This document shows, piece by piece, positions 1 through 64,000 of a stretch of DNA of 64,000 nucleotides. How positions within the stretch are numbered: the first letter of the stretch is position 1; every line of letters begins with the position of its first letter. Origin of the DNA: Candidatus Pyrohabitans sp. JdFR-17 (lineage in GTDB: Archaea; Hydrothermarchaeota; Hydrothermarchaeia; Hydrothermarchaeales; BMS3B); contig MTME02000068.1 of NCBI GenBank assembly GCA_002011115.2, positions 606 to 64,605 of the forward strand, in the 5' to 3' direction. The notes beneath the pieces were generated by a model. The model was given only the letters and a program-made list of their open reading frames with translations. It searched no databases and was not told the origin of the DNA. The translations under genes and the position numbers were made by a program.

Positions 1-859
1 GTTCCAGGAAGGAGACGAAGTTTCCTGAGACAAAGTCTACAAAGCTGGCAGGGGTTATCTTCACGTCTATACTTGCGAGAGCGCTGAGCTTTTTTGCATG
101 CTCCTCTGAAAGGATACTTCCAACCTCCTTGATAATCTCCTTATCATCATTGTTGGGAAAGTCCGCATAGTCCACCTTCTTATCAGAGAGAATCTCCACA
201 AAGCGTATGGCATCTTCAATGGGGAACAGCAGCGTTGCACTACCACTTAGAGCGCCGTAGAGGCTTGCGTATGAGCCCACCATCGCTATGCCCTCGCCTC
301 CAACGAGATTTGGAAAGTTTTCTATCTCCTCAACTATGGGTCCCTCTATGCTTATGCTGGTGTCTATCCCTGTTATCTTCTTAATCGCCTCCACAAGTTC
401 TGCCACACTCTCATAGCAAGTCTTCCTCAAGGTATCTGTAACACTTTGCTTCACCACAACAGTTATCTCCTTCCCACTGACTCTGGCTTCCTCTTCCAGA
501 GTTTCAACCGCCTTCTTTACCGCCTCCAGAATCTCCTTATTTTCATATGGCTTCTGGATGAAGTCCCCTGCTCCATGCTTTAAGCTTGCAATGGCGCGCT
601 CGAGGCTCGCATAGGCAGTAATCATTATGACATAGATGCTCCTGTCCTGCTCCTTTATCTTTTTCAGAAGCTCTATTCCGTCCATGTCCGGCATCATTAT
701 GTCTGTAATCACAATATGGAATCCGTTGCCCTTAATCTTTTCAAGGGCTTCTTCAGCGGAACCGGCAACATCAACACGGTAACCATGTTTTTCAAGGAGT
801 TTTCTGAGGCTTAATCTTATGAGCTCCTCGTCGTCTACAATCAGAATCTTTGGTTCCAT
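1..859 (-). CDS. Response regulator: receiver domain fused to a CheC/CheX-like C-terminal domain (C-terminus runs off the window)
   Basis: Manual reverse translation from ATG (complement of 857-859): MEPKILIVDDEELIRLSLRKLLEKHGYRVDVAGSAEEALEKIKGNGFHIVITDIMMPDMDGIELLKKIK... with the receiver DD/D/K pattern. The frame stays open to position 1. It is absent from the ORF track because it is truncated. Confidence 0.75.
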   Translation of the reverse strand, partial: MEPKILIVDDEELIRLSLRKLLEKHGYRVDVAGSAEEALEKIKGNGFHIVITDIMMPDMDGIELLKKIKEQDRSIYVIMITAYASLERAIASLKHGAGDFIQKPYENKEILEAVKKAVETLEEEARVSGKEITVVVKQSVTDTLRKTCYESVAELVEAIKKITGIDTSISIEGPIVEEIENFPNLVGGEGIAMVGSYASLYGALSGSATLLFPIEDAIRFVEILSDKKVDYADFPNNDDKEIIKEVGSILSEEHAKKLSALASIDVKITPASFVDFVSGNFVSFLE

Positions 860-1006
860 CAACTTTGACCTCCACCCTAAAGTCCAGTGAGTTGTTAGAA
901 TGTGGATATATGCGTTAACCACATATATTAAGGTTAAGTTTCGAATACACTGCTTCAGGATTCCAAACTTTTCCACGGTAGCTTACTTTTTACCTCTGGT
1001 GCTCCT

Positions 1007-1435
1007 ATGTCAAGCGAATGGGTGCGTGTGCAGAGGGAGGATTTTTCCATCGCAGATGAGATAGCTCGCATTAAGGCGGTGTCAAAGCGAATTGGAGGCA
1101 TAGTTACCTTCCTGGGCACTGTGCGTGACTTCTCTAGGGGAAAAGATGTAACCAAGCTGGAGTTTGAGTACTACCCAGGGATGGCAGAGAAGAAGCTGGA
1201 AGAGATCCGCCAGCTTGCGAAGGAGAAGTTCGACGTTATAGAGGTAAGTGTGGTGCACCGCTATGGCGAGCTCGATATAGGCGAGAATATAGTGCTCGTT
1301 GTTGCTGCGGCAGAGCATCGAAGGCAAGCGTTTGAAGCCTGTCGCTACGTAATTGACGAGCTGAAAAAGCACGTGCCCATCTGGAAGAAGGAGCACACCA
1401 GCGAGGGCGAGGTTTGGATTGAAGAGCATCCATAA
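1007..1435 (+). CDS. moaE: Molybdopterin synthase catalytic subunit MoaE
   Basis: 142-aa ORF with MoaE-like motifs FLGTVRDF, VVHRYGELDIGE, AAAEHRRQAFEAC and VPIWKKE. Confidence 0.85.
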   Translation: MSSEWVRVQREDFSIADEIARIKAVSKRIGGIVTFLGTVRDFSRGKDVTKLEFEYYPGMAEKKLEEIRQLAKEKFDVIEVSVVHRYGELDIGENIVLVVAAAEHRRQAFEACRYVIDELKKHVPIWKKEHTSEGEVWIEEHP

Positions 1436-1491
1436 TGAGCGTCAAGTATAAATAACTGAAGGAGGAAAGAAGTTACTCTGGAGGTAGCAGT

Positions 1492-1704
1492 ATGGCAGAT
1501 ATAAGGGAGTTTAAGGCTGATGTTACAATAAAGATAGACTACGACAAGTGCAAGGGGCACGGTGAGTGTGTGGATGTGTGTCCTGCTGAGGTTTATGAAC
1601 TCGTAGATGGCAAGTCCACCGCTCCTCGCGTGGCTGACTGCATAGAGTGCTGCGCGTGCGTTGAGGCGTGCCCTGAGGGGGCAATAGAGCATAGCTCGTG
1701 CTGA
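1492..1704 (+). CDS. Small 2x[4Fe-4S]-type ferredoxin
   Basis: 70 aa with two Cys clusters, CKGHGECVDVCP and CIECCACVEACP. GGAGG-like RBS upstream. Confidence 0.8.
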   Translation: MADIREFKADVTIKIDYDKCKGHGECVDVCPAEVYELVDGKSTAPRVADCIECCACVEACPEGAIEHSSC

Positions 1705-1839
1705 GGTGAGAGCATAAGGCTTCTCGCCATAGAGAATGCAGAGGGGGAGCACCTAGGCTGTTTTGAAGAGCTTGCAGAAGCTCGCGACATAAGCGTTGAG
1801 TACCGCCGCCTCTGGAGGGGGGATGATCTAGAGAATGCC

Positions 1840-2391
1840 TTGGACTATGAACTCCTCGTGTTCCTTGGCGGACCGATGAGTGTTAACGACGAGGAGAAGT
1901 ACCCCTACCTGGTGGAGGAGAAGGCGCTTATAAGGCGCGCTCTGGCTGATAACAAGCCCCTGCTGGGCATTTGCCTTGGAGCGCAGCTCATGGCAAACGC
2001 CCTGGGAGCAAGGGTTTACCCTGGTGATGAGAAGGAGCTCGGATGGTACCCGATCACCCTGACCCAGGAAGGTAGGCGGGACGAGGTGTTTTCCGCCTTT
2101 CCTTCGCAGCACGAGGTGTTTCACTGGCACGGCGAAACCTTCGAACTTCCAAGTGGGGCGAAGCTGCTCGCTGGCTCGGAACTTTATTCACGTCAAGCAT
2201 TTCGCATCGGCAGGAGCTATGCGCTGCAGTACCACCTCGAGGTTACCGCTGAGATGGTGCGCGACTGGGTGAAGGAGGTACCCGAGAAGCGGGACGAAAT
2301 ACTCTTCAACTTGGAAGAGAGGGTGGCGAAGCTTAATAGCTGGGCGGAGGTGTTCTTCGACCGCTGGCTGAGCCTTGCAGGTTTTAAATAG
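1840..2391 (+). CDS. Class I glutamine amidotransferase (stand-alone GATase1). The listed start is probably not the true N-terminus.
   Basis: Nucleophile elbow LLGICLGAQLM, plus HWHGE and QYHLE. The family-like N-terminal strand (IRLLAIENAEGEHLG) lies upstream in the same frame, back to 1705, with no ATG/GTG/TTG. Confidence 0.7.
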   Translation: MDYELLVFLGGPMSVNDEEKYPYLVEEKALIRRALADNKPLLGICLGAQLMANALGARVYPGDEKELGWYPITLTQEGRRDEVFSAFPSQHEVFHWHGETFELPSGAKLLAGSELYSRQAFRIGRSYALQYHLEVTAEMVRDWVKEVPEKRDEILFNLEERVAKLNSWAEVFFDRWLSLAGFK

Positions 2392-2456
2392 ATATATTTA
2401 ACTCACCTGTAATTTTTCGCAAGCTTTATATCGTATTAAATTAAAACATTTAAGAC

Positions 2457-2990
2457 ATGCCGCCGATAATCTCCATGATAGGCAGGAAGAAGGCTGGTAA
2501 GACCACCATACTTGAGCGCCTGATTTCCGCACTTAAAACGCGTGGATACCGCGTGGGGACGGTGAAGCACCATATCCACTACGGCTTCAGCATAGACTCA
2601 CCGGGGAAAGACACGTGGAGACACTCTGCTGCGGGCGCAGATGTGGTGGCGATCTCCTCACCCGACCGCCTGGTACTCATGCGGACCACACCTAAAGAAC
2701 TGTTTTTAAAGGAGATTGTTGAGCGCTACATGGGCGATGTTGACGTGGTGCTCACCGAGGGCTACGCCAGGGCTGAGACACCAAAGATACTCGTGGCAAC
2801 CTGTGAAGACGACTTGAGGCTGTTTACCAGCGCTGCGGGCGGAGAGATAGTGGCGGTGGTGAGCGATGCGAAGCTAAAGGCGAGCTGTGATGTTTTCGGA
2901 TTCGACGATGTGGAGAAGCTGGCAAGCTTCATAGAGGAGAGGTTTCTGAGGCATGACCCGCGATACGGTGCTCACGGAGCGCCAGATTGA
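2457..2990 (+). CDS. mobB: Molybdopterin-guanine dinucleotide biosynthesis adapter MobB
   Basis: P-loop GRKKAGKTT followed by VGTVKHH, typical of MobB. Confidence 0.85.
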   Translation: MPPIISMIGRKKAGKTTILERLISALKTRGYRVGTVKHHIHYGFSIDSPGKDTWRHSAAGADVVAISSPDRLVLMRTTPKELFLKEIVERYMGDVDVVLTEGYARAETPKILVATCEDDLRLFTSAAGGEIVAVVSDAKLKASCDVFGFDDVEKLASFIEERFLRHDPRYGAHGAPD

Positions 2991-3360
2991 GGTGCTCAAG
3001 CTCAAGGCGCAGGGACTGAGCACAAGTGAGATTGCAAAACGCTTGGGCACCACCGTAGCCAACGTCTCAGCCACCGAGAAAAAGGCTAGGGAGAATATAA
3101 GGCGGGCTAAGAACACGCTTCGCCTTGTAAAGATGCTCGAGGCTCCGCTGAGCGTCGTTATTCCGCCTGAGACGGACCTCAACGACGCGGTTCGCGAAAT
3201 CTACAGACGCGCGGATGAGGCGGGTATATGGATATCCCACAGCTTCCCATCGCTGGCGGCGCTGATTCAACAGGGTGCTGGAGAGAAGATTCGTGGACGC
3301 AGGGTGCTTGAAGAGATAGAGGTGGCGATTACCCGCGAGGGTGAGGTCATGGTTATGTAG
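2953..3360 (+). CDS. tfx: Tfx-family DNA-binding protein
   Basis: N-terminal HTH LTERQIEVLKLKAQGLSTSEIAKRLGTTVANVSATEKKARENIRRA with a ~135-aa architecture, as in archaeal Tfx. Overlaps the mobB end. Confidence 0.7.
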   Translation: MTRDTVLTERQIEVLKLKAQGLSTSEIAKRLGTTVANVSATEKKARENIRRAKNTLRLVKMLEAPLSVVIPPETDLNDAVREIYRRADEAGIWISHSFPSLAALIQQGAGEKIRGRRVLEEIEVAITREGEVMVM

Positions 3361-4048
3361 ATACCACCTCAAAAAGCTCTGGAGCGCCAGCGGGTTCTGA
3401 GTTTTCAATTCTGCCGTTGCTCAGCACGCATATGCGGTCCGCAAGTATGGCGGCGTCTTCGTAATCGTGGGTAACGATTATCGCTGGTATGCTGAAGGTT
3501 TCTAGAATGTTTCTAACCTCCTCTCTAACCTCCTGCTTTGTGCGCTGATCAAGGGCTGAGAAGGGCTCATCCATAAGCAGGAGCTTAGGTTTCACCACCA
3601 GCGCTCTGGCAAGAGCAACGCGTTGCTTTTGCCCGCCCGAAAGCTCACTGGGCATGTGAAAGCGTAACTCTGCCAAGCCCAGAGTGTGCATTATGGCCTC
3701 CACCTCTTCGTTCACCTTCGCCTTGCTATAACCCCTCACCTTTAAACCAAAGGCGATGTTCTCGTACACATTGAGGTGAGGGAAAAGTGCCAGCTCCTGA
3801 AAAACAAAGCCAATGCTGCGCCTCTGGGGCGGGAGGTTTATTCCAAGTTCTGAGTGAAAAGCTAATGTGTTGCCTATGCGTACGTAGCCCTCGTCAGGGG
3901 TAACAAGACCGGCAATGACTTTGAGCGTTGTACTCTTTCCCGAGCCGTTTTCGCCGAGAAGAGCAAGAACTTCTCTGCCAAGCTTAAGCTGCACATTAAG
4001 TTCAAAACTGGGGAATCTCTTGATTATATACACCTCAAGCATCCGCAT
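3353..4048 (-). CDS. modC: Molybdate/tungstate ABC transporter ATPase (short form, no TOBE domain)
   Basis: Walker A GENGSGKST, signature LSGGQKQR, Walker B LLLMDEPFS. Last gene of the modABC string. Confidence 0.8.
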   Translation of the reverse strand: MRMLEVYIIKRFPSFELNVQLKLGREVLALLGENGSGKSTTLKVIAGLVTPDEGYVRIGNTLAFHSELGINLPPQRRSIGFVFQELALFPHLNVYENIAFGLKVRGYSKAKVNEEVEAIMHTLGLAELRFHMPSELSGGQKQRVALARALVVKPKLLLMDEPFSALDQRTKQEVREEVRNILETFSIPAIIVTHDYEDAAILADRICVLSNGRIENSEPAGAPELFEVVST

Positions 4049-4817
4049 ACCTCCTCTTTGGTATTATCTCAAACGTAAAAAGGATGATGAAGGAGATGAG
4101 GATGAGTAAAGCCGCAAGCACAAGAGCCTTGTCCATGCTAACCTGCAGCGCTGAATACACAGCCAGAGGCATGGTCTGCGTCCTGCCCACGAAGTTGCCC
4201 GCGAACATTATGGTGGCGCCAAACTCACCCATGGCGCGCGCCCAGCTCATTATAACACCTGCCAGAACAGCGCTTTTCGCAAGGGGCAGAGAGACCCTGA
4301 GAAAGGTGGTGAACTCACTCGCGCCCAAGGTGTATGACGCTCCCTCAAAAGTTCTACTAACGCTGGCGAAGCCCGCTCTTGCGGAGCGCACATAGAGGGG
4401 TAAGGCAACAAAGGTTTGAGCAATTACAACGGCGGTGGTGGTGAAGGGCAAAGCTATGCCTATGCTGGCGAGATACCTGCCCAAGATACCCTCTCTGCCA
4501 AAGGCAGCAAGCAGCGCAATGCCTGCTACGGCTGGCGGTAGAACCATGGGCAGGTTCAGTGCCACTTCCAGAAAGCGGCGCAGCGCGGAGTCGCTCCTTG
4601 CTAGGTGGTAAGCCACGGGTGTGCCGATAATCACGATGAGCAGCGTTGAAAGCGTCGCCGTGAGGAGGCTGAGTTTTACTGCAGCGACAACCTCATAGCT
4701 GAGCAATACCTCTGGCGAAGCACCGCCAGCGCTTATGAGCACCGAAGCTACTGGAAGAAGAATGAACCCAGCTACAGCGATACCTGCCAGGGTGCGTATG
4801 AGCGCGAAGGCGTTCAT
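4035..4817 (-). CDS. modB: Molybdate ABC transporter permease
   Basis: 260-aa polytopic protein between modA and modC, with overlapping stop/start codons. Confidence 0.8.
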   Translation of the reverse strand: MNAFALIRTLAGIAVAGFILLPVASVLISAGGASPEVLLSYEVVAAVKLSLLTATLSTLLIVIIGTPVAYHLARSDSALRRFLEVALNLPMVLPPAVAGIALLAAFGREGILGRYLASIGIALPFTTTAVVIAQTFVALPLYVRSARAGFASVSRTFEGASYTLGASEFTTFLRVSLPLAKSAVLAGVIMSWARAMGEFGATIMFAGNFVGRTQTMPLAVYSALQVSMDKALVLAALLILISFIILFTFEIIPKRRYADA

Positions 4818-5569
4818 TGCCCCACCTCGAAGCCGTGCTTTCTCAAAATCTCTTTACCTCGAGGGGAGAATAGAAAGTTAATAAACTCCCGGGCAGCCTC
4901 CTCATTTTTGGAGTGAGAGAGCACGCCAACGTAGTAGCTCGGCTCGACGCCTGCTTCAGAAGGGAGTTCTATTACCTCAACCTTCCCTCTGGCTGCCAAC
5001 GCGTCTGTGGCGTAGACGAAGCCGGCGTCTGCCTCACCCATGGCTACCTTGGATAGCACGCCTTTGACGCTGTCCTCCAGAGACACAACGCGGGAGAGTA
5101 CCTCTTCAGCGAAGCCTTCACCGTAAAGCGCTTCTAAATTATAGAGTGCTTCTCTAGCATACCTGCCCGCGGGTACAGCTTCGTTGGCAATGACTAACTT
5201 TACATCGCCCCGAAGGTCTTCTACACTTTCAATGCCTGCAGGATTACTCTCTGGCACAACTATCACAAGCCTGTTTTTTGCAAAGGCGATGCTCTCATCG
5301 ACATAGCCCTGGCGTAGCAACGCTTGGATGTGCTCTTCGTTGGCAGAGGCGAAGACATCTGCATAGGCGCCCTGCTCTATCTGGACGCGGAGCGTGTTTG
5401 AGCCCGCGAAGTTGAGCTCCACTTTAATGCCATACTGTGCTTCAAACTCCTGGGCAAGCTCCTGAAAGGCTTCAGTCAAGCTTGCGGCGGCGAAGATTGT
5501 GATACCATCTCCGCCAGAGGTACAGCCCGCTGTGAGGGCTGCGAGGAGGAGCACACTAAGAAAGCGCAT
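4814..5569 (-). CDS. modA: Molybdate-binding lipoprotein ModA
   Basis: Signal peptide with lipobox LTAGC. FAGSNTLRVQIEQGAYADVFASAN matches the ModA-type binding-protein pattern. Confidence 0.8.
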   Translation of the reverse strand: MRFLSVLLLAALTAGCTSGGDGITIFAAASLTEAFQELAQEFEAQYGIKVELNFAGSNTLRVQIEQGAYADVFASANEEHIQALLRQGYVDESIAFAKNRLVIVVPESNPAGIESVEDLRGDVKLVIANEAVPAGRYAREALYNLEALYGEGFAEEVLSRVVSLEDSVKGVLSKVAMGEADAGFVYATDALAARGKVEVIELPSEAGVEPSYYVGVLSHSKNEEAAREFINFLFSPRGKEILRKHGFEVGQ

Positions 5570-6152
5570 GCTTAGCTATGCGGTAATAGCCAACGCCTGC
5601 GCAGCTTCTGCACACTCGCGTGCCGTTTTCGCCAACACTCAACGACTCGGGCACCAGCTCACCGCACCGGGAGCAGCGCACTATGGGGGAGTTCTCAAAT
5701 AGGCTGGTAAGCTCAATCTTCACAGGCATAATTTCCAGATACTCCTCGCTGAGCTTTAGCAGCGCACGGGCGAGCTCCTTCTCCTCTTCCCTTGTGAGCC
5801 TTCCTTCGCGGAGCATCCACTTTTTCATGAGTGCTGAGTGCTTCCACGCGTCGCGGCGCAGAGCCACGCGGTAGCCCTCCATAGTGTCCACCCTGCCTAC
5901 AGTGAGGGCAAGCTTACCGTAGTTTTCGATAAAGGCATTGCCATGTCCCAACGTCGCACCCGTCGCCGCCTGCATCCCATCGGCGAGGCATCGCGCAGTT
6001 TCGCTTATGGCGATAAGCTTCTTGCTCCCTCGCTTAGTGTTGAGCTTCTGAAGAGCTAGGCTAGCCATTCGCACGCCCAGCGCTATTCCCGGAGCGAGGT
6101 GACCGTGCAGCTTCTCAGCCAGCTCAACAATTTCCTCCTCTGTCAGTTCCAT
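5556..6152 (-). CDS. FmdE/FwdE-family protein with C-terminal zinc ribbon
   Basis: HGHLAPGIALGVRM motif plus CSRCGE...CRSC ribbon. Embedded between moeA and modA. Confidence 0.7.
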   Translation of the reverse strand: MELTEEEIVELAEKLHGHLAPGIALGVRMASLALQKLNTKRGSKKLIAISETARCLADGMQAATGATLGHGNAFIENYGKLALTVGRVDTMEGYRVALRRDAWKHSALMKKWMLREGRLTREEEKELARALLKLSEEYLEIMPVKIELTSLFENSPIVRCSRCGELVPESLSVGENGTRVCRSCAGVGYYRIAKHALS

Positions 6153-6161
6153 AACACCACC

Positions 6162-7385
6162 TCATTTAAAGAGATGAACCTTAATCTCCTCTCCTCGCCT
6201 TGTGTCCCTCTCTATGATTGCATAGCCATCTACGAGAGCGCTCCGCAGGTTTGAGGCTATTGCGGAGACATTGTACTTCTCGCCGCTCTTCATCAGGGGC
6301 ATCTCACTGCCCTCGAAGCCAATCGGCTTGGCATAGCCGTTCTCCAGGTGTACAAACACTAGGTTAGCGATGTCTGCGGCGTCGGTGTCCTTGGTTGAGA
6401 GCAGTATATCTTCAGTTATTCTCGCGTAGATGAAGGGCTCCTCGACACTGCCCAGGAAGTATCTGCGCAGGTGAAGCTGCGCCGCAACCAGCGCACCCGT
6501 GGGCTTGCCAGGCAGCGCGAAAATAGGTGTGTTCTCTATGATGCCCACCGCTATGGGCTTACCTGGTCTGGTCTTGACCTTATACAGCACCACCTCGCCC
6601 AGCTCCTCTATAGCGCGCAACACGTAGTCGCGTTTGCCCACGCTTACACCGCCGCTGGTGACAACGCAGTCGTAGCGCTTTGCAGCGCTGGCAAGCGCTT
6701 GCTTTGTGGCTTCGTAGTCATCCTCAATTACACCGAGATAGCTCGTCTCGCATCCCCACTGCTCCAGCAGAGCCATTACCACGAAGGAGTTTACATCGCG
6801 GAGCAAGCCTCTGGCAATTTCATTACCCGTTGCGAACACAGCTACTCGAGGCTTGCAGTACACTTCCACTTCCTCAATGCCCAGGCCTTTTAGAATTCCA
6901 AACTCCTGTGCTCTTATCCTTGTTTTCGCCCTTAGGATAATCTCCCCCCTGCGGTAGTTGCTTCCCTGAGGTACCACCTTGGTCCCCTTCTCAATAGGTA
7001 TACCGTACAGCAATTCGCCCTCAAGGCGGGCATCCTCTAAGCGGAGTACGCAATCGGCTCCAGGGGGCAGGAATGCTCCCGTTGCGATGTACATCGCCTC
7101 GCCTTTGCGAAGCTCAGGTAGAGACTCATAAGCATCGCCAGCATATATGCTCCCTACCACACGCAGAGGATAACGTTCAGCGTCTTCGCTACGCATTGCG
7201 TAGCCATCGTAGCTGGCTATGTCGTGGGGTGGTGAGTCCTCTGTGGCAAGCACATCCTCAGCCAGCTCCCGTCCGAGCAGCGAGAGCTCCACCCTCACAA
7301 CTTCCGTCTCGCGATTGAAGTAAGACCTCTCTCTCAGCGTGTCGATAATCTCTCGCGCTCTGCTCAGGGGCACAAGTTTTTCCAT
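6162..7385 (-). CDS. moeA: Molybdopterin molybdenumtransferase MoeA
   Basis: 407 aa with MoeA-like segments VAVFATGNEI, VTSGGVSVGKRDY and KTRPGKP. Confidence 0.85.
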   Translation of the reverse strand: MEKLVPLSRAREIIDTLRERSYFNRETEVVRVELSLLGRELAEDVLATEDSPPHDIASYDGYAMRSEDAERYPLRVVGSIYAGDAYESLPELRKGEAMYIATGAFLPPGADCVLRLEDARLEGELLYGIPIEKGTKVVPQGSNYRRGEIILRAKTRIRAQEFGILKGLGIEEVEVYCKPRVAVFATGNEIARGLLRDVNSFVVMALLEQWGCETSYLGVIEDDYEATKQALASAAKRYDCVVTSGGVSVGKRDYVLRAIEELGEVVLYKVKTRPGKPIAVGIIENTPIFALPGKPTGALVAAQLHLRRYFLGSVEEPFIYARITEDILLSTKDTDAADIANLVFVHLENGYAKPIGFEGSEMPLMKSGEKYNVSAIASNLRSALVDGYAIIERDTRRGEEIKVHLFK

Positions 7386-7502
7386 CCCAGCGCCACCTGC
7401 TAAATACTTTTATTTAAATCTAACAGACAATTAAATACTTCTAGTATTAAAAAATTCCGTATAATTAAAATTTAAAACACCCTCGACCCAATTAAAAAAA
7501 GT

Positions 7503-8153
7503 TTATAATTTTTCCCTCTCCAATCTCAACAGCAATTTTTCCACTATTGCCACACCTTCGCCGGTTAGGGAATACTGTCCTGCCTTATTTTTACTCACTA
7601 TCCCTGCGTCGATTAAAACACGAAGGTGAAAGCTCAGCTTTGAGGGGTCATCCATCTCTGTGCTCCTGGCAACCTCAGAAAACCTCCTCGCACCTGCATG
7701 AAGGAGATAGAGAGCTATCTTCTTGCGTATCGGGTTTGAAAGCGCCTTTATTACAGAATCGCTCAGCTTCGCCTCAACTTTGCGTTCAAGCCTCGCCTCT
7801 TCTAAGGTTTTCTTGACTATGCTCACCAGCTCGTCCACATTAAAAGGCTTTACAAGAAAGTCACTCGCTCCGAGCTTCATCGCTTCTACAACATCTGCAA
7901 TGGATGGAAAGGCGCTGATTATTATCACCCTGGTCTCAGGCGAAATCCTCTTTATCTCATCCAGCGCCTCCAAGCCCCGCATGTCCGGTAGCACCAGGTC
8001 AAGGAGCACAAGCTCTGGCTGAGTCTCCGTTAGCTTGCTTATGCCCTCGGTGGCGCTCTCTGCAGTGACCACTCCAAAACCATACCTGCGCAGTGCCTTT
8101 TCCAGCACGCTGGTAGTGTGCCTATCATCATCCACAATAAGTATGGTGCTCAT
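7503..8153 (-). CDS. Response regulator with C-terminal ArsR-like winged helix
   Basis: Receiver motifs (VDDD, LLDLVLPDMRG, LVKPF) plus LSNPIRKKIALYLL...LSFHLRVLIDAGIV. Paralog of 11145..11798. Confidence 0.85.
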   Translation of the reverse strand: MSTILIVDDDRHTTSVLEKALRRYGFGVVTAESATEGISKLTETQPELVLLDLVLPDMRGLEALDEIKRISPETRVIIISAFPSIADVVEAMKLGASDFLVKPFNVDELVSIVKKTLEEARLERKVEAKLSDSVIKALSNPIRKKIALYLLHAGARRFSEVARSTEMDDPSKLSFHLRVLIDAGIVSKNKAGQYSLTGEGVAIVEKLLLRLEREKL

Positions 8154-8422
8154 TTTCCCCTTTCGGTCTTCTCTTTAATTTCATCCAGAATCTGGGCAAT
8201 TGACTTATTCTCTGTTGATATACCCAGATTTTCCGCTATTTCCGTAAACTCCTTTTTATATAGACTTAATTCCCCTGCCAGATCCTTATCCAGTTCTTCC
8301 GCTGCTCTTCGATACTCTGCCACTGCTCTGCCCAAGCTTCTTGCCAAGTCTGGCAGCTTTTCAGGTCCAAAGAAGAGGAGGGCGAGAAGAGCTATAACCC
8401 CGAACTCTCCAGAGCCAATCAT
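8150..8422 (-). CDS. tatA: Twin-arginine translocase subunit TatA/E
   Basis: N-terminal TM followed by [22 protein letters not shown]. Confidence 0.85.
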
Positions 8423-8568
8423 TTCCTGCTACCCTCGTCCTCCATACCACGTTTAAACTCCACCTTGGCTCTACCAAGCGAGCGCGCCAGCTCCGGCAGC
8501 TTATTTGCGCCGAAAAGCAACACAATTAAAGCAAACACTACCAGAAGTTCTGTGTTCCCTACCAGCAT
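8419..8568 (-). CDS. tatA: Second, short TatA/E paralog (49 aa, below the ORF-track cutoff)
   Basis: Manual translation: [53 protein letters not shown] stop/start overlap with the next tatA. Confidence 0.75.
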
Positions 8569-8720
8569 ACCATCACCCGGTATCTACTTTTGAACCACCT
8601 GACCTTAAAACTTTATTTTAAAAGAAATTTTATATAAAGAAGATTTTATATTATAACTATTAATACTAAGTAAAATTTTTACTGGATGTTAGCAAAGCCT
8701 ATAACATTACAAAAGAAAAA

Positions 8721-9713
8721 ATGAGCGGACGGAATAAATTGAGATGGGTGGCACTACCTCTACTGGTTCTATTTGCAGCATGCATATCAGGTGGAAATAG
8801 CAAATATATGCCTGAGGTTGAGTTAGAGAAGCCCCATTACTACTATGACGTGCTGGTGCATAAGGACTACCTGTATGCCACCTCACCCTGGGGTTTAGAC
8901 GTGTTCTCTGTCAATGGCGAAAAGCTGTCCCGCATTGGCGGATTTGAAACACCCGGCGAAGCCCAGACTCTCGCTCTTTCGAGGGATAGACTCTACCTCA
9001 GCGACACCACGGGCAGGCTTTTTGTGTTGAATGTGAGCACACCCTCATTGCCGCGTTTGATTGCCGAGCTAGAGTTAAACAAAACTGCCCAGAAGATTGT
9101 GATTTCGGGAAACAGGGCATATCTAGCGTGTGTCTCTTCAGGGCTGGTAATTCTTGACATTCAGAAACTTAAAGAGGTGGGGTTCTACAAGCCCAAAAAA
9201 TACAGCTACCCGAAGGGAATATTTCTCCAAGGCGAAAGGCTGTACATCGCAGACTTCACGCTAGGTATGTACGTGGTAGAGGTGAGGAACGACTCCCTTA
9301 CACTCTTAACTTCGCAATCCACATCCAGCGTGGCTCATGATGTGCTTGTCTCCAATGGCTATGCCTACGTTGCAAGCTCCGACGGGGGAGTGGACGTATT
9401 TAAAATCTCTGGAAAAGTACCTGTGTGGGTACAGAACCTTCCTCTCCCCGGCTTTGCTCTTCGCCTGGAAAGGTATAGAGATTACCTCCTAGTTACCCTC
9501 GCAAATGAAGGCGTTGCTTTGCTCGAGATACAGAGGGACGGCAGGCTCAAGCTGATTGAACAATACGACACCCCTGGCAACGCGTACGGCATAGCTCTTG
9601 CCAATGGCTACGCATATGTGGCTGACTATGATGGAGGCATAGTGGTGCTCGACCTCTCGCAGCTTCCAGAGCTTGCGCCAGTGGCTTTCGCTATGCCGGA
9701 GGTGAGTCAATGA
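8721..9713 (+). CDS. Secreted lipoprotein, LVIVD-repeat beta-propeller
   Basis: Lipobox LFAAC. About seven LVIVD-like blades: GLDVFSV, RLFVLNV, GLVILDI, GMYVVEV, GVDVFKI, GVALLEI, GIVVLDL. Confidence 0.7.
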   Translation: MSGRNKLRWVALPLLVLFAACISGGNSKYMPEVELEKPHYYYDVLVHKDYLYATSPWGLDVFSVNGEKLSRIGGFETPGEAQTLALSRDRLYLSDTTGRLFVLNVSTPSLPRLIAELELNKTAQKIVISGNRAYLACVSSGLVILDIQKLKEVGFYKPKKYSYPKGIFLQGERLYIADFTLGMYVVEVRNDSLTLLTSQSTSSVAHDVLVSNGYAYVASSDGGVDVFKISGKVPVWVQNLPLPGFALRLERYRDYLLVTLANEGVALLEIQRDGRLKLIEQYDTPGNAYGIALANGYAYVADYDGGIVVLDLSQLPELAPVAFAMPEVSQ

Positions 9714-11167
9714 AAGCAAGTGTGGGTACCAAAATGATGCTCGCCGTAGGCATAATAGTGTTTCTTTCAGTACAGGGCATCTTCTACTACATGAGCGAAA
9801 GCCACGAGAAGAACATAATGGAACAGCTCCACCAGCAGGCAAAGAGCATCGCTGACCAGATTCTCCTGGTAAGGCTTTGGGCGGCGGAGAACAGAGAACG
9901 TGTTACACCAGTACCGGCGGAACTCACCTATGAGCTCTCAGAACTTTCAAATGAAATGTACGACTACAAGATTAAGCTAGTAACCATGAAACCCAGAGAC
10001 CCCGAGAATTACCCATCTGACAACTTCGAGAAATGGGTGATTCAGGAGTTTATGCAGGGGAAGGGCGGAGAAGAGTATGCGATAACTGGCGATTTTTATG
10101 AGTTTGCTGTACCTCTCTATGTAGAAGAGCCCTGCCTCAAATGCCACATTGACCAGGGCTATCGCGAGGGCGATCTGCGCGGTGCACTGGTGATAGAGAT
10201 ACCAGTTAACGAGGTGATGGCATCTCTCGAAAAAACCAGAAAAGAACTTATTATCTATGGGTTTGTGATTTCTCTCGGTATAATGCTGGCTATTCTGGGT
10301 ATTATGAGGATAGTGGTCATAACGCCTCTGAACAAAGTTAAGGAAGCTGCCATAAAGCTGGCGAGACGTGACTATTCCGCCCGCGTTGAAGTGGACAATG
10401 AAGATGAGCTTGGCGAGCTAGCCAAGGTGTTCAACTCTATGGTTGAGGAGTTAAAGAACAAAGAAGCTCAGGTGATTCAAAGTGAAAAGATGGCAACAGT
10501 GGGCAAGCTTGCCGCTGGAATAGCGCATCAGATAAACAACCCTCTCGCTAATATAATACTCTACTCACAGATTCACCGCGAGGATGTAAACGACGAGGAG
10601 ACAAAGAAAGTGCTGGAGATAATTGAAGAAGAGGCTTCCCTCGCCTCTAAGGTTGTGCAAGGACTTCTAGACTTTTCAAGACAGCGCGAATTTAAAAATG
10701 AGACGGTACAGGTTAATGAGGTTATAAGAAAAATGTTAAATATTCTTAAACCACAATTACAATATAAAAACATAAATCTTGAGCTTGACCTCGACAAGAA
10801 CTTGCCAGAGATTAAAGGTGACTCTGCAAAGCTTCTCGACGCCTTCATAAACATCGCCACGAATGCGATAGATGCAATGAAGGAAGGTGGGAAGCTGAGC
10901 ATCCGCACGTATAAAAGCGATGGAAAAGTGGTGGTGGAAATTGCTGACACAGGCGTGGGTATACCAGATGAGCATCTCAGCAAAATATTTGACCCCTTCT
11001 TCACCACAAAGGAGGTGGGCAAGGGTACCGGGCTGGGGTTATATATTACCTATAGTGTAATTGAGAAGCACGATGGCGAGATAGAGGTGAAGAGCAGGGT
11101 TGGAGAAGGTACGACCTTTAAGATCTACTTACCAGGTGAGGTGAATGCAGGAAATACTCATAGTTGA
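9710..11167 (+). CDS. Sensor histidine kinase with periplasmic DUF3365/Tll0287-like heme-c domain
   Basis: TM, then an extracytoplasmic domain with CLKCH and GALVIEIP, then TM and HAMP. H-box AAGIAHQINNPL, N-box NIATNAIDAM, G-boxes DTGVGI and GKGTGLGL. Confidence 0.85.
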   Translation: MKASVGTKMMLAVGIIVFLSVQGIFYYMSESHEKNIMEQLHQQAKSIADQILLVRLWAAENRERVTPVPAELTYELSELSNEMYDYKIKLVTMKPRDPENYPSDNFEKWVIQEFMQGKGGEEYAITGDFYEFAVPLYVEEPCLKCHIDQGYREGDLRGALVIEIPVNEVMASLEKTRKELIIYGFVISLGIMLAILGIMRIVVITPLNKVKEAAIKLARRDYSARVEVDNEDELGELAKVFNSMVEELKNKEAQVIQSEKMATVGKLAAGIAHQINNPLANIILYSQIHREDVNDEETKKVLEIIEEEASLASKVVQGLLDFSRQREFKNETVQVNEVIRKMLNILKPQLQYKNINLELDLDKNLPEIKGDSAKLLDAFINIATNAIDAMKEGGKLSIRTYKSDGKVVVEIADTGVGIPDEHLSKIFDPFFTTKEVGKGTGLGLYITYSVIEKHDGEIEVKSRVGEGTTFKIYLPGEVNAGNTHS

Positions 11168-11798
11168 GGACGACCCCAAACTTAGAGAGGGACTTAGGAT
11201 ACTCTTGGAAAAGAAGGGTTACTCGCCCAAGATCGCCGAGGACGGAGTGAAGGCAATAAACATGATTAAGAAGCAGAAATTTGACCTGGTAATCACTGAT
11301 CTCGTAATGCCGGGCGCTGATGGCATGGAAGTGCTGAGGAGTGTTAAGAAGTACTCCCCCCTCACCAAGGTGATAATAATCACCGCCTTTGGTACTGTAG
11401 ACAGCGCCGTACGCGCCATGAAGATGGGGGCGAGCGACTACATACTAAAACCCTTCAAGGTGGAAGAGATAAGAAATAAGATTCTGCGCCTGCTGGAAGA
11501 GACCCGCATAGAGGAGGAGAGCAGGGAGAGGATAGAGGCGCAGGAACCGGGTAAGGATGTACTCAAGTCTCTCTCAAATCCGATAAGGCGCAGGATAATG
11601 GAATACCTCCACGCCAAAGGTAAGGCGAGGTTTACCGACATAATGAACTACCTAGGCATAGACGAACCTGCCAAGCTCGGTTTCCATCTGCGTGTTCTAA
11701 AGCAATCTGGGCTTATAGCGCAGGATGAGAACCGTCACTACTACATTTCCGAAGCCGGAAAGCGGGCCTTCATGACATTGCTGTCCCTTGAGGGTTAG
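11145..11798 (+). CDS. Response regulator with C-terminal ArsR-like winged helix
   Basis: Receiver plus LSNPIRRRIMEYL...LGFHLRVLKQSGLI. Overlaps the kinase gene end. Confidence 0.85.
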   Translation: MQEILIVEDDPKLREGLRILLEKKGYSPKIAEDGVKAINMIKKQKFDLVITDLVMPGADGMEVLRSVKKYSPLTKVIIITAFGTVDSAVRAMKMGASDYILKPFKVEEIRNKILRLLEETRIEEESRERIEAQEPGKDVLKSLSNPIRRRIMEYLHAKGKARFTDIMNYLGIDEPAKLGFHLRVLKQSGLIAQDENRHYYISEAGKRAFMTLLSLEG

Positions 11799-11966
11799 TT
11801 GTTTAAATAAATTATTAAATTTTGGCAGGATTTTAAATTGGAGTATTTGAATTAGGTGGCTTTATAAAAATTTAATTTAACTAATTCTTGTGGTATAAAC
11901 TATTTTTTAAAAAAAGTTTTATCATTTCAAAATTTAGTGAATATCATTCAGAGCGGAGGTGAAAAT

Positions 11967-14447
11967 ATGGAAATAAGCATGAGCAGGCGTGAGTTCATAA
12001 AAACCTCAGCGGCGACCGCAGCTATGCTTGCCGCTGGTATGAGTGCTCCTGCGATGGCTGCGCAGGGTGATGGGAAGATAAAGTTTGGCCGCGCTCAGTG
12101 CAGATTCTGTGGTACGGGGTGCACAGTGCTCGTAGGTGTGCGCAACGGCAGAGTTGTTGCCGTCAAAGGCGATGCCAATTCACCCATAAACTTCGGCAGG
12201 CTGTGTATGAAGGGTTATTCCCTGCCCCACATAATGTACGGAGGCGGTGGCAAAGAGCGCCTGACCAAGCCAATGGTCAGACAGCCCGATGGTAGTTTCA
12301 AGGAGGTAAGCTGGGACGAAGCTCTGGAGCTGATCGCAGATACCTTTGCAAAGTACATCAAGGAGTACGGCCCGGACAGCGTTGCCTGGTACGGCTCAGG
12401 GCAGAACACCACTCAAGAAGCATACGCTGCTAACAAGCTGTTTAAAGGTATAATTGGCACTGCCAACGTTGAGGGTAATCCCAGGCTGTGTATGGCTTCT
12501 GCGGTAGGAGGGTACCTCAACACCTTTGGCGCAGACGAGCCCGCTGGGAGTTATGACGACATAGACTATGCGGACACCTTCTTCATAATAGGCTCAAACA
12601 TGGCAGAGCAGCATCCAATGCTCTTCCGCAGGGTTATAGACAGGAAGAGCGCATATCCAGACAGGGTGCGCGTTATAGTAGCAGACCCGCGCACAACGCC
12701 AACGGCGAGGTACGCGGACCTTCACCTCAAATTCAAGCCGGGTACAGACATGTACCTGCTGAATGCAATGGCTTATGTTATAATAGAAGAGGATCTGGTC
12801 GACTATGAGCACCTGAAGCACTGCACCTTCAGAGTCGGTCTTGGTCCTGCCGGCGAAGAGGTGGACCTCGACGGATTCAAGGAGTTCCTCAAGGACTACA
12901 CGCCAGAGAAAGTTTCCGACATAACCGGCGTACCCGCCGAGGACATACGCTTAGCTGCGAAGTGGTTCGGACGCAAGGGTTACTCTGCGCTAAGCATGTG
13001 GACCATGGGCTTGAACCAGCGCACTCAGGGTGTAGAGCTTAACTGTCAGGTGCACAACCTGCATCTGCTAACCGGCAAGATAGGTAAGCCCGGTTGCGAT
13101 TCTCTTAGCTTGACAGGGCAGCCTAATGCGTGCGGAGGTACACGCGAACAGGGCGGATTAACTCACATCCTGCCGGGGCATAGAGCAGTTGCCAACGAGA
13201 AACACCGCAAGGAGGTCGCCGAGGTCTGGGGCGTGCCCGTTGAACAGATGCCCAAGAAGCCCACCGGGCCAGCGGTCAACATGTTCATGCGCCTAGAGAA
13301 GGGTGATATCAAGGCAATATGGATAAACACCACCAACCCCGCACATAGCCTGCCCAACTGCGACCGCTATGCGGAGGCGATGCGAAAAGCATTCACTGTG
13401 GTGAGCGACATATACTGGAATAAAACTACTGAAGTTGCGACAGTTGTTCTCCCCAGTGCAATGTGGGTAGAGAAAGAGGGCATAATGGGTCAAACCGATA
13501 GAAGAAGCCAGTTCATACCGAAGCTGGTAGACCCGCCAGGCGAGGCAAAGCCCGACTTCTGGCAGATTAACGAGGTCGCCAGGCGAATAGCAGAGAAGCT
13601 GGGCAGAAAGGTCAAGTATGCTGTCAGGGACAGGAAAGACCCGGTAAAAATCCTGAGCACAATAGAGGTCTACGGTCTTGGATTCTACGATGACCCGAGG
13701 GTTAAGAAAGGGGAGATGACCCCAGAGGAGGCTGCCTGGAACGAGTACAGGGTACTCACAAAGGGTCAGGATGTCGACCTCTATGGTGCCACCTACGAGA
13801 AGCTCAAAGCCCATGCAGGAGGCGTACAATGGCCATGCCCGAGCACAGAGTTTGACAACCGCGGCAGCAACAAGCGCTACATCTCCCGCGATTATGCTAT
13901 AAAGGTCTTCGGTACAGACAAGAAGAGGTATGCCACCGGCTACGTTACGCTCTACGACCAGCACATGGAGGAGCACGGCTATCCGGGACCAATAAACTAC
14001 TATGGTGGGCACAAGCTCAAGAACACAAAGGACAAGGCGGTTATCCGCGCATTAACGCCTCGTATGGACTACGAGATGCCCGACAGCAGCTATCCCTTTG
14101 TGCTCAACACCGGCAGAGTTATAGAACACTGGCACACTGGTACAATGACCATGCGTGTGCGCCTGCTGCGTGAGCTTAATCCAGCGGCCTACGTGGAGAT
14201 TCACCCAGATGATGCAGACAGGTTGGGCGTAAAGAGTGGTGAGAATGTGATGCTTATCTCACCGCGCGGCAGTATCATTCTGCCTGCATGGGTGACGGAG
14301 CGCGCCCAGCCTGGCATGGTGTTCGTGCCCTGGTTCGACGAAAAGAGGCTTATCAACGACCTAACCGTAGACGTGCCCGATAGCTGGTCAAAGGCGAAAG
14401 AGCCTGACTACAAGGTGTGCAAGATTAAGGTGGTCAAAGCCACCTAA
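11967..14447 (+). CDS. napA: Periplasmic nitrate reductase catalytic subunit NapA-like (molybdopterin oxidoreductase)
   Basis: Start moved to the ATG after the GGAGGTGA RBS. Tat signal SRREFIKTSAATAAMLAAG. [4Fe-4S] motif CRFCGTGCTVLVG...GRLCMKGY. Followed by napG/H/D homologs. Confidence 0.8.
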   Translation: MEISMSRREFIKTSAATAAMLAAGMSAPAMAAQGDGKIKFGRAQCRFCGTGCTVLVGVRNGRVVAVKGDANSPINFGRLCMKGYSLPHIMYGGGGKERLTKPMVRQPDGSFKEVSWDEALELIADTFAKYIKEYGPDSVAWYGSGQNTTQEAYAANKLFKGIIGTANVEGNPRLCMASAVGGYLNTFGADEPAGSYDDIDYADTFFIIGSNMAEQHPMLFRRVIDRKSAYPDRVRVIVADPRTTPTARYADLHLKFKPGTDMYLLNAMAYVIIEEDLVDYEHLKHCTFRVGLGPAGEEVDLDGFKEFLKDYTPEKVSDITGVPAEDIRLAAKWFGRKGYSALSMWTMGLNQRTQGVELNCQVHNLHLLTGKIGKPGCDSLSLTGQPNACGGTREQGGLTHILPGHRAVANEKHRKEVAEVWGVPVEQMPKKPTGPAVNMFMRLEKGDIKAIWINTTNPAHSLPNCDRYAEAMRKAFTVVSDIYWNKTTEVATVVLPSAMWVEKEGIMGQTDRRSQFIPKLVDPPGEAKPDFWQINEVARRIAEKLGRKVKYAVRDRKDPVKILSTIEVYGLGFYDDPRVKKGEMTPEEAAWNEYRVLTKGQDVDLYGATYEKLKAHAGGVQWPCPSTEFDNRGSNKRYISRDYAIKVFGTDKKRYATGYVTLYDQHMEEHGYPGPINYYGGHKLKNTKDKAVIRALTPRMDYEMPDSSYPFVLNTGRVIEHWHTGTMTMRVRLLRELNPAAYVEIHPDDADRLGVKSGENVMLISPRGSIILPAWVTERAQPGMVFVPWFDEKRLINDLTVDVPDSWSKAKEPDYKVCKIKVVKAT

Positions 14448-14551
14448 AACCTTATTTATTTTTAAAGCAGGTCTTACTAAATTTTATTTTATAATCAGAT
14501 TTATAAATTATTGGGGCAGTATACTTAAAATAAAAGTTTCTGGTGTTATAT

Positions 14552-14992
14552 ATGCGGCTTGCAATAGTGCTTTTCCTGATAATGCTCATTCTCGCAGGGT
14601 GTGTCGAGAAGGAAGAGACAGTTGTAGCTACAGAGAAAAAACCTTCACCGCCGCTGGCTGAGGAAGCTCCTGAAACCCAGGTTCAGAAAGAAAAAGTTGA
14701 AAAGAAAGCTGGACTGACAATAGCTGATATCCTCAATAACCCGGCGGCATACGAAGGCAAGGAGGTAATACTGCGCGGCAGAGCTACGCCTGGCTTAGCC
14801 TTTGAATTTGTGGATGAGCAGCCATATTTGCTGAGCGATGGTACGGGGGAGATATGGGTGATTACCCGGGCTATGATGCCCATGCAGGGGGCTGAGATAA
14901 CGGTGAGAGGCGAGGTGGTGGTACCCTACCAGATTAAAGGGCGCCACTACGAGGTTGCGCTCATTGAGATTGAAAGGGAGGAAGAGTATTGA
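14552..14992 (+). CDS. Small lipoprotein with OB-fold-like C-terminal domain, function unknown
   Basis: Lipobox LAGC, E/K-rich linker, then YEGKEVILRGRA...ITVRGEVV. Overlaps the napG start. Confidence 0.5.
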   Translation: MRLAIVLFLIMLILAGCVEKEETVVATEKKPSPPLAEEAPETQVQKEKVEKKAGLTIADILNNPAAYEGKEVILRGRATPGLAFEFVDEQPYLLSDGTGEIWVITRAMMPMQGAEITVRGEVVVPYQIKGRHYEVALIEIEREEEY

Positions 14993-15732
14993 GGCTGAGC
15001 AGGAGGAGCTTTATAAGGAGCTCTGCGCTGCTGTGGTTCGGCTTTTTTGGGTTTAAGATGAGAAGAGACGTGCCTGTCATCCGTCCTCCAGGCGCAACGA
15101 GTGATTTTCTTGCACGCTGCATACGCTGCGGTAAGTGCGGCGAAGCCTGCCCCTATGACTCCATAAAGTTTTTTGACATAAGCGCGGGTGCAAACGTGGC
15201 AACCCCCTACATAGACCCCCTTGAGACACCGTGTTATCTCTGCCTCAAGCGCACCAGCGAGGGCAAGGACGAGCCTCTCAGCGACTACCTTCTGTGTGGC
15301 GAAGCTTGCCCCACGGGCGCACTGAAGAAGATTAAGAACGACAGGGATACGCTGCTTTCGCTTCCCGATGAGCTGAAGATGGGTGTTTCTGTGCTAAACC
15401 GCGATATTTGCTTAGCCTGGCAGTACGATTCCTGCGGGGAGTGCTACTACAACTGCCCTCTGCGAGACGACGCCATGCTGGATTACCCGCCAAACGAGGT
15501 TATCACAGGTGCAGTAGGGATTCGCCCCTATGTTAATGAGAAGCACTGCGTGGGCTGCGGAATGTGCAACTACGTGTGCCCCGTGAATGAAAAGATAGCA
15601 AAGGCTACGGTCGAGCCTGGAAGGAAGCTTACATACTTCGAGGAGCGTTACGCTGCCATGGTGAGAAATGTTATAGGCAAAGCAGGACGCGAAGTAAAGC
15701 TTCCAGCTGTACGCGTGGTTAAGAGGGTGTAG
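14989..15732 (+). CDS. napG: NapG-like periplasmic poly-ferredoxin
   Basis: Tat signal SRRSFIR. Clusters CIRCGKCGEACP, CGEACP, CGECYYNCP and CVGCGMCNYVCP. Confidence 0.75.
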   Translation: MRLSRRSFIRSSALLWFGFFGFKMRRDVPVIRPPGATSDFLARCIRCGKCGEACPYDSIKFFDISAGANVATPYIDPLETPCYLCLKRTSEGKDEPLSDYLLCGEACPTGALKKIKNDRDTLLSLPDELKMGVSVLNRDICLAWQYDSCGECYYNCPLRDDAMLDYPPNEVITGAVGIRPYVNEKHCVGCGMCNYVCPVNEKIAKATVEPGRKLTYFEERYAAMVRNVIGKAGREVKLPAVRVVKRV

Positions 15733-15733
15733 C

Positions 15734-16588
15734 ATGAAGGTAAAGGTAATAAGGCGGGTGTTTCAGCTTGCTGTGCTTGCCGTGCTCATCGCTGTGCCTA
15801 TTTACACCCAGAACCCCATAGAGTGGGCACCCTCGCGCATAGCTCTGGGAGAGCTTCCTCCCCCCAGGGTTTCTCAGGTGTGGGGCGACACCTGGAGCTT
15901 CAGCTTCTACGGCATAAACATAACCCATCCCCTTGCCGCTCTGGAAGCGATTCTCGCCGCGAAGGTTATCTACCTCCCGCTTATTATGGCTGCTCTGCTA
16001 CCTATCGCGATAACGCTGCTCCTGGGCAGGGTTTTCTGCTCCTGGCTCTGCCCGGTAGGCTTTCTGCTGGAACTGAATCAGAGGTTTAGGAGCTTTCTCA
16101 GGGCAAGGGGGATAGGGGTAAAGGTAAAACTCAGAGATTACCGCTATCATCTGCTGGGCTTTACGCTAATGCTCACATTCTTCTTTGCCACTCCCATTGT
16201 ATCCGCCTTTGACCCTCCTCATGTGCTCGGAAGGGAGCTCTTTTACCTGTTCACCTATCACAGCGTGAGTCTTGGTGGCATAGCCCTCCTCACTGGAATC
16301 TTTGCCTTTGAGGCTCTTGCCGCCGAGCGGGGATGGTGCCGCTCACTGTGTCCCGCAGGAGGTCTTCTTTCTCTGCTTGGAGCGAAGAGATTGCTCAAAA
16401 TACAGAAAAGGAAGGAGCGCTGCATATTGTGCGGAGAATGCAACCTTGCCTGCCCCTACGACCTTCGCCCTGTAGAGCTGGGCATAGATAAGGATTTTAA
16501 CGATAAAACCTGTGATAACTGTGGGCTGTGCAGAGACGCATGTCCTGCGGGTGCCCTGTACTATACCATTAATACCACAAGGAGGTGA
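15734..16588 (+). CDS. napH: NapH-like membrane iron-sulfur protein
   Basis: Polytopic, with CSWLCP and CRSLCP motifs. C-terminal clusters CILCGECNLACP and CDNCGLCRDACP. Confidence 0.75.
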   Translation: MKVKVIRRVFQLAVLAVLIAVPIYTQNPIEWAPSRIALGELPPPRVSQVWGDTWSFSFYGINITHPLAALEAILAAKVIYLPLIMAALLPIAITLLLGRVFCSWLCPVGFLLELNQRFRSFLRARGIGVKVKLRDYRYHLLGFTLMLTFFFATPIVSAFDPPHVLGRELFYLFTYHSVSLGGIALLTGIFAFEALAAERGWCRSLCPAGGLLSLLGAKRLLKIQKRKERCILCGECNLACPYDLRPVELGIDKDFNDKTCDNCGLCRDACPAGALYYTINTTRR

Positions 16589-16830
16589 AAAAGTTGCCGG
16601 TATCCGGAGCTGTGATTGTGCCTGTGCCGGGCAAGGAGGAGGAGGTTGAAAAGAATCTCAGAGCTCTGCCCGGCGTGGAGGTCAAAGGCAGAGGCGATAA
16701 GGGCATCGCCATTGTAATTGAAGGCGAGTCGACCGCCGAACTGCAGAGGCTGTCTGAGAGAATAGAAAAGTGGCAGAGTGTTGTGGACTTCCAGCTCATA
16801 TACGTGAATGTGGAGGACGAGGTGGAGTGA
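16585..16830 (+). CDS. napD: NapD-like maturation chaperone
   Basis: 81 aa. The pattern VSGAVIVPVP...LPGVEV...GIAIVIEGES...VVDFQLIYVNVEDE matches the NapD fold pattern. Confidence 0.65.
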   Translation: MKKLPVSGAVIVPVPGKEEEVEKNLRALPGVEVKGRGDKGIAIVIEGESTAELQRLSERIEKWQSVVDFQLIYVNVEDEVE

Positions 16831-17921
16831 GCAGGCTGGGATTTGTAGGCACACCCTGTCAGATTCAGGGGCTGCGCAAGCTCCAAGCTCTTGCAGATAA
16901 TCTGGAGCTGGGCTGGGCAAAAAACGTGGGTCTAGCGATTGGTCTCTTCTGCATGGGCAATTGGAGCTACCCCTGCATCAAGGGGTACCTGGAGAAGCAC
17001 GGGATTGAGCTGGAAAAGGTAAATAGGGCCACAATCTCTGGATATGAGGTTGAGATATCGCTTAGCAACGGGAGAGTTGTGCTGCCCCTTACAGGTCTTA
17101 GAAAATACGTCCGCCTTGCCTGCAAGCTATGCCTGGATTTTACCTCAGAGTTGGCGGACGTAAGCGTAGGCAGCATAGGCTCACCTCGTGGCTGGAGCAC
17201 AGTAATTGTGCGCTCAGCGCATGGTGAAGAGCTGGTGAGCAAAGCGGAGGCAGCAGGAGTAATTGAGGTCCGCGAGGTTAACGAGGCACAGCTCAAAAAG
17301 CTTGAAGAAACTGCAAGGAAGAAGATTGAGAGGAACACCAGGAGGATTTTGGGCAGGATTAGGCAGGGCATGAAAATACCTCACTACAGTACGAAAGAGT
17401 TACAGAGCCTGCCCATAGTAAGTGGAAAAGACTTCAAAGAACTCTGGGATGAGATAGTGGTCACTGGTTTGTGCGATGCCTGCGGCGCTTGTAGCGCCGC
17501 GTGTGAGCACATAGAGATGAGGAACGGGCTGCCAAGGTTGAGAAAGCGCTGCCCCACCGGATGTGACAGGTGTTACATCGCATGTACAAGAACAGCACTC
17601 CCAGTTGAAGTACTTGAAAGGAGTTTTAACCTCGGAGGTACTCATGCACCCTACATTGGAAGGTATCGGCGCATACTTGCTGCTCGCGCCACCAGCGAGG
17701 AGCTTCACGCCCGCGCGCAGGATGGTGGCGCGGTAACCGCGCTGATAAAATTTTCTTTAACCGCTGGCATAATAGACGAGGCACTCCTCACCTGCAGAAA
17801 TGAAGAATGGGAGCCCTTCGCAGTCTTTGTAGGAGGCGCTTCGGAGGTTTCAAGGTGCGCTGGTTCTGTGTACGCCGCCTCAAGTCCACTCCCACTGCTG
17901 CGCACACAGAGTTCATATTAA
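16827..17921 (+). CDS. FrhB/FdhB-family (F420-reactive flavo-FeS) protein with permuted domain order: C-domain, Cys cluster, N-domain
   Basis: Probable GTG start, overlapping the napD TGA as GTGA. GFVGTPCQIQGLRKL...ACKLCLDFTSELADVSVGS is FrhB C-domain-like. Cys cluster CDACGACSAACE...CPTGCDRCYIAC. DGGAVTALIKFSLTAGIIDEALL...GSVYAAS is FrhB N-domain-like. Confidence 0.6.
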   Translation: MSRLGFVGTPCQIQGLRKLQALADNLELGWAKNVGLAIGLFCMGNWSYPCIKGYLEKHGIELEKVNRATISGYEVEISLSNGRVVLPLTGLRKYVRLACKLCLDFTSELADVSVGSIGSPRGWSTVIVRSAHGEELVSKAEAAGVIEVREVNEAQLKKLEETARKKIERNTRRILGRIRQGMKIPHYSTKELQSLPIVSGKDFKELWDEIVVTGLCDACGACSAACEHIEMRNGLPRLRKRCPTGCDRCYIACTRTALPVEVLERSFNLGGTHAPYIGRYRRILAARATSEELHARAQDGGAVTALIKFSLTAGIIDEALLTCRNEEWEPFAVFVGGASEVSRCAGSVYAASSPLPLLRTQSSY

Positions 17922-18021
17922 CTTAAACTAAATTAAAATTTAATTTTTAAAATCTCTTTTAAACCTCTTTTTAAAAAAACTTATTTAATATATGAAGGGA
18001 AGGTGATTACCGGGTGAGAAT

Positions 18022-19506
18022 ATGAAAACAAAGTATCTTTTAATTTTTGCAATAGCTGCAGCAATGGTACTTAGCACCGTCAACGCCCAGCAATTTAAAG
18101 AACCAGGTGCACCTTGTCTGAGCTGCCACGATACTGTGACCCCGGGCATAGTGAAGCAGTGGGAGGAGAGCAAGCACAGTAAGGTTGGGGTAAAGTGCTA
18201 CGTATGCCACCTCGCCAAGGATGACGACCCAGCCGGCTTTGAGCACATGGGATACAGGGTTACCGCCGTAGTTTCGCCGCGCTACTGTGAAAGCTGTCAT
18301 CCCAAACAGGTAGCAGAGTTTTCAAAGAGCAAGCACGCTTGGACGGCATTCATAGGACCACTGAAGCCCTGGTACAGAGAGATGGTCAAGCAGGGCAAGG
18401 ACCCGCTGAAACTTGAGACCGCCCTCGAGGTCAATCCTAGGGACTTCATTAAGGACAAGCTTACACCGCTTTATCCGGATAGCGGCGCTCTGAAACGTGC
18501 TGGTCTGCTTGATAGCAAAGACTACTACCACGAGAACCAGGTGCTTGGCTGCCTTGAGTGTCATGGTACCTATGTCATTGCTAAGGACGGCAAGATTCTA
18601 GACGGCTGGCCCAACAATGGTATCGGCAGGGTTAATCCCGACGGCACTATGGGTACCTGCTCGGCCTGTCACACCAGGCACAGGTTCAGCATAGCAGAGG
18701 CGCGCAAACCTGAGACCTGCGGTCAGTGCCATCTCGGCCCAGACCACCCGCAGATAGAGATATACGAGGAGAGCAAGCACGGCAATATCTACGCGAGCAG
18801 CGGAGAGCACTGGAATTGGGATGTGCCACCTGGACAGTGGGGTCCGGAGGATATAGCGGCGCCCACCTGCGCAACCTGCCACATGTCCGGCTTCGGCGGT
18901 GTGGTTGAGAGTACCCACGACGTTGGCGCGAGGCTCTACTGGGAGCTCCAGCCCAAGAAGTCAGTGCCTCAGTGGGACGACCCGAGCTTAGTGCCTCTGG
19001 GCAAGCAGAAGCCTGACGAGGAGCAGGCGAAGAAGGGCAGAGCTGAGATGAAGAAGGTCTGCAGAGTGTGCCACGCCAGCGACTGGGTTGACGGCTACTT
19101 CGAGAGCTTCGACAAGGTGGTGAGCGACTACAACAAGGTCTACGAATACACTGAGAAGCTCCTTAACACCGCATACGAGGAGGGCTTGATAGACAAGTCA
19201 AACCCCATCGACGAAATTCCAGAGATAATGTACTACTACATCTGGCACCACGATGGTCGCAGGTGGAGAATGGGCGCCAGCATGATGGCACCAGACTGGA
19301 CACACTGGAACGGTGCAGTTGACGCGCTATTGGACAAGCTCAACATGATGGAAGAATGGATAAAGATGCAGCGCGAGAAGAAGCAGCTTGAAGAGCGCGT
19401 GGCAAAGCTTGAGCAGAAGAAGGGCGTGTGCGGACCAACAGCGATTGCTGCAATAGCTCTGCTGCCACTCGCTGGCTACGCAGCGCTGAGGAGAAGGAAG
19501 CTCTAA
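18022..19506 (+). CDS. Octaheme cytochrome c, hydroxylamine-oxidoreductase (HAO/epsilon-Hao-like) family, C-terminally anchored
   Basis: Signal peptide and eight CxxCH motifs (CLSCH, CYVCH, CESCH, CLECH, CSACH, CGQCH, CATCH, CRVCH). HLGPDHPQIEIYEESKHG block. C-terminal coiled coil, then CGPTAIAAIALLPLAGYAALRRRKL. Confidence 0.75.
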   Translation: MKTKYLLIFAIAAAMVLSTVNAQQFKEPGAPCLSCHDTVTPGIVKQWEESKHSKVGVKCYVCHLAKDDDPAGFEHMGYRVTAVVSPRYCESCHPKQVAEFSKSKHAWTAFIGPLKPWYREMVKQGKDPLKLETALEVNPRDFIKDKLTPLYPDSGALKRAGLLDSKDYYHENQVLGCLECHGTYVIAKDGKILDGWPNNGIGRVNPDGTMGTCSACHTRHRFSIAEARKPETCGQCHLGPDHPQIEIYEESKHGNIYASSGEHWNWDVPPGQWGPEDIAAPTCATCHMSGFGGVVESTHDVGARLYWELQPKKSVPQWDDPSLVPLGKQKPDEEQAKKGRAEMKKVCRVCHASDWVDGYFESFDKVVSDYNKVYEYTEKLLNTAYEEGLIDKSNPIDEIPEIMYYYIWHHDGRRWRMGASMMAPDWTHWNGAVDALLDKLNMMEEWIKMQREKKQLEERVAKLEQKKGVCGPTAIAAIALLPLAGYAALRRRKL

Positions 19507-19535
19507 GCTTCCTATTCTTTTTCCTTTTTTGAACA
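19507..19535 (+). terminator. T-rich tract after the octaheme gene
   Basis: cttcctattctttttccttttttg immediately after the stop codon. Archaeal terminators are oligo-T tracts. Confidence 0.4.
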
Positions 19536-19582
19536 TGTTCGCACAAAATTATTTTATAAGCTTATGGGAGTTATTTATCACC

Positions 19583-19702
19583 ATGAAGAAGTGTGGAAAC
19601 TGCCAGCGGAGCGAGGAGGAAGTCCCTATCCTCAAGTACTATCACAAAGGCGATAAGCACTACATCTGCTCGCGCTGCCTGCCAATGCTCATCCATGGTT
19701 AG
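19583..19702 (+). CDS. 39-aa zinc-ribbon protein (below the ORF-track cutoff)
   Basis: Manual translation: MKKCGNCQRSEEEVPILKYYHKGDKHYICSRCLPMLIHG (CxxC...CxxC). Ends 6 nt before the next gene. Confidence 0.45.
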   Translation: MKKCGNCQRSEEEVPILKYYHKGDKHYICSRCLPMLIHG

Positions 19703-19708
19703 GGTACC

Positions 19709-20899
19709 ATGATAACACTGATATTGCGCTTTCTTGCAGCTGCGCTTGTGTATTTTAGTCTATCAATATTTCTGGGTATAGCAGAGATTTTTAATTTTTA
19801 CTTATTTGCCCCAGCCCACGTTCACTTTGCCTTTGTGGGCTTTGTTTGCGGTGTTATCATCGCTACAATGTACCAGCAGGTGCCCACACTAACCGGAGCG
19901 GAGCTTCACAACAATCGAGCAGCGAGGGCGAGCTTCTGGCTTTTCAACGCTGGAATAGTGTTATTCTCAGTAAGCTATCCAAAGTTCAGATTCCTCGCAT
20001 CTGCAGGCGCTTTGCTATTGCTCGTCGCCTTCTATCTTTTCACATACAATGTCATAGCAACCATATCCAGCAGGAAGGGCGAGAGCTACGTATTCAAATT
20101 CTACTCCGCCTCGAGTATTTTCCTGAGCATCGCCGCAACGCTGGGATTTCTGTTTACGGTTAACCCATCGCTAATAAGCTATCGCCCCGCCCATGTTCAC
20201 CTCGCTTTAGTGGGCGGTGTGGTACTTATCATCGCGGGCGCAATGTCCTGGATGCTCCCCATGGTTGTGGTTAAGGAGATTTACAACAAACGCTGGATGG
20301 ACTACGTGTTCTATGCTATTGTGGTCGCATCTCTCGGCTTAGCTTTTGGCCTAGCACTTTCCAAAACCATTGCCCTGCTTTCTGGCGTAGCTTTGCTGGC
20401 TGCTGTCCTGCTCTTCATCTACGACATGGTTAAGAGCTACACCGCTCCGACAAAAGCAGCGTTCAAATCCACGCCTGTGGAGGCCAGGTTCTTCCTTGCT
20501 GCCCTAGCCTACCTTGCGCTTACAATGCTGCTTGGCTTAGCTCTGGTGCTGTCTCACCCGGGCAGAGGCTTTGTGATTGCCCATGCCCATCTCGCCGCCC
20601 TTGGTTTTGTGGTTCAGACGGTGATTGGCGGGCTTTACCATGTGATACCCACGCTTGCATGGACGAAGCTCATAGCCCGCGAGAAGGAACGAGCACCCGC
20701 CTCATTTAAAGAACTTTTCTCAGCCAAGCGCTCACGATGGGTTTTTATAGCTTTTAACGTGGGCACCCTCCTCCTCGCCTCTGGATTTGCTTTTGCAATC
20801 AAAGGTGTAACCCTTTTTGGCGCACTTCTTGTTGCCTTCGCATGCATTGCCTTCGCAGCTGAGATGCTGGGTGTAATAAGGAGAGCTGGCGCTATTTGA
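19709..20899 (+). CDS. 12-TM membrane protein with three repeated AHxH helices (NnrS- or heme-copper-oxidase-subunit-I-like?)
   Basis: 396 aa. H37/H39, H162/H164 and H292/H294 sit in AHVHFAFVG, AHVHLALVG and AHAHLAALG, at predicted TM2, TM6 and TM10. Confidence 0.5.
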   Translation: MITLILRFLAAALVYFSLSIFLGIAEIFNFYLFAPAHVHFAFVGFVCGVIIATMYQQVPTLTGAELHNNRAARASFWLFNAGIVLFSVSYPKFRFLASAGALLLLVAFYLFTYNVIATISSRKGESYVFKFYSASSIFLSIAATLGFLFTVNPSLISYRPAHVHLALVGGVVLIIAGAMSWMLPMVVVKEIYNKRWMDYVFYAIVVASLGLAFGLALSKTIALLSGVALLAAVLLFIYDMVKSYTAPTKAAFKSTPVEARFFLAALAYLALTMLLGLALVLSHPGRGFVIAHAHLAALGFVVQTVIGGLYHVIPTLAWTKLIAREKERAPASFKELFSAKRSRWVFIAFNVGTLLLASGFAFAIKGVTLFGALLVAFACIAFAAEMLGVIRRAGAI

Positions 20900-20991
20900 A
20901 CCTGCGGAAGCTAAGCAATTTAATTTTGGTGAGTATGACCTCCGTTTCGCGTAGCGATAGCTCGCCAATCTCCTTAAGATTGATGAGAGGT

Positions 20992-21120
20992 GCGGCGCCC
21001 TCATACGGTTCGGAAGGGGTGATAGGGGTTACCCGGAACAAAGTTCCGGGTGACGAAGTGGGGAAGGCGACCCATCAGGTACGGATGGGTTGATAGGGGC
21101 GGGGAAGGCGCCCCTATATC
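20992..21120 (+). repeat. Structured hairpin repeat, copy A (long unit then short unit)
   Basis: 21011-21068 is near-identical (one G indel) to 54291-54347. 21082-21120 is related to 54248-54286. Each unit is closed by ATAGGGG...CCCCTAT. Confidence 0.7.
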
Positions 21121-21159
21121 TCAAATTTCTTATATCATAAACCCTAATAGATGTAGGAT

Positions 21160-21630
21160 ATGAGAATTAAAAAACCTGCCACAGAGAACGAACGCGTTCT
21201 CGCAACCTTTTTGCTTGTGTTCATAGTTTATTTTGGGCTGGACTCCCTTGCGTCGCTTGTATTTACAGAGGAGAGTCTATCCTTTCTGAGATATCGCCTC
21301 ACCCTCTCTTTTATTATAGGGATAATCGCAGGAGCGCTTTTCTACCTGTGGGCAAAGCCTGAGGAGGAAGAAAAGCCAGAGGAAAAGCCAAAGGTGCTGG
21401 ACAAGAGCTATGCTATACTTGAGCGCGCCCTGAGCGAGGACGAAGCTTTGCTTCTCGAGATAATAAGGGAGAATGAGGGCATAACTCAGGACTCGCTGCG
21501 GTTCCGCACAGGCTTTTCCAAATCAAAGGTCAGCGCTCTCCTGCTCAACCTGGAGAAGAAGGGAATAATTACCAGAGAGAGACTGGGAAGAACATACAAG
21601 GTTTTTATTGCAGACTGGATTAAGAAGTGA
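21160..21630 (+). CDS. Membrane-anchored winged-helix (MarR-like) protein
   Basis: Two N-terminal TM segments, E/K/P linker, then LLEIIRENEGITQDSLRFRTGFSKSKVSALLLNLEKKGIITRE. Confidence 0.6.
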   Translation: MRIKKPATENERVLATFLLVFIVYFGLDSLASLVFTEESLSFLRYRLTLSFIIGIIAGALFYLWAKPEEEEKPEEKPKVLDKSYAILERALSEDEALLLEIIRENEGITQDSLRFRTGFSKSKVSALLLNLEKKGIITRERLGRTYKVFIADWIKK

Positions 21631-21632
21631 TG

Positions 21633-22892
21633 CTATTCAGAAATTGCACTCCTGTGTCTTACTCTTGCTCGATTTATGGCGAGTATCAATCCTCCCGCCA
21701 TCAACCAGGCGAGGACCAGGCTCAACACGTCCAGCCTTACGCCTGCGAGGGAGAGGACCGGCAAGAACAGACATGCGGCGAAGACGGTCTGCGACAAGCT
21801 CTGGGGTTTAAACATCTTTATGTAAGCCATATTCGTGCTTATCAACATAAGAACGAAGAAGAAGCTGGATATCTGAGCAAGCATCCCCACGCTCGGAAAG
21901 CCGAACATAATACCAGCTAAGAGCACACTCGCTAAGGTGGTGCTAACCTTGAAGTCAACCAAGGACATCGGCAGAATACCGTCGCTCGCCATGGCACTCA
22001 TTATGCGCGAGATTACCAGTATCTGTGCATTGATTACCGACATTGAGCCCAACAGAACCCCAGCAGCAACGATATAGCTGCCCTTTAAACCCAGCAGGTA
22101 TCGCGCCACCTCCGCCAGAGGAATTAAACTGCTCGCCAGCTCAGCTGGCTTTTGCGTTGCAAGGGCAACAGTGGTTACAGCAGTGTATACAAAAATCGCA
22201 ATGAGCAGTGTGGCAAGCATCGCCATGGGTAAAGTTCGTTTTGGATTTCTAACCTCCCCCGCCATGCTGCCCACAACCTCAAAGCCGGCGAAGAGGGTAA
22301 ACGTCAACAGCGAACCCTGGAGCAGCATCTTTGGGGGAGGAAACTCTACCTGCTGAGGCAGTACTTTCCCCTGCAGAAATCCACTTAGAATGACCAGCGA
22401 CACTATAAATAAGGTCGCTGCGGTGAACACCTTCTGCACAAAAACAACCGAACGTATACCTATTAGGTTAAGTATGAGGTAGAAACAGATCACCGCTAAG
22501 CCTGCCCATAAACGTGGGGCGGGGATGAAAATTCCAAGATAGTCCGCAAAGCCTAAGGCGACAAAGGCTCCAGCAGCAGCCGCTGAGAGGCAAAAACTCC
22601 AGCCTATGAAGAAGCCTCCTGCAATGCCGAAGGCACGCTTGACAAACACATATAGTCCGCCGGTGCTGGGGAAAGTGCTCGCCAGCCTTGCGTGGGCGAG
22701 CACCGAAAATAAAAGGCCAAACCCGGTGAAAATGAACACCAGAGGGGCGAGAGAGCCAGCAGTCCCTGCCAGCGGCGCAATTACGGTGAAGATTCCAGGA
22801 CCTACGGTTGCACCGACCCCAATGGCAAGCATATCGCGCAGCGTTAGAACCCGCATGTACTCAGAAATGGCTATTCCTCCTATACCTTTCAA
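21633..22892 (-). CDS. APC-superfamily amino acid permease
   Basis: 419 aa, about 12 TM. N-terminal GVGATVGPGIF motif typical of amino acid/polyamine permeases. Confidence 0.7.
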   Translation of the reverse strand: MKGIGGIAISEYMRVLTLRDMLAIGVGATVGPGIFTVIAPLAGTAGSLAPLVFIFTGFGLLFSVLAHARLASTFPSTGGLYVFVKRAFGIAGGFFIGWSFCLSAAAAGAFVALGFADYLGIFIPAPRLWAGLAVICFYLILNLIGIRSVVFVQKVFTAATLFIVSLVILSGFLQGKVLPQQVEFPPPKMLLQGSLLTFTLFAGFEVVGSMAGEVRNPKRTLPMAMLATLLIAIFVYTAVTTVALATQKPAELASSLIPLAEVARYLLGLKGSYIVAAGVLLGSMSVINAQILVISRIMSAMASDGILPMSLVDFKVSTTLASVLLAGIMFGFPSVGMLAQISSFFFVLMLISTNMAYIKMFKPQSLSQTVFAACLFLPVLSLAGVRLDVLSLVLAWLMAGGLILAINRARVRHRSAISE

Positions 22893-23078
22893 TTATCCCC
22901 GCCTTCTCCAATCTCTTTCTGTAATACGCAGCAGATTTTTCACTTTAAACCCTAAGATTTCTTTCAGCTTAGAGTCGGTTAACCACCTCTCCTTCATTAG
23001 AGCAAGAAGCGCTCTAACTTCTTTATCATTAAGCCGGGGACTGAGACCTTTAACAATTCTGTTATTCAGGCTTACCAA
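22893..23078 (-). CDS. Small hypothetical protein
   Basis: 61-aa ORF abutting the permease start. No recognisable motif. Confidence 0.25.
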   Translation of the reverse strand: MVSLNNRIVKGLSPRLNDKEVRALLALMKERWLTDSKLKEILGFKVKNLLRITERDWRRRG

Positions 23079-23230
23079 ACTTCCTCCCTCTTAAGGATTC
23101 TAACCCTACTTGCTAACTTTCCAACACCATATTATAAATATTCCCTCACTAGTGGGGTTATCGACTAAATCCCCTAATATAGACATTTTTGCTTTTCTCT
23201 TAGCTTGTGTCAGAGTTGTTACGGGAACTT

Positions 23231-24112
23231 TCACCTCTCTGATTCAGCCAAATATACTCCTGCAACTATCAATGCGGCATTGCCTATCATAAACAATGTT
23301 ATTTCTTCTTTCAAGAAAAAATATGCGAATATTACAGTGAACACAGGAACCAAAAAGATGAAAAAACTCGCTTTCGAAGCGTCCATCCTTTTAAGCGCTT
23401 CGAACCAGAACAGGAAGCCGATGACCGTCGGAACCACCGCAAGGGCTAGGATAATACCCCACATATAACTGCTGAGATTTATCAGCGCGTTAACCGGTTC
23501 CACGAAAGGGGTGAAGATGAGCAAAAATATGGAGCCGATAGCGGTGCTCAGGCTAACTATAATGAGCGGCTCCCCATCTCTCAGGCCGATTTTCGAGAGG
23601 ATTATGTAGAAGGCATAGCATATTGCCGAGAGGAGCATCAGGAAGTTTCCATACACGTAATCTGTGATTTCCATTAGAGATGACAAGTCGCCGTTAGTGG
23701 CGATCATCGCCGCTCCGGTTAAGGCGAGGGTTACTCCGCCCGCCTTTCTCATACCCAGACTTTCCTTCAGAAATAATGCAGCCAGTGTTGCTGTGAACAC
23801 AGGACTAGTGGTTTGCAGGACGCTGGATGCTGAGGCAGTGGTGTACTGCATCCCCACGTTTTGGAAGATATTCGGCAGAAAAATGCCCACTAGTCCTAAA
23901 GCTGAGAGCATCTTCAGATTCTTCCTGAGGTAAGCGGACACCTCACCTGGTTTATATCTCGAGTACAGGATTGCTAAAAAGATAATGGAACCTATGAAGA
24001 AGCGCAATGCCGCCATGGTTACAGGGGGAATCTCTTTTAGTCCAACTTTTACAAGGATAAAAGATGAAGCCCAGGCAACTACTGCCGTGAGTATTAAAAG
24101 AATTGGCGACAT
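23231..24112 (-). CDS. EamA/DMT-family transporter
   Basis: 293 aa, 10 TM in two halves, EamA-like. Confidence 0.7.
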   Translation of the reverse strand: MSPILLILTAVVAWASSFILVKVGLKEIPPVTMAALRFFIGSIIFLAILYSRYKPGEVSAYLRKNLKMLSALGLVGIFLPNIFQNVGMQYTTASASSVLQTTSPVFTATLAALFLKESLGMRKAGGVTLALTGAAMIATNGDLSSLMEITDYVYGNFLMLLSAICYAFYIILSKIGLRDGEPLIIVSLSTAIGSIFLLIFTPFVEPVNALINLSSYMWGIILALAVVPTVIGFLFWFEALKRMDASKASFFIFLVPVFTVIFAYFFLKEEITLFMIGNAALIVAGVYLAESER

Positions 24113-24466
24113 TATTAAGACCCTTAAAGGATATTACTTAAGATAGCTCATAACACACCATCTACTGCTTCCCTTACCTGCTAAATTTTACACTATATAA
24201 ATATTACCTCAAAATAACTCTGACTAAGAATTCGCATCCTTACTGCTGTTTTTGCAAAAATATGTATTTTTAGTAATAAAATATTTAATTTTTGATTTTA
24301 TTTTTCTATTATGAAATTACATGCCAAAAAATGCACATTTTTTAAATCATGGACGGTTTTGGACAATTATGTACCCTTCTGTGTGGTTTGTTGTTTTATC
24401 TCCTGCATGGTTGTCTCGGCAAATTATACTCGCCTCTGCGGAAAGGTATATGCCGAGGTGATTGAG

Positions 24467-24868
24467 ATGAAAAAGAGCGCGAAAATTGCAATCGCTGGTT
24501 TGGCGGCACTTCTGCTGGTGGGAGGCATCGCCTACGCCCACTGGGGCTTCCTCGGCGGTGGATACGCAGCCCCTGGGTGGGGCCATGGAATGGGCATGAT
24601 GGGCCCTGGAATGATGGGGTATGGAGGCTATCCTGCCTGGAGCTACGGCTATGGCTTCGGAAAGGAACTAACCGATGAGCAGCGGGCAGAGATACAGGAA
24701 AAGATTCAGGAACTTCAGGAGAAAGGAGCCTACCCGTGGGAGATTCGCACAGAGGTGTTCAAGCTGTTACAGAAGTTCGGCGTGATAGACAATGAGACAA
24801 CCCCAGTGCCAGGCTATGGGTTTGCCCCAGGCTTCTATGGCTGCCCGATGTGGGGGTACGGCTGGTAG
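24467..24868 (+). CDS. Secreted Gly/Met/aromatic-rich protein with LTXXQ motif (ZraP/Spy/CpxP-like metal-stress protein)
   Basis: Start moved to the ATG after the GAGGTG RBS. Signal anchor, then GWGHGMGMMGPGMMGYGG, LTDEQRAEIQEKIQELQ, and C-terminal GFYGCPMWGYGW. Confidence 0.5.
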   Translation: MKKSAKIAIAGLAALLLVGGIAYAHWGFLGGGYAAPGWGHGMGMMGPGMMGYGGYPAWSYGYGFGKELTDEQRAEIQEKIQELQEKGAYPWEIRTEVFKLLQKFGVIDNETTPVPGYGFAPGFYGCPMWGYGW

Positions 24869-24939
24869 CCGTGCCCTTTTTCTTTTCTTATTTAGGAAAG
24901 AGTATTAAGTAGGTAGGAGAATATTATTATGGTGACAGG

Positions 24940-25290
24940 GTGATGAAGAAGTACCTCAGCTACATAGCCTTTGCAATTCTAGGACTCCTGTTGCTCCTGA
25001 CAATTCTATATGAGACTGGCTCCCCGTGGGGCGTGTGCCAGGCGTGGGGCAGCATCATATCCCCCGGCAGCATGGCGGAGATGCACCGTAGGCACATGTT
25101 CGGCTACGGTTTCCATGGATTTGGGCTCCTATTCTGGGTGCTCGTCTTCGCATTTATATACCTGCTGATAGCTGGGAACAGAAAGGAAGAGGAGAGCGCT
25201 ATAGATATACTGAACAAGCGCCTCGCCAGGGGAGAGATCACAAAGGAAGAGTACATGGAGATGAAGAGGGAGATTCTGGGCAAGGACTAG
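24940..25290 (+). CDS. Membrane protein with C-terminal SHOCT domain
   Basis: Two TM segments, then LNKRLARGEITKEEYMEMKREIL. Confidence 0.6.
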   Translation: MMKKYLSYIAFAILGLLLLLTILYETGSPWGVCQAWGSIISPGSMAEMHRRHMFGYGFHGFGLLFWVLVFAFIYLLIAGNRKEEESAIDILNKRLARGEITKEEYMEMKREILGKD

Positions 25291-25937
25291 GGCTCAAGTA
25301 TGCGAACTTCTATGCTCTCATCCTTTTCTGCAACCAGCTTGCGGAAAAGCTCAGGGTCTGCACTGGTCTGGGGGATATAGTTGTAATGCATGGGTATGAC
25401 CACGCTTGGTTTTATAGCCAGCGCTGCTTCTGCAGCCTCACGCACATCCATGGTGTAGTGCCCGCCCGCAGGTAGCAAAGCCACGTCCGCCTTTACGTCG
25501 CTCATCTCAGGTATAAAGTCGGTATCGCCCGCATGGTAAATGCGCACGTCATTTATGCTCACCACCACACCTACGCCTAAGCCGCGGGGGTGGAAGGGTT
25601 TTGCTTTGTTGTACGCCTCCACCGCCTCAACTTTAATCCCGCCAATCTCGACGCTGTCTCCAGCCTTAATCACCCTCACATCACCAGAGCAGCGCCTTGC
25701 ACAGCCCTGCGTTGTGATTATAACCGTCGATGTCTTCATTATCTTGCCTGCGTTCTCCACGGCGCAGTGGTCCGCGTGCTCGTGGGTCATAACTATTACA
25801 TCCGCAGCTTCAGCGCTGTCTGGTATAACGTATGGGTCTATGTAGACAATGCCTGCATTGCCCTTCAGCTTAAAGCTTGCATGCCCGAACCAGGTTATCT
25901 CCACCCCTTTAAACTCAGTAGTGTTCATCTTTATCAC
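25287..25937 (-). CDS. Metallo-beta-lactamase-fold hydrolase (UPF0173-like)
   Basis: HEHADH motif. 216 aa. Confidence 0.7.
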   Translation of the reverse strand: MIKMNTTEFKGVEITWFGHASFKLKGNAGIVYIDPYVIPDSAEAADVIVMTHEHADHCAVENAGKIMKTSTVIITTQGCARRCSGDVRVIKAGDSVEIGGIKVEAVEAYNKAKPFHPRGLGVGVVVSINDVRIYHAGDTDFIPEMSDVKADVALLPAGGHYTMDVREAAEAALAIKPSVVIPMHYNYIPQTSADPELFRKLVAEKDESIEVRILEP

Positions 25938-26032
25938 CCCTTAATAATACTCCGCTGGCGAAGGATAAGTAGTTTTTGACATCTTCACCTTTATATATGC
26001 AGAACGACAGAATATTATAGGAGATATTATCC

Positions 26033-26581
26033 ATGGGGAGAGGGTTACTCAAAATTCTGGCTCTGCTTATACTTCCTTTTGGCATAACTATGACCTTCCT
26101 TATTTTAAACTATGGTGGAAATGTCAGTCTGGGTCTCGATTACTTTTCCACCTACACTCAGCCATACTACAACATGCGGTTTATGGCAGCCACCGCTGTG
26201 GCGATAAGCAATGCCAACGCTGCAATTGAGAGGCTCAACCTCGCGATTGAGTACATTGAGAAGGGCATGCTAAGCCAGGCTTCACAGGAGGTTGAGGAAG
26301 CCGGGGAGTTTATCTCAGCCTTCGAGGAGGCTCTGCTAAAGGTGGAAGAGGAGATTTACAGCGAGGAGAGCAGGCAGGCGTACAGCTCAATCAGGAGGAT
26401 GCTCGACGCGGAGAAGGAGTGCTACTTGTACCTCAAACAGATCCTGAGGAAGGCTCATACAGGCGAGGATTACTCAGAGGAGATGAGGAGGTACAACCGC
26501 GCGGCGATTCGCTATACTGCATATGCCAGCGCCGTATTTGAGTTCCAGAAACGCGCCACAGGTGTGGTGGCGGCGAGGTAG
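26033..26581 (+). CDS. Hypothetical membrane-anchored helical protein
   Basis: N-terminal TM, then a helical E/A-rich region. No known motif recognised. Confidence 0.4.
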   Translation: MGRGLLKILALLILPFGITMTFLILNYGGNVSLGLDYFSTYTQPYYNMRFMAATAVAISNANAAIERLNLAIEYIEKGMLSQASQEVEEAGEFISAFEEALLKVEEEIYSEESRQAYSSIRRMLDAEKECYLYLKQILRKAHTGEDYSEEMRRYNRAAIRYTAYASAVFEFQKRATGVVAAR

Positions 26582-26584
26582 AGT

Positions 26585-27862
26585 CTAAACACCCGCCTTC
26601 ACGATAAAGTCCTCAAGCCTCGACTGCCTTAAGATGGTGCTCCTCTTCAGGTACTCTCTGAGAGGGATTTTCAGCCTCGTCGCTATGCTCTCAAGCGCCT
26701 CGCTCAGCGTGGCGAAGCGCTCGTATGGGTTGCGAAACGCCTGCCGCACATTCTCGCGCACTTCCCAGACGCCAACGGGCATTATGTAGCCCTCGTATAT
26801 CTCGCGGAAGACCACAACGCCCGCCTGACGCCGCATCTTTGCCAGAGCTTCGAGCACAGCGAAGCGCGCCGCGTAGTAGCCCCCACCCTCCTGCTCTGCA
26901 TAGCTGCTGCGCCCGTGATAGCCCTCGTGCTCTACATTAATCGCGGGCTTGTCAAGAGCTAAGGTCCAGAGCGTATTCGGCGCCCACGCTTCAAACTGCT
27001 CATACTCCCACCTTCTCGGCATTAGCAGAATCTCGAAGTGGTTGTCTAAGTATGTGTTGTGGTATACACGGTACTCGTTTATCGCTGGGTAGTTATGAAT
27101 CTCCCTCATCAGTGCTTTGCCCAGAAGGTCGTCCACTGCGGTTATGCTCCAGCGCGTTGGCACCAGGCGACGGCGCTCCTCGTAACCCAGAGCACCTGAG
27201 GACAGTACCCTCGTCAAGTAGTACACATCATAACCCTCGCGGTAGAGCGTGGTTGCGGCGAAGCTTGCGCTCACCTCGTCGCCTGCAAGGGCATCCACCT
27301 TCTTTGGAATCTTCGGGTTCTCAGCCAGCGTCAGCTTCTTAAGGGGAGCCGTGGGACCCAGAGGCTGAGTTAAAGGGGAGAAGCTTATCCCATAGCTGGG
27401 CCTGCGCTCAAATTGCACCTCCGTATCCGGGGCATTTACAGAGAGGGCAACCTCCTGCGCCTGTTCCACTATGCGTGAGCGCTCAGTTACGTGGTGTCTC
27501 ACCTTTGAGCGCACCAGCAGGGAGCGCATCCTTATAATCTCGTCGAAGTCCAAGCCGTACCACTTCGCCGGGTCATCGTATAGCTCTGGGCTCTCCTCGC
27601 TTACCGACGTAAGTGGACCCACGAAGACATTGGGGTAGCCCTTCCAGCCTACGAAGATGCTGGGCGAGGGCCCGAAGAGGCTTTCCTTCAGCTTCCTCTC
27701 TATGGGGCTCCTTATCTTAATCCTTGCGAGAAGCGGGCACGAAGGGCGACCGCACAGCAGCCTGCCCCCCTTGCAGGCTAAGCACAGCTCCCGCGACATT
27801 GGTCTAAGCTTGAGTATCGCCTTGACTATCTCGCAGCTGGGCTTCTTCTCCGCGAGGGGCAT
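26585..27862 (-). CDS. Archaeal Nre-family (DUF650/DUF651) DNA-repair-associated protein
   Basis: N-terminal LCLACKGGRLLCGRPSCPLLARI zinc motif. ~425-aa size typical of Nre. Confidence 0.6.
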   Translation of the reverse strand: MPLAEKKPSCEIVKAILKLRPMSRELCLACKGGRLLCGRPSCPLLARIKIRSPIERKLKESLFGPSPSIFVGWKGYPNVFVGPLTSVSEESPELYDDPAKWYGLDFDEIIRMRSLLVRSKVRHHVTERSRIVEQAQEVALSVNAPDTEVQFERRPSYGISFSPLTQPLGPTAPLKKLTLAENPKIPKKVDALAGDEVSASFAATTLYREGYDVYYLTRVLSSGALGYEERRRLVPTRWSITAVDDLLGKALMREIHNYPAINEYRVYHNTYLDNHFEILLMPRRWEYEQFEAWAPNTLWTLALDKPAINVEHEGYHGRSSYAEQEGGGYYAARFAVLEALAKMRRQAGVVVFREIYEGYIMPVGVWEVRENVRQAFRNPYERFATLSEALESIATRLKIPLREYLKRSTILRQSRLEDFIVKAGV

Positions 27863-27893
27863 GGTAATTATATCTACGCTGCGATTAAAGAAG

Positions 27894-28262
27894 CTAACTC
27901 AAACTTCGAAGCTTCTTCAGCGACTCTATGCTCCCCGACTTTTTGTAATATTCCTTCGCTTTCTCGCGGTTGCCCTTTTTAACATAGACGTCGCCCAGGA
28001 GGTTGTAAACAACCTCGTTCCCATAGACACCCAAGCTTAAAGCGTAGTCAAGCATCTCCTCAGCCCTGCGCAGGTTCCCCTGTCTCATCGCCTCTTCCGC
28101 CTGCGCGCAATAGCTCATCTTCTTGCCGTACTTCTTCTTCAGCTCCTCAAGCTCCTCACGCGAGGCATGCTTCTTCAAAAGCTGCGTAACCTCTTCAGCG
28201 CTGAGCTTCTCCTGATCTATGCCATACTTCTTTAAAAGTTCCTTCTCCTGCTTGGGAGTCAT
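27894..28262 (-). CDS. Small TPR-like protein
   Basis: Start moved to the internal ATG (MTPKQEKELLKKYG...). C-terminal TPR-like helices ...NLLGDVYVKKGNREKAKEYYKKS. Confidence 0.45.
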   Translation of the reverse strand: MTPKQEKELLKKYGIDQEKLSAEEVTQLLKKHASREELEELKKKYGKKMSYCAQAEEAMRQGNLRRAEEMLDYALSLGVYGNEVVYNLLGDVYVKKGNREKAKEYYKKSGSIESLKKLRSLS

Positions 28263-28358
28263 AAGGAATGGGTGGGCAGCAGGAGAATATAAGGGTTGCG
28301 CCAGGGGGTTAAGGTTATACCTCAGAAAGATTAACATCAATTTAGGAGGCGAAGGGAA

Positions 28359-29084
28359 ATGACGGAGCTTCTATACCTCAAGGACAGCTATCTTCGCAAC
28401 TTTGAGGCAAGGGTGCTTGGGGCTGAGGAGGACAAGGTGGTACTCTCAGCTACGGCGTTCTACCCCGAGGGCGGAGGGCAACCGACGGATACAGGCGCTC
28501 TTATTTATGAGGGTGAGCGCTACCCGGTTGTAAAGGTGAAGCGCGAGGGCGGCGAAGTAGTGCACTACTGCGAGGGCGCAGAGCTTAAGGAGGGTGACGT
28601 GGTTCGAGGTGAGATTGACTGGCAGAGACGCTACACCTTCATGCGCTACCATACAGCGCTGCACATCTTAGCGAAGGTGCTCTTCGACGAGTTTGAAGCG
28701 GTTGTGACTGGCAACCAGATTGGCTTGGAGAAGTCGCGCATGGACTTCGACGTGGCAAACTTTGACCGCTCTGTTCTGCCAGAGATTGAAGCAAAAACGA
28801 ACGAGGCAATCGCTCAAGGGCATGAGGTGAAGATATACACCCTGCCACGGGAAGAGGCGTTTGATAGGGTTGACCCCAGAAAGACCCGCATAGACTTAAT
28901 CCCCAAGAGCATTCGCGAGATTCGCCTGGTGGAAATCGTAGGCTTTGACATAGACGCCTGCGGGGGCACGCACGTGGCGAACACCCGCGAAATAGGCGGT
29001 ATAAAGATAACCAGCTTCAAGAGCAAGGGGAAGAGGAACAAGCGCATAGAGGTGGTGCTCAGCAAGAGTTCGCAAGGTGATTAA
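28359..29084 (+). CDS. alaX: Alanyl-tRNA editing protein AlaX (AlaX-M type)
   Basis: HTALH and CGGTH zinc motifs. 241 aa. Confidence 0.85.
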   Translation: MTELLYLKDSYLRNFEARVLGAEEDKVVLSATAFYPEGGGQPTDTGALIYEGERYPVVKVKREGGEVVHYCEGAELKEGDVVRGEIDWQRRYTFMRYHTALHILAKVLFDEFEAVVTGNQIGLEKSRMDFDVANFDRSVLPEIEAKTNEAIAQGHEVKIYTLPREEAFDRVDPRKTRIDLIPKSIREIRLVEIVGFDIDACGGTHVANTREIGGIKITSFKSKGKRNKRIEVVLSKSSQGD

Positions 29085-29139
29085 GCGCAGGGAAGATACT
29101 CAGCAAAGGTTTTTAAACACACCTTGCAAAAAACTTACG

Positions 29140-30033
29140 ATGAATTTCCAACGCGAAAAGATTCCAAGAAAGAAAATAATCTTTTCTTTTTTGCTGGCTT
29201 TTGTAATCCTGTATTTGATAATATCCAACATCTCCATAGGTTTGCTGCTATCACATTTAAAGAATGTAAACCCGGTGTTGTATGTTTCTGGATTTGTGGC
29301 TTTCTATCTTTCAGTATTTGTTAGGGGTGTTCGCTGGAAATATCTCTTAGACAGAGTAAATATTCCATTAACATTATGGACAAACCTTAAGGTATATTTT
29401 CTTTCATGGTTCTTCAATTGTATTTTCCCTGCAAAGATGGGTGATATCTACCGTGGATACTATGTGAAATCCCACTTCTCAAAAATTATTGGCAGGATAT
29501 TTTTAGAGAGAGTTGTGGATGTTTCTACGCTTATATTTCTGGTGGTCATTACTTCATTTTTATACCTTAAAAAAATACCCCATATTCTCTCCCGCCCCAT
29601 GGAGATAGGAATTTTACTTTCAATCGCAGCTATTTTGGCTATAATTGCAATAAGACGTGTTTCATTATCTAGGAGATTCTTTTTAGCATTTAAAGAGGGA
29701 GCATCCATTAACAGGATGGAGATACCTGTAATACTTGCGTTATCATTTCTCATCTGGATTTTGGAGTCTGCTCGGCTTTTCTTTGTGGCGGACGCTACCG
29801 GGATAGAGCTAAGTTTTGGTGTGGCTATTTTCATCGCCCTAGCAGCGTCTCTGCTCACGGCCTTCCCTACACCAGCAGGTTTAGGGGCTGTGGAGCTTGG
29901 AATTGCTGGCTTACTTATCCTCTTTGGCATAGAAAAGGAGATTGCCATCTCAATTGCCCTGCTGGATAGATTAATAAGCTACTGGAGCATACTCGTGTTC
30001 GGTGGTATACTTTATGCGTTCAAGGGAAAATAG
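29140..30033 (+). CDS. UPF0104 / MprF-TM-like flippase-like membrane protein
   Basis: Start moved to the ATG outside alaX. Polytopic, with the typical R(G)VRWKYLL segment and C-terminal PAGLGAVE. Confidence 0.6.
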   Translation: MNFQREKIPRKKIIFSFLLAFVILYLIISNISIGLLLSHLKNVNPVLYVSGFVAFYLSVFVRGVRWKYLLDRVNIPLTLWTNLKVYFLSWFFNCIFPAKMGDIYRGYYVKSHFSKIIGRIFLERVVDVSTLIFLVVITSFLYLKKIPHILSRPMEIGILLSIAAILAIIAIRRVSLSRRFFLAFKEGASINRMEIPVILALSFLIWILESARLFFVADATGIELSFGVAIFIALAASLLTAFPTPAGLGAVELGIAGLLILFGIEKEIAISIALLDRLISYWSILVFGGILYAFKGK

Positions 30034-30715
30034 CTTTTCTCTGGTAATCCCCGCCTACAACGAGGAGAAGAGAATAGAAGATGTTCTGAAGGCTTATAAG
30101 GACGTGGCTGATGAGGTGATTGTGGTAGCCAATGGTTGTACCGATGCAACTGTTGAGATAGTAGGTAAATTCTCTAAGAAATACCCGAATATCAAGCTAA
30201 TGGTGTTTGAAGAAAAGCTTGGCAAGGGGGGTGCGGTTATCGAGGGGTTTAAAGAGGCTTCTCATGGCATCGTTGGTTTCGTGGATTCCGACCTTTCAGT
30301 GCCTCCAGAGGAGCTGAAGCGTTTGGTTAGAATACTTAAAAGCGGAGAGTTTGCAGGGGTGATAGGAAGCAGGCGCGCGGAAGGTTCAGAGATTGTTATC
30401 AAGCAGCCATTTTTCAGAAGATTGTCGAGTAGAATCTTCAATTTACTTGTGAGAACACTTTTTGGATTGAAATTCAGAGATACCCAGTGCGGGGCTAAGA
30501 TATTTAGAAAATCTGCCATAGACGCTGTAATCGATTCTATTCATACCAGAGGCTATGAGTTCGATGTTGAGCTTCTGTGGAAGCTTGCTAAAAGAGGTTT
30601 TGTGATTAAAGAAGTGGGCATTAAATGGGGACATTCTGGAGAATCAAAATTCAGACTTTCTTATGGGCCAGAGATGCTCATAAATTTATTGAGAATACGT
30701 TTTTTCAGTAAATAG
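30002..30715 (+). CDS. GT2 glycosyltransferase (polyprenyl-phosphate hexose synthase-like)
   Basis: SLVIPAYNEE, VVANGCTDAT, DSDLS and a QCGAK-type segment. Confidence 0.8.
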   Translation: MVYFMRSRENSFSLVIPAYNEEKRIEDVLKAYKDVADEVIVVANGCTDATVEIVGKFSKKYPNIKLMVFEEKLGKGGAVIEGFKEASHGIVGFVDSDLSVPPEELKRLVRILKSGEFAGVIGSRRAEGSEIVIKQPFFRRLSSRIFNLLVRTLFGLKFRDTQCGAKIFRKSAIDAVIDSIHTRGYEFDVELLWKLAKRGFVIKEVGIKWGHSGESKFRLSYGPEMLINLLRIRFFSK

Positions 30716-32283
30716 ACAACAAGGGCGAAAGCTGAAAAAATCGAGATAATCTTAGCCAACCTCCTAATCAGGGTATCCTCAAAGCTTATGTAGATTCTGT
30801 TGTAGCCCTCGGGTACGTAAAATGTTATTAGTCCGCTTTTATCAGGATAGAGCTGTACTTTTGCATCATTAATCTCCACCTCCCAGCCGGGGAAGTAGAA
30901 TATTGGGAGGGTGATGTTCTGCGCCTGCGTAAAGTTGCCCTCCATGTAGTAACGGTTGCATCCCACGGGTGCGACATCGAAAGGCCATGGGATCCTATCT
31001 TTCTGCCTCAGTTCTGAGTAATTGCTTACCCACCTTGGGAGGAGCTCATTCATCCCTACAGTAGTTTTAGGTCCGATTTTCTTGACATACTGATAGTTGT
31101 ACAATGCCAGCTTCTCATCTTGTACCGGAAGTATGAATAGAACTGGCATTGAATATAGAATAAAAATTATCCCAAAGAGTAGTGCAAAAACTTTTATCTC
31201 TCTCCTCCTTCTGAAGATTGTGAGAAAGACAGCTGAAAGAAAAGATGCTGCGAAGGAAGCAATCAGAAGAAATCTCCATGGAAAAAGAACAAAATCAAAA
31301 AATGGTATAATATCCCATAAAATTTTTGATTGATGTAGTGAAAATAAAATGGATATCAAAAGAGTTGACGTAAAATAGACAATGTATCGTTTAAGATTTT
31401 TATTGCCCTTGTATAATAAGTATAAGGCTAGCAGTGAGAATATTACATGAATATTACCGATTTGAAAGCTCATCCCATCTCCCGGACCTGGTACACTTAA
31501 CCCAAAACCCCATCTTTTTTCGAAGAGCTGGGAAAAATAAACAAAGTGATCAGCATAATTAAATGTGGGGTTTGGATATAAGTATCTAAATTCTGCTATC
31601 GCGGGCAGCCAATAGAAGGCACTTAGTCCCAGTCCGAGTAAAAGAAAAGCTGTGGTTTTCAATCGTTCTTTCTGAAGCAACACAAAGAGAAAGATAAACG
31701 GTGTTGAAATAAAGGCTGGAATGTTATGGGTGAGTATAAGGAGTGCATACGACAGGGATATCAAGGGATAATACTCTGCTCTACTATTTGCCTTGAGAAT
31801 GGAATAAAACACTAGCGGGAGAAATATAAAGGTGAGAAATTCAGGCAAGGCGCCTCTAACATAGGCGTCGAGGAGATGGTAGGGGGCGTAAATGTAGGCA
31901 ACCGCTGCAACAAGGGCAGGTATCTCCCCTAGAATTTCCCTTGCAAATAAAAACATTGCTATGCCTGAGAGCACAAAACCTGCAATGAAGGTGGCAACTA
32001 TCGCCTCAGGAAAGTCAACGCCAAGAATGTGAAAAACCTCTGCAAAGTAATAGGTAAAAGGGGAATAGTAGTTGAAAAGGGGCATTCCATAGCCAGAGGC
32101 CAATTCTTGTATCCATCGGGGGTAAAAGCAGCCTTCTCTTAGAGCATTGTCAAAGAGAATAAGCCTATCCAAATGAAAAAATGTATCATGACTGTAAAAG
32201 AATTTTATCCCTACCAATGGTTTAACTGCAAAGATAGTTGTTATTGCTGCTATAATAGCATATTTACACGTTCTTCTCATCAT
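30661..32283 (-). CDS. Large polytopic membrane protein, GT-C-like (YfhO / PTPS-related membrane family-like)
   Basis: 540 aa. SHDTFFHLDRLILFDNALREGCFYPRWIQELASGYGMPLFNYYSPF resembles the conserved N-terminal loop of this family (from memory). Confidence 0.5.
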   Translation of the reverse strand: MMRRTCKYAIIAAITTIFAVKPLVGIKFFYSHDTFFHLDRLILFDNALREGCFYPRWIQELASGYGMPLFNYYSPFTYYFAEVFHILGVDFPEAIVATFIAGFVLSGIAMFLFAREILGEIPALVAAVAYIYAPYHLLDAYVRGALPEFLTFIFLPLVFYSILKANSRAEYYPLISLSYALLILTHNIPAFISTPFIFLFVLLQKERLKTTAFLLLGLGLSAFYWLPAIAEFRYLYPNPTFNYADHFVYFSQLFEKRWGFGLSVPGPGDGMSFQIGNIHVIFSLLALYLLYKGNKNLKRYIVYFTSTLLISILFSLHQSKILWDIIPFFDFVLFPWRFLLIASFAASFLSAVFLTIFRRRREIKVFALLFGIIFILYSMPVLFILPVQDEKLALYNYQYVKKIGPKTTVGMNELLPRWVSNYSELRQKDRIPWPFDVAPVGCNRYYMEGNFTQAQNITLPIFYFPGWEVEINDAKVQLYPDKSGLITFYVPEGYNRIYISFEDTLIRRLAKIISIFSAFALVVYLLKKRILNKFMSISGP

Positions 32284-33742
32284 CGCCCCTCAAATTACCT
32301 CTCAGATAGATAACAGACACATTATCAACGTATATCATTTCCCATGAGGTACTTTCGTTAAAGTACAAGTCCAAAGCGATACCTTTAGGGATTAATATTA
32401 GAGATATATTGTATTTTTTCAATATCTCAGGCGCTTCGGGTCTCAGATTCTTAACTTTGGCATATTCTCCTATAAAATCGCCATAGAGGTCTGCTCTTCC
32501 ATCAACAAATACTCTATAGGTTGGGTAAAGTTTCCATATTAAATATCCACCCCACCCGTAGTAGTTGAACATATTATATTTACTTAGCTCTTCTTCATTC
32601 TGCAGGAGATACTCTGCAGCATCTTTGGGAAATTTTTTGTAGACTACAGGGGAATCCTTTAAATATTCAAAACTATTCACATAAAAATTATATCCAAAGA
32701 GCGTTGCGCCTATAACAAGAAAAGCAATGGAGAAGGAAAGAGAAAAAGTTCTCAAAGCATTCTGAGGGATATTTAGTATTGAAATCCTCTGTTCTACTAA
32801 AAGCTGGGCATATTTAAAAATTATCGGAACAACAATTAACGCATAGATCGTCGTATTCCTAATGGCGAATAGCCCAAGATGGGTGAATAGCAGGATTAGC
32901 ACAATGTCCAAAGCACTTACCCTTTTTGAAAATGCCAGAACTATAATTGAAAGAAGTAGAGCTCCCTCAAAGGCAGAGAAGGTGTGGAAGCTCGGTGATT
33001 GCCACTCCAAAATATACTTCGTATGGACGCTTTCTGTAACATATTGTAACGGATAGAGCAAAATTTCATAAGTATTTGGATTTATTAGAGTTGCCGCTAT
33101 AGAGGCTGCTAGGATTTTGGAAAGGTAAACTCCCTTTTTTCTATTATGTACCAGGGCGTTTATGACATATAAAAAGAGTAGGAGCAAACCGAGTATAAAA
33201 CTTCCATGGAGATTGACCCAGACAATCATAATTAGAGGAATGCTCCAGAGAATTTTTTTATCCCTTAGAATATAAAGGTCTAGGATATAAAGAATTAGAG
33301 GAATGAACAGGAAGGTAAAAATCAGCGGTCTGCTTAGCCAGGAAACATGCGATATCATTACTATGACTGCTATTGAGAAGACATTAAAGTATCCGTTTAA
33401 AAATAGTTGATTTCTTTTATATATAATAAAAAATGACAGCATCAACACAAATGTTTTCAAAATTATAGGCCCATAAAATCCAAACAGCTTATAAGTAATG
33501 TAAAAAATTAGCTGGGATAGCCACTCATGATTAGTCCAGGGTTCGCCCGCCTTCGTGTAGGAGAAAATGTCTTTATCAGGTATATCCCAGCTCTGGTAAA
33601 TTATCTCCCCAGTTTTAAGATGCCACCAGATGTCGTAATTTTTAATCGGTTGTAATGATAGCAAGATTATTATAATAAATATCGCTACCGAAAGGATTTT
33701 CTGTGGAATCTTTTCCATATTCAAGTTATCACCACGCTTCAA
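32264..33742 (-). CDS. Large polytopic membrane protein, GT-C-like
   Basis: 492 aa, more than 10 TM. First loop: DIWWHLKTGEII...DIFSYTKAGEPWTNHEWLSQ. Confidence 0.45.
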   Translation of the reverse strand: MKRGDNLNMEKIPQKILSVAIFIIIILLSLQPIKNYDIWWHLKTGEIIYQSWDIPDKDIFSYTKAGEPWTNHEWLSQLIFYITYKLFGFYGPIILKTFVLMLSFFIIYKRNQLFLNGYFNVFSIAVIVMISHVSWLSRPLIFTFLFIPLILYILDLYILRDKKILWSIPLIMIVWVNLHGSFILGLLLLFLYVINALVHNRKKGVYLSKILAASIAATLINPNTYEILLYPLQYVTESVHTKYILEWQSPSFHTFSAFEGALLLSIIVLAFSKRVSALDIVLILLFTHLGLFAIRNTTIYALIVVPIIFKYAQLLVEQRISILNIPQNALRTFSLSFSIAFLVIGATLFGYNFYVNSFEYLKDSPVVYKKFPKDAAEYLLQNEEELSKYNMFNYYGWGGYLIWKLYPTYRVFVDGRADLYGDFIGEYAKVKNLRPEAPEILKKYNISLILIPKGIALDLYFNESTSWEMIYVDNVSVIYLRGNLRGDDEKNV

Positions 33743-33784
33743 TGATGGACATGATTTATTTTTTATATCTTAAAAATATAAATT

Positions 33785-34612
33785 ATGAACCCAACCGCTC
33801 CGTATAATAATGGGAAAAATTTCTCTGGGAATAAATTTTGTATTATGCTCATTCTTTTAATAATTATATTCGGTGGATGCACTTATCCATCAGATAACTT
33901 TACAGGAAACGTTAAGGGTGCAATAACTTTTGCGATTTATGGAGACAACAGGGATAACTTTGATATTCACAGGCAAATAGTTATGAAAATGTAGGAATAC
34001 CATCCTCTTTTCGTCATACATACAGGAGACTTTGTAAATTCTGGAGATTCTATATATGAATGGAGAAAGTTCGAGGAGATAACCCAAGCATTAAAAATAT
34101 ACCCCACAGTAGGAAATCACGACTATCCCCTTGAAAATTACTTTAAAATATTCGGAGTACCGTCTTATTACTCTTTAGATTATGAATGCCTCCATGTGGT
34201 AGGTATCAATGCCTTTGAAAACTTATCTCCTGGAAGTCCTCAATATCGTTGGCTTGAAGAGGACTTAAATACCACCCCCCATTGGAAGTGGAAAATAGTC
34301 TTTCTTCATCTCCCTCCATATAGCTCGGGCAAACATGGTTCTAATATTTGGGTGCGTGAAAACTTAGTACCTCTCTTAGAAAAATACGCTGTCGACTTCG
34401 TCTTTTCAGGACATGACCACGGATATGAAAGGAGCTACCCGATTTTGGGAGGAGAGGTCAATGAGAGCGGTGTTGTGTACTTTGTGAGCGGCGGTAGAGG
34501 TGCAGATTTATATGGCTTTGGTTCCAATTGGTGGACAGCAAAGTCAAAAAGCACCCACCACTTTATTCTCGGTGAAGTCAACCTGACAATAGCGAGATTC
34601 ATTGCTATTTGA
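33785..34612 (+). pseudogene. Calcineurin-like metallophosphoesterase lipoprotein interrupted by one in-frame TAG (33992-33994)
   Basis: Track ORFs 33785..33994 and 34196..34612 share one frame. Read across the TAG, the motifs are in order: IYGDNRD, HTGDFVNSG, GNHD, VFLHLPPYSSGKHG, GHDHGYER. Confidence 0.7.
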
Positions 34613-34688
34613 TGCTCAAGGAAATGTTTTCGACATATATACCAAAAAGAGGGCGAAGCCCAAAGTTTTGTATACTATACCATATTGA

Positions 34689-36263
34689 TTAATAATAATT
34701 TACTACTGCACCTAAAAGATGTGGATCCTTAAATATCATCCCAACGCTTTCCACAGCCATATCATGCCTCATAAGCACCTCAATACTAATACCATTTTCT
34801 AGGATTTCAAAGTCTTTTACACAAGGATGATTGGAGAGTTTATTTATCTCTTGAGGGGTAACCTCTCTATTTAAAAAAATCACCACTGTTCTATTATCTC
34901 CAATTCTACCTGGGGAAACACCATAAATCCCACCATTGGAATTTCTAGCTGCTTCTACGAATTCCAAATTAATTATTTCCCCAAATTTAAATGGTTTATT
35001 TGAAGAGAAAGTACCAAATATGAAAGGACCTTCTTTAAAAATTACCTTGATTTTAATTTCTTCAGATGAAAATATATTCTCAATTTCCTCTTGGGTTGAA
35101 GTTTCAAGAGCAGGAGAATATATGGTAGCATTCCAGACTCTACTCGATACTACGCCATAATTTCTAAATCCTTTATACATAATTAAAAAACCTAGGGAAG
35201 ATGCAGTAACTAACAGAACAATTAAGCATGCAGCGATTCTTATGCGTAATTTTTTATTTGCTGTCTGGAATGATTTAAAAAGCAGAAAGGTCGACAGAAT
35301 CGTTGGAAATAATAGAAGTGCCTGTGGATTGTTACTATTATCATATGCTGGAATTTTAAGGAGAACTATTGCGTAAATAACTAAAAGAAAAGGAAGTATT
35401 GAAAATAGGTAAATTAGCGGTATTGAAAACCAGTTTGTTATATTTTCTTTTCTAGATATCAGGTATACCAAGAATGACAAGTAGGCTCCCAGACTGGCAT
35501 ATGAAAAGGATGTGAAAATTCCTCCATCAATAGAGGTTACAAATATCCCAAAGGCAGGCACAGATAGGACAAAGTAATGGGTAATGCCATATTCGCTGAG
35601 TATCATATAACCAAGAATAACCCACAGCAAGAAGGACATTATAAGCAATACCGCAGTAGCTTTATACACCTCTCCAGGGATAACGTGTGTCCACTCTAGA
35701 AAATCCACATTGAAAATTCCGTTGAGATAAAGCATGTCAAAGGCATAGGCAAGGGTTGGCTTTAATAGATGATGATGAAGCCAGGAATTTGGGGCACTGT
35801 AACTTAATGAATTTATGGGAATTAAAAATTCTGCAGAATTCGGCATTGCACGTGATTCCAATTCATGTTTAAACAAAAAAAATCCAACACCATAAAGTAC
35901 AAGGTTAGGTAAGAGATATAGTAACATTAAATTTATAGAATTTCCAATTTGAATATTTATCTTTAGCTTATAGGTTATGGATCTAATAAATAAAGGAATT
36001 AGAATGAAAATAAAGAAAAACGATATTTTTAAGCCACTAGATCCACCAAAATATGGATACATGACCATTTGTATGTAGTAAGCTACCTTAATATATAGAT
36101 TAGTTATAATTGCCAGTATCATAACGGATAGAGTCGAAATAAAAATAAATTTTTCTGACTTAGATGTTTTCTTCATGTTCAATTTGACCGAAATAAATAA
36201 GCGCTGAAGTTGTTTTATCACACTTATTAAAATCAACAGTACCCAATTTAAAATTTTCCGCAC
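34689..36263 (-). CDS. Large polytopic membrane protein, function unknown (true start may be the internal ATG near 36176)
   Basis: 524-aa AT-rich ORF: about 10 TM plus a C-terminal soluble domain. Confidence 0.45.
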   Translation of the reverse strand: MRKILNWVLLILISVIKQLQRLFISVKLNMKKTSKSEKFIFISTLSVMILAIITNLYIKVAYYIQMVMYPYFGGSSGLKISFFFIFILIPLFIRSITYKLKINIQIGNSINLMLLYLLPNLVLYGVGFFLFKHELESRAMPNSAEFLIPINSLSYSAPNSWLHHHLLKPTLAYAFDMLYLNGIFNVDFLEWTHVIPGEVYKATAVLLIMSFLLWVILGYMILSEYGITHYFVLSVPAFGIFVTSIDGGIFTSFSYASLGAYLSFLVYLISRKENITNWFSIPLIYLFSILPFLLVIYAIVLLKIPAYDNSNNPQALLLFPTILSTFLLFKSFQTANKKLRIRIAACLIVLLVTASSLGFLIMYKGFRNYGVVSSRVWNATIYSPALETSTQEEIENIFSSEEIKIKVIFKEGPFIFGTFSSNKPFKFGEIINLEFVEAARNSNGGIYGVSPGRIGDNRTVVIFLNREVTPQEINKLSNHPCVKDFEILENGISIEVLMRHDMAVESVGMIFKDPHLLGAVVNYY

Positions 36264-36344
36264 TCTTGTTCATTATCTGAAAGGAAAATTCATATATCTG
36301 CAATATTATATGAAATGCCATAACTCACAAAGGAGTAAGATAAA

Positions 36345-37199
36345 ATGCTAAAAGAACTTATAATTTCGATGAGACCACAGCAATGGTATAAGAACTTAGT
36401 TTTATTTGCTGGTATTGTATTCTCCTTAAATCTATTAAACTTTCAGAAATGGCTTGATGTAATTTTTGCATTTATTATATTTTGCATGCTATCCGGTGGA
36501 GAATATATCATCAATGACATTTTAGACATTGAAAAGGATAGGAAACATCCCAAAAAGAAAACCAGACCAATTGCAACTGGTAAGTTAAAAGTGCTCTATG
36601 CCGCAATATTTGCGATAATATTGATTTTTGTTGGGTTATATGGTGCATATTTAATAAATGAGTTATTTTTTACGGTTTCGATGGCATATGTTCTATTGAC
36701 ACTTTCATATTCGATATTTCTGAAGAATATAATAATAGTTGATTTACTGGTTATATCTCTCGGCTTTGTCCTAAGAGCAGTTGCCGGATGCCTGGCTGTA
36801 AATGTATTTATTTCTCCTTGGCTAATAATTTGTGCCTTTTTACTGGCTTTATTTTTAGCACTTTGTAAAAGGAGGCATGAATTGACATTACTTGGAGAAG
36901 AAGCCAGAAATCACCGTAAAATTCTGGGAGAATATTCGGCTAAAATGCTTGATCAGATGATTAATATCACTACTGGTGCACTAATCATGTCATATTCCTT
37001 ATACACATTTCTTGCAGATAATATTTGGATGATGATGACAATTCCTTTGGTAATATATGGTCTTTTCAGATATTTGTTTTTGGTTTATGTGAAGAACATT
37101 GGAGGAGAACCAGAAATGCTGTTTAAGGATAAAGGAATGTTGATCAATATGTTTTTGTGGGTTGTTTTAGTTATTATTATACTCTATGGGACCCATTAA
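36345..37199 (+). CDS. UbiA-family prenyl-phosphate phosphoribosyltransferase (DPPR-synthase-like)
   Basis: NDILDIEKDRKHPKKKTRPIATG matches the NDxxDxxxDRxHPxKxxRPIAxG signature I recall for decaprenyl-phosphate phosphoribosyltransferase. Confidence 0.65.
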   Translation: MLKELIISMRPQQWYKNLVLFAGIVFSLNLLNFQKWLDVIFAFIIFCMLSGGEYIINDILDIEKDRKHPKKKTRPIATGKLKVLYAAIFAIILIFVGLYGAYLINELFFTVSMAYVLLTLSYSIFLKNIIIVDLLVISLGFVLRAVAGCLAVNVFISPWLIICAFLLALFLALCKRRHELTLLGEEARNHRKILGEYSAKMLDQMINITTGALIMSYSLYTFLADNIWMMMTIPLVIYGLFRYLFLVYVKNIGGEPEMLFKDKGMLINMFLWVVLVIIILYGTH

Positions 37200-37230
37200 G
37201 TTATGAGTTTCTAAGAAAAATGGTGGGAAA

Positions 37231-38160
37231 ATGGAATTCAGAAATAAAATAATAATCTCAGCACTAGCTGGTATTGCTATTTATGTAATCATTTCAATTT
37301 ATGCAGACATTAATAAATTATTTTTTACTCTAAGTAGCTTTAACTGGGCATATATACCTTTGATACTACTATTAACTCTTTTTAACTACGCATTAAGATT
37401 TTTAAAGTGGGATTATTATTTAAGATGCTTAAAAATCAAAATAAGTAGGAGAGATAGTGCAGGAATATTCTTAGGTGGACTATCCATGTCTATTACACCG
37501 GTAAAGTTGGGGGAGACATTTAAATCCTATCTTTTGAAAGAATTCCATGGTGTTGAAATTAGTAAGACAGTCCCGATAGTATTTGCAGAGCGCTTCACAG
37601 ATTTAATTGGATTAATAATCCTAGCTTCAATTGGTTATTCTGCTTTTAAGTATGGGAGGGAAGTACTACTAATCACAATTTTTGCTGTTTCTATAGTTAT
37701 TATAGTAATTCAATCAGAAAAAATGTTTGAAAAATTAGTAAACGTTCCTTTAATATCAAGATTTGCAGAAACATTGCGAAATTTATATTTAAGTGCTTAC
37801 ACACTTTTTAATATAAAAAATTTGATGATTGCAGTAGCACTAAGCATTTTTTCATGGTTTTTTGAATGTTTAGCTTTATTTTTTGTCCTAAAAGGGTTCA
37901 GATTGGATATAAATTTTCTTTTACCCATTTTCGCTTTTAGTTTCTCTACCATAGCAGGGGCTGTGAGTATGGTTCCCGGAGGCTTAGGTGTCGCTGAAAG
38001 TAGCATGGCAGGAATTTTGATCTTCAGTGGTATAACTAAGACCATAGCAATTGCATCAACTCTGATTATCAGATTTTGCACACTTTGGTTCGGTGTTTTA
38101 GTTGGACTTTTAACGTTATCTATATATGGCTTTAAATTTAAAAAAGGGATGGAATGTTAA
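37231..38160 (+). CDS. Second UPF0104 flippase-like membrane protein
   Basis: Paralog-like to 29140..30033 (LRFLKWDYYL..., VPGGLGVAE). Confidence 0.55.
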   Translation: MEFRNKIIISALAGIAIYVIISIYADINKLFFTLSSFNWAYIPLILLLTLFNYALRFLKWDYYLRCLKIKISRRDSAGIFLGGLSMSITPVKLGETFKSYLLKEFHGVEISKTVPIVFAERFTDLIGLIILASIGYSAFKYGREVLLITIFAVSIVIIVIQSEKMFEKLVNVPLISRFAETLRNLYLSAYTLFNIKNLMIAVALSIFSWFFECLALFFVLKGFRLDINFLLPIFAFSFSTIAGAVSMVPGGLGVAESSMAGILIFSGITKTIAIASTLIIRFCTLWFGVLVGLLTLSIYGFKFKKGMEC

Positions 38161-39767
38161 GGGTGGTGTTGCGGAGACACTGGCCGTTAATTATATCGAT
38201 GAGCTTCTTATGGATAATAGTAGCCATATTGCTGAATGCATCTCTAAGTAATAATCAAGGGCATCTCGTTTATGCCCTCGATGATCCATACATACATATG
38301 GCGATAGCAAAAAATTTTGCTCAACATGGAGTTTGGGGTGTGACAAAATATTATTTTTCATCTTCATCCTCTTCATTACTTTATCCATTAATACTGTCCC
38401 TAATCTTCTTCTTATTCGGAATAAGTGAAGTTGTTCCCCTTTTGTTGAATATTGTATTTGCAACCGCCACGGTTTGTCTAATTTATGTTTTGCTTAGTCG
38501 ATACCATTTCCATCTCTTTTACGTGTTTATTGTTCTATTTTCGATTATATTCTTTACACCCATCCCTCCGCTTATTTTTACCGGCATGGAGCATGTGTTA
38601 CATACACTTCTCACAATTTCCTTTGCGTATCTTTCAGCAAAAATTTTATCAAAAGGGCGCTTTGTAAATAAAGAACTTTCATTTTTAGTAATATTAGCAT
38701 TTCTCTTAACCATGACCCGATATGAGGGGTTATTTTTAATATTTGTTGTTGGTACTTTATTTATCATTAGGAGAAGATTATTCGAGTCTTTTTTGATAAT
38801 CATATCTGGTTTAATTCCAATTGCGATATACGGTATAATATCCATGATTAATGGGTGGTATTTCCTGCCAAATTCGCTTCTTATTAAAAGTAGCGTATTT
38901 ATGATTTCTTCAGAAGATTTTACAAAATTTTTAAATCTATTTGTAACACAAATACTGACAGAACACATTCTGAGTTTTGTATTAATCACTATAATTCTTT
39001 TGATCATTAAGTTTATTAGAAGAAAAAATATTTTCTGGAAAGAGGACACCATTCTGCTAGTTATTTTTATTTCAAATCTCATATTACATATGTTATTTGC
39101 TAGAGTTGGATGGTTCTTTAGATACGAAGCCTACTTAGTTGCCCTTGGTATATTTGCGATTGCTTTGGCGGTACATGAATATATACCAAAGAGAATACTG
39201 TTGAATAGACATTCAATTCCAAAATATGTGATAATCTCATTTTTAATTTTTGTACTTATATCACCTCTTGCCATAAGGGGATATGTATCTTTAATAACTA
39301 CTCCTCTGGCAACAACAAATATTTATCAGCAGCAGTATCAAATGGGCCTATTCCTAAGAGAATTCTATCAGGGGGAAGCTGTTGCTGCAAATGATATTGG
39401 CGCAATAAACTTCTTGGCAGATATCAAATGTTTGGATTTGTGGGGATTGGGTAATTTAGAAGTAACAAGAGCAAAGAGAGGCGGTTTTTATAATACAGAT
39501 TACATATATAATTTAGCGAAAAAGGAAAATGTTAAGATAGCGATTGTTTATGACCACTGGTTTACAAAATATGGAGGGACTCCTCCCCAGTGGATTAAGG
39601 TTGGAGAATGGAAAATCCAAAATAATGTGGTATGTGGAGGTGACACTGTATCCTTCTATGCGGTTGATCCAGAAGAAGAATATAGATTAATAGAAAATCT
39701 GAAGACATTTTCTACAAAAATACCGAGAAATATTGAACAGAGTGGAAAATACATTGAAAAATGGTGA
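38154..39767 (+). CDS. Large polytopic membrane protein, GT-C-like
   Basis: 537 aa. First loop YALDDPYIHMAIAKNFAQHGVWG, many TM segments, C-terminal soluble domain. Confidence 0.45.
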   Translation: MLRVVLRRHWPLIISMSFLWIIVAILLNASLSNNQGHLVYALDDPYIHMAIAKNFAQHGVWGVTKYYFSSSSSSLLYPLILSLIFFLFGISEVVPLLLNIVFATATVCLIYVLLSRYHFHLFYVFIVLFSIIFFTPIPPLIFTGMEHVLHTLLTISFAYLSAKILSKGRFVNKELSFLVILAFLLTMTRYEGLFLIFVVGTLFIIRRRLFESFLIIISGLIPIAIYGIISMINGWYFLPNSLLIKSSVFMISSEDFTKFLNLFVTQILTEHILSFVLITIILLIIKFIRRKNIFWKEDTILLVIFISNLILHMLFARVGWFFRYEAYLVALGIFAIALAVHEYIPKRILLNRHSIPKYVIISFLIFVLISPLAIRGYVSLITTPLATTNIYQQQYQMGLFLREFYQGEAVAANDIGAINFLADIKCLDLWGLGNLEVTRAKRGGFYNTDYIYNLAKKENVKIAIVYDHWFTKYGGTPPQWIKVGEWKIQNNVVCGGDTVSFYAVDPEEEYRLIENLKTFSTKIPRNIEQSGKYIEKW

Positions 39768-39773
39768 GTACAA

Positions 39774-40907
39774 ATGAAAAAGTCAAAAGTGGCTGTGTTA
39801 AAAACATCTCCTAAAAGTGTTTTGGAGGACTACTCAAAATTGATGCGCATGGTAGAATATGAGAAATTTCTGTCTAAAGATGTGAATACAATTTTAAAAC
39901 TCAACCTCTCCTGGACATTATTTTTCCCAGCATGCTCCACACCCCCATGGCAACTTGAAGGTATACTAAAAACTCTGAAAGAAGATGGTTACAATAAGGT
40001 AGTAGCAGTAGAAAATCAAACCGTAGTTACGCATCCTTGGAAGGGTGCATATTATAACAAATGGCTCCCTATTCTCGATAAATACAAAACCGCATTCAAG
40101 CCATTGACAGATGTTGAGTGGGTAAGGTTTGAACCCAGATCAGAGATGCTTGCGATGGATGATATTTTTGATAAAATACTAATACCAAAATTCTTCATCG
40201 GGAGCAACGTGATTCATCTACCGACTATGAAAACGCATGGACATACAACTACGACTGGGGCGATGAAAAATGCCTTTGGGGGTCTAATACCAAAATATAG
40301 ACATCATGCCCATCTAAAAATACATGAAATCCTCGTAGATTTACTAATTATCCAAAAAGAAATCCACAAAGGGATTTTTGCAGTTATGGATGGTTGCGTC
40401 TGCGGAAACGGTGCAGGACCAAGAACTATGGAGCCTTTTATCGGCAATATAATACTAGCAGGTGAAGACCAAGTAGCTTTGGACGCAATAGCCGCCAAGA
40501 TAATGGGATTTGATCCTTTGAAAGTGGATTATATTAAAATAGCTCACGATATGGGTTTAGGAATTGGAGATATCGACCAAATTGAAATTGTCGGCATTGA
40601 TAAAAGAGACATTAAAAAAATAAACTTCAATTTTAAAGTTAAAAAAAGCATGGTTATTAAGTGGGATCAGATTTTAAGGAAGAATACTGCAAATATCAGA
40701 TGGTTACATCGGCTTTTGTTTTATTCCCCTATATTTAAATTTTTTATTTTTTCATCTGAATTTTATCACGACCGGATTTGGTACAATTTAATAGGAAAAA
40801 TGAAAATAAGACAATTTATGGCAACTGAATGGGGTGAACTGTTTAATAAATATGAATATGGAGAATTTCCAAAGTTTAGGGAGGTAAAGGACTGGAGTCC
40901 TTATTAA
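39774..40907 (+). CDS. DUF362-like protein
   Basis: 377 aa. VAVLKTSP...ILKLNLSW...HLPTMKTHGHT...CGNGAGP resembles DUF362 (from memory). Confidence 0.4.
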   Translation: MKKSKVAVLKTSPKSVLEDYSKLMRMVEYEKFLSKDVNTILKLNLSWTLFFPACSTPPWQLEGILKTLKEDGYNKVVAVENQTVVTHPWKGAYYNKWLPILDKYKTAFKPLTDVEWVRFEPRSEMLAMDDIFDKILIPKFFIGSNVIHLPTMKTHGHTTTTGAMKNAFGGLIPKYRHHAHLKIHEILVDLLIIQKEIHKGIFAVMDGCVCGNGAGPRTMEPFIGNIILAGEDQVALDAIAAKIMGFDPLKVDYIKIAHDMGLGIGDIDQIEIVGIDKRDIKKINFNFKVKKSMVIKWDQILRKNTANIRWLHRLLFYSPIFKFFIFSSEFYHDRIWYNLIGKMKIRQFMATEWGELFNKYEYGEFPKFREVKDWSPY

Positions 40908-40929
40908 AAATAAGTAATCCACTGAGTAG

Positions 40930-41160
40930 TTAAAGATTACCTATCTCATTAGTCACACTATTCTGCGTAACCCCCCCTGTGAGAGCCACACTTTCTTTTG
41001 TTTTTTCTGCAGTTGTTCTTGCCATTTCCCTATAAATTGGTATAATGATAATAGCTGCAATAATAATGGCTCCTGCAAGGAGTATATATTCTATTGCCCC
41101 TTGTGCATTTATTTCTGTTATAAAAACGCGAATATTTCTTATGAAACTCCTGAATACCAT
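40930..41160 (-). CDS. Flp-like archaeal type IV pilin (class III signal peptide)
   Basis: INAQGAIEYILLAGAIIIAAIIII: QGA-IEY processing motif plus a hydrophobic helix. Short mature part. Confidence 0.75.
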   Translation of the reverse strand: MVFRSFIRNIRVFITEINAQGAIEYILLAGAIIIAAIIIIPIYREMARTTAEKTKESVALTGGVTQNSVTNEIGNL

Positions 41161-41217
41161 TTAATAAACCCCACCAGCCTTCAAAAATTAAAAAATAAAA
41201 AAGGAAGTAGCCTATAT

Positions 41218-41424
41218 TTAAAGATTCGCCAGCTCGTTCTCTACTGCGTTTTTAACACCAGCGCCTGCTTTCTCTACAGTATTCTGAGTCTGATTGCCAG
41301 CCGTTGATGCAATATTCTTATATATAACGAATATCACTACTGCAGCGACTATAATGCCGCCCGCCAGCAGGATGTACTCAATTGCGCCCTGAGCCTTTTC
41401 CTCTTTTAAAAATTTTTTTAACAT
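41218..41424 (-). CDS. Flp-like archaeal type IV pilin (class III signal peptide)
   Basis: KAQGAIEYILLAGGIIVAAVVIFVI. Paralog of 40930..41160. Confidence 0.75.
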   Translation of the reverse strand: MLKKFLKEEKAQGAIEYILLAGGIIVAAVVIFVIYKNIASTAGNQTQNTVEKAGAGVKNAVENELANL

Positions 41425-41531
41425 GTATCGGCACCTCCTTTAGAACAAGATTTAAAGAAAATTATAGTTCCACACCTATATATAACTCTCGGTTACGTGA
41501 GTGTATATCATGGGTTTACGCTGGTGCACAG

Positions 41532-42500
41532 CTAGAAGGCGGCAATCATCCCGGGCATAGCACTTTTTACGCCCAAGAAAACGAGATAAGCTATGACACC
41601 CATCGGAAGTGCAAATTTAAAACCTTTTTTAAAATCGCCATACATAACAACACCCATCATTATCCCCCCGCTTACTGCCTGAGCGAAAACATAGAACGAT
41701 AGAGCCGTCATGATGGAGTTTATTTCCTCCAATGGGAACTGCTCAGCTCCGCCAGTGCCCGCCATCGCCTGCGTCATAATCGTTGGCAACGACCCAACGA
41801 CCCCCATCACAAAAGGACCAGCCATTAAGCTGGCCATCGCAAGAAATGACACCTGCTGCGAAGTTAAAGATTTTCGCTCGCGCTGTATCATGCGCACAGC
41901 GCGTATGTCCTCGCTCACCTCCTCGAGTACATCGCTTATTGGTCCACCACTTTCTATCCCCTCGAGAAGCAGGCGCATTGCTCGCTCTATCTGCTTTGAA
42001 CCGGTTCGCTTGGAAAAGGCAAGAAGCGCATCCTTAAGAGGTCTCCCCCTGCGCATTTCAAGGGTTATCTGGGCAAACTCATCGCTCAGCGCTCCGTACT
42101 CTGCCTCTGCGATCTCCTGAATCACAGCCTCCAGCACCATGCCTGTGCGTATGGAAACCGCCATGTGGTGCAACGCGTCAGGAAGCATCTCCTCTATCTC
42201 TGCCCTTCGCTTATCTGCCTGCATCCTAGGAATAGCAATCATTAGCACCTCTGTGAATAAGAACGCGCCTATTCCAGCGAAGATGTTCATGATCAGCGAG
42301 ATTAGCACAAAAAGAACAACTCCCAGAGCAAAGAATATCCCCATCCACTCTCTCGCTGAAAAGGAGATATTTGCATTTGCAAGCATTATCTCCATAGAGA
42401 TGAGAAATCGCCTTGGTACAAGATAGTGGGGCACGCTCAGCTTACCCAGAATGCTTCGAAGTTTGCTAACCCTGACCTCTTCCTTTTCTGCCATTTTCAC
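41532..42500 (-). CDS. Pilus platform protein, single T2SSF domain (TadC/EpdK-like)
   Basis: 322 aa: TM, cytoplasmic helical T2SSF-like domain, then C-terminal TM segments. Overlaps the upstream platform gene. Confidence 0.7.
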   Translation of the reverse strand: MKMAEKEEVRVSKLRSILGKLSVPHYLVPRRFLISMEIMLANANISFSAREWMGIFFALGVVLFVLISLIMNIFAGIGAFLFTEVLMIAIPRMQADKRRAEIEEMLPDALHHMAVSIRTGMVLEAVIQEIAEAEYGALSDEFAQITLEMRRGRPLKDALLAFSKRTGSKQIERAMRLLLEGIESGGPISDVLEEVSEDIRAVRMIQRERKSLTSQQVSFLAMASLMAGPFVMGVVGSLPTIMTQAMAGTGGAEQFPLEEINSIMTALSFYVFAQAVSGGIMMGVVMYGDFKKGFKFALPMGVIAYLVFLGVKSAMPGMIAAF

Positions 42501-43633
42501 ACCTTTGGTTCAAAGCGTTTAACCATGAAGGACATGTAGATTCCAACACCGAAGAAAGTTAAATATAGAATCCACATAACATTCGCTGGGATGGGCAAAC
42601 CTTTCATTGCTATGCCCATTGCTATTACCAGTGTAGTTATGAGCACCGGCGCAACTACTATAGCAAACATGTACATTAGCGAGAATGTGTTTAGAATCTG
42701 AATGTAGTCTTTAAGTTTCATCCTCATTTCGGTTGCAACTTCCTCGGCGATTATCTTCAGCGTATTTGCAAGGTTTCCACCCGTGCGGAGGGTTGAGATT
42801 ATCTGCCTGGAAGCCTTCTTCAGTCCTGGGGAGTCTATACGCAGATTCATCCTGTCGTAGGCTTCCTCGATGGTGGCACCGCGCTCTATCTCCAGAATGG
42901 CTCGACGAAACTCCTCACTGAGCACGCCGTAGCCACTCTGAGCAACGCTGCGCATCGTCTCCAGCAAACCTGCGCCTGAAGTGAGCTGCGTCGCCATGTG
43001 GCGGAGAGCAAAGGGGAGTTCCCTTGAAAAGGCATCTGAACGTGCTTTAACCTTTGATTTTGGATAGATTCTTGCATAGAAGAACACAAAAATTCCAAGA
43101 AGAGGGCCAAGCACTATGCCGATGAGGGAGCCTATTGCACCAAGCATGGTGGCGAAAAGTATGCTGAAGAGCACCGCTGAAGCGATGGCGACAATGACGC
43201 TTGCCCCTATTGCAAAGGCGATATACTTCGAGGCAGGCATGATTATATTCGCCTTGTACAGGTCCTCCTGAATATTTGCAAAGAACGAGGAAGGCGCCCT
43301 TACGTAGCCTGAGAAAAGATCCGAAACTATATTAACAAGCCTCGTGGTAAAGGGCTCTTGCAATTCTTCGCGCTCAGGAATAATCTCAAGTGGCTCTTCT
43401 CCCGGAATCTCATCCTCTAGAGCAACGGCTTCGCGAAGCTTGAGTAGCTTCTCCTCGATGGCGCGCTTCCTAGCCTCTTTCTCTTTTTCCTTCTTCTCTC
43501 GTAGCTTTTTTGCAACCTCTTCCTGCTCAGATAAAGCGATAGATACCTCCTGGGCTCTCCTGGCAACGCTTTCCACACTAGTTACTGTGAGTTCCCCAAT
43601 CCTCTCTATCAGCCTTAAAATCATATTTGCCAT
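42497..43633 (-). CDS. Pilus platform protein, single T2SSF domain (TadB/EpdJ-like)
   Basis: 378 aa. N-terminal coiled coil, TM segments, T2SSF-like domain (LPFALRHMATQLTSGAGL). Confidence 0.7.
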   Translation of the reverse strand: MANMILRLIERIGELTVTSVESVARRAQEVSIALSEQEEVAKKLREKKEKEKEARKRAIEEKLLKLREAVALEDEIPGEEPLEIIPEREELQEPFTTRLVNIVSDLFSGYVRAPSSFFANIQEDLYKANIIMPASKYIAFAIGASVIVAIASAVLFSILFATMLGAIGSLIGIVLGPLLGIFVFFYARIYPKSKVKARSDAFSRELPFALRHMATQLTSGAGLLETMRSVAQSGYGVLSEEFRRAILEIERGATIEEAYDRMNLRIDSPGLKKASRQIISTLRTGGNLANTLKIIAEEVATEMRMKLKDYIQILNTFSLMYMFAIVVAPVLITTLVIAMGIAMKGLPIPANVMWILYLTFFGVGIYMSFMVKRFEPKV

Positions 43634-43634
43634 A

Positions 43635-46600
43635 TTACTCCCCTATGCTCTTATGAAGCTCAAGCTCATGGATAAATCCCTCCGGATCTGAGTAGTACTT
43701 GTTGAAAGTCTTTGAAACCTCTCTTATATCTGTTATATGGTTCTCCACCATCCATGATAAGACTTTCTCCCTTCTCCTGAGCTCTTCCTCGAGTTCTTTC
43801 ATGGAAATTCCTTTAAGGCGAGCTACTTTCTGTTTAAGCACACTTGGCACGCCAGTCGGCACGAGGTCGTCTTTTTTGGGATCCCACTCGTACACGTTGT
43901 TAAGACTGACTTTGCCATGTTCGTCGCTCACCACCTCTGCAACTTCTGTTATCCTTCGCAGGGTTTTGCCCTCATGGTAAATCTTGTTCTGCATGAGTAT
44001 TAGATCCAGGGCAGGAAGCATTATCTCGGGCACCTCCATGGGCGGATTTGTGAGCCTTATCAGCGTTTCCCTCGCTGAGTTAGCGTGCACAGTGCCCATG
44101 CAGCCGTCGTGGCCTGTGTTCATCGCTGTGAAAAGTGTTCTCGCCTCGCGCCCGCGAACTTCGCCCACGATGATGCGGTCGGGACGCATTCTGAGGGTAT
44201 TCTTCACCAAGTCGTCCATTGTAACCTCACCCACCCCTTCGACGTTGGGCGGGCGCGTTTCAAGGCGAACCACGTGTTCCACTGGCAAAGTGAGCTCTGC
44301 GGTATCCTCTATGGTTATAACGCGCTCAGTCTCGGGTATGAAGGAGCACAGCACATTGAGTGTCGTAGTCTTACCACTTCCAGAGCCACCTGCGGCTAGC
44401 ACATTACCTGGCTTTATACCCAGGCCTTCTACGACAAGCCATAGGTACGCCGCAACCTCTATGTTTAAGGTGCGGAACTCGATGAGGTTTACCACCGTCA
44501 AAGGATGGGAGCGGAACTTCCTTATTGTGATTGTGGGCCCATCCAGAGAGATGGGCGGTATTGTAGCGTTTACGCGGGAGCCGTCGCTAAGACGAGCGTC
44601 GAGCAGAGGAGAAGACTTGTCTATCCTCCTTCCTACAGAGGCAGCGATCTTCTCAATTATCCTTATTATCTCTTCATCGGTATCAAAGACAAGGTTTGTC
44701 CTGCAGTTTCCGTAGTCACGGTGGGTAACATACACAGGCTTCTTTGTGCCTATAACCATAATCTCCTCAAGCTGGTCATCGTTGAGCAGAAACTCCAGCA
44801 GGCTGTAGCCCACCATGTTGTTGACCACAAGCCTTGCTATATCCTTGCGCTTGGCGAGGCGCACCTCCGGGAAGTAGCGCTCTATAACCTCGAGAACACG
44901 CTGCATGAATATTCGCTTTCGCTCCTCTCTGTCGGGTATACTCTCCGGATCTATATTTATCTCCTTTACAGCGCGGTTCTCTATATCCTCAAGAAGTTGC
45001 TTTTCGCGAGAGGAGAGCTTGGGCAGAGGCACAAGGTAGCGGGGATTCTTCTCATTCTCCACCCTTACTATCTTGCGGTGGGCATTCTGGTCCAGCACTA
45101 TCTCCTTTGCTTCCTCTTCTTCACCACCCACTAGCAGCAGATAGATTCGCTTCCTCTCTCTTGGCTCCTCTTTTCCTTCCTCTTCCTGTTTCTGTATTCC
45201 AGCGATCTCCTGGAGGAGCCGCTCTGCATTGACGTAGTACTCCCTTATTATCCTCCCCACATCCTTAATGCTTCGCAGGTTGTTCTCCACCATGTATTCA
45301 AGCACGCGCTTCCTGCGCTCTATTTCGGCGTCCACTTCTTTAAGCGGGACGCCACGAAGCTCTGCAATTTTACTCTTCAAAACACAGGGCACGCCGGTGG
45401 GCTTTATGGTATCATCGCGGGGGTCCCACTCGTAGATTATGTTTATCTTCACCTCCCCGTTTTCGATCCCCACAACCTCGGCAATCTCAGTTATCCTTCG
45501 CACTGTCTTGCCCCTGTAGGAGAAGCGGTTTTGCATGAAGATGAAGTCCAGAGAGGGGATCATTATCTTTGGCACATTCATTGGCGCAGAGGTGAGTCTG
45601 GTAATCGTCTCGCGAGCGGTGTTCGCATGGAGAGTGCCCAGGCAGCCGTTCTGCCCAGTGTTCATTGCAGCAAGGAGGGTTCTCGCCTCAGCACCGCGCA
45701 CCTCGCCCACGATGATGCGGTCGGGACGCATGCGCAGCGTATTCTTGAGCAGCATCTCCATGTTTATCTCGCCCTTACCCTCGACGTTGGGCGGTCTAGT
45801 TTCGAGGCGAATCCAGTGCTCTATGGGCAGCTGAAGCTCGGCCGTATCCTCTATGGAGATGACCCTATCCGAGGGGGGAATAAAGCTGCCAAGGCAGTTT
45901 AGCGTGGTGGTCTTGCCGCTGCCCGTACCCCCGCTGACCAGGAAGTTCGCTGGTTTAACGCCGTAACCTTCGGCAACAAGCCAGAGAAAGGCGGCAAGCT
46001 CAGTGGTCATGGTTCCGAATTTTATTATGTCTACGACGGTAAGGGGATCCTTCCTGAACTTTCTTATTGTGAGCGAGGGACCATCTAGAGATACAGGCGG
46101 TATCGTAGCGTTTACGCGGGAGCCGTCGGGGAGACGAGCGTCGAGCAGAGGCGAGGTTAAATCTACTCGCCTGCCTATGCTCCTAGCTATGCGGTTGATT
46201 ATCTTCTCTATCTCCGCATCTGTCTCAAAAACTATATTGGTCTTACACATCCCGTGCTTGCGGTGGTACACATACACATGCTTCCTTGTTCCGACAACCA
46301 TTACCTCTTCCAGGGAGTCGTCGTTGAGCAGCGGCTCCAGCAAGCCATAGCCAATCATGTTCTGTACTATAAGCTCCGCAAAGGCGCTCTGCTTGTGCTT
46401 TGGTATCTCGGGATACCTGAGGTCTATTAGGGCGATGACCTCCTTGAGAAAAGCCTCTCTCTTCTTCTCCCTGTCCAGAAAGCTCTCTGGGTCAATGGTT
46501 ATCTCTGCCACAGCGCGGCGCTCAATCTCTTTTAGAATCTTCTTGTCTTCCTCGTCAAGTTCCGGCAGGAAAACAACATAGATGGGTAACTTTTCTCCAG

Positions 46601-46871
46601 GCTTTCTCACAATGCGGTGATCCTTCGCCTCCTCGAGTACTTCGCCAACAACCTCTTCACCCAGGCGGCGAATTTTATCAAAGCTCTCCAGGTAGCCCCC
46701 TGCTTCCTCCCTGGCGGCGCCAAGCAAACCACCAATCAAGTTCTTATCCTTTACCTTGCTTTGTGCGCTTAAATCTAACTCATTTTTTGGTGTCTCCCCC
46801 CCTAGTATACCTGCAATATCCTTACCTTTCTTCTTTCTTTTCTTCTCAAAGTCAAAGAAGTCATAAGGCAT
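43635..46871 (-). CDS. Tandem-fused double secretion ATPase (two complete TadA/CpaF/VirB11-like modules in one 1078-aa chain)
   Basis: Walker A GGTGSGKTT (aa 314-322) and GGSGSGKTT (aa 828-836). Both modules keep IEDTAEL, RMRPDRIIVGEVRG and G(C)xGTxHAN. The modules are offset by 514 aa. Confidence 0.85.
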   Translation of the reverse strand: MPYDFFDFEKKRKKKGKDIAGILGGETPKNELDLSAQSKVKDKNLIGGLLGAAREEAGGYLESFDKIRRLGEEVVGEVLEEAKDHRIVRKPGEKLPIYVVFLPELDEEDKKILKEIERRAVAEITIDPESFLDREKKREAFLKEVIALIDLRYPEIPKHKQSAFAELIVQNMIGYGLLEPLLNDDSLEEVMVVGTRKHVYVYHRKHGMCKTNIVFETDAEIEKIINRIARSIGRRVDLTSPLLDARLPDGSRVNATIPPVSLDGPSLTIRKFRKDPLTVVDIIKFGTMTTELAAFLWLVAEGYGVKPANFLVSGGTGSGKTTTLNCLGSFIPPSDRVISIEDTAELQLPIEHWIRLETRPPNVEGKGEINMEMLLKNTLRMRPDRIIVGEVRGAEARTLLAAMNTGQNGCLGTLHANTARETITRLTSAPMNVPKIMIPSLDFIFMQNRFSYRGKTVRRITEIAEVVGIENGEVKINIIYEWDPRDDTIKPTGVPCVLKSKIAELRGVPLKEVDAEIERRKRVLEYMVENNLRSIKDVGRIIREYYVNAERLLQEIAGIQKQEEEGKEEPRERKRIYLLLVGGEEEEAKEIVLDQNAHRKIVRVENEKNPRYLVPLPKLSSREKQLLEDIENRAVKEINIDPESIPDREERKRIFMQRVLEVIERYFPEVRLAKRKDIARLVVNNMVGYSLLEFLLNDDQLEEIMVIGTKKPVYVTHRDYGNCRTNLVFDTDEEIIRIIEKIAASVGRRIDKSSPLLDARLSDGSRVNATIPPISLDGPTITIRKFRSHPLTVVNLIEFRTLNIEVAAYLWLVVEGLGIKPGNVLAAGGSGSGKTTTLNVLCSFIPETERVITIEDTAELTLPVEHVVRLETRPPNVEGVGEVTMDDLVKNTLRMRPDRIIVGEVRGREARTLFTAMNTGHDGCMGTVHANSARETLIRLTNPPMEVPEIMLPALDLILMQNKIYHEGKTLRRITEVAEVVSDEHGKVSLNNVYEWDPKKDDLVPTGVPSVLKQKVARLKGISMKELEEELRRREKVLSWMVENHITDIREVSKTFNKYYSDPEGFIHELELHKSIGE

Positions 46872-47000
46872 GATATCCGCCTTAAAATAGTTTTCTAGCT
46901 CCGGGGTTATTTATAACTTACCCCCGCGAAGATAACGACTCCAATAATAAAGCCAAAAATATATAAGCGATGCTGGAAGAATTCTCAGTGGTGATCTCAC

Positions 47001-48224
47001 TTGGGACTGCCCACTTTGAATAGAGCAGGCCTAGCGAACAGGCGTGTTTTGATGCGTATCGATATAAACTCACCAATTGAGCCGAGTACCGGCACCATAC
47101 TCGACGACACCCGCATAAGGAGCCACATAGCTACGATAGAGGAGCTTTCAGAGTCGAAGCTTGTGCTGCTCGCCCACCAGAGCAGACCCGGCTTGGAGGA
47201 TTTTACAACGCTGGAGGCGCATTCCCACCGCCTGGCGGAGCTCCTTGGCAGGGAGGTACGCTACGTCGATGACGTATTCGGCAGAGCTGCAAGGGAGGAG
47301 ATATTCCGCCTCAGGCGCGGGGAGGTGCTGATGCTGGAGAATGTTCGCTTCTGCAGCGAGGAGGTCGCAGAGGAGGTTAAATCAAAACCCCCCGAAATTC
47401 AGGCAACAACAAACCTGGTGAGGAAGCTCTCCTCGTACGTGGAAGCTTATGTAAACGACGCCTTCGCTGTAGCGCACCGCTCTCAGCCCAGCGTCGTCGC
47501 CTTCCCCATGGTTCTGCCCAGCTATGCCGGGAAGCTCCTTGAAAGGGAGGTGGAGAATCTTACAAAAGTGTTGAAGAGCAACGATAAGCCAAAGGTATTC
47601 AGCTTTGGTGGAGCCAAGGCGAAGGATTCGCTTAAGGTAATGGAGAAGCTCCTGAGCAAAGGCATCGCCGACGTGGTGCTTACCTCAGGCATGGTGGCAA
47701 ATGTATTTCTCCTAGCGCAGGGGAAGGATATAGGTGAGGTCAATCTTCGCGCGATGAAGGAGAAGGGTTTCGACTCGCTTGTGGAGAAGGCCAAAAAGCT
47801 TCTGGAGAAGTATGGGGAGAAGATTCAGGTTCCAATAGACCTGGCTTTTAAGAGAGATGGCTCCCGAGCAGAGGCTAGCGTTGATGAGATGCCTAACCTG
47901 ATGATTATGGACATAGGCATTGACACCATTGCAAGGTACTCGAATATAATAGAAAACGCCGCAATAGTCGCCGCGAATGGGCCAGCTGGCGTCTTTGAGA
48001 TAAAGGAGTTCGCTCTGGGCAGCCAGGAGCTACTGAAAGCTATGTCAAGGTGCAGGGGATTTACAGTAATAGGTGGTGGACACCTCGCCGCCATAGCGGC
48101 GAAGCAGGGGCTGAGGGAAAAGATATCATTCATAAGCACTGGCGGCAAGGCGATGCTTCTCTTCTTAGCTGGAGAAAAGCTCCCTGGTATAGAAGTGCTC
48201 AGGGAAGCGAGGGGCTATGACTAG
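47001..48224 (+). CDS. pgk: Phosphoglycerate kinase
   Basis: 407 aa, archaeal PGK-like (RIDINSP, LAHQSRPG, NDAFAVAHR, GGGH). Confidence 0.85.
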   Translation: MGLPTLNRAGLANRRVLMRIDINSPIEPSTGTILDDTRIRSHIATIEELSESKLVLLAHQSRPGLEDFTTLEAHSHRLAELLGREVRYVDDVFGRAAREEIFRLRRGEVLMLENVRFCSEEVAEEVKSKPPEIQATTNLVRKLSSYVEAYVNDAFAVAHRSQPSVVAFPMVLPSYAGKLLEREVENLTKVLKSNDKPKVFSFGGAKAKDSLKVMEKLLSKGIADVVLTSGMVANVFLLAQGKDIGEVNLRAMKEKGFDSLVEKAKKLLEKYGEKIQVPIDLAFKRDGSRAEASVDEMPNLMIMDIGIDTIARYSNIIENAAIVAANGPAGVFEIKEFALGSQELLKAMSRCRGFTVIGGGHLAAIAAKQGLREKISFISTGGKAMLLFLAGEKLPGIEVLREARGYD

Positions 48225-48978
48225 GGTAATAGTCGTCGCCTCGGGTAAGGGTGGAGTGGGTAAAACCACGATAGCAGCCAACCTTGCGGTAGCGTTGAGC
48301 ATGTTCGGGAAGCGCGTTGCCGTGCTTGACGCTGACGTGGTTATGGCAAACCTGGAGATTATCCTGGGACTCAAAAACCCGCCGGTAGCGCTCATAGATG
48401 TGCTGAAGGGCAGACTCGAAATCAGCGATGTGATGTACGAAGGTCCTGAAGGTGTGAAGATAATCCCCGCTGGAATTACCCTAGATGGATTCAATGAGGA
48501 GAACATGGAGATGCTCAAGGCAGCGCTGCGGGAGATACCCAAGGACATAGAAATACTGGTGATAGACGCCCCCGCGGGTAGAGACGCAGCCATGGTCATG
48601 GACGAAGGACAGGAGGTCATAATAGTAACCACGCCTCAAGTCTCGAGTGTCTCCGACGCGCTGAAGATGAAGCTCCTCGCCGAGCGCATGGGAGCGGTGA
48701 CTATAGGGGCGATAATGAACATGGTGGAGGGAAAGGCGAGAGAGCTGAGTGTGCAGGAGATTGAGAACACCCTAGATACAAATGTTATAGCAATTGTGCC
48801 TGAGGACGAAGTGGTAAAGGAGGCTCTCGCCTATGAGGAGCCCTTTGTGCTCAGACATCCCTACTCTGAGCCGACGAGGGAGATAATGAAGCTTGCAGCT
48901 CAGCTGATAGGCAGAAACTACTCGCCTCCGCCGCCTTCATTGCTTGAAAGAATAATAAACTTCCTGAGAAGGCGTTAG
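48217..48978 (+). CDS. MinD/ParA-family ATPase (archaeal MinD-like)
   Basis: Deviant Walker [12 protein letters not shown]-terminal amphipathic tail [12 protein letters not shown]. Confidence 0.8.
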   Translation: MTRVIVVASGKGGVGKTTIAANLAVALSMFGKRVAVLDADVVMANLEIILGLKNPPVALIDVLKGRLEISDVMYEGPEGVKIIPAGITLDGFNEENMEMLKAALREIPKDIEILVIDAPAGRDAAMVMDEGQEVIIVTTPQVSSVSDALKMKLLAERMGAVTIGAIMNMVEGKARELSVQEIENTLDTNVIAIVPEDEVVKEALAYEEPFVLRHPYSEPTREIMKLAAQLIGRNYSPPPPSLLERIINFLRRR

Positions 48979-49160
48979 TCCCGCTCTTTTATCTTTTGCA
49001 GCCTGCTCTTTAATTTGTCAAGCTCCTCCTGTGATAGCTGCACCCCTCCTCTAATCTCATTGATCTCCTCACGGAGGTACTTTATCCTGAAGAGGAGCAA
49101 CACATTGAATATGACGCTTATAAAAAGGAGAATGTAGATTATGAGATAAATGCTCATCAA
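48975..49160 (-). CDS. Small TM plus coiled-coil protein
   Basis: 61 aa. 4-nt overlap with the upstream MinD-like gene on the same strand. Confidence 0.4.
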
Positions 49161-49936
49161 GCACCCCCAAATAGACCATTTATCAGACGTTTCATGAAAC
49201 TCCCTTTCTTTGGAGTTGGAGGTACGTACTTCTCTCCAATCAGATCTGCTGCCAGCTTTTTGACAGCAACCGACGCAGGCGAGTCAGGTCTCCGGAGTAT
49301 TACCGGCTGACCATATGCGGTGCTTCTTCTCACCTCCGGGTCTTCAGGAATTGCAGCAAGAACTCGGGTCTCGAGTATCACCTCTACCTCCTGGATTGTG
49401 AGGTCACTCTTGTCAAAGCCTACGCGGTTGAGCACCGCGCCAAGGATATTACATCCAAGCTTTTTCGCAACTATCCTCGTTTTTAGCGCATCGCTCATCG
49501 AGGATATCTCGGGGTTGGCGACCAGTAGAAGCTGCTCCCCTGCAGCGAGGGCAGCGACAACAGGTTTGCCAAGCCCTGCGGGTGCATCTATGAGCAGTAT
49601 TTCTGTTTCCCCGAGTAAGCGGGTGAGCACTGCCTCAAGCTTCTCTGGGTCAGCCTTGCGGAGACCGTCCAGACTAATTCCAGCAGGCACCACCTTTACA
49701 CCAGCTGGGCCCTCATAAATAGCCTGCAAAACATCAGCTTCGCCGGCGAGTACATCGTGCAGAGTGACATTCATTCCCTCCATGCCAAGATGAAGCTCAA
49801 GATTTGCCATCTCTATGTCGGCGTCGAGTATTGTAACGTTCCTGCCGAACTGAGCAAGGGCGATACCGAGGTTGCTCGCCAGCATTGTCTTTCCTACGCC
49901 GCCTTTTCCTGAAGCTATGGTTATAGAAACTCCCAT
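49157..49936 (-). CDS. MinD/ParA-family ATPase (archaeal MinD-like)
   Basis: [11 protein letters not shown]-terminal [17 protein letters not shown] resembles the bacterial MinD membrane-targeting helix. Confidence 0.8.
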
Positions 49937-50006
49937 ATAGGCATCAACCTTCTTAAATATTCCTTATTATTGCACACATTTAAAAGTTTCCCCCTAAATT
50001 TTACAC

Positions 50007-50870
50007 CTACTTCAAAACCTGGCGAAGCAATTCAGGTATCTCCTGAGGCAGGCGCGCTACTCTGGCACCACTCTTCTCCAGAGCCCTTATTTTACCCTCC
50101 GCTGTGCCCTTGCCACGAGAGATTATAGCCCCTGCATGCCCCATGCGCTTCCCTGGTGGAGCGGTTAATCCTGCGACATAGCCCACGACTGGCTTGCTCA
50201 TGGTGGTTATAAACTCCGCAGCACGTTCCTCAGCATCACCACCTATCTCGCCTATGAGCACGACGGCGCTGGTTTCATCGTCGCTTTCGAACATCTCGAG
50301 CACCTCCACAAAGCTGGTGCCCACTACAGGGTCGCCGCCTATGCCCACGAGGGTGCTCTCACCAAAGCCTGCTTCGGTTATGGCGAGGGCTATTTCGTAA
50401 GCCAAGGTACCACTGCGGGAGACCACGCCTACTCTGCCAGGAGCGAACACCTGCGCAGGCATTATACCAAGCTTGCTTTTGTCGGGAGAAATTATTCCGG
50501 CGGTGTTGGGTCCGATAACTCTACAATCTTGGCGCTCGGCAAAGGCTTTTATCTTCATTGAGTCGTGCACAGGTATGCCCTCAGTAATTATCACCACAAG
50601 CTCCAGGTTTTCAATCGCCTCAAGCGCGGCATCTAAAGCGAAAGGCGCGGGAACGAAGATTATTGAAGCGTTGGCATCATGCTCGCGAAGCGCCTCTCTC
50701 ACGGAGTTGTATACAGGAATGCCGTGTACCTCGCTGCCCCCTTTGCCAGGGGTTACCCCAGCGACAATGCGGGTGCCGTATTCCAGCATCAGTTTTGTGT
50801 GAAAGCTTCCCTGCGAACCAGTGATGCCCTGCACTATTGCACGGGTGTTTTCATCGATGAGTATGCTCAC
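50007..50870 (-). CDS. sucD: Succinyl-CoA synthetase alpha subunit
   Basis: [16 protein letters not shown], and the phosphohistidine loop MGHAGAI. GTG start. Confidence 0.9.
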
Positions 50871-51955
50871 CTTGCTGCCTCCTTGCTCTTCTCAATCGCC
50901 AGCTTTGCGGCGGCGATCATATCCCTCTCAACCTCTATTCCAGCGTCGCGGAGCAGCGCTATGCCTTCCTCTTCGTTTGTTCCGCGGAAGCGCACCACGA
51001 GGGGTGGGCTAATGCCCTGCCTTGCTGCAAGAATGCCTCTCGCAATCTCGTCACACCTAGTGATGCCGCCTAGGATGTTTATGAATATCACCCTAACCTT
51101 GGGGTGTGCCGCCACCTTCAGCAAAGCTTCCCGCATTACATCGCTACCTGCCCCACCTCCTATGTCCAGGAAGTTTGCCGGCTCTCCCCCGAGGTGCTTG
51201 AGGGTGTCCATTGTGGACATCGCCAGACCTGCACCGTTCACTATGCACCCAATGCTCCCGTCGAGCTCCACGTAGGGCAGCCCTCTAGTTTTGACCTCAA
51301 AATCCTGCCTGAAGAGCGCATCCTCATCTATAACAATCTTGGCATCTGCCGCAAACACACCTTCATCGGCTATAACCAGGGGATTAATCTCCGCCAGCTG
51401 AGCGTCTTTCTCAGAAAAGACACGGTAGAGCTTTAGAAGCACATCGCTTACCTTCTTAAAGCTCTCCGAGTCCAATCCAAGCCCTGAAGCGAGTTCGCGA
51501 GCCATGTACGGATAAAAGCCAACAAATGGATCAATGTAGCGGGTGAATATCTTCTCCGGCGAGCGCTCCGCTACCTCCTCTATGTCCACGCCTCCCTCGC
51601 CGCTCACCATGAATATAGGCTTGCCCTCTGCCCTGTCGACGGTTATCCCCGCGTATATCTCCCTGCGGATGCTCAGCTTCTGCTCCACCAGCACCTTTTC
51701 AACCTTGAAGCCCTTGAGCTTCATGGAGAGCAGCTCTTTAGCTACGCTCTCAGCCTCTCCAGGCGAGGACGCAAACTTTACCCCGCCCGCCTTGCCTCTT
51801 CCACCTGCAAGCACCTGAGCTTTGAGTACCACGCTTGTGCCCAGCTTCTCCGCTATCCTCCTGGCTTCCTCTGGCGAGGAGGCGACCTCGCCGCGGGGCA
51901 CGGGTATGCCATAGCGCGCAAAAATTTCCTTTCCCTGATACTCATAGAGGTTCAT
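50867..51955 (-). CDS. sucC: Succinyl-CoA synthetase beta subunit
   Basis: The true N-terminus is [20 protein letters not shown] (residue 164 of the 525-aa track ORF). Start coordinate derived from the frame. Confidence 0.85.
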
Positions 51956-52042
51956 AGCGCAGCCTCGCTCATAGTAATCGCAAATGAGATATAAAAATAT
52001 TCTCCGATAGTTTTTATATCTTGAGGGGGAAAGTAAAGAGGG

Positions 52043-52579
52043 ATGAGGAACTCTCGTGGAAGCTGGGAGGCTGCAAGGCTCTACTCTGGGCAGCGCGTGG
52101 GCGTTTTTGTGGATGTACAGAACCTGTACTACTCCGCGAGAGCCCTGTACAGCTCCAAGGTAAACTTCAAGGAAATTCTTAAGGAGGCAGTGCGGGGGAG
52201 GAGTCTTATAAGGGCGATAGCCTACGTGATTCGCGCTGGCATAGAGGAGGAGCAGAGCTTTTTCGATGTGCTCCAGGGCATGGGCTTCGAGGTTAAGGCT
52301 AAGGACCTGCAGGTGTTCCCGGGAGGCCATAAAAAGGGCGATTGGGACATAGGCATAGCCATGGATGCAATAGAGCTTGCTCCGAAGCTGGACGTCGTCG
52401 TACTGGTGAGTGGCGATGGAGACTTTACTCCTCTGGTGGAGCACCTGCGACGCGCCTTAGGGTGCCGGGTGGAGGTCATGGCTTTTGGCAGGAGCTGCTC
52501 CTCCAAGCTGATTCAGGCGGCGGACGAGTTTATTGATTTAGACCGCGAGCCCGAGAGGTTTCTGCTGGGGAAGCCGTGA
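52043..52579 (+). CDS. NYN/LabA-like (PIN-like) domain protein
   Basis: VGVFVDVQNLYYS...DIGIAMDAIE...VVLVSGDGDFTPLVEHLRR. Confidence 0.7.
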   Translation: MRNSRGSWEAARLYSGQRVGVFVDVQNLYYSARALYSSKVNFKEILKEAVRGRSLIRAIAYVIRAGIEEEQSFFDVLQGMGFEVKAKDLQVFPGGHKKGDWDIGIAMDAIELAPKLDVVVLVSGDGDFTPLVEHLRRALGCRVEVMAFGRSCSSKLIQAADEFIDLDREPERFLLGKP

Positions 52580-52621
52580 AAAGCGAGAAACCTTTATATC
52601 ATTACGCAAAGAGTATCCCTC

Positions 52622-54175
52622 ATGCGCCTGTGGAACAGCAAAAAGATCGCGAAGCTTGCCAGAAAGGACTTTGAAAAAGCGTGGGAAGAGACGGCGAATC
52701 TTATTCCCCAGCAAGGGGTGGGCGCCAGCTACAAAGGCGTTGCCAGGGGCAGGTCTCACATCCTCTTCGAGACAATTCAAAAGCTGCGCGAAGCTTATCT
52801 AAGCCTCGGTTTTGAGGAGGTGGTCAATCCTATATTCATTGAAGATAAAGAGGTTAAGCGCCAGTTTGGGCCTGAGGCTCTCGCTGTGCTCGACCGCTGC
52901 TTTTACCTCGCCGGCTTACCCCGCCCTGACGTGGGGCTTAGCGAGGAGAAGCTTTCAAAGCTCCGCTCGCTTGGGGTTGAGGTGGAGGATAAGGAGAAGC
53001 TTCAGCAGCTGCTGCACGGCTACAAGAAGGGCGAGTTCGGGGGAGACGATTTAATATACAAGCTCTCTGAAGCGCTGAACATAGACGACGCCCTTGCCAT
53101 TAAGGTTCTGGATGAGGTTTTCCCGGAGTTTAAGGAGCTCAAACCAGAGGCGACGACGCTCACGCTGCGCAGCCACATGACCAGCGGGTGGTTTTTAACC
53201 CTCGCCTCGCTTTACGGGAAACGAAAGCTACCCCTGAAGCTTTTCTCCATCGACAGGTGTTTCCGCAGGGAGCAACAGGAGGATAAGACGCACCTGAGGA
53301 GCCACTTCTCTGCAAGCTGCGTGGTTATGGGCGAGAAGGTGAGCGTCGACGACGGTAAAGCCGTGGCAAGGGCTCTGCTCTCTCGCTTCGGATTTACGCG
53401 CTTCGAGTTTCGTCCCGACGAGAAGCGCTCAAAGTACTACACCCCGGGTACGCAGACAGAGGTGTACGCTTACCACCCCAAGGTGGGCTGGGTGGAGATA
53501 GCCACCTTCGGCATCTACTCGCCAGTGGCGCTTTCCCGCTACAAGATAGAAGTTCCTGTGATGAATTTAGGAATGGGTGTGGAGCGCCTAGCCATGGTTC
53601 TCTCAGGTAGCGAAGATGTCCGCGAGCTGGTGTATCCCCAGTTCTACGCAGAGTGGCACCTGAGCGATGAAGAGATTGCGGAGATGATTTACGTAAAGCG
53701 TACGCCGGAGAGCGAGGAAGGGGAAAAACTTGCGAAGGCAATCGCCATGATAGCGCGGGAGAAGGCAGCCTCGCCATCGCCGTGCGAATTCATCGCCTAT
53801 GAAGGCGAGTTGCTGGGCAGGTATGTCAAGGTGAAGCTGGTGGAACGAGAGGAGAACACGAAGCTCCTCGGTCCTGCAGCGCTTAACAAGGTGGTTGTAG
53901 CCGAGGGAAATATACTGGGAGTGCCTCCTGAGGAGGAAAAGGGCGTGGAGAGGATAACCTATTTGCAAGCAATTGCTCTTCTCGCGGCTGCGAAGATTGA
54001 AGAGGCGGCGAAGGCGGGAAAGCGTGAAGCAAGGATGCGCGTGGGGATGGCAAAGAGCCTAGGGGACATAAACCTAACTCTGGACGAAGTCGCCAGGCGG
54101 TACATCACCTCAAAGGAAAAGCGCATCGAGGTGGGCGGACCAGTGTTCATGACCATAGAGGCGAGCTTTGAGTAG
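52622..54175 (+). CDS. sepS: O-phosphoserine--tRNA(Cys) ligase (SepRS)
   Basis: Long collinear matches to SepRS as I recall it: FGPEALAVLDRCFYLAGLPRPDVGL, LTLRSHMTSGWF, KLPLKLFSIDRCFRREQ, KYYTPGTQTEVYAYHPK, VPVMNLGMGVERLAM. Confidence 0.9.
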   Translation: MRLWNSKKIAKLARKDFEKAWEETANLIPQQGVGASYKGVARGRSHILFETIQKLREAYLSLGFEEVVNPIFIEDKEVKRQFGPEALAVLDRCFYLAGLPRPDVGLSEEKLSKLRSLGVEVEDKEKLQQLLHGYKKGEFGGDDLIYKLSEALNIDDALAIKVLDEVFPEFKELKPEATTLTLRSHMTSGWFLTLASLYGKRKLPLKLFSIDRCFRREQQEDKTHLRSHFSASCVVMGEKVSVDDGKAVARALLSRFGFTRFEFRPDEKRSKYYTPGTQTEVYAYHPKVGWVEIATFGIYSPVALSRYKIEVPVMNLGMGVERLAMVLSGSEDVRELVYPQFYAEWHLSDEEIAEMIYVKRTPESEEGEKLAKAIAMIAREKAASPSPCEFIAYEGELLGRYVKVKLVEREENTKLLGPAALNKVVVAEGNILGVPPEEEKGVERITYLQAIALLAAAKIEEAAKAGKREARMRVGMAKSLGDINLTLDEVARRYITSKEKRIEVGGPVFMTIEASFE

Positions 54176-54230
54176 TGTTACCCAATTCCGGTGAAGTGGT
54201 TATAACCGCCCACCTGGCTTTTGCCAAGCG

Positions 54231-54356
54231 GCGCCCTTCTCTGGGTTCGGATGGGGTAATAGGGGGGGCACGGCGCCTCCTATATCGGCACGGAAGGGGT
54301 GATAGGGGTTACCCGGAACAAAGTTCCGGGTGACGAAGTGGGAAGGCTCCCCTATG
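54231..54356 (+). repeat. Structured hairpin repeat, copy B (short unit then long unit)
   Basis: 54291-54347 is near-identical to 21011-21068. 54248-54286 is related to 21082-21120. The shared leader is GCGGCGCCCT...GGTTCGGA. Confidence 0.7.
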
Positions 54357-54512
54357 GTTCCTATCTAGATGACGCTTGAATCTATGGTGGCAGGAGGTCT
54401 CGCAACTCTCTGCGAGAGTTGCTTCGACTTCCCTCGCATACGCTCGGGAAGTAATAGGAACCCGCTGGTGGTTCCTATCATTTTGACTCGTTAAGCTTCT
54501 TTTAAATATCCT

Positions 54513-54827
54513 GCGGGCTAGGCCGGGGGGTTCGGCGTCCCCTGTAACCTGAAATCGTCGATATGCAGGGGCCGAAGCTCCGGGGGCGGAGCGCTCAACC
54601 CCGCGTTTCAGCCCGCGGCACGGTGATGAAGCGTCGTCCCGTAGGACCGGTGGTTCCCCAGCGTGTCTCGGAGGAGACACGCCAAGGGGATTTGCCCGCT
54701 GAACCCCGTCAGGCTCGGAAGAGAGCAGCGGTAGGCGGGACATGCGGTGCTTACGGGGGTGCGGCGCCAAGCTTGTGCCGCGGTCAACTGGCGCGGGGAA
54801 GAGGTTCCCACCCCGGAGCGTGCCCGC
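54513..54827 (+). ncRNA. ffs: Signal recognition particle RNA (archaeal 7S RNA)
   Basis: 5' GCGGGCUAGGCCGGGGGGUUCGGCGUCCCCUGUAACC. Domain IV motif CCCGUCAGGCUCGGAAGAGAGCAGCGGUAGGCGGGAC. 3' GCCCGC pairs with 5' GCGGGC. Followed by T5. Confidence 0.85.
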
Positions 54828-54832
54828 TTTTT
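54828..54832 (+). terminator. Oligo-T terminator of SRP RNA
   Basis: TTTTT directly after the closing helix. Confidence 0.5.
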
Positions 54833-54930
54833 ATTAATGTGGTAACAACTAAATAAAATTATTTTAAGCAATTTAAAATTAAATTAAAAACAAGATTTAT
54901 AAAAAATGAGAAACATAAAAGATTAATTAT

Positions 54931-55317
54931 ATGGCACGGATACTGATAGTCGATGATAACGAAGAAATTGCACACCTTGTGTCGATTATATTGGGCCGCA
55001 ATGGATATGAGGTGGAAATCGCCCTGAATGGTGATGAATGCATTGAAAAGCTTAATTCTTTTCGCCCGAATCTTATTTTAATGGACTACTTTATGCCCGG
55101 CAAAGATGGGGTCAAGGTTTCAAAGCTGATAAAAAGTGATGAAAGATTCAGAGATATTCCAATAATCCTCTTCACCATCATGAGCATTGAAGAGGGTCTC
55201 CATGAGGCTGTTGAAGAGGCTGGGGCTGTGGATTATATTCAGAAACCTTTCGAAATAGAAAAGATGCTGAAGAAGGTGAAACGAGCGCTTTCTGCTGCTC
55301 CGCTACCAGCAAACTAG
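54931..55317 (+). CDS. Single-domain CheY-like response regulator
   Basis: ILIVDDNEE, LILMDYFMPGKDG and IQKPF. Confidence 0.8.
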   Translation: MARILIVDDNEEIAHLVSIILGRNGYEVEIALNGDECIEKLNSFRPNLILMDYFMPGKDGVKVSKLIKSDERFRDIPIILFTIMSIEEGLHEAVEEAGAVDYIQKPFEIEKMLKKVKRALSAAPLPAN

Positions 55318-56126
55318 TACAGCATTCTCTCCTCCACTTCTGAAATTTTCCCCACTTCCACGAGTTTTATGTTCTCAACTTCAATGTGTCCGCTTCCAGC
55401 GGGCACAAGAACAACACTTATCCCCGCATCTCCCGCAGCAACCGCCTTTTCTCTTATCTGTGCAACACTCCTAATCCTTCCATCGCGTGTTATTCTGCCT
55501 GTGGCAGCAACACTCTGATTTATATTCTTGTCAAGCACGGCAGCTATTATTGAGATTGTCAGCGCAGCACCTGCGCTACTCCCATAGAGATAGGTAGCTT
55601 CATCACCCGAGCTAATTCGGAATATTATGTCCTTATCGCTGAGGTTGATGCCGGTTGTGCGCTGGGCAACCTCTCTTGCCAGGAGCATTGTCTCCTGCAC
55701 TGTATCGTCCAGAATCACCTCCCCCTCTATTTCGTGGAGCACCCTCCCTCTGCCATGTCTCACATCAGTTTCCAGCAGAAGTACTACGCCTTCGTTCTGC
55801 CTTACACCAAGAATGTAGGTTTTTGCCTTTCCTGTGGTGCGTAGCAGGCTTACCTCCTGCCTCAGCGTCTGGCTGCTTAGGTTCAGAGCAGAGATCCTGT
55901 CTTCCGCTTCCTCCAGCCTTGCCTCAAGCTCAGCCTCTCTGACATCTCTTACAGCAAGTGATTCGGAAAGGTTTTCCTCAAGCAGGTGAATCTCCCGCTC
56001 GAGCATAGCAATCGTCTCAGCCTGAGCTTCAATTCTCTCGCCAGTTTTTACAATTGTATAGGCATCTATCAAATTAAGCAAGAGAAGAATAGAAAGCATG
56101 ATATACAAAAACTTCTCCCGATTCAT
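55314..56126 (-). CDS. Membrane-anchored coiled-coil protein with Lon-protease (S16) C-terminal-like domain
   Basis: Start moved to MNREKFLYIMLSILLL (the track extension overlaps the tRNA leader). GSSAGAALTISIIAA (Ser) and IREKAVAA (Lys) resemble the Lon catalytic dyad. Confidence 0.55.
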   Translation of the reverse strand: MNREKFLYIMLSILLLLNLIDAYTIVKTGERIEAQAETIAMLEREIHLLEENLSESLAVRDVREAELEARLEEAEDRISALNLSSQTLRQEVSLLRTTGKAKTYILGVRQNEGVVLLLETDVRHGRGRVLHEIEGEVILDDTVQETMLLAREVAQRTTGINLSDKDIIFRISSGDEATYLYGSSAGAALTISIIAAVLDKNINQSVAATGRITRDGRIRSVAQIREKAVAAGDAGISVVLVPAGSGHIEVENIKLVEVGKISEVEERMLY

Positions 56127-56173
56127 CTTATCCCCTGCAATAATAATAGTTAACCTCGATATGTTTTTGGCTA

Positions 56174-56247
56174 GGTTACCTGGAAGCCTCCGCTTCCGGC
56201 GTGACAAAGTTACCCGGGAGCTTCGCTCCCGGCGTGACGAAGCGTGA
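56174..56247 (+). repeat. Two tandem hairpins of the GGTTACC-stem-loop-stem-GTGACRAAG type, immediately 5' of tRNA-Ser
   Basis: GGTTACCTGGAAGCctccGCTTCCGGCGTGACAAAG then TTACCCGGGAGCttcGCTCCCGGCGTGACGAAG. The same flanks occur in the core hairpin of repeat copies A and B. Confidence 0.6.
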
Positions 56248-56330
56248 GTCGGGGTAGCCAAGCCTGGTATGGCGTCAGCCTGCTAAGCTGATGGGCTTTG
56301 CCCGCCGGGGTTCAAATCCCCGCCCCGACG
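56248..56330 (+). tRNA. tRNA-Ser (anticodon GCU)
   Basis: Folded by hand. Acceptor GUCGGGG/CCCCGAC, D arm GCCAAGCCUGGUAUGGC, anticodon loop CU-GCU-AA, long variable arm UGGGCUUUGCCCGC, T arm CGGGG-UUCAAAU-CCCCG, discriminator G. Confidence 0.85.
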
Positions 56331-56426
56331 CTACCTCCTCAGAAGCACTCTATTTCTGGTGTGATTATTATTCGGATAATGGAGATTGTCATAACCTTTT
56401 TACTTTTGTGCTTAAATCAAAAACTT

Positions 56427-56864
56427 ATGCTTAGGGTATACCTTGACACCAACGTCTGGGGAAGACCTTTTGATGAGCAATCGCAGCGCAGGATAATAGA
56501 AGAAGGTGAGGCATTTTTCAGGATTTTAGAAGGAGCACATCAGCGCAAATTTGTGATTGTGGGGTCATTGATGCTGGAGGATGAGATCTCGCAGATAGAC
56601 GATAAAGAGAAAAGGGAAGCTGTTGAGGATATTGTAGAACTTTTTGTGAATGAGAGAGTTGAAAAATTCTCCAAATCCCTCTTCCTTGAGATTAAATCAT
56701 TGGGGCTGAAGGATAAGGATGCGGTGCACCTCGCCTTTGCCGTAGGCAATTCGGATTATTTCATAACCTGCGACGATAAGATAATAAATAAAGGAGATGG
56801 GATTGAGAAGAAATTTGGGATTAAAGTCGTTAGCCCTGTGGAGTTTGTTAAAGAGGTGCTGTAA
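56427..56864 (+). CDS. PIN-domain nuclease (VapC-like toxin)
   Basis: Start moved to MLRVYLDTNVWGRPFD. Acidic residues in DTNV, E..., DAVHLAFA and TCDD. The track's TTG start at 56298 lies inside the tRNA. Confidence 0.65.
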   Translation: MLRVYLDTNVWGRPFDEQSQRRIIEEGEAFFRILEGAHQRKFVIVGSLMLEDEISQIDDKEKREAVEDIVELFVNERVEKFSKSLFLEIKSLGLKDKDAVHLAFAVGNSDYFITCDDKIINKGDGIEKKFGIKVVSPVEFVKEVL

Positions 56865-57076
56865 TGGTAGCCAGAGCCGAGGATATAAAGGTCTTGGAAA
56901 AAATAATCGACATAGCTAAGAGAGAACTAAATCCTGTCGAGTATGCCCGGTTCCTGGCGCTGATAACGCCCAAGAGGGGAGACACTGTAAAAGAGCTGAG
57001 GGAGCTGAGAGATAAAGAAACCTATGAGGAGATTGTTGAAAGGCTAAAGAAAAGAGGGGTGATAATTGCACCCTGA
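56864..57076 (+). CDS. Small helical protein coupled to the PIN gene (possible cognate antitoxin/partner)
   Basis: 70 aa. TAATG stop/start overlap with the PIN gene. Confidence 0.35.
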   Translation: MVARAEDIKVLEKIIDIAKRELNPVEYARFLALITPKRGDTVKELRELRDKETYEEIVERLKKRGVIIAP

Positions 57077-57104
57077 TGTTTCTTACCGGTAAATCTACGC
57101 TGAC

Positions 57105-57123
57105 ATCCCCACCCCGACGCTAC
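57105..57123 (+). repeat. Duplicate of the tRNA-Ser 3' end (att-like direct repeat)
   Basis: ATCCCCACCCCGACGCTAC here versus ATCCCCGCCCCGACGCTAC at 56316-56334. Confidence 0.6.
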
Positions 57124-57149
57124 TACTCTCCGCATACTTCCCAAGCCGC

Positions 57150-57665
57150 TTAAATTTCATTCAGAATCTCGCCCTGATATCCCTTCTTCTCAAGTTTAAT
57201 CGCCATTCCTTGGGCTATCTCCCCAGTAAGGTGGAGCTGCGATTCTACCCACGCTTCGCTTTCTGTTACGTTTATTCCAGCCTTTAAAAGCTCCTCCCGA
57301 TTATCCTTCAGGAACTGCCTAAACTCGAGGAGATGATTCTCCATTGCACGCAAAACCTCAGCAAGCTCCATAGCGTACTGTATATACCCCTCGTCTGTCT
57401 CCATGTACTTTTCATCTATGCGCCCAATTTCCTCCATATCTGCGTAAATTTTCGCGACATACTCGCTGTATTGCCACTTGTAGACCGTAGGGTCCTTCCC
57501 GGTGCATGCAGAAATCAACACAAGCACAAGCATAAAGCACAAAAGTTTTATGCGCTCAGTGCAACATCTTATCATGTCCTCTACCACCGCCAGCTTCCTC
57601 GCTTTCTTCCTCGCCACCGTGGCTACCTTCGTCTTCTTCCTGCTGGTGATGAGGTGGTTGTTCAA
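57150..57665 (-). CDS. Hypothetical lipoprotein (true start probably the internal ATG near 57575)
   Basis: LVLVLISAC lipobox after MIRCCTERIKLL, then a helical domain. Confidence 0.4.
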   Translation of the reverse strand: MNNHLITSRKKTKVATVARKKARKLAVVEDMIRCCTERIKLLCFMLVLVLISACTGKDPTVYKWQYSEYVAKIYADMEEIGRIDEKYMETDEGYIQYAMELAEVLRAMENHLLEFRQFLKDNREELLKAGINVTESEAWVESQLHLTGEIAQGMAIKLEKKGYQGEILNEI

Positions 57666-57676
57666 GAGGGAAGACT

Positions 57677-58096
57677 CTAAGTGAAGCTGTAGCTGCGCGG
57701 GTCTTCGCCTATACGCTCCGCCCTTACTAAATCGGTGGTGGTTATAATCCCCTCCAGCTTTTCCTCGCTCCCCACCAGGAGGCGCTTTATAGCATGCGCC
57801 GCCATCTTCTTTGCCGCCTCCTTTAAGCTTGCGTCGCGTGAGATGAACTTCAAATCCCTGCTCATAACTTCCCGAACCTTAAGCTGAGGGGAGCGCTCCT
57901 CGGCTACAATTTTATAGGCGAGGTCACGCTCTGTGATTATGCCTATAGCTTTGCCCTCCTCCACCACCACGAGGGAGCCTATGTTGAATTTGCGCATAAG
58001 GCGTGCGGCTTCTGCGAGCGTCGCCTCGGGCGAGATTGTCCTCACGTGCGGGGTCATGGCCTCGGATACAGTTACCATGTTATCTACTTTGCCCAT
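57677..58096 (-). CDS. CBS-domain pair protein
   Basis: 139 aa with two CBS repeats (VSEAMTPHVRTISPEATLAEAARLMRKFNIGSLVVVE... and VREVMSRDLKFISRDASLKEAAKKM...). Confidence 0.8.
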   Translation of the reverse strand: MGKVDNMVTVSEAMTPHVRTISPEATLAEAARLMRKFNIGSLVVVEEGKAIGIITERDLAYKIVAEERSPQLKVREVMSRDLKFISRDASLKEAAKKMAAHAIKRLLVGSEEKLEGIITTTDLVRAERIGEDPRSYSFT

Positions 58097-58163
58097 CCTG
58101 TTATTTTAAACTTCCTTTCCGTTGTTGCTCTGCTGGGTAACTTTGCTTCTGTGAGGCTGAGCC

Positions 58164-60005
58164 ATGGCAAAGCTAGATATTGCTATTAACGAGCCGGGAA
58201 GACGTGTATTTCTTCTGGGCAACCTGGCTATAGCCAGGGGCGCCCTCGAAGCGGGAGTAAGAGTTGCCAGCGCGTATCCGGGCACGCCTTCAAGCGAAAT
58301 CCTCGATGCTATAGCTGGCGTTGCACCAAAGCGTGGAATACACGCTGAGTGGAGCACCAACGAGAAGGTTGCCCTAGAGGTGGCAATTGGTGCAAGCTAT
58401 GCCGGTGCGAGAGCGATGGCAGCGATGAAGCACGTGGGCGTGAACGTAGCCTTAGATGCCCTTGCTACGCTTGCCTATACAGGGGTTAACGCTGGTCTGG
58501 TGCTAGTGAGCGCCGACGACCCGGGGATGCACTCCTCGCAGAATGAGCAGGACAACCGCCTCCTGGCGAGGTTTGCGAAGATCCCATGCTTAGAACCCTA
58601 CGATGCACAGTCTGCGAAGGACTATACAAAGGCAGCGTTTGAGTTGTCCGAAAAGTTCCAGACGCCAGTAATGCTGCGCACCACCACGCGGGTAAGCCAC
58701 GCAAAGGGCGACGTGACGCTGGGCGAGCTTCCTGATTATGAAAAACAGAAGCCTCGCTTTGTAAAAGATGCAAGACGCTACGTTTGCGTGCCCGCGCACT
58801 CGCGAGCGCTTCATCCTGTGCTTAACCGCAAGCTCGCTCAACTTGAGGAGTACGCCAGTGAAAGCGAACTGAACCACATGCATCTCGAAGGCGAGAAAGG
58901 AATAGTCGTCGCAGGAGTGGCGCGCAACTATGTGCGCGAGGCGATTGAGAGCCTAGGCGTTAAGGTATCGCTTCTCGAGCTGGGATTCACCCACCCCTTA
59001 CCCAGGGAGCTGATGAGGCGCTTCTTGAGCAGCGTAAGCGAAGTGCTCGTTGTAGAGGAGCTTGAGCCCTTCCTTGAGGAGCAGATTAGAGCGATGCAGA
59101 GCGACGTTGTGGTGAGGGGCAAGGATTTACTGCCCCGCGAGGGTGAATTTACACCAGAGCTTGTGGAGGAGGCGATTGCCCGCTTCCTTGGGGTTGAACA
59201 CTCGCCTCCTCCCCGGCGAAGAGCAAAACTTGAGTTACCCCCGCGCCCACCGGTGCTCTGCCCTGGGTGCAGCCATAGAGCGCTTTTCTATGCCCTGAAG
59301 AAGGTCACAAGGCGAAAGATCTACGCGGGCGACATAGGCTGCTATACCCTAGGCGCTCTCGAGCCACTGAAGGCGATGGACACCTGTCTATGCATGGGCG
59401 CCGGTGTGAGTCAGGCTCAGGGCTTCTACCATGCAGGCATAGACGAGGACGTGGTGGCGATAATAGGGGACTCCACATTTCTCCACGCGGGTATGCCCGC
59501 GCTCCTCAACGCCGCCTACAACAGCGCTGACATCCTGGTAATAATCCTGGACAACCGCACCACTGCGATGACAGGACACCAGCCCCATCCAGGCGTTGGG
59601 GTGACAGCCACAGGAAGCGAAACCAGACCGGTGGACTTCATTGCCCTGGCAAAAGCCCTGGGTGCCGAGTACGTGGCAAAGGTCAAGCCCAACGACTTTG
59701 AGGAAACGGTGCGCGTGCTTGAAGAGGCACTTTCAAGGCGAGGACTGCGCGTGGTAATCGCTGAAGAACCCTGCGCTCTCCTTGGCAGAAAGCTGGGGCT
59801 GTGGAAGACCCCGCCCAGAGTTACTCGGGGGCGCTGCGAGGGCTACCTCTGCAGCGCGTGCAGAGCTTGCTTAAGGATTGGCTGCCCGGCGGTGGGCTGG
59901 GAAGGTGGTAAAGCCAAGATAATAGAGGAGCTGTGCACAGGCTGCGGGCTCTGCGTTAGCGTGTGCCCAAATGAGGCAATCGTGGGAGGTGAGGAGGAGT
60001 GCTGA
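58164..60005 (+). CDS. iorA: Indolepyruvate:ferredoxin oxidoreductase alpha subunit
   Basis: 613 aa. The pattern LLGNLAIARGALEAGV...YPGTPSSEI, a TPP-binding GDSTFLHAG, and C-terminal 2x[4Fe-4S] CTGCGLCVSVCP. Confidence 0.85.
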   Translation: MAKLDIAINEPGRRVFLLGNLAIARGALEAGVRVASAYPGTPSSEILDAIAGVAPKRGIHAEWSTNEKVALEVAIGASYAGARAMAAMKHVGVNVALDALATLAYTGVNAGLVLVSADDPGMHSSQNEQDNRLLARFAKIPCLEPYDAQSAKDYTKAAFELSEKFQTPVMLRTTTRVSHAKGDVTLGELPDYEKQKPRFVKDARRYVCVPAHSRALHPVLNRKLAQLEEYASESELNHMHLEGEKGIVVAGVARNYVREAIESLGVKVSLLELGFTHPLPRELMRRFLSSVSEVLVVEELEPFLEEQIRAMQSDVVVRGKDLLPREGEFTPELVEEAIARFLGVEHSPPPRRRAKLELPPRPPVLCPGCSHRALFYALKKVTRRKIYAGDIGCYTLGALEPLKAMDTCLCMGAGVSQAQGFYHAGIDEDVVAIIGDSTFLHAGMPALLNAAYNSADILVIILDNRTTAMTGHQPHPGVGVTATGSETRPVDFIALAKALGAEYVAKVKPNDFEETVRVLEEALSRRGLRVVIAEEPCALLGRKLGLWKTPPRVTRGRCEGYLCSACRACLRIGCPAVGWEGGKAKIIEELCTGCGLCVSVCPNEAIVGGEEEC

Positions 60006-60583
60006 CGAATGTGCTCATCGCCGGCGTGGGCGGGCAGGGCATAATACTGCTCAGCGACGTTCTTGGCAATGCAGCAATACGCTCCGGCCTAGGCGTTCGC
60101 GGGAGTGAGACCCACGGCATGGCTCAGCGCGGGGGCAGCGTGGTGGCTCACATCAGGATAGGCAACGCAAGGTCGCCGCTTATACCAAAAGGAAGGGCAG
60201 ACTATCTCGTAGCTCTGGAGCCCCTGGAAGCGCTCCGCTACCTGGACTACCTGGCTGAGCATTGCATCGCAGTGGTGAGCACCACGCCAATTCCGCCAGC
60301 GTCTACCCATGGCAAGGTAGCTGGCTACCCCAGCGTTAAAGCGATACTGGATGAGCTTTCTGAGTATGCTGAAGTTTACCCCATTGACGCTTTAGCTCTG
60401 GCGAAGCGTGCGGGTAGTGTGCTTACCGGCAATTTGGTGATGCTCGGTGCCCTGAGCGCTCTTCGTGGTTTCCCCCTTGAGCAAGAGGTTCTTAAGGAGA
60501 GCATCGCCTCCCGCGTTCCACCAAAAACCATAGATATGAACCTTACCGCCTTTAAGCTGGGAAGAAAGGCTGTTAAAGGGTAG
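59999..60583 (+). CDS. iorB: Indolepyruvate:ferredoxin oxidoreductase beta subunit
   Basis: 194 aa. GVGGQGIILLS motif. Overlaps the iorA end. Confidence 0.85.
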   Translation: MLTNVLIAGVGGQGIILLSDVLGNAAIRSGLGVRGSETHGMAQRGGSVVAHIRIGNARSPLIPKGRADYLVALEPLEALRYLDYLAEHCIAVVSTTPIPPASTHGKVAGYPSVKAILDELSEYAEVYPIDALALAKRAGSVLTGNLVMLGALSALRGFPLEQEVLKESIASRVPPKTIDMNLTAFKLGRKAVKG

Positions 60584-60659
60584 CGGTGTGCAAACCCATG
60601 CTCTGGGGAAGTTTTATATAGCTCTGTAGAACAACTTTCCTTAGCCTGGAGGTCTTGCC

Positions 60660-61967
60660 ATGAAAGAGACCAAAGTAATCCTTGATTTAGACGAGCTGCC
60701 TAAGAAGTGGTATAACATTTTAGCTGACCTTCCTGAGCCCCTGCCACCACCTCTTGATCCGAAAACAAGGGAGCCGGTTAAGCCCGAGATGCTGGAGGTC
60801 ATCTTCCCCAAAGAGCTCATAAGGCAGGAGGTTAGCCAGGAGCGTTACATTCGCATACCCGAAGAGGTGCGCGAGGCTTACTTCCAGATTGGCAGGCCAA
60901 CGCCGCTGTATCGTGCCCGCCGCCTGGAGCGCTATCTCAACACACCAGCAAAGATATACTACAAGCGTGAGGACGTGAGCTTCGCGGGTTCCCACAAGCC
61001 CAACACGGCTATAGCCCAAGCGTACTACAACGTCAAAGAGGGTGTGGAGCGTCTCACCACAGAAACCGGCGCTGGGCAGTGGGGCACCGCTTTAAGCTTG
61101 GCAGGTACGCTCTTCGGTATAGACGTCACCGTATTTATGGTGGCGATTAGCTATCACCAGAAGCCATACCGCAGGATTATAATGGAGCTTTACGGCGCCG
61201 ATGTTGTGCCCTCACCCAGTGACAGGACGGAGTACGGGCGAAAGGTTCGCGAGGAGAATCCTGACCACCCTGGTAGCCTTGGCATAGCGATAAGCGAAGC
61301 CATAGAGATGGCTGTCAAGGACGAGAAGACCAAGTACTCTTTAGGCTCGGTGCTCAACCATGTGCTCCTGCATCAGACTGTGATTGGCCAGGAGGTGCTC
61401 CTCCAGCTTGAGAAGATAGATGTAACGCCGGACGTGATGATAGGCTGCGTTGGCGGAGGAAGCAACTTCGCGGGCTTCGCGTATCCAATGCTGGGCAAGA
61501 AGCTTCGTGGCGAGCTTGATGAGGTGCGCTTCTTAGCGGTTGAGCCCAAGTCCTGCCCCACACTGACAGAGGGCAAGTACGAGTATGACTTCGGCGATAC
61601 CGCGGGCATGACGCCATTGCTAAAGATGTACACCTTAGGTCACGACTTCGTACCCTCGCCGATTCATGCAGGCGGACTTCGCTACCACGGCGACGCCCCC
61701 TCGCTATGCCTTCTCCACCACCTTGGCTACATCGACGCCGTAGCCTACGACCAGCTTCAGACATTTGAAGCGGGTAAAATATTCACAAAGGCAGAGGGTT
61801 TAGTGCCCGCGCCTGAGAGCACCCATGCGATACGTGCAGCCATTGACATTGCCCGCGAGTGCAAGCGCACCGGTGAGGAGAAGGTGATTGTGTTCAACCT
61901 TTCGGGGCATGGCTTGCTTGACCTTCAGGGTTACGCGGACTACCTGGCGGGCAAGTTGAAGCCATAG
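60660..61967 (+). CDS. trpB2: TrpB2-type tryptophan synthase beta-like PLP enzyme
   Basis: 435 aa. N-terminal [22 protein letters not shown] extension typical of TrpB2. PLP lysine context [16 protein letters not shown]. Confidence 0.8.
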
Positions 61968-62049
61968 CCACACTTTTCTTTTACTTCTTTTTACAGCTTT
62001 TTATTATTTAGAAATATGTTTATATTGTGGATGACTTTAATTTTTACAT

Positions 62050-62229
62050 ATGAGGATACTTCCACCAGAGAGTTTAAAGTACAGGGCAATAAGGGAGGCT
62101 GTGCTTTGGGAGGATGATAATTATGTGTATCGCCGCTTTTTGCTGTACATAAGGGCCAGGAGGGTAGCCAACATTCTCAAGGCACATGTTGAAAAAACTC
62201 CGCGAAAAAAAGGTGTTTTTAAAAGGTAG
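62050..62229 (+). CDS. Possible 59-aa basic protein (below the ORF-track cutoff)
   Basis: Manual translation: MRILPPESLKYRAIREAVLWEDDNYVYRRFLLYIRARRVANILKAHVEKTPRKKGVFKR. No motif recognised. Confidence 0.2.
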   Translation: MRILPPESLKYRAIREAVLWEDDNYVYRRFLLYIRARRVANILKAHVEKTPRKKGVFKR

Positions 62230-62230
62230 T

Positions 62231-63682
62231 TTATTCAATCCCGTATTCATCCCAGCGCCTGTCCACCAGGCGCTTTACCTCCTCGCTCATCTCCACGCTG
62301 GGAGGCCATTCTCTGGGGTAGCCCTCCTCCTTCCACTTGCGCGTCGCGTCTATTCCCAGTTTGGAGCCGTAGTTGGGAAGCGAGGGAGCATGATCGAGGG
62401 TGTCTGTGGGCGTACCCGGGATTATAACAACGTCGCGAGCAGGGTCGACACTGCTGCTCACTGCCCACAGCACTTCGCTGGCATTGTGCACATCCACGTC
62501 GTCGTCCACAACAACTATCGCCTTGGTGAACATCATCTGTCCCAGTCCCCACAGTGCGAACATCACCTTCTTCGCATGCCCTGGATAGCGCTTTTTGATG
62601 GAGACTATCGCAAGGTTATGGAATACCGCCTCGACAGGAAGGTTGATGTCCACTATCTCGGGGAGCTGCATCTTTATTAGAGGTAAGAAGATGCGCTCCA
62701 CCGCCTTGCCAAAGTAGGCGTCTTCCATGGGTGGCTTTCCAACCACCGTGGCAGGGTAAATCGCATCCCTGCGGTGGGTGATGCAGGTGACGTGAAATAC
62801 TGGGAAATAATCCGGCATGGAGTAGTAGCCTGTGTGGTCGCCGAAGGGGCCCTCGAGGCGCTCTTCAGCGGGGTCCACATAGCCCTCTATCACAAACTCC
62901 GCCCACGCTGGCACCTCTAAGTCCACGGTTCTGCACTTCACCAGCTCCACACCACGCTTTCGCAGGAAGCCCGCGAAGAGAAGCTCGTCAAAGCCTTCTG
63001 GGAGAGGGGCTATGGCAGAGAATATGGTCGCCGGGTCAGCGCCAAGTGCTACAGCCACCTCGAGGCGTTGCCCCTGCTCTTTAGCCCTGCGGAAGTGCTC
63101 TGCCCCGTGCTTGTGAATCTGCCAGTGCATGCCGGTGGTGCGAGCATCGTAAACCTGCATGCGGTACATGCCCACGTTGCGCTTGCCCGTAGCAGGGTCC
63201 TTGGTGAACACCAGCGGTAGCGTTATGTAGCGCCCGCCATCGAGGGGCCAGGTTTTCAGAATGGGAAGCTTCTCCAGGCTTGCCTCTTCTCCTTCAAGCA
63301 CTACCTCCTGGCAGGGGGCGCGCTTCACCAGCTTTGGCGGGAAGGAGAGGGCATCCTTAATCTTTGCCAGGCTTGAGAGCTTCTCCTTTATGCTTGCCGG
63401 CACATTCGGCATGAGCAGCTCAGCGAGAGATTCACCTATGCTCTCAAAGCGATCAACACCCAGGGCGAGCTTCATCCTCTCATAGCTTCCGAAGAGGTTC
63501 GCCGCGATAGGAAACTCGCTCCCCTTAACATTCTCAAAGAGCAGCGCAGGGCCGCGGCGCTTGGAAACGCGGTCCACTATCTCAGAAATTTCAAGCACCG
63601 GATCGACCTCTGCCCTTACGCGCTTAAGCATGCCGCGTTCTTCCAGGGCAGCGATGAACTCATGGAGGTCGCGATATGTCAT
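62231..63682 (-). CDS. ubiD: UbiD-family (prFMN-dependent) decarboxylase
   Basis: Start moved to MTYRDLHEFIAALEERGMLKRV. Typical UbiD blocks: GPALLFENVKGS, NVGMYRMQV and HWQIHKHGA. Confidence 0.85.
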   Translation of the reverse strand: MTYRDLHEFIAALEERGMLKRVRAEVDPVLEISEIVDRVSKRRGPALLFENVKGSEFPIAANLFGSYERMKLALGVDRFESIGESLAELLMPNVPASIKEKLSSLAKIKDALSFPPKLVKRAPCQEVVLEGEEASLEKLPILKTWPLDGGRYITLPLVFTKDPATGKRNVGMYRMQVYDARTTGMHWQIHKHGAEHFRRAKEQGQRLEVAVALGADPATIFSAIAPLPEGFDELLFAGFLRKRGVELVKCRTVDLEVPAWAEFVIEGYVDPAEERLEGPFGDHTGYYSMPDYFPVFHVTCITHRRDAIYPATVVGKPPMEDAYFGKAVERIFLPLIKMQLPEIVDINLPVEAVFHNLAIVSIKKRYPGHAKKVMFALWGLGQMMFTKAIVVVDDDVDVHNASEVLWAVSSSVDPARDVVIIPGTPTDTLDHAPSLPNYGSKLGIDATRKWKEEGYPREWPPSVEMSEEVKRLVDRRWDEYGIE

Positions 63683-63905
63683 GAGTAAGGAGTTGTCTGT
63701 ATGGTAATAAAACCTTTTGCATACCAATCTTATCTATTTTGAAAATCATAATCTGAGAATCATAGATAACCGCATTAGGGTACTGATTAACCGTAACAAT
63801 AATATAGGCACTACATCAATCTTTTCTACAAATGTAGTTATCAACATAAGATGATATGTAGTTTTGTAGATATGTAGAAAACTATATATGGGTTGGTTTA
63901 TAGAA

Positions 63906-64000
63906 ATGACAATTAACCAAAAGATTGACGAAAGACTAGAAGCAAAATTTTACGAAAAAGCAGCAAAAAAATTCGGTTATAAAAAAGGTAATAAGAAAAA
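63906..64000 (+). CDS. Partial ORF, possibly a ribbon-helix-helix-type small regulator (runs off the window)
   Basis: MTINQKIDERLEAKFYEKAAKKFGYKKGNKK... Preceded by a TATA-like ACTATATAT and a cluster of TGTAG repeats. Confidence 0.25.
   Translation, partial: MTINQKIDERLEAKFYEKAAKKFGYKKGNKK

Follow-up and report, generated by a model that had tools for sequence, protein, structure and literature searches.

A nitrate reductase-octahaem gene island of Candidatus Pyrohabitans with a permuted FrhB-type module and a zinc-ribbon/12-TM pair

A route to ammonium through Nap and a pMHC or epsilon-Hao cytochrome has already been published. In cable bacteria, a nap operon followed by pMHC constitutes the ammonification route, backed by 15N and transcript data, and the arrangement is syntenic in epsilonproteobacteria. 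HAO proteins that lack the cross-link tyrosine are reductases (PMC8042395). The product of the Tyr-less HAO of Kuenenia is NO and not ammonium, and sulfur compounds have also been suggested as substrates of HAO-family members that belong to neither the nitrifier nor the anammox clades. Nap itself was reported in Hydrothermarchaeota before (Carr et al. 2019), which leaves less of the new biology that an earlier note on this locus proposed. In this study, we focused on a 64 kb stretch of Candidatus Pyrohabitans sp. JdFR-17 DNA (the window) and assessed how its nap locus compares with these systems.

The locus comprises nine genes at 11967-20899, all on the plus strand, and the order described in the earlier note was borne out by ORF calls and family matches. 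They form part of a 13-gene island with the order LVIVD-HK-RR-NapA-OB-NapG-NapH-NapD-FrhB-octahaem-Znr-12TM-HTH, which recurs in L002/L008, L003/L007/L022 and L005/L021 and partly in L006. Since the order recurs across loci, the arrangement is not due to chance. At least four Hydrothermarchaeota lineages have the entire island in synteny, Ca. Pyrohabitans jungbluthii being the closest. What the data show directly are the identities and motifs of the genes, the fold, and the synteny and distribution. The FrhB-like and 12-TM genes are 56-64% identical between lineages that share 93% identity in NapA, a difference that could reflect weak constraint on these two sequences. The island opens with an LVIVD beta-propeller lipoprotein gene (8721..9713, plus strand; Pfam LVIVD, 82.6 bits), whose position is syntenic across the archaeal loci; a paralogue lies in L019 upstream of a second HK-RR-octahaem set. 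It closes with a membrane-anchored winged-helix regulator, MarR/DUF7343-like by Pfam (21160..21630, plus strand), whose syntenic copies are 85-99% identical. Molybdenum-cofactor supply genes, identified by Pfam matches, flank the island on both strands (1007..7385): MoaE (1007-1435) and MobB (2457-2990) on the plus strand, and an ABC ATPase, permease and binding protein (3353-5569), FmdE (5556-6152) and MoeA (6162-7385) on the minus strand. Only their adjacency suggests that these cofactor and transporter genes may be linked to the island.

Two regulatory genes precede napA on the plus strand. The sensor histidine kinase (9710..11167; Pfam Tll0287-like (sCache_haem), HAMP, HisKA and HATPase) carries a single haem-c motif, CLKCH, in its extracytoplasmic Tll0287-like domain. 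Signalling members of this sensor-domain family act as NO sensors (PMC12889525). The response regulator (11145..11798; Pfam Response_reg and HTH_20/HTH_5) has an ArsR-type HTH output and is 93-97% identical in syntenic loci.

NapA (11967..14447; Pfam Molybdop_Fe4S4, Molybdopterin and Molydop_binding) is of the periplasmic type and monomeric class, with the Tat motif SRREFIK. It grouped with Nap and not with Fdh or Nas, as had been proposed: its best solved-structure match is the monomeric D. desulfuricans NapA, it retains the Mo-Cys motif CMASAVGGY and a QPNACGGxR segment, and the NCBIfam ranking was NapA 670, Fdh 507 and NasC 416, although the match to the NapA model falls below the equivalog cutoff. 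A formate dehydrogenase identity was rejected, with 659 bits to D. desulfuricans NapA against 384 to FdhF. The closest outside relatives come from bacteria (NapA, 64-75% identity). Between napA and napG lies a protein with a LAGC lipobox ('NapX', 14543..14992), which has no family in Pfam and matches a YgiW-type OB fold weakly (E = 0.01); its ORF and the start of napG share 4 nt. NapG (14989..15732), a polyferredoxin with the Tat signal RRSFI, and NapH (15734..16588), a four-TM Fe-S membrane subunit, have NapG and NapH as their best NCBIfam matches, at scores below the cutoffs (114 bits against 269 and 135 against 234, respectively). Direct reading of NapH revealed two CX3CP motifs (CSWLCP and CRSLCP), and its C-terminal 2x[4Fe-4S] domain is predicted to be cytoplasmic. 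NapD (16585..16830; Pfam 50.4 bits, cutoff 28) is the Tat proofreading chaperone.

The HAO-family octahaem cytochrome c (18022..19506; PF13447, 107 bits) has exactly eight CxxCH motifs, a signal peptide and a C-terminal anchor composed of Cys-Gly-Pro, a hydrophobic helix and RRRKL. Among solved structures, it matches Ignicoccus IhOCC best (4QO5, 190 bits). In the alignment with NeHAO, GWTY467TEG corresponds to DWTH428WNG, and His428, at least 90% conserved, occupies the position of the cross-link tyrosine; the protein is thus of the reductive, Tyr-less type, which supports the reading in the earlier note. Across all six frames of the window, only the sensor kinase (one motif) and the octahaem (eight motifs) bear CxxCH, and therefore NapB, NapC, NrfH and NrfA are absent from it; none of the four was found in the related loci either. 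Among the remaining large ORFs of the window, Pfam scans detected no NirK, NirS or Nor. These absences, most of which had been noted before, therefore stand.

The gene order napA-OB protein-napG-napH-napD-octahaem is also present, collinear, in three bacterial contigs (L101-L103), which contain no other cytochrome and no quinol dehydrogenase. Archaeal and bacterial copies are 68-75% identical in NapA, 65-66% in the octahaem, 58-61% in NapG and 44-51% in the OB protein. We therefore rejected the idea that the wiring of Nap to an octahaem is an archaeal invention, as bacteria hold the same six-gene cassette.

Downstream of napD, the archaeal island encodes a cytoplasmic flavo-Fe-S module of the FrhB type (16827..17921), which is circularly permuted (Pfam order FrhB_C, 2x[4Fe-4S], FrhB_N). 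Residues 206-350 align with residues 12-159 of 8RIU_B, and residues 4-191 with residues 178-362 (183 bits in total). The GTG start at 16827 overlaps the napD stop codon (GTGA overlap), and the gene is translationally coupled to napD. The best solved relatives are the F420-reductase subunits by which CODH and Fwd are rewired to F420, which supports the F420-type assignment made earlier and adds the permuted domain order to it. A distant match is the chlorophyll reductase 5DQR, an example of the fact that F420 use is not universal among FrhB-family enzymes.

The octahaem gene is followed by a 39-aa four-Cys zinc ribbon (19583..19702), defined by an alignment of 10 copies that share an invariant C-terminal CLPMLIHG. 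The gene had been recognized before, but its start is 19583 (MKKCGNC...) and not 19529. In the source annotation, that of contig Ga0314848_000081 of JGI metagenome 3300037583, a minus-strand ORF takes its place. In 12 of 14 loci, the zinc-ribbon gene is next to or near that of the 12-TM protein. The 12-TM protein (19709..20899; Pfam COX1, 76 bits, cutoff 35) has a haem-copper-oxidase fold: its AF2 model (pLDDT 92.8) gave Foldseek TM-scores of 0.84 to cbb3 CcoN and 0.67 to NorB. It is built of three 4-TM repeats that are mutually alike (hhalign 120-137, against at most 19 with shuffled columns), whereas the NorB repeats reach 11-13. Each repeat has one HxH motif (H37-V-H39, H162-V-H164 and H292-A-H294), TM2, TM6 and TM10 each begin with a conserved His pair, and His covariation was found. 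By comparison with oxidases, these pairs would be on the outer side, facing the octahaem.

We infer the substrates, products, electron routes and cofactors of the island as follows. It is probably a laterally shared nitrate-ammonification cassette with archaeal additions, namely the F420-type module, the zinc-ribbon/12-TM pair and, as the third, the HTH regulator. The core cassette would be controlled by the haem-c (NO-type) sensor kinase and the response regulator. Outside the membrane, the monomeric-type NapA would reduce nitrate to nitrite, and the membrane-tethered octahaem would reduce nitrite, most likely to ammonium, as do epsilon-Hao and the pMHC of Beggiatoa and cable bacteria. NapGH probably feeds electrons to both enzymes because the minimal cassette has no other redox module in the membrane; NapB, NapC and NrfH would not be needed. 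For the FrhB-like module, the most likely docking site is the cytoplasmic Fe-S domain of NapH, where it would either link Nap to the pool of F420H2 or take a NapF-like part. Electrons passing outward from cytoplasmic F420H2 by way of NapH would have to move against the membrane potential.

Wolinella NapF is a cytoplasmic protein that binds NapH and assists NapA maturation. The FrhB-like protein may similarly serve maturation, reducing or loading pre-NapA ahead of its export by Tat, rather than being a respiratory input, a reading that we regard as somewhat unlikely. Its coupling directly 3' of the chaperone gene, its ferredoxin domain and the lack of napF in the cassette fit such a role. However, NapA matures in the bacterial cassettes without any FrhB-like gene, the solved structures nearest to it belong to catalytic F420 reductases that form part of enzyme complexes, and paralogues lie upstream of porGDA in pyruvate-oxidoreductase operons (at least 15 loci), where Tat substrates do not exist. 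It is very improbable that the octahaem reduces sulfur compounds or transfers electrons extracellularly and shares only its regulation with Nap. Clade-I HAO-family proteins of vent Desulfobacterota are proposed sulfur-species reducers, the habitat is sulfur-rich and nitrate-poor, and many homologues are orphan genes. Crustal fluids inhabited by relatives are poor in nitrate, a point that also weighs against ammonification. Against this, its linkage to napAGHD is tight and repeated in two domains of life, the catalytic Asp-His pair of HAO is retained (in GPDHPQ), and the related pMHC and epsilon-Hao enzymes convert nitrite to ammonium.

The 12-TM protein had been placed in the NrfH slot, and as a novel quinol dehydrogenase or electron-entry module it would replace NrfH/NapC as the dedicated octahaem donor. 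In four archaeal lineages, the 12-TM gene stands side by side and co-directional with those of the zinc ribbon and the octahaem, the presumed outward His pairs suit a donor, and some oxidase-family members oxidize quinol. Nevertheless, this role is distinctly unlikely: the 12-TM protein travels with the zinc ribbon and not with the octahaem, the pair occurring without any octahaem in six loci (L009, L010, L015, L013, L004 and L014); beside the second octahaem of JdFR-16 there is no 12-TM gene; the bacterial cassette works without it; and the 12-TM sequence changes much faster, with 64% identity against 89% for the octahaem. Denitrification, in which the octahaem forms only NO and the 12-TM protein and zinc ribbon reduce or sequester it, so that nitrogen is lost as gas, also appears unlikely, even though it agrees with the Kuenenia product, the NO-binding family of the kinase domain and the shared fold with NO and O2 reductases. 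In L013 (Ca. Hydrothermarchaeum profundi, another genus), the pair lies directly 3' of norC, norB and a cupin gene, which fits NO handling, but there the 12-TM gene is additional to a real cNOR and not a substitute. Moreover, the protein lacks both helix-VII histidines of the CuB site, which are retained in all 12 described catalytic haem-copper oxidase families (in gNOR, a single active-site His is replaced), the locus encodes neither a CuA nor a cytochrome c partner subunit, and the bacterial cassettes have no 12-TM protein. Because the pair is found next to norCB in another genus and the bacterial cassette does without it, it is probably an N-oxide accessory and not the obligatory partner of the octahaem, most likely one that binds haem and handles or tolerates NO.

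With the ammonification cassette as the preferred reading, the new biology once claimed for the locus has to be divided. The Nap-octahaem wiring is shared with bacteria and its route is published. The circularly permuted FrhB/F420-reductase module coupled to napD is new, and so is the zinc-ribbon/12-TM pair, in which the 12-TM protein is an undescribed relative of the respiratory haem-copper oxidases. The bacterial cassettes hold the same six genes, with the same kind of Tll0287-type kinase flanking those of L101 and L103, whereas the archaeal island adds the FrhB-like, zinc-ribbon and 12-TM genes to them.

The genes named in the earlier note were all recovered on the forward strand where it had placed them, as judged from open reading frames and family matches, apart from three corrections. 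The zinc-ribbon gene is present, but its 39-residue protein begins at 19583. The FrhB-like gene was likewise upheld with a different start, a GTG at 16827 that overlaps the napD stop, and its Pfam domains run in the order C half, ferredoxin domain and N half. The complete order of 13 genes (LVIVD propeller, sensor kinase, response regulator, NapA, small lipobox protein, NapG, NapH, NapD, FrhB-like protein, octahaem cytochrome, zinc ribbon, 12-TM protein and HTH protein) is repeated in several distinct Hydrothermarchaeota lineages, and the arrangement is therefore not due to chance. In a scan with one genome per species, the closest relative of the 12-TM protein was found in Candidatus Pyrohabitans jungbluthii JdFR-16 (90% identity), with others in Candidatus Hydrothermarchaeota MAGs. 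The LVIVD propeller was considered as a known Nap component and rejected, since no family supported it.

A six-frame scan of the whole 64-kb window found CxxCH motifs in two reading frames only, those of the sensor kinase and the octahaem cytochrome. The window thus contains no NapB, NapC/NrfH or NrfA, as had been claimed. A Pfam scan of the remaining large open reading frames for other nitrogen-cycle enzymes returned none, and found housekeeping, pilus and surface-glycosylation genes instead. Directly before the island, at 1007-8153, come genes for molybdenum cofactor and transport (MoaE, MobB, a molybdate/tungstate-type ABC transporter, FmdE and MoeA), together with a second response regulator bearing the same ArsR-type output domain (7503-8153, reverse strand). 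Between 30661 and 40907 the GC content falls to 31–36%, from about 50% elsewhere; this stretch carries genes of membrane and glycosylation type (PTPS-related/YfhO-like, UbiA, LPG_synthase_TM and DUF362) and three reading frames of 490–540 residues without a family, and looks like an acquired cell-surface island. At 41532-46871 on the reverse strand, two T2SSF-type membrane genes adjoin an unusually long (1078 residues) T2SSE-type ATPase with a PilB3_C end, which appears to have two NTPase regions.

NapA (11967-14447, forward strand) has a twin-arginine signal (Pfam TAT_signal, 24.1 bits; SRREFIK at residues 6-12) followed by three Mo-bisPGD domains. Among solved structures in the PDB, monomeric Desulfovibrio desulfuricans NapA scores highest (659 bits), against 480–510 bits for heterodimeric NapAs and at most about 380 for formate dehydrogenases (FdhF 384, F420-dependent formate dehydrogenase 379). 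The NCBIfam models rank in the same way, with NapA at 670 bits, the formate dehydrogenase alpha subunit at 507 and NasC at 416. The earlier note had named clustering with formate dehydrogenases as one of the results that would count against its proposal, and both sets of scores favour Nap. The molybdenum-ligand cysteine lies in a CMAS context, without the Sec/Cys-His of formate dehydrogenases; the segment NPRLCMASAVGGY is identical in the alignment with the D. desulfuricans enzyme, and the QPNACGGxR segment matches the Desulfovibrio enzyme as well. Identity as a formate dehydrogenase or Nas is ruled out by the scores together with the active-site motif. The equivalog cutoffs for NapA were not reached (670 against 904 for NF010055, 631 against 931 for TIGR01706), both models being built on heterodimeric NapA. 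We file the protein as a monomeric-type Nap homologue and putative nitrate reductase, not as an equivalog. Beyond the archaeal clade its nearest relatives are bacterial NapAs with 64–75% identity, from Nitrospirae, Planctomycetota, Desulfobulbaceae, Thermodesulfobacteriota and Nitrospinota.

Motifs in the sequence identify NapG as an exported polyferredoxin with its own Tat signal, and NapH as a protein of four predicted TM helices with two CX3CP motifs and a C-terminal 2x[4Fe-4S] domain. NapG and NapH are their best NCBIfam matches, both under the cutoff (114 against 269 and 135 against 234), and NapD is above its Pfam threshold. A UbiA prenyltransferase gene (36345-37199, forward strand) and a UbiD decarboxylase gene (62231-63727, reverse strand) on the same contig are compatible with a prenylquinone pool for NapGH. 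Between napA and napG lies a gene for a small lipobox protein of about 135–150 residues (14543-14992), weakly OB-fold-like and unassigned to any family. It has counterparts at the same place in three bacterial loci, L101 (12394-12822), L102 (12510-12929) and L103 (10466-10858). Archaeal and bacterial copies are 44–51% identical, and by its conservation the protein is a putative Nap component that has so far gone unnamed.

The octahaem cytochrome belongs to the HAO family; it has exactly eight CxxCH motifs and matches PF13447 at 107 bits. Its PDB matches (4QO5, 6H5L, 4FAS and 4N4J) comprise Ignicoccus IhOCC (4QO5, the best at 190 bits), Kuenenia Kustc0458 and the HAOs of nitrifiers and anammox bacteria. 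The catalytic Asp-His pair is retained in an invariant GPDHPQ, aligned to GVDHNN of the Nitrosomonas enzyme (NeHAO). The cross-linking tyrosine is absent, as had been expected: the NeHAO position GWTY467TEG corresponds to DWTH428WNG in a local alignment that is low-scoring but in register on both sides, and at least 90% of the 24 homologues in the alignment share His428. HAOs without this tyrosine are reductases, epsilon-Hao forming ammonium and Kuenenia HAOr forming NO (PMC8042395). The clade is very large (more than 6,900 matches below 1e-10), and the window protein is 55–70% identical to members from many bacterial phyla, which carry the annotation 'hydroxylamine oxidoreductase' or 'multihaem cytochrome'. 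The archaeal members carry an additional C-terminal Cys-Gly-Pro, hydrophobic helix and basic tail, which fits a membrane tether in a cell that has no outer membrane. By itself, this tail matched no NCBIfam model, and a named archaeal sorting signal was rejected.

The sensor kinase carries an extracytoplasmic Tll0287-like domain with one CLKCH motif. This family consists of Cache domains with covalently bound haem c, and members fused to signalling modules act as selective NO sensors (2026 preprint, PMC12889525). JdFR-16 has a second octahaem, 66% identical, in a set at L019 4208-9551 that comprises an LVIVD propeller, a Tll0287-type kinase, a regulator and a thioredoxin-like gene, and neither nap nor 12-TM genes. 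Because this second set adjoins an octahaem without nap genes, the sensor seems to be tied to the octahaem.

NapA and octahaem homologues co-occur on several contigs, and each of the three bacterial ones that we read (L101, L102 and L103, the last named Nitrospirae bacterium) has six genes arranged exactly as in the archaea: napA, a gene for a protein of about 135 residues, napG, napH, napD and the octahaem gene. Compared with its window counterpart, NapA is 68–75% identical, the small protein 44–51%, NapG 58–61%, NapH 46–52%, NapD 43–51% and the octahaem 65–66%, and in L101 and L103 a Tll0287-type sensor kinase and regulator adjoin the cassette. None of the three contains a NapB, NapC, FrhB-like or 12-TM gene. 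Since these six genes stand in the same order, the core of the finding is a cassette common to bacteria and these archaea. In such a minimal cassette, NapA and the octahaem would both have NapGH as their sole membrane redox module.

The published record accounts for parts of this arrangement. NapADGH of Hydrothermarchaeota appears in Carr et al. (2019), whose scheme shows it reducing nitrate to nitrite; in their tables the octahaems are entered only as 'cytochrome c554 and c-prime', hydroxylamine or HAO is never mentioned, and for these genomes there is no nrfA, hao or nirK/S and one 'c552' entry only, in JdFR-17. Kato et al. (2019) noted Nap and Nar as well as 'Nor', and no NirS/K. For cable bacteria, Marzocchi et al. 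ascribed ammonification to a nap operon with an HAO-like multihaem cytochrome gene behind it, on the basis of 15N rates and transcripts. Their cytochrome is sister to epsilon-Hao and a homologue of the characterised Maribeggiatoa nitrite reductase, and the same synteny of nap and cytochrome was found in epsilonproteobacteria. The island is very probably, on its gene content, a nitrate/nitrite-reducing system of this Nap plus reductive-HAO kind. Because these systems are published, the claim of new biology has to be narrowed: Nap plus Hao without NrfA is a known kind of pathway that bacteria also have, where it needs neither the 12-TM nor the FrhB-like protein, and what is new is the archaeal form without NapB and NapC. 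New also are two archaeal additions of putative function: the nap operon includes a permuted F420-type module, and the 12-TM protein is a relative of the haem-copper oxidoreductases (HCOs) that lacks CuB and is visibly triplicated. Between lineages the FrhB-like and 12-TM proteins are 56–64% identical, against 89–93% for the shared cassette, so that these add-ons evolve much faster.

The FrhB-like gene is absent from the bacterial cassettes and is therefore an archaeal addition. Its product contains both FrhB_N and FrhB_C (Pfam, 142 and 58 bits), with conserved GTPCQ, GLFC, CxLCxD and QDGGAVTAL motifs (cluster-binding cysteines and flavin motif). The best relatives of solved structure are the Ca. 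Ethanoperedens F420-reductase subunits of CODH (8RIU_B, 183 bits) and Fwd (8RJA_E), subunits for which structures and enzyme assays have shown that they rewire ferredoxin-type enzymes to F420. The assignment of an F420-type oxidoreductase to the Nap module thus stands as regards family and nearest relatives, and needs amendment as regards architecture. Residues 206-350 align to 8RIU_B 12-159 and residues 4-191 to 8RIU_B 178-362; as the two halves align in swapped order, the protein is a circular permutant, with C-ferredoxin-N in place of the canonical (ferredoxin)-N-C. A metagenome scan recovered at least 27 full-length collinear permuted relatives, of which two only are nap-linked, both in this clade; in the metagenome loci at least 15 lie immediately upstream of porG-porD-porA, as the first gene of that operon (among L023-L042, for example L026 7998-10628; also L015 1-2634). 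The permuted proteins form a family of their own and, since they are nap-linked or precede porG-porD-porA, they are a portable module for Fe-S-carrying partners. The por-linked paralogues suggest an F420-coupled 2-oxoacid oxidoreductase in these archaea.

What the module does in the nap operon can be read in two ways. The FrhB-like protein is cytoplasmic, and the Nap system presents Fe-S clusters to the cytoplasm only in the NapH C-terminal domain; for this reason we infer that the FrhB-like protein docks on this domain. Once docked, it could feed electrons from F420H2 into the Nap system, the use of F420 being taken from its nearest solved relatives. Alternatively, the protein might be NapF-like and serve maturation. 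The FrhB family does include a non-F420 member (5DQR), and the closest structures are F420 reductases.

The second addition is the 12-TM protein with its zinc ribbon. The 12-TM protein has HxH motifs at residues 37-39, 162-164 and 292-294. An AlphaFold (AF2) model built from 13 homologues (pLDDT 92.8, pTM 0.91) was matched by Foldseek to the cbb3 subunit CcoN (8SMR_E, 3MK7) with a TM-score of 0.84 at 15% identity, then to NorB of the NO reductase cNOR (0.67) and to aa3/bo3 oxidases, and the sequence scores 76 bits against Pfam COX1. By this model it is a protein of haem-copper-oxidase fold. A full-library profile search gave 2,202 cluster representatives at E ≤0.001, 66 of them below 1e-30. 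Most are recognised by Pfam COX1, and the few that are named, from archaea and bacteria, are called 'cbb3-type subunit I' or 'hypothetical protein'.

Three alternatives to an undescribed HCO relative were weighed. Catalytic families have two CuB/FeB ligands in helix 7, whereas this helix (residues 194-217) has no histidine, present or conserved. In a 2024 survey of 12 described HCO families the helix-VII histidines are conserved, gNOR with a single Asp being the exception. The protein is thereby ruled out as a canonical oxidase or NOR, and it lies outside the 12 described families. Nor was a redox partner subunit (CuA or cytochrome c) encountered beside the gene, the 39-residue zinc ribbon being its only consistent neighbour. 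NnrS, a haem/copper membrane protein of denitrifiers, likewise has 12 TM helices and is linked to N-oxide gene clusters; its model PF05940 scores 16.5 bits against a cutoff of 28 and matches only four of 75 relatives, so that NnrS was rejected. A literature search on a link between NnrS and HCOs gave nothing useful.

The remaining alternative, from the earlier note, makes the 12-TM protein a dedicated substitute for NrfH beside the octahaem, within a conserved triad of hao, zinc ribbon and 12-TM genes. The zinc ribbon, with four cysteines and an invariant C-terminal CLPMLIHG, consistently accompanies the 12-TM gene (adjacent or close in 12 of 14 loci). The octahaem does not always do so: the pair stands among housekeeping genes in L009, L010 and L015, and in L014 (4270-9898) the 12-TM homologue follows a sensor with an extracellular EB_dh (haem-binding) domain and PAS, two histidine kinases and a response regulator. 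In Ca. Hydrothermarchaeum profundi JdFR-18 (L013 5111-11236) the co-directional genes are two NIR_SIR (Dsr-like), a dihaem cytochrome c, cNOR NorB, a cupin, the zinc ribbon and the 12-TM protein. This NorB is a genuine cNOR (392 bits to the Pseudomonas enzyme), and its place beside sulfite/nitrite-reductase-like genes in an archaeon is itself unusual. Two independent N-oxide neighbourhoods, and bacterial cassettes that do without the pair, speak against a dedicated NrfH substitute; for the same reasons we argue that the pair may be accessory to N-oxide metabolism, with a role in the handling of NO or of electrons. The source annotation has a 41-residue reading frame on the reverse strand at 19571-19696, where the conserved zinc-ribbon gene lies on the forward strand (19583-19702), and the zinc ribbon has probably been missed in many annotations.

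The three 4-helix repeats of the 12-TM protein are homologous, with profile-profile scores of 120–137 (probability >99%) against at most 19 for column-shuffled controls; as single sequences they score 34–51, and three segments of genuine NorB 11–13. H37, H292 and H294 are invariant in the close family, the residue register with CcoN/NorB coming from local repeat alignments, not from a full alignment. Across an hmmalign alignment of 166 family members, the seven-His pattern occurs in 28, and the commonest pattern has His39, His162 and His164 only, with Tyr at 292. Presence and absence covary most strongly for His37 with His294 (phi 0.90) and His39 with His162 (phi 0.83), phi not being corrected for phylogeny, and several members have lost exactly one such pair. 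These patterns fit three symmetric two-His sites between neighbouring repeats. We infer that one of them corresponds to the canonical low-spin haem site and that another lies where canonical oxidases have no cofactor. Since hhalign against NorB gave an alignment solely of repeat to third repeat, the pore assignments are drawn from symmetry reasoning and covariation.

In the most far-reaching reading, the zinc-ribbon/12-TM pair would represent an undescribed CuB-less branch of the HCO superfamily, in which the ancestral 4-helix triplication is still visible and three symmetric two-His sites (His37 with His294, His39 with His162, and His164 with His292) hold cofactors, probably haems, one of them in the canonical proton-channel pore; together with the permuted F420 module, it would provide an F420H2-driven route to nitrate/nitrite that is absent from bacteria with the cassette. 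As a whole, we consider this combination unlikely.

These findings would place, in both bacteria and an early-branching archaeal phylum, a Nap plus HAO-type octahaem cassette that depends on NapGH only and responds to a haem-c sensor. More organisms than thought may keep nitrogen in the form of ammonium in hot subsurface crust. The cassette genes escape surveys keyed on nrfA and nirK/S. The nap- and por-linked permuted F420 modules would be further cases of module swapping, after CODH and Fwd, and predict an F420-linked nitrate reductase. A 12-TM protein with repeats so alike and no CuB may offer a handle on the origin of the haem-copper oxidase scaffold.

Several parts of the island have known counterparts from which they depart. 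The D. desulfuricans nap operon encodes NapC and NapM cytochromes and is unlike the window in that respect. Its monomeric NapA (PDB 2NAP/2JIO) has the molybdenum-cysteine and substrate-pocket motifs in common with the window protein and no NapB is encoded in either, while insertions at two places, about residues 541-587 and 640-690, set the archaeal protein apart. IhOCC (4QO5) is likewise an archaeal HAO-family octahaem without the cross-link tyrosine, but the two are distant relatives with Thr in IhOCC and His in the window protein at the tyrosine position. The CODH and Fwd subunits 8RIU_B and 8RJA_E have the same three parts as the FrhB-like protein (a 2x[4Fe-4S] ferredoxin domain and an FrhB-type FAD/[4Fe-4S] domain) and are likewise add-ons to enzymes that otherwise use ferredoxin-type carriers; the partner differs, being CODH or Fwd there and, putatively, membrane-bound NapH for the window protein and POR for its paralogues. 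The 12-TM protein shares with cbb3 CcoN and cNOR NorB the 12-TM fold; by the local repeat alignments, its HxH in TM10 and a histidine each in TM2 and TM6 would fall at the haem and CuB ligand sites. It differs in lacking the helix-VII His-His and a partner subunit, in additional histidines in TM2 and TM6, and in repeats that are recognisable by sequence, which those of NorB are not.

At the level of the whole system, the bacterial cassettes (L101-L103; Nitrospirae and others) lack the FrhB-like, zinc-ribbon, 12-TM and LVIVD genes; their octahaem has no C-terminal anchor, and their regulator has an OmpR-type output domain where that of the window is ArsR-type. The closest functional parallels are nap with epsilon-Hao in Campylobacterota and nap with the HAO-like cytochrome pMHC in Ca. 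Maribeggiatoa and cable bacteria, where, as here, periplasmic Nap is followed by a tyrosine-less HAO-family octahaem without NrfA, NirK or NirS. Those systems are bacterial and have NapB, with NapF in addition in cable bacteria, and nitrate reduction to ammonium has been proposed and partly shown for them. The island differs from them in its monomeric-type NapA, its OB-fold protein, the absence of NapB and NapF, its archaeal host and its extra FrhB-like, zinc-ribbon and 12-TM genes.

Follow-up and report, generated by a model that had tools for sequence, protein, structure and literature searches.

Introduction

Nap systems are normally described as quinol-driven, and Brondijk in 2004 reportedly took the Fe-S centres of the NapH subunit to be cytoplasmic. 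Passages in PMC5928378 and PMC10609526 describe NapF as attached to the membrane through NapH and as absent from some nap clusters, and cite Kern & Simon 2009 for the binding of cytoplasmic NapF by NapH. A passage of PMC10609526 further presents NapF as a cytoplasmic Fe-S protein that binds NapA and is implicated in NapA Fe-S assembly.

FrhB-type proteins combine an N-domain, a C-domain and a ferredoxin domain, arranged N-C-ferredoxin in FdhB and ferredoxin-N-C in FpoF and Fsr. FpoF/FqoF feeds electrons from F420H2 into a respiratory complex of the membrane and docks on a complex-I-like proton pump, and HCAR and BciB are precedents for an FrhB-like core that works with ferredoxin or another non-F420 redox substrate. 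In Ca. Ethanoperedens, the F420-reductase is anchored on CODH by its ferredoxin domain, and FwdI stands in for the polyferredoxin FwdF (PMC11493965). A further relative, MTBMA_c06440 of Methanothermobacter marburgensis, is a putative subunit of an "F420-dependent glutamate synthase"; proteins of the MTBMA_c06440/MTH193 type were named FGltS(II)-alpha by Susanti & Mukhopadhyay 2012. The literature calls them FdhB-like homologues without remarking on a permutation, and the F420 reactivity of the glutamate-synthase homologue "remains to be proven" (PMC3087415).

For the genomes considered here, Carr 2019 (PMC6775978) listed "NapADGH" and, separately, "FrhB," and drew no link between them. We found no report in the literature of an FrhB-type subunit in a Nap system, in agreement with the initial annotation of this DNA, and no paper joining "circular permutation" and FrhB.

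Results

A conserved archaeal nap cluster ends in an FrhB/FdhB-type gene

The window, i.e., the whole 64-kb stretch of DNA that was analysed, encodes a Tat-signal NapA together with NapG, NapH, and NapD. The last gene of the cluster, here called permFrhB, specifies a protein of the FrhB/FdhB family.

11937..14447, + strand: napA, molybdopterin catalytic subunit with a Tat signal (Pfam Molybdopterin, Molydop_binding, Fe4S4, TAT_signal)
14543..14992, + strand: hyp149, conserved 149-aa protein whose hydrophobic N-terminal segment closes with a lipobox-like LAGC
14989..15732, + strand: napG, Tat-exported poly-ferredoxin (NCBIfam NapG, E 5.9e-33; RRSFIR Tat motif)
15734..16588, + strand: napH, four TM helices (NCBIfam NapH, E 2.4e-39; Pfam Fer4_5)
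16585..16830, + strand: napD, Tat-signal-binding chaperone of NapA (Pfam NapD, E 2.4e-13)
16827..17921, + strand: permFrhB, circularly permuted FrhB/FdhB-family flavo-iron-sulfur protein of 364 aa

NapA is the best NCBIfam match of its gene product at a score below the equivalog cutoff (670 vs 904 bits), and NapG (114 vs 269 bits) and NapH (135 vs 234 bits) likewise fall below their curated cutoffs. Because all three do so, we regard them as divergent archaeal forms. NapH has two CX3CP motifs plus a C-terminal 2 x CxxCxxCxxxCP domain. NapD is identified from Pfam only, its product matching no NCBIfam model, and hyp149 matches neither Pfam nor NCBIfam; the latter gene nevertheless occurs at a conserved position in every nap locus of the permFrhB type. 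Searches with Pfam and NCBIfam detected no napB, napC, or napF in the cluster or its flanks, and napF is also absent from the syntenic nap loci of Hydrothermarchaeota. Downstream of the cluster lies a gene for an octahaem HAO-like cytochrome.

The initial annotation had assigned permFrhB to the nap unit, and the gene arrangement bears this out: hyp149, napG, napH, napD, and permFrhB are consecutive genes that all abut or overlap, and the order napA-x-napG-napH-napD-permFrhB is conserved in about seven independent nap loci or lineages of Hydrothermarchaeota, the nearest being that of Ca. Pyrohabitans jungbluthii. Across syntenic loci, protein identity is 52-72%. The TGA stop of napD falls inside the GTGA that starts permFrhB, and this 4-bp overlap, also noted at the outset, is identical in 5 nap loci (the present one and four further independent ones). 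The reading frame of permFrhB runs from the GTG at 16827 to a TAA at 17919-17921. A longer ORF from the GTG at 16770 (383 aa) was ruled out, since four other nap loci offer no in-frame start besides the GTG of GTGA. Compared with JdFR-16, permFrhB (72% identity) and NapD (81%) are the two least conserved products of the cluster, the structural subunits being 91-99% identical. No F420 biosynthesis or F420-dependent genes were found among the approximately 40 ORFs scanned in the window, and no GATase, GXGXG, or Glu_synthase neighbour of permFrhB is present in the nap cluster.

permFrhB is an exact circular permutation of the FrhB fold

The domains of permFrhB are arranged as follows.

16830..17285, + strand: FrhB_FdhB_C domain, aa 2-153 (Pfam, E 1.2e-41)
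17286..17447, + strand: long helix and low-confidence linker, aa 154-207 (AF2 model; alignment to 8riu_B)
17448..17612, + strand: ferredoxin-like domain with 8 Cys, aa 208-262 (matches the FrhG C-terminal ferredoxin domain and 8riu_B 11-80)
17676..17891, + strand: FrhB_FdhB_N domain with a QDGGAVT motif, aa 284-355 (Pfam, E 9e-16)

Both family domains score well above their Pfam gathering cutoffs (PF04432, 142.5 bits vs 23.3; PF04422, 58.2 bits vs 22), with the C-domain ahead of the N-domain. Because this order is swapped, membership in the FrhB/FdhB family rests on homology and fold rather than on linear architecture. The order C, Fe-S, N had been proposed from the sequence, and a PDB profile search agrees with the Pfam coordinates: permFrhB 208-355 aligns with 8riu_B 11-161 and permFrhB 3-176 with 8riu_B 178-349, so that the two stretches come in the opposite order to that of 8riu_B, 8rja_E, and 3zfs_C. 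Within the first of these stretches, FrhB_FdhB_N aligns with 8riu_B 84-161 and with FrhB 3-89. Since the canonical ferredoxin-N-C chain of 8riu_B maps onto permFrhB with the breakpoint in its N/C interdomain linker, the permutation is exact, as the initial annotation had held. The protein ends at the point where its canonical relatives run on into VGTPCQ, and aa 154-207 connect the ancestral C terminus to the ancestral N terminus, as judged from alignment to the tail and the N terminus of 8riu_B.

The double Cys cluster CDACGACSAAC...CPTGCDRCYIAC had been placed precisely, at nt 17472-17585 (aa 216-253). Of the domain order expected from HMMs, C before N was recovered with Pfam, but the Pfam Fer4 models do not match this block; it is matched instead by NCBIfam and PDB profiles of the FrhG C-terminal ferredoxin domain, and the equivalent region of a Methanobacterium homologue is matched by Fer4. 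Its 8 Cys are consistent with 2 x [4Fe-4S]. The FrhB_FdhB_C domain bears C11, C42, C99, and C102, judged from the alignment the probable ligands of the core [4Fe-4S] cluster, as well as a GSxGSPxGWST motif. permFrhB would carry FAD, one core [4Fe-4S] cluster, and two further clusters in its ferredoxin domain. The protein has neither a signal peptide nor a TM segment, and we regard its ORF as a real gene of the expressed type that encodes a cytoplasmic FrhB-family flavo-iron-sulfur protein.

The AF2 model (pLDDT 83, pTM 0.86) predicts a confident single-chain fold with low confidence only at the new linker, where a helix (153-179) is followed by residues of pLDDT about 60 (aa 181-200). Superposition on canonical structures, which had been suggested as a check, succeeded for the C-domain (rmsd 1.6-2.2 Å to FrhB 4ci0_C and 8riu_B) over only about 180 columns, as Foldseek aligns sequentially; longer alignments with Fsr have an rmsd of >13 Å and are meaningless. 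In the Foldseek alignments the C-domain is 36-39% identical to FrhB, ACDS zeta, and FwdI.

Among 147 permuted sequences, C11, C42, C99, and C102 are invariant (147/147), as are Q298, G300, and G118, and the columns of all seven residues align with FrhB and 8riu_B. The QDGGxVT motif and C216/C219/C222/C253, which include the Cys of the proximal cluster of the ferredoxin domain, are likewise invariant. C226/C242/C246/C249 are mostly conserved family-wide. Two N-domain residues, C323 and C344, occur in the nap clade only and are absent from all other permuted members. The dN/dS ratio of permFrhB is 0.17-0.19, and the gene is therefore under purifying selection.

The permuted order defines an old subfamily with several kinds of partner

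A database search for the same order, as the initial annotation had advised, recovered approximately 7 nap-linked lineages and approximately 140 further distinct sequences, including some in complete Methanobacterium chromosomes. Those without a nap association (approximately 125 from Methanobacteriaceae and approximately 13 from other Hydrothermarchaeota) rule out that the permutation is exclusive to nap. permFrhB aligns collinearly with the Methanobacteriaceae and Hydrothermarchaeota loci over residues ~3-360, and the order was verified by translation and Pfam. In a library clustered at 50%, one uninterrupted full-length match to permFrhB was obtained for about 15 of the top 150 representatives. 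The permutation did not originate at the nap locus; it defines a subfamily that is old and fairly widespread and counts M. marburgensis MTBMA_c06440 among its members.

Genes of subfamily members lie beside several kinds of redox enzyme. In Methanobacteriaceae, the neighbour is a Glu_synthase FMN subunit with 2xFer4, part of a split glutamate synthase; in Hydrothermarchaeota, members adjoin genes of 2-oxoacid oxidoreductases (porGDAB, IorAB). One permuted member overlaps an Mtd gene. A nap-free cluster of Hydrothermarchaeota combines a NapH-like protein, permFrhB, a Tat-exported C_GCAxxG protein, and NosL, and has no NapA. Neither hhalign nor Pfam detected a NapD-like gene in this cluster; the 84-aa gene that separates the NapH-like gene from permFrhB there was rejected as NapD (hhalign probability 0.15%, no Pfam NapD match). 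Clusters of the ferredoxin type are carried by all of these partners of the permuted family.

Relation of permFrhB to characterised proteins

Proteins of the MTBMA_c06440 type have the same order of C-domain, 2x[4Fe-4S] ferredoxin, and N-domain at a length similar to that of permFrhB, and their collinear alignment with it extends from end to end (30-36% identity), with the same invariant Cys and QDGGxVT. They differ in context, their genes being flanked by those for the GXGXG subunit and the FMN/Fer4 subunit of a split glutamate synthase rather than belonging to a nap cluster; they also fall in a separate clade of an NJ tree and lack Cys323 and Cys344.

The best matches among solved structures are ACDS-zeta (8RIU_B, E 1.5e-80) and FwdI (8RJA_E, E 5.5e-75) of Ca. 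Ethanoperedens thermophilum. These contain the same three modules and the cofactor set predicted for permFrhB, but in the canonical ferredoxin-N-C order; their partners are soluble CODH and Fwd, whereas the operon partners of permFrhB are Nap proteins. Both serve as plug-in modules whose ferredoxin domain docks on the Fe-S chain of the partner. FrhB, FpoF/FqoF, and Fsr-N share the FAD/[4Fe-4S] fold with permFrhB, again in canonical order, and the ferredoxin domain of permFrhB is the equivalent of the FrhG C-terminal and Fsr N-terminal domains. permFrhB scores below the NCBIfam cutoffs for FrhB, FpoF/FqoF, and Fsr-N, as is expected when linear HMMs are matched to a permuted protein. Its nearest characterised relatives (FrhB, ACDS zeta, FwdI, and Fsr) are all F420-reactive.

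NapF, like permFrhB, is a cytoplasmic Fe-S protein encoded near napD, and permFrhB fills that slot in a cluster that lacks napF. NapF is small and has four [4Fe-4S] motifs (CxxCxxCxxxCP) without a flavin/F420 domain, whereas permFrhB has two Cys motifs within 364 aa and is not matched by the NCBIfam NapF model TIGR00402. The resemblance is positional only, and neither protein is a full-length homologue of the other.

Discussion

The members of the permuted subfamily may act as plug-in modules that link the two-electron carrier F420/F420H2 to partner enzymes with ferredoxin clusters, with electrons passing from F420H2 to FAD, through three clusters, and on to the partner. In the nap cluster, permFrhB takes the position held by the cytoplasmic poly-ferredoxin NapF in bacterial nap operons, and we consider it about an even chance that permFrhB is a cytoplasmic F420H2-oxidising module that docks on NapH in NapF's place. 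F420H2 would then be oxidised in the cytoplasm, single electrons would pass via the ferredoxin domain of permFrhB to the cytoplasmic 2x[4Fe-4S] domain of NapH, and from there through a quinone/NapG/NapA chain to nitrate. Docking on NapH is favoured because NapH binds cytoplasmic NapF and these clusters have no napF, and because the F420-reductase of Ca. Ethanoperedens anchors via its ferredoxin domain, with FwdI as a further precedent. The role would resemble that of FpoF/FqoF, although the proposed partner is a NapH-type four-helix protein rather than a proton pump, and electrons would flow opposite to the F420-reducing direction in which ACDS-zeta and FwdI run. F420 use by the lineage is known from Carr 2019 (PMC6775978), according to which Hydrothermarchaeota encode the F420-dependent enzymes Mtd and Mer as well as Fqo.

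Several points weigh against feeding NapH in this way. The link to NapH is suggested by gene neighbourhood in two cluster types, both within one phylum; permFrhB is coupled to napD, which encodes a maturation chaperone, and not directly to napH; and, as the least conserved gene of the cluster, it fits an accessory as well as a catalytic role. To our knowledge, no route through NapH from cytoplasmic clusters to the outside has been described, and electrons shunted straight from F420H2 to Nap would miss Fqo, the complex that conserves energy. A bolder version, in which a soluble F420H2 dehydrogenase plugs directly into the Fe-S domain of NapH to form an F420H2:nitrate oxidoreductase, is possible but on the doubtful side; here a four-helix protein of the NapH type would be the electron carrier that connects a donor in the cytoplasm with a Tat-exported reductase.

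The coupling to napD, with its conserved 4-bp stop/start overlap directly upstream of permFrhB, would suit the main alternative, a function in NapF-like maturation. permFrhB would then work with NapD in the cytoplasm on pre-export NapA (or NapG) and not in steady-state respiration; with F420H2 as the low-potential reductant, the [4Fe-4S] cluster or the Mo cofactor would be assembled, reduced, or repaired ahead of Tat export. The absence of napF from all of these clusters, the part ascribed to NapF in the passage of PMC10609526 cited above (binding of NapA, implication in its Fe-S assembly), and the accessory-typical divergence of NapD and permFrhB from JdFR-16 speak in its favour. We nevertheless think it unlikely: elsewhere permuted members adjoin catalytic partners (glutamate synthase, OFOR, IOR), for which a steady-state donor or acceptor role is natural, the second Hydrothermarchaeota cluster pairs permFrhB with a NapH-like protein without NapA or a NapD-like gene, and a complete FAD/F420 hydride-to-electron converter seems more than a chaperone would need. 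Nor is F420 itself a given, since FrhB-family members such as HCAR use ferredoxin and not F420. The flavin site of permFrhB might accept ferredoxin or another small redox substrate and so link a donor to NapH or NapA; ferredoxin-dependent HCAR (5dqr) is a significant match, C323 and C344 of the nap clade hint at altered chemistry near the flavin domain, and permFrhB does not reach the FrhB and FpoF cutoffs of NCBIfam. Such scores are, as noted, expected of a permuted protein, QDGGxVT and other core motifs are retained, and the host lineage has the F420-dependent enzymes named above. The profile matches to F420-reactive members (E 1e-80 to 1e-65; C-domain identity 34-39%) are also far closer than that to HCAR (3e-11; ~24%), which makes use of another substrate improbable.

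That permFrhB is the mis-assembled junction of two truncated tandem FrhB genes, or a functionless pseudogene remnant, has nothing but its unusual domain order to recommend it and can practically be dismissed. The same order, length, and junction recur in independent assemblies from different samples, and the order is found in complete chromosomes of cultured Methanobacterium strains; the ORFs are intact, dN/dS is low, every core cofactor ligand is invariant, and the predicted fold is confident. Chance is ruled out by this recurrence, and mis-assembly by the recurrence and by purifying selection. The initial annotation had named a normal N-then-C order or a tandem-copy assembly junction as what would overturn its reading, and we found neither.

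What appears to be new here is the association with nap, together with a permutation that was apparently unremarked before; it is not a unique rearrangement. C-ferredoxin-N is a third cyclic order of the FrhB modules and is the hallmark of a plug-in module that recurs in combination with glutamate synthase, with 2-oxoacid oxidoreductases, and with NapH-type proteins. Genes of the permFrhB type are currently annotated "F420 hydrogenase subunit beta," and Carr 2019 (PMC6775978) took such Hydrothermarchaeota genes as evidence of hydrogenase, a reading that is probably wrong for the nap-linked copy. A conserved archaeal nap operon in which an F420-type hydride-to-electron converter would replace NapF leads to the testable idea that NapH is fed from the cytoplasm, and permFrhB may reveal the path by which cytoplasmic electrons enter NapH. 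If direct wiring to NapH holds, it would give the cytoplasmic clusters of the NapH/NosR/NosH family a first physiological role, and the nap-free cluster of NapH-like protein, permFrhB, C_GCAxxG protein, and NosL would be a second instance of such an export wire.

Domain order and circular permutation of permFrhB

The initial annotation described an open reading frame at 16827-17921 with a GTG start overlapping the napD stop and with its domains in the order C, ferredoxin, N; we recovered both. The encoded FrhB/FdhB-family protein, permFrhB, lies on the plus strand and has 364 amino acids, and its GTG overlaps the TGA of napD in the sequence GTGA (16827-16830). Pfam places FrhB_FdhB_C at amino acids 2 to 153 (E = 1.2e-41) and FrhB_FdhB_N at amino acids 284 to 355 (E = 9e-16), so that the C-domain precedes the N-domain. 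The segment that separates them contains a long helix, a linker, and a block of eight cysteines (amino acids 216 to 253), at nt 17472-17585 as annotated. Pfam Fer4 models do not match this block, but both NCBIfam and PDB profiles assign it to the ferredoxin domain at the C terminus of FrhG, and in a Methanobacterium homologue the equivalent region does match Pfam Fer4 models. A sequence scan of permFrhB found neither a signal peptide nor a hydrophobic segment.

We searched PDB sequences with a profile of nine full-length permFrhB relatives. The best match is 8riu_B (E = 1.5e-80), the zeta subunit of the F420-reducing CODH of Ca. Ethanoperedens, in which a ferredoxin domain (residues 1 to 83) is followed by an F420-reductase domain (84 to 349) and a C-terminal tail (PMC11493965). 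Profile positions 208 to 355 align with 8riu_B residues 11 to 161, and positions 3 to 176 with residues 178 to 349. These segments are swapped relative to the order of 8riu_B, and permFrhB is therefore an exact circular permutation, as had been claimed; the alignment puts the breakpoint in the linker that connects the N and C sub-domains. A connector of ~30 to 50 residues joins the ancestral C terminus to the ancestral N terminus. An AlphaFold2 model built on the same alignment is confident (pLDDT 83, pTM 0.86); its longest low-confidence stretch is the new connector (approximately amino acids 181 to 200), with a second short dip at amino acids 96 to 98. Foldseek matches this model to FrhB, 8RIU_B, 8RJA_E, Fsr, FdhB, and HCAR in the PDB, the first three being best (1.6 to 2.2 Å rmsd) over ~180 columns, a length explained by the use of a sequential aligner on a permuted protein. 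All three cyclic orders have now been seen: N-C-Fer in FdhB, Fer-N-C in FpoF, Fsr, and zeta, and C-Fer-N in permFrhB.

Full-length collinear relatives are present in independent assemblies at 72%, 56%, 55%, and 52% identity, and further ones occur in many genomes and metagenomes at 28 to 39% identity; the C-Fer-N order of relatives was checked by translation and, in one complete Methanobacterium chromosome, by Pfam. Across 147 distinct permuted sequences, the cysteines of the core cluster (C11, C42, C99, and C102) and of the proximal ferredoxin cluster (C216, C219, C222, and C253) are invariant, QDGGxVT is kept with Q298 and G300 invariant, and the second ferredoxin cluster (C226, C242, C246, and C249) is present in most. 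Comparison with the two closest nap loci gives dN/dS values of 0.17 and 0.19, and permFrhB is under purifying selection. Collinear relatives, invariant ligands, and these ratios rule out an artefact or pseudogene. Neither a normal N-then-C order nor a misassembly of tandem copies was found, and the permuted order recurs in independent assemblies.

In the same comparison, two N-domain cysteines, Cys323 (17793-17795) and Cys344 (17856-17858), are invariant in all proteins of nap loci and absent from every other permuted member; they may form a clade-specific redox or metal site. Cys50 is common only to nap-linked and other Hydrothermarchaeota permuted proteins.

The nap cluster

Features of the nap cluster and its surroundings
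3353-5569, ModABC-type transporter
5556-6152, FmdE-like protein
6162-7385, MoeA
7503-8153, minus, response regulator
8721-9713, LVIVD-repeat beta-propeller protein
9710-11167, Tll0287-like/HAMP histidine kinase
11145-11798, second response regulator (archaeal DUF7347/ArsR-type HTH)
11937-14447, plus, napA (Tat signal)
14543-14992, plus, hyp149, lipobox-like 149-aa protein
14989-15732, plus, napG (Tat signal)
15734-16588, plus, napH
16585-16830, plus, napD
16827-17921, plus, permFrhB
18022-19506, plus, octahaem HAO-like cytochrome (8 x CxxCH; HAO/HDH-like; PGF-CTERM-like C-terminal hydrophobic tail)
19709-20899, plus, COX1/NnrS-like membrane protein (396 aa)

From hyp149 to permFrhB, every junction overlaps or abuts; hyp149 is preceded by an AT-rich gap of 95 bp, and permFrhB is followed by one of 100 bp. 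The order napA-x-napG-napH-napD-permFrhB is kept in ~7 lineages, 4 of them titled Hydrothermarchaeota or Methanobacteriota archaeon in the genome scan; the closest locus is that of Ca. Pyrohabitans jungbluthii JdFR-16. Five nap loci share an identical GTGA junction, and GTG is the only possible start in the other four. This junction and the kept order support the assignment of permFrhB to the nap gene cluster.

The cluster contains no napF, napB, or napC. For these genomes, Carr et al. 2019 report "NapADGH"; they also list, as a separate item, an "F420-reducing hydrogenase beta subunit", which they interpret as a hydrogenase, and draw no link between the two (PMC6775978). Like the initial annotation, we found no described Nap system with an F420-type subunit; a conserved archaeal Nap system with a predicted F420-type subunit in NapF's place appears to be new. 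The observation on permFrhB is confirmed and its interpretation supported.

The regulatory block upstream of napA (7503-11798) is kept with the cluster in related MAGs, and one or two small TatA/B/E genes lie just upstream in syntenic nap loci. In hyp149, a hydrophobic N-terminal stretch that ends in a lipobox-like LAGC precedes a spacer rich in Glu, Lys, and Pro; the protein has no family match or haem motif. Each Hydrothermarchaeota nap locus examined carries hyp149 between napA and napG, and, NapB being absent, it may anchor or partner NapA. The octahaem cytochrome and COX1/NnrS-like genes adjoin the cluster also in JdFR-16 and related MAGs, and may constitute a module that handles nitrite or NO. 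Across 11937-21630, dS relative to JdFR-16 is a mosaic (~0.16 to 0.2 for hyp149, napG, and the COX1-like gene; 0.55 to 0.8 for napA, napH, napD, and the cytochrome; 1.24 for permFrhB), a pattern suggestive of recombination or of single-gene replacement inside the operon. At the nap locus that diverges most (JGI 3300037673, 3713-14632), a gene for a 514-aa multihaem cytochrome overlaps the napA start, and another multihaem cytochrome and an FlpD(MvhD)-like/Fer4 protein lie downstream of permFrhB; the core is constant while flanking redox partners vary.

Spread of the permuted family

The C-Fer-N architecture also occurs in Methanobacterium, Methanothermobacter, and Methanobrevibacter (genome scan), nearly always inside a GATase / GXGXG / permFrhB / Glu_synthase-FMN(+2xFer4) cluster. 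The Methanothermobacter cluster holds M. marburgensis ADL58239.1 / D9PVJ1 (MTBMA_c06440 / MTH193), named "F420-dependent glutamate synthase" in UniProt, listed as "remains to be proven" by Kaster et al. 2011 (PMC3087415), and described as FGltS(II)-alpha, an FdhB homologue, by Susanti & Mukhopadhyay 2012 (PMC3448663). Neither paper mentions its permutation, and no report in the literature searched pairs "circular permutation" with FrhB; circular permutation of this family appears to be previously undescribed.

Among 1.84 billion representatives clustered at 50% identity, 832 belong to the family at E <= 1e-30. Only ~15 among the best 150 of these align as a single full-length stretch, the others having the C-domain in their second half, which makes the permuted form a small minority; nap-linked proteins fall into one 50% cluster. 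In a neighbour-joining tree rooted on canonical sequences re-cut at VGTPCQ, which has no support values and is indicative only, all permuted proteins form one clade that splits into Methanobacteriaceae and Hydrothermarchaeota branches, with the nap-linked proteins monophyletic and sister to other Hydrothermarchaeota members. The initial interpretation needs correction here: as judged from sequence, the permutation is not confined to the nap locus but is an old family trait, common to an uncharacterised named methanogen protein and to paralogues linked to 2-oxoacid oxidoreductases and NapH.

One permFrhB-type gene overlaps the start of a Pfam-confirmed porGDAB-type 2-oxoacid:ferredoxin oxidoreductase operon (L092), and gene sizes are identical at two further loci (L094 and L020). 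At L015 (5561-9086), which comes from another Hydrothermarchaeota MAG, IorA-IorB directly adjoins a downstream permuted paralogue; these Ior and por pairings may be F420-coupled 2-oxoacid oxidoreductases. An IorA/IorB pair (indolepyruvate-type oxidoreductase) also lies in the window itself, with a PALP enzyme encoded after it (58164-60583, plus). Another permFrhB-type gene overlaps that of Mtd, the F420-dependent methylene-H4MPT dehydrogenase. In a Hydrothermarchaeota MAG (L004, GCA_964534545.1, 7359-14711), a tightly packed run encodes a Tat-signal C_GCAxxG protein with a C-terminal CxxCH, a 187-aa product, a NapH-like protein (4 TM helices, two CX3CP motifs, and C-terminal Fe-S motifs), an 84-aa membrane protein with CTGACPGC that is not NapD-like, permFrhB, an S-layer-like protein, three NosL, and an ABC transporter. 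Here the same NapH and permFrhB pair appears to serve an extracytoplasmic redox or copper system that is as yet uncharacterised. In the glutamate-synthase, 2-oxoacid-oxidoreductase, and NapH contexts alike, a neighbour exposes a ferredoxin-type di-cluster domain. This matches the precedent of Ca. Ethanoperedens, in which the F420 reductase is held on CODH by its ferredoxin domain, and in which FwdI stands in for the polyferredoxin FwdF in the Fwd complex (PMC11493965).

Proposed function

permFrhB is a cytoplasmic protein that carries the flavin motifs and all the ligands needed for a single core cluster and, as a rule, for two ferredoxin clusters; it is encoded by the fixed terminal gene of the napGHD block. 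What we infer on function goes beyond sequence, fold, and synteny. From family knowledge, F420H2 would pass hydride to FAD, and single electrons would leave via the core cluster and ferredoxin domain. Among the products of the operon, NapH alone offers an Fe-S partner that permanently faces the cytoplasm, its C-terminal 2x[4Fe-4S] domain; Wolinella NapH tethers NapF (Kern & Simon 2009, as related in PMC5928378 and PMC10609526); and the NapH-like/permFrhB pair recurs independently in the L004 cluster without NapA or NapD, which supports a link to NapH rather than one specific to NapA. For these reasons we favour permFrhB as an F420H2-oxidising input module that docks on NapH, a reading to which we give about an even chance.

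The main alternative is a NapF-like role in maturation of NapA before its export. It draws on the translational coupling to napD and on conservation, since NapD and permFrhB are the least conserved products of the cluster relative to JdFR-16 (81% and 72%, versus 90 to 99% for the others). The permuted family's other contexts are catalytic, however, and we consider this role unlikely, if still a serious candidate. Action on a non-F420 substrate would fit the HCAR-type relatives and the two nap-clade-specific cysteines, C323 and C344, but strikes us as improbable.

If permFrhB does dock on NapH, electrons would go on to reduce a bound quinone or be passed to NapG, and this F420H2 route would bypass the energy-conserving Fqo complex.

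Follow-up and report, generated by a model that had tools for sequence, protein, structure and literature searches.

The analysed window, a stretch of 64,000 nucleotides from the archaeon Candidatus Pyrohabitans sp. JdFR-17, encodes a 12-TM protein that, by its predicted structure, has the pseudo-threefold fold of subunit I of the heme-copper oxidases (HCO) and consists of three tandem repeats with one HxH pair each (Table 1). Because the same repeat exists as a stand-alone protein, in many anaerobic bacteria among others, the window protein is a fused trimer. The constant partner of its gene is not the octaheme cytochrome gene upstream but the gene of a 39-aa peptide with four cysteines.

Table 1. 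Features of the peptide/12-TM gene pair and its surroundings, in window positions.
Feature	Positions	Strand	Remarks
Octaheme c-type cytochrome, HAO family	18022..19506	+	8 CxxCH, signal peptide, C-terminal TM anchor; Pfam and NCBIfam
T-rich stretch (19509-19530) and TTTTATAA (19552-19559)	19509..19559	.	TTTTATAA 24 nt before the peptide ATG; read from the sequence
Gene of 39-aa peptide MKKCGNCQRSEEEVPILKYYHKGDKHYICSRCLPMLIHG	19583..19702	+	ATG at 19583; stop 6 nt before the 12-TM ATG
12-TM protein gene	19709..20899	+	396 aa; predicted HCO subunit I fold; three tandem 4-TM modules
Module 1, aa 1-123, TM1-4	19709..20077	+	single-module HMM: residues 4-123, E 2.8e-14; helices from AlphaFold2
H37-V-H39, outer end of TM2	19817..19825	+	H37 aligned with the CcoN H60 position
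Module 2, aa 126-249, TM5-8	20084..20455	+	single-module HMM: residues 126-249, E 5.4e-15
H162-V-H164, outer end of TM6	20192..20200	+	H164 aligned with the CcoN H207 position
Module 3, aa 257-396, TM9-12	20477..20896	+	single-module HMM: residues 260-322, E 2.8e-7; helices from AlphaFold2
H292-A-H294, outer end of TM10	20582..20590	+	aligned with the CcoN H345/H347 positions
H311 in GGLYHVIP, cytoplasmic end of TM10	20639..20641	+	
Membrane-anchored winged-helix regulator, MarR/DUF7343	21160..21630	+	3' of the 12-TM gene

An earlier note on this DNA had described a 12-TM protein of three repeats with H37/H39, H162/H164 and H292/H294 on TM2, TM6 and TM10, and the open reading frame, the AlphaFold2 model, BLASTP and HMM searches all confirm this. 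Of the 12 long helices in the model (pLDDT 96.1, pTM 0.94), helix 2 (residues 31-62), helix 6 (153-186) and helix 10 (286-324) each begin with an HxH pair. The thirds are 24-32% identical to one another and find each other by BLASTP with E values of 1.8e-9, 7.8e-8 and 3.8e-6; the internal repeat is far beyond chance. An HMM built from bacterial single-module proteins only detects all three modules, each match beginning at about HMM position 4. The regular length of about 128 aa that had been assigned to the repeats holds in part, since three tandem repeats of about 125 aa are present but a cytoplasmic insertion of 14 aa between TM10 and TM11 extends the third to about 140 aa. Counts of lysine and arginine (16 versus 5) place the HxH pairs at the outer face, and an N-in/C-in topology therefore brings all three near that side of the membrane. 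The protein has histidines only at positions 37, 39, 67, 162, 164, 283, 292, 294 and 311. All six HxH histidines, which stand at the start of helix 2 of the module, are present together with the glycines at +5 (G44, G169 and G299), and H162 is invariant throughout the 12-TM family. Module 3 alone retains the invariant histidine of the single-module motif GVGYHILPRF, which corresponds to H311 and has its cbb3 counterpart in MYHLIPK. The strongest sequence conservation of the module lies on its cytoplasmic face.

The resemblance to helix X of HCO subunit I, likewise pointed out in the earlier note, was borne out by profile and fold searches. The Pfam COX1 profile (PF00115) matches the protein in three stretches with 76.2 bits (cut-off 34.8), the best of which aligns residues 29-89 with profile positions 338-397 in the helix X region; rather than aligning end to end, the profile finds its helix IX-XI region three times in the protein. 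As the score exceeds the Pfam threshold, the resemblance is, on the profile evidence, one of genuine homology. In a Foldseek search of the PDB the best match was chain 8smr_E, a cbb3 CcoN (E 1.4e-10, TMq 0.84), followed by NorB (3o0r_B, E 1.3e-7; 4xyd_A) and aa3 subunit I, and the best 47 PDB matches are HCO or NO reductase (NOR) subunit I chains without exception.

The closest comparison is with CcoN of the cbb3-type cytochrome c oxidase, a C-family HCO (PDB 3mk7, 8smr and 9g6b). Both share the 12-TM pseudo-threefold fold (TMq 0.82-0.84) and an identical topology with histidines near the outer face, both have an HxH on TM10 that is followed by G...G..YH.IP, and both have histidines on TM2 and TM6 at aligned positions. 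The alignment numbering reproduces CcoN H60, H345 and H347 directly and H207 via an ungapped extension; H60 is the equivalent of the first histidine of TM2, H207 of the second histidine of TM6, and H345/H347 of both TM10 histidines. Judged by alignment positions only, the protein thus has histidines where the low-spin heme (H37 at H60, H294 at H347) and the high-spin heme (H292 at H345) are ligated, as well as the TM6 ligand of the CuB/FeB site (H164 at H207). TM7 (residues 194-217), however, contains no histidine at all, so that the CuB/FeB site keeps only one of its three ligands, and with the TM7 histidines absent the window protein is no canonical oxidase or NO reductase. It further differs from CcoN in its additional histidines, which turn TM2 and TM6 into copies of TM10, in thirds that are still recognisably alike, in being about 70 residues shorter, and in having a cytoplasmic four-cysteine peptide as partner in place of CcoO/CcoP. 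NorB of the cNOR and qNOR types shares the fold, the context of N-oxide respiration and the occurrence in anaerobes, and the single-module profile matches its first third (4xyd_A residues 51-152). In contrast to NorB, the window protein lacks the TM7 histidines that serve as FeB ligands and lacks NorC, so that its sequence does not allow catalytic NO reduction to be predicted.

The earlier note had offered two descriptions, an NnrS-like protein or a still-symmetric relative of the HCOs, which fared differently. NnrS of denitrifiers, a 12-TM protein that contains heme and copper and is linked to NO stress, resembles the window protein in size, in its 12 TM helices, in its conserved histidines and in its tie to N-oxide metabolism. 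As judged by Pfam profile scores alone, this likeness is weak: the NnrS profile (PF05940) gives 16.5 bits against a threshold of 28 (E 0.0056), reaches E<0.01 in three of 22 single modules, and matches weakly and in register on its second and third thirds. Membership in NnrS was rejected on this sub-threshold score. The second description, the symmetric relative, is strengthened by the free single-module homologues.

By homology to the CcoN ligands, we infer that the six histidines of the protein pair across the module interfaces as H37 with H294, H162 with H39 and H292 with H164. Such pairs would create three equivalent interfacial bis-His sites around the pseudo-threefold axis, close to the outer face, in agreement with the up to three bis-His hemes suggested in the earlier note. 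The cofactors of these predicted sites are most likely b-type hemes. Consistent with such a pairing, histidines co-occur among 264 family members with a phi of 0.91 for the first position on TM2 and the third on TM10 (TM2-p1/TM10-p3) and of 0.67 for TM2-p3/TM6-p1, values that ignore kinship; patterns such as HHH..H are also found in this set. One relative (P0146) carries an N-terminal signal peptide and a CxxCH domain fused to a triple-HxH protein.

The repeat occurs on its own as a four-helix protein of 137 aa; clusters of about this length number at least 1,853 and come mostly from Nitrospirota, Thermodesulfobacteriota and Actinomycetota, with many anaerobic bacteria among the carriers. The profile of this single module matches CcoN with an E value of 4e-13, in register on TM1-4, TM6-7 and TM9-12; by profile comparison every third of HCO subunit I is a homologue of the module, whose nearest counterpart is TM9-12 of cbb3 CcoN. 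Inside the Hydrothermarchaeota clade the repeats group by their position in the protein. In a second archaeal protein (L086) they are 48-58% identical to each other, which therefore indicates a separate or younger triplication.

The open reading frame for a 39-aa CxxC...CxxC protein upstream of the 12-TM gene stands as it had been read, with its stop at 19702 and the ATG of the 12-TM gene at 19709. The peptide consists of a CxxC, a 21-residue spacer, a second CxxC and a C-terminal LPMLIHG helix; the consensus of its homologues is C-x2-C-x21-C-x2-C-LPM(L/F)IHG and the window copy ends in CLPMLIHG. As it has no signal peptide, it is presumed to be cytoplasmic. AlphaFold2 predicts a beta-hairpin followed by the C-terminal helix (pLDDT 88.6), and searches of Pfam and NCBIfam found no family for it. 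An assignment to the rubredoxins was unsupported, the PDB fold search having given generic zinc-finger knuckles only (E>0.5). A homologous peptide is encoded at every 12-TM locus retrieved via the membrane protein except two (L130 and L131), whose contigs end near the gene, 129 nt upstream and about 270 nt downstream, respectively. Furthermore, free modules adjoin a peptide gene in 48 of 58 loci from Nitrospirota, Thermodesulfobacteriota, Actinomycetota and Chloroflexota. A genome-wide scan queried CLPMLIHG itself, and as this pattern was the query, its invariance among the matches is by construction; the CxxC pairs and the spacer lay outside the pattern, and the 21-aa spacer is unchanged in 98 distinct peptides. 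These features and the loci retrieved via the membrane protein thus support the peptide family independently of the query. The peptide is also present without a nearby HCO-like gene in Desulfosporosinus and ANME-2, and its function is therefore not tied exclusively to the membrane protein. A literature search, with subscription-only papers outside its reach, found no description of the family, the single-module proteins or the peptide.

Upstream of the gene pair the window encodes napA-G-H-D and the HAO-family octaheme cytochrome, whose closest solved relative is 4qo5_A ('hypothetical multiheme protein', E 4e-55), followed by HAO-like proteins. The T-rich stretch and TTTTATAA in the intergenic region look like an archaeal terminator and a TATA box, and these elements therefore suggest that the gene pair is transcribed as a unit of its own, apart from the octaheme gene. 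Throughout the nap/octaheme sublineage, wherever the contig extends far enough, the MarR/DUF7343 regulator gene comes next after the 12-TM gene; in one member (L012) the contig is cut off inside the 12-TM gene and leaves the regulator position uncovered. A Rfam scan of the window returned an SRP RNA and one tRNA only, and nothing in the 260-nt spacer 3' of the 12-TM gene.

Relatives of the protein provide further context. One profile search for related loci yielded eight metagenome loci only. Linkage to hao and nap genes is confined to one Hydrothermarchaeota sublineage, whose proteins share 62% or more identity with the window protein, and is absent from all other 12-TM loci examined. At bacterial module loci, DUF1858/TIGR03980, a 'hybrid-cluster-protein-associated redox disulfide domain', is found in 65 of 112, and YgbA_NO in 10 of 10 from Thermodesulfobacteriota. 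Crp/Fnr regulators are encoded near the bacterial modules, and paired ATGA-N6-TCAT boxes (32 observed, 0.08 expected) precede the module gene as well as the DUF1858-peptide operon. Small-protein partners in relatives include DUF59/FeS_assembly_P, ScdA_N/DUF1858, CGGC and 4-Cys peptides, and some are fused to the C-terminus of the membrane protein, as DUF2249+ScdA_N in P0245 and DUF59 in P0090. In the window, DUF1858, DUF59, CGGC, an 83-aa Zn-ribbon protein and Crp are not encoded, an MBL-fold gene being the sole match to these neighbourhoods. The neighbours (DUF1858, YgbA_NO, Crp/Fnr) and the fusions (ScdA_N, DUF2249, DUF59, c-type heme) point to N-oxide and NO-stress redox chemistry, a link based on domain names and bacterial gene neighbourhoods and not on archaeal data. 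Soluble proteins of these families are known: the DUF2249 and DUF1858 proteins DrpA/DrpB act in nitrate respiration in Thermus, where they modulate the expression of its genes and have no known membrane partner (PMC6282519). The domains of DrpA/DrpB and RIC/YtfE (ScdA_N) also accompany the membrane family, DUF1858 as a neighbour and DUF2249+ScdA_N as a fusion (PMC6282519), although no such soluble protein is encoded in the window.

In our preferred explanation, to which we give an even chance, the 12-TM protein would be a fused-trimer membrane heme-b redox module of the N-oxide and NO-stress response that works with the four-cysteine peptide. It might consume or buffer NO, or relay electrons for this purpose, during nitrate and nitrite reduction, and in the Pyrohabitans archaeon it could exchange electrons with the octaheme cytochrome at the outer face. 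Redox contact with outer-face c-type cytochromes is plausible because one relative has an N-terminal CxxCH domain. The peptide, in turn, may dock where TM10 ends in YH(V/I)IP, on the cytoplasmic face with its strong conservation. The function is most likely nearer to that of NnrS or a primitive NOR than to that of an oxidase, as far as sequence and context indicate. Several points count against this explanation. Bis-His hemes, being six-coordinate, make poor catalysts, and the protein shows no evident site of the FeB/CuB type. The partner domains DUF1858, DUF59 and CGGC are missing from the window, two single-module loci inspected at +/-9 kb contain no nor, hcp or nrf genes, and the peptide also occurs apart from HCO-like genes.

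The earlier note had placed the protein where a NapC/NrfH-type quinol dehydrogenase would be expected. As a functional replacement of NrfH/NapC, it would oxidise quinol at the outer face and pass the electrons through its interfacial hemes to the anchored octaheme nitrite or hydroxylamine reductase. The 12-TM gene lies directly 3' of the octaheme gene in six related genomes, the nap-octaheme cluster (11.9-21.6 kb) shows no NapC/NrfH gene, the HxH sites lie near the outer face, and P0146 demonstrates that the scaffold tolerates fusion to a c-type heme domain. Like the genes for NapC, NrfH and CymA, the window gene adjoins that of a periplasmic-type multiheme reductase, yet those proteins are unrelated tetraheme c-type cytochromes with one TM helix, whereas the 396-aa protein lacks CxxCH altogether. 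The genomic linkage does not support the proposal as a general role: at the 12-TM loci examined outside the single sublineage the gene is unlinked to hao and nap, a lack of linkage to hao that the earlier note itself had named as refuting, other archaeal loci hold the peptide/12-TM pair without a cytochrome gene, and the two single-unit loci inspected at +/-9 kb likewise have no cytochrome gene. Moreover, the terminator- and TATA-like elements separate the octaheme gene from the pair, the conserved partners are cytoplasmic, NapGH of the same cluster could already be the quinol dehydrogenase, and no quinol site is identifiable in the 12-TM protein. We therefore regard this role as unlikely.

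Slightly less probable still is a signalling role, in which the protein would use heme in the membrane to sense N-oxides or the redox state, or to transduce such a signal, with small cytoplasmic proteins (the 4-Cys peptide and DUF1858/DUF2249-type proteins) as its link to the adjacent MarR/DUF7343 regulator here and to Crp/Fnr in bacteria. A regulator gene adjoins in most contexts, natural DUF2249+ScdA_N fusions exist, the Thermus DrpA/DrpB proteins share the same domains, and the cytoplasmic face is the best conserved part of the module. Adjacency is no proof of sensing, however, since regulators normally adjoin the genes they control, and the paired Crp-type boxes mark the module gene and the DUF1858-peptide operon as targets. 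In addition, three symmetric redox sites exceed the needs of a sensor.

Metal or heme handling, in which the HxH pairs and the inner histidine would bind Fe, Cu or heme and pass it into or through the membrane for the repair of iron centres or Fe-S clusters, appears improbable. The small partners associated with iron and Fe-S would fit it, as would Nramp and MgtE genes that recur nearby in Nitrospirota, but the latter lie at a distance of 1-2 kb on the other strand and are missing in other phyla, and therefore look like lineage synteny. The histidines, moreover, stand at exact HCO heme-ligand positions, and transporter-like features were not found. Finally, a canonical O2 or NO reductase (cbb3-type subunit I or NorB), as the automatic JGI and NCBI names and the COX1 match would have it, is rejected as having next to no probability, since the TM7 ligands are missing, TIGR00780 (ccoN, NCBIfam) scores 37.4 bits against a cut-off of 583.15, no electron-entry subunit (subunit II, CcoO/CcoP, NorC) is encoded in the cluster of the window, and the COX1 match is the helix X region three times over.

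Going beyond the redox module proposed above, we consider a wider evolutionary scenario, which we offer tentatively and think more doubtful than probable. The free 137-aa proteins would be the surviving pre-triplication building block of HCO/NOR subunit I, forming homotrimers with three interfacial bis-His hemes, and the window protein would be the fused six-His form, with two or more independent fusions in archaea. From such a symmetric tri-heme protein, canonical HCOs would have been derived by losing the site TM2-p3/TM6-p1 and by converting another to heme-CuB/FeB, and the family with its obligatory 4-Cys peptide would constitute an unrecognised respiratory or NO-handling system of anaerobes.

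The origin of the HCO/NOR superfamily and the reason for the pseudo-threefold symmetry of subunit I are a long-standing question, for which this locus supplies a natural protein whose thirds are still alike and carry the helix-X HxH in all three. Besides it there are thousands of free single-module genes whose products are expected to adopt the same fold as homotrimers, so that the triplication hypothesis becomes directly testable on a 137-aa protein, and the pairing rule of the histidines would explain which ligands the HCOs kept. The work also describes a new, widespread micro-protein (C-x2-C-x21-C-x2-CLPMLIHG) and defines a self-contained, Crp-regulated four-gene module in Nitrospirota as well as a different DUF1858-linked arrangement in other anaerobes. 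For annotation, the current automatic name 'cbb3-type cytochrome oxidase subunit 1' can falsely credit strict anaerobes and Hydrothermarchaeota MAGs with O2 respiration or with Nor. Beyond this, the window protein may show how respiratory oxidases first assembled.

That the window encodes a 12-TM protein built from three repeats with one HxH pair each, as an earlier note had claimed, is borne out by the open reading frame, by BLASTP comparison of its thirds, by a profile HMM and by an AlphaFold2 model. The thirds match one another significantly (E-values of 1.8e-9, 7.8e-8 and 3.8e-6), and an HMM made exclusively from bacterial single-module proteins, stand-alone 4-TM proteins of about 137 residues, recognizes residues 4-123 (E 2.8e-14), 126-249 (5.4e-15) and 260-322 (2.8e-7). 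The HxH pairs lie at positions 37/39, 162/164 and 292/294, with H67, H283 and H311 as the only other histidines; in the AlphaFold2 model (input alignment of 124 sequences, pLDDT 96.1, pTM 0.94), which comprises 12 long helices, the pairs open helices 2, 6 and 10. The equal repeat length of about 128 residues did not hold, since a 14-residue insertion after TM10 makes the third repeat longer. By the positive-inside count (16 versus 5 lysines plus arginines) the topology is N-in/C-in, which places the three HxH pairs close to the outer face, the arrangement known from heme-copper oxidases (HCOs).

Coordinates of the features discussed (window positions unless a locus is named)
Feature	Position	Strand	Details
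nap cluster	11937-17921		napA (Tat signal), 149-aa lipoprotein-like ORF, napG, napH, napD, FrhB/FdhB-like gene
Octaheme cytochrome gene	18022-19506		8 CxxCH motifs, signal peptide, C-terminal hydrophobic anchor
Peptide gene	ATG 19583, stop 19702	+	39-aa ORF; 6-nt gap to 12-TM ATG
12-TM gene	19709..20899	+	396-aa ORF
260-nt spacer 3' of 12-TM gene	20900-21159		GC-rich inverted repeats, e.g. cccggaacaaagttccggg, ggggcggggaaggcgcccc; no Rfam match in the spacer
Two small membrane or Gly/Tyr-rich proteins	24311-25290		second (24940-25290) with C-terminal SHOCT domain
MBL-fold (Lactamase_B_3) gene	25287-25937	-	near 12-TM module
Low-GC island	30000-41000		31-41% GC vs about 50% elsewhere in window
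Type IV pilus/archaellum-like T2SSF and T2SSE genes	41.5-46.9 kb		after low-GC island
Archaeal SRP RNA	54511-54829		226 bits
tRNA-Ser(GCT)	56248-56331
12-TM gene of archaeal locus L086	L086 4149-5336		396 aa; three repeats 48-58% identical to one another

The proposed resemblance to HCO subunit I was confirmed at both the sequence and the structural level. Pfam COX1 scores 76.2 bits (cut-off 34.8) over three stretches, each of them falling on helices IX-XI in the profile, and a phmmer search of PDB sequences pairs residues 5-89 with TM9-11 of cbb3 CcoN. In a Foldseek search of the PDB the top matches of the model are exclusively HCO and nitric oxide reductase (NOR) subunit I chains, led by cbb3 CcoN (E 1.4e-10, TMq 0.84) and followed by NorB, aa3, bo3 and ba3-type enzymes. 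Similarity to NnrS, also suggested earlier, remains below threshold (16.5 vs 28 bits). By fold the protein is a member of the HCO superfamily, but the defining binuclear site is absent: with no histidine on TM7, it has only one of the three CuB/FeB ligands.

The single-module profile matches CcoN (E 4e-13) in register, in separate segments that fall on TM1-4, TM6-7 and TM9-12, which allows the histidines to be compared by module position (p1 and p3 being the first and second His of HxH). The established ligands of P. stutzeri CcoN (3mk7) are H60 and H347 for heme b, H345 for heme b3 and H207 for CuB. In this alignment H60 is p1 on TM2, H345 and H347 are p1 and p3 on TM10, and H207, by ungapped extension, is p3 on TM6; thus each HCO site combines p1 of one module with p3 of the preceding one. 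Whereas HCOs occupy two of the three possible inter-module sites, all three appear complete in the window protein, the pairs predicted from its sequence being H37+H294, H292+H164 and H162+H39. Among 264 family members the predicted pairs co-occur (phi 0.91 for TM2-p1/TM10-p3 and 0.67 for TM2-p3/TM6-p1, a statistic that ignores kinship), and HHH..H-type patterns are also met.

Close relatives (33-100% identity) are few, archaeal and mostly from Hydrothermarchaeota MAGs, and are automatically named 'cbb3-type cytochrome oxidase subunit I'. Nearest in the genome collection come L120, from Ca. Pyrohabitans jungbluthii JdFR-16, whose 12-TM protein is 90% identical, and L012, which is end-truncated and contributes the peptide alone. 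A wider 12-TM family of about 430 residues (717 clusters at E<=1e-30) extends to Methylomirabilota/Rokubacteria, Acidobacteriota and haloarchaea; most members carry HxHxH on TM6, one histidine on TM2 and none on TM10, and only about 10% of the 264 sampled retain all six histidines. The main bacterial branch (P0018-P0127), some members of which are fused to DUF59, has LHAHVHL on TM6, a single histidine on TM2 and no histidine on TM10, and its histidine set therefore retains exactly the TM2-p3/TM6-p1 site that canonical HCOs lack. In a rough NJ tree the Hydrothermarchaeota repeats group by position, and the triplication is therefore old. The three repeats of L086 (cluster order peptide-CGGC-DUF59-12TM), each carrying AH(A/V)HLAL(I/V)GWVSITI, group together instead, which suggests a second, independent or much younger triplication, or concerted evolution.

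Free modules were reached through the peptide, the small four-cysteine product encoded next to the 12-TM gene. A scan of one genome per species with a DNA pattern encoding CLPMLIHG recovered more than 100 peptides that proved genuine: all of them have two CxxC pairs and a spacer of exactly 21 residues, features that lay outside the scan pattern. The 4-TM protein of about 137 residues adjoins the peptide at 31 of 41 Nitrospirota, 10/10 Thermodesulfobacteriota, 5/5 Actinomycetota and 2/2 Chloroflexota loci, matches the 12-TM profile (E 1e-13 to 1e-21) and is one repeat unit of the 12-TM protein. Among the positions that never vary in this protein are the HxH pair (H39 and H41), G46 and the motif GVGYHILPRF, with which helix 2 ends on the cytoplasmic side. 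The family comprises at least 1,853 clusters at 90% identity, automatically named cbb3 subunit 1 or 'hypothetical protein'. Since such modules exist free, presumably as homotrimers, the window protein is a covalently fused trimer of the module. In two unrelated genomes, Pfam labels give a Crp/Fnr regulator, the single module and then divergent DUF1858 and peptide genes within wholly different flanks, so that this four-gene unit is self-contained. Against A/B-type oxidases and NOR the module profile reaches E-values of about 1e-3, markedly weaker than its cbb3 match; this difference would fit either a conservative cbb3, with the free module ancestral to HCOs, or a module derived as a fragment of cbb3-like TM9-12.

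The peptide, C-x2-C-x21-C-x2-C-LPM(L/F)IHG, is also found at every 12-TM locus retrieved via the membrane protein with enough flank, directly 5' of the gene or inside the same small cluster. A general linkage of the 12-TM gene to hao genes did not survive examination of other genomes: the order nap-FrhB-octaheme-peptide-12TM-MarR is limited to one sublineage, whose members (L001, L005, L012, L120 and L125 besides the window) share at least 62% identity with the window protein, and at the remaining loci the gene stands with DUF59, a cupin, an 83-residue Zn-ribbon protein or a CGGC-domain protein, or has no companion besides the peptide. It is therefore the peptide, and not the octaheme, that constantly accompanies the gene. 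The peptide/12-TM pair may moreover form a separate transcription unit, since the stretch between the octaheme stop codon and the peptide gene contains a run rich in T as well as a TTTTATAA box located 24 nt ahead of the peptide's start codon. Neither napB nor napC was seen in the window's nap cluster; that the 12-TM protein is a quinol dehydrogenase serving the octaheme is an unlikely reading, though the likeliest of the alternatives.

The peptide carries no signal sequence, is modelled from its single sequence as a beta-hairpin followed by a C-terminal helix (AF2, pLDDT 88.6) and gave no significant match in fold and family searches. A second paralogue in the same Hydrothermarchaeota genomes (L074 and L092 in WANX01, L012 and L101 in WANW01) pairs with a CGGC-domain gene, not the 12-TM gene. 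No HCO-like gene occurs in the roughly 8-kb peptide loci of Desulfosporosinus (L007, L011, L026 etc.) or ANME-2 (L022, L023, L054); in Desulfosporosinus/Desulfitobacteriaceae the peptide adjoins a DUF1858::NIR_SIR (nitrite/sulfite-reductase-domain) fusion, and in ANME-2 it is fused, as C-terminal domain, to a 2x[4Fe-4S] ferredoxin adjoined by CGGC and GXGXG proteins.

Further observations concern the surroundings. The SRP RNA and the tRNA-Ser(GCT) gene confirm the archaeal origin of the window. Among solved structures the octaheme is closest to 4qo5_A (E 4e-55), with HAO-like proteins next; its anchor ends in RRRKL (...GVCGPTAIAAIALLPLAGYAALRRRKL), which might be a sorting signal of the archaeal C-terminal kind. 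The 383-residue FrhB/FdhB-like (F420-type) gene is unusual in a nap operon and is kept in L001, L005 and L120. MBL-fold homologues also lie near peptide/12-TM genes in L002 (directly 3' of the peptide), L005 and L126, and SHOCT genes downstream of the module in L001 and L005. The low-GC island encodes envelope/glycosylation-type membrane proteins (YfhO/PTPS_related, UbiA, LPG_synthase_TM, DUF362).

Clues to function come from fusions and neighbours. In P0146 a triple-HxH 12-TM protein is preceded by a signal peptide, a CxxCH domain and one additional TM helix. This fusion speaks for outer sites that act as redox centres and communicate with c-type cytochromes, which agrees with the presence of the octaheme next door in the window. 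P0245 and P0090 carry cytoplasmic C-terminal DUF2249+ScdA_N and DUF59, respectively. DUF1858/TIGR03980, labelled 'hybrid cluster protein-associated redox disulfide domain', lies directly beside the peptide in 65 of 112 loci, and in Thermus the DUF1858 and DUF2249 proteins DrpA/DrpB have a part in nitrate respiration (PMC6282519); a heme-based sensor working through such proteins is somewhat less probable than the quinol dehydrogenase. YgbA_NO occurs in 10/10 Thermodesulfobacteriota loci. Beside the Crp/Fnr regulator gene, the divergent single module/DUF1858 promoter regions hold conserved ATGA-N6-TCAT palindromes, two per region, with 32 boxes observed versus 0.08 expected in 17 Nitrospirota regions (L010, L017, L021, L037, L100 and 12 other loci), and CRP-family HcpR regulators govern hcp and nitrosative-stress genes in anaerobes (PMC1274295). 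The theme common to these neighbours, together with nap and the octaheme in the window, is N-oxide/NO-related redox chemistry, and a role in metal or heme trafficking seems improbable. A canonical oxidase is hardly credible, given that TM7 is free of histidine, that the ccoN equivalog model reaches 37 bits where 583 are required and that no subunit II, CcoO or NorC gene lies near the 12-TM gene in the window.

With architecture, fold, missing CuB/FeB ligands, free modules, peptide partnership and lineage-restricted hao linkage established, the 12-TM protein may be a membrane heme redox module of an NO/N-oxide response, which would hold three interfacial bis-His heme b sites, dock the peptide on its conserved cytoplasmic face and be able to pass electrons to and from the outer octaheme cytochrome. 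The full-text literature searched contained no account of symmetric 12-TM proteins, of a family of single modules, of the peptide or of a triplication model for subunit I, and papers beyond that set may exist. What is new relative to HCOs is the retained threefold symmetry, the existence of free modules and a dedicated micro-protein.
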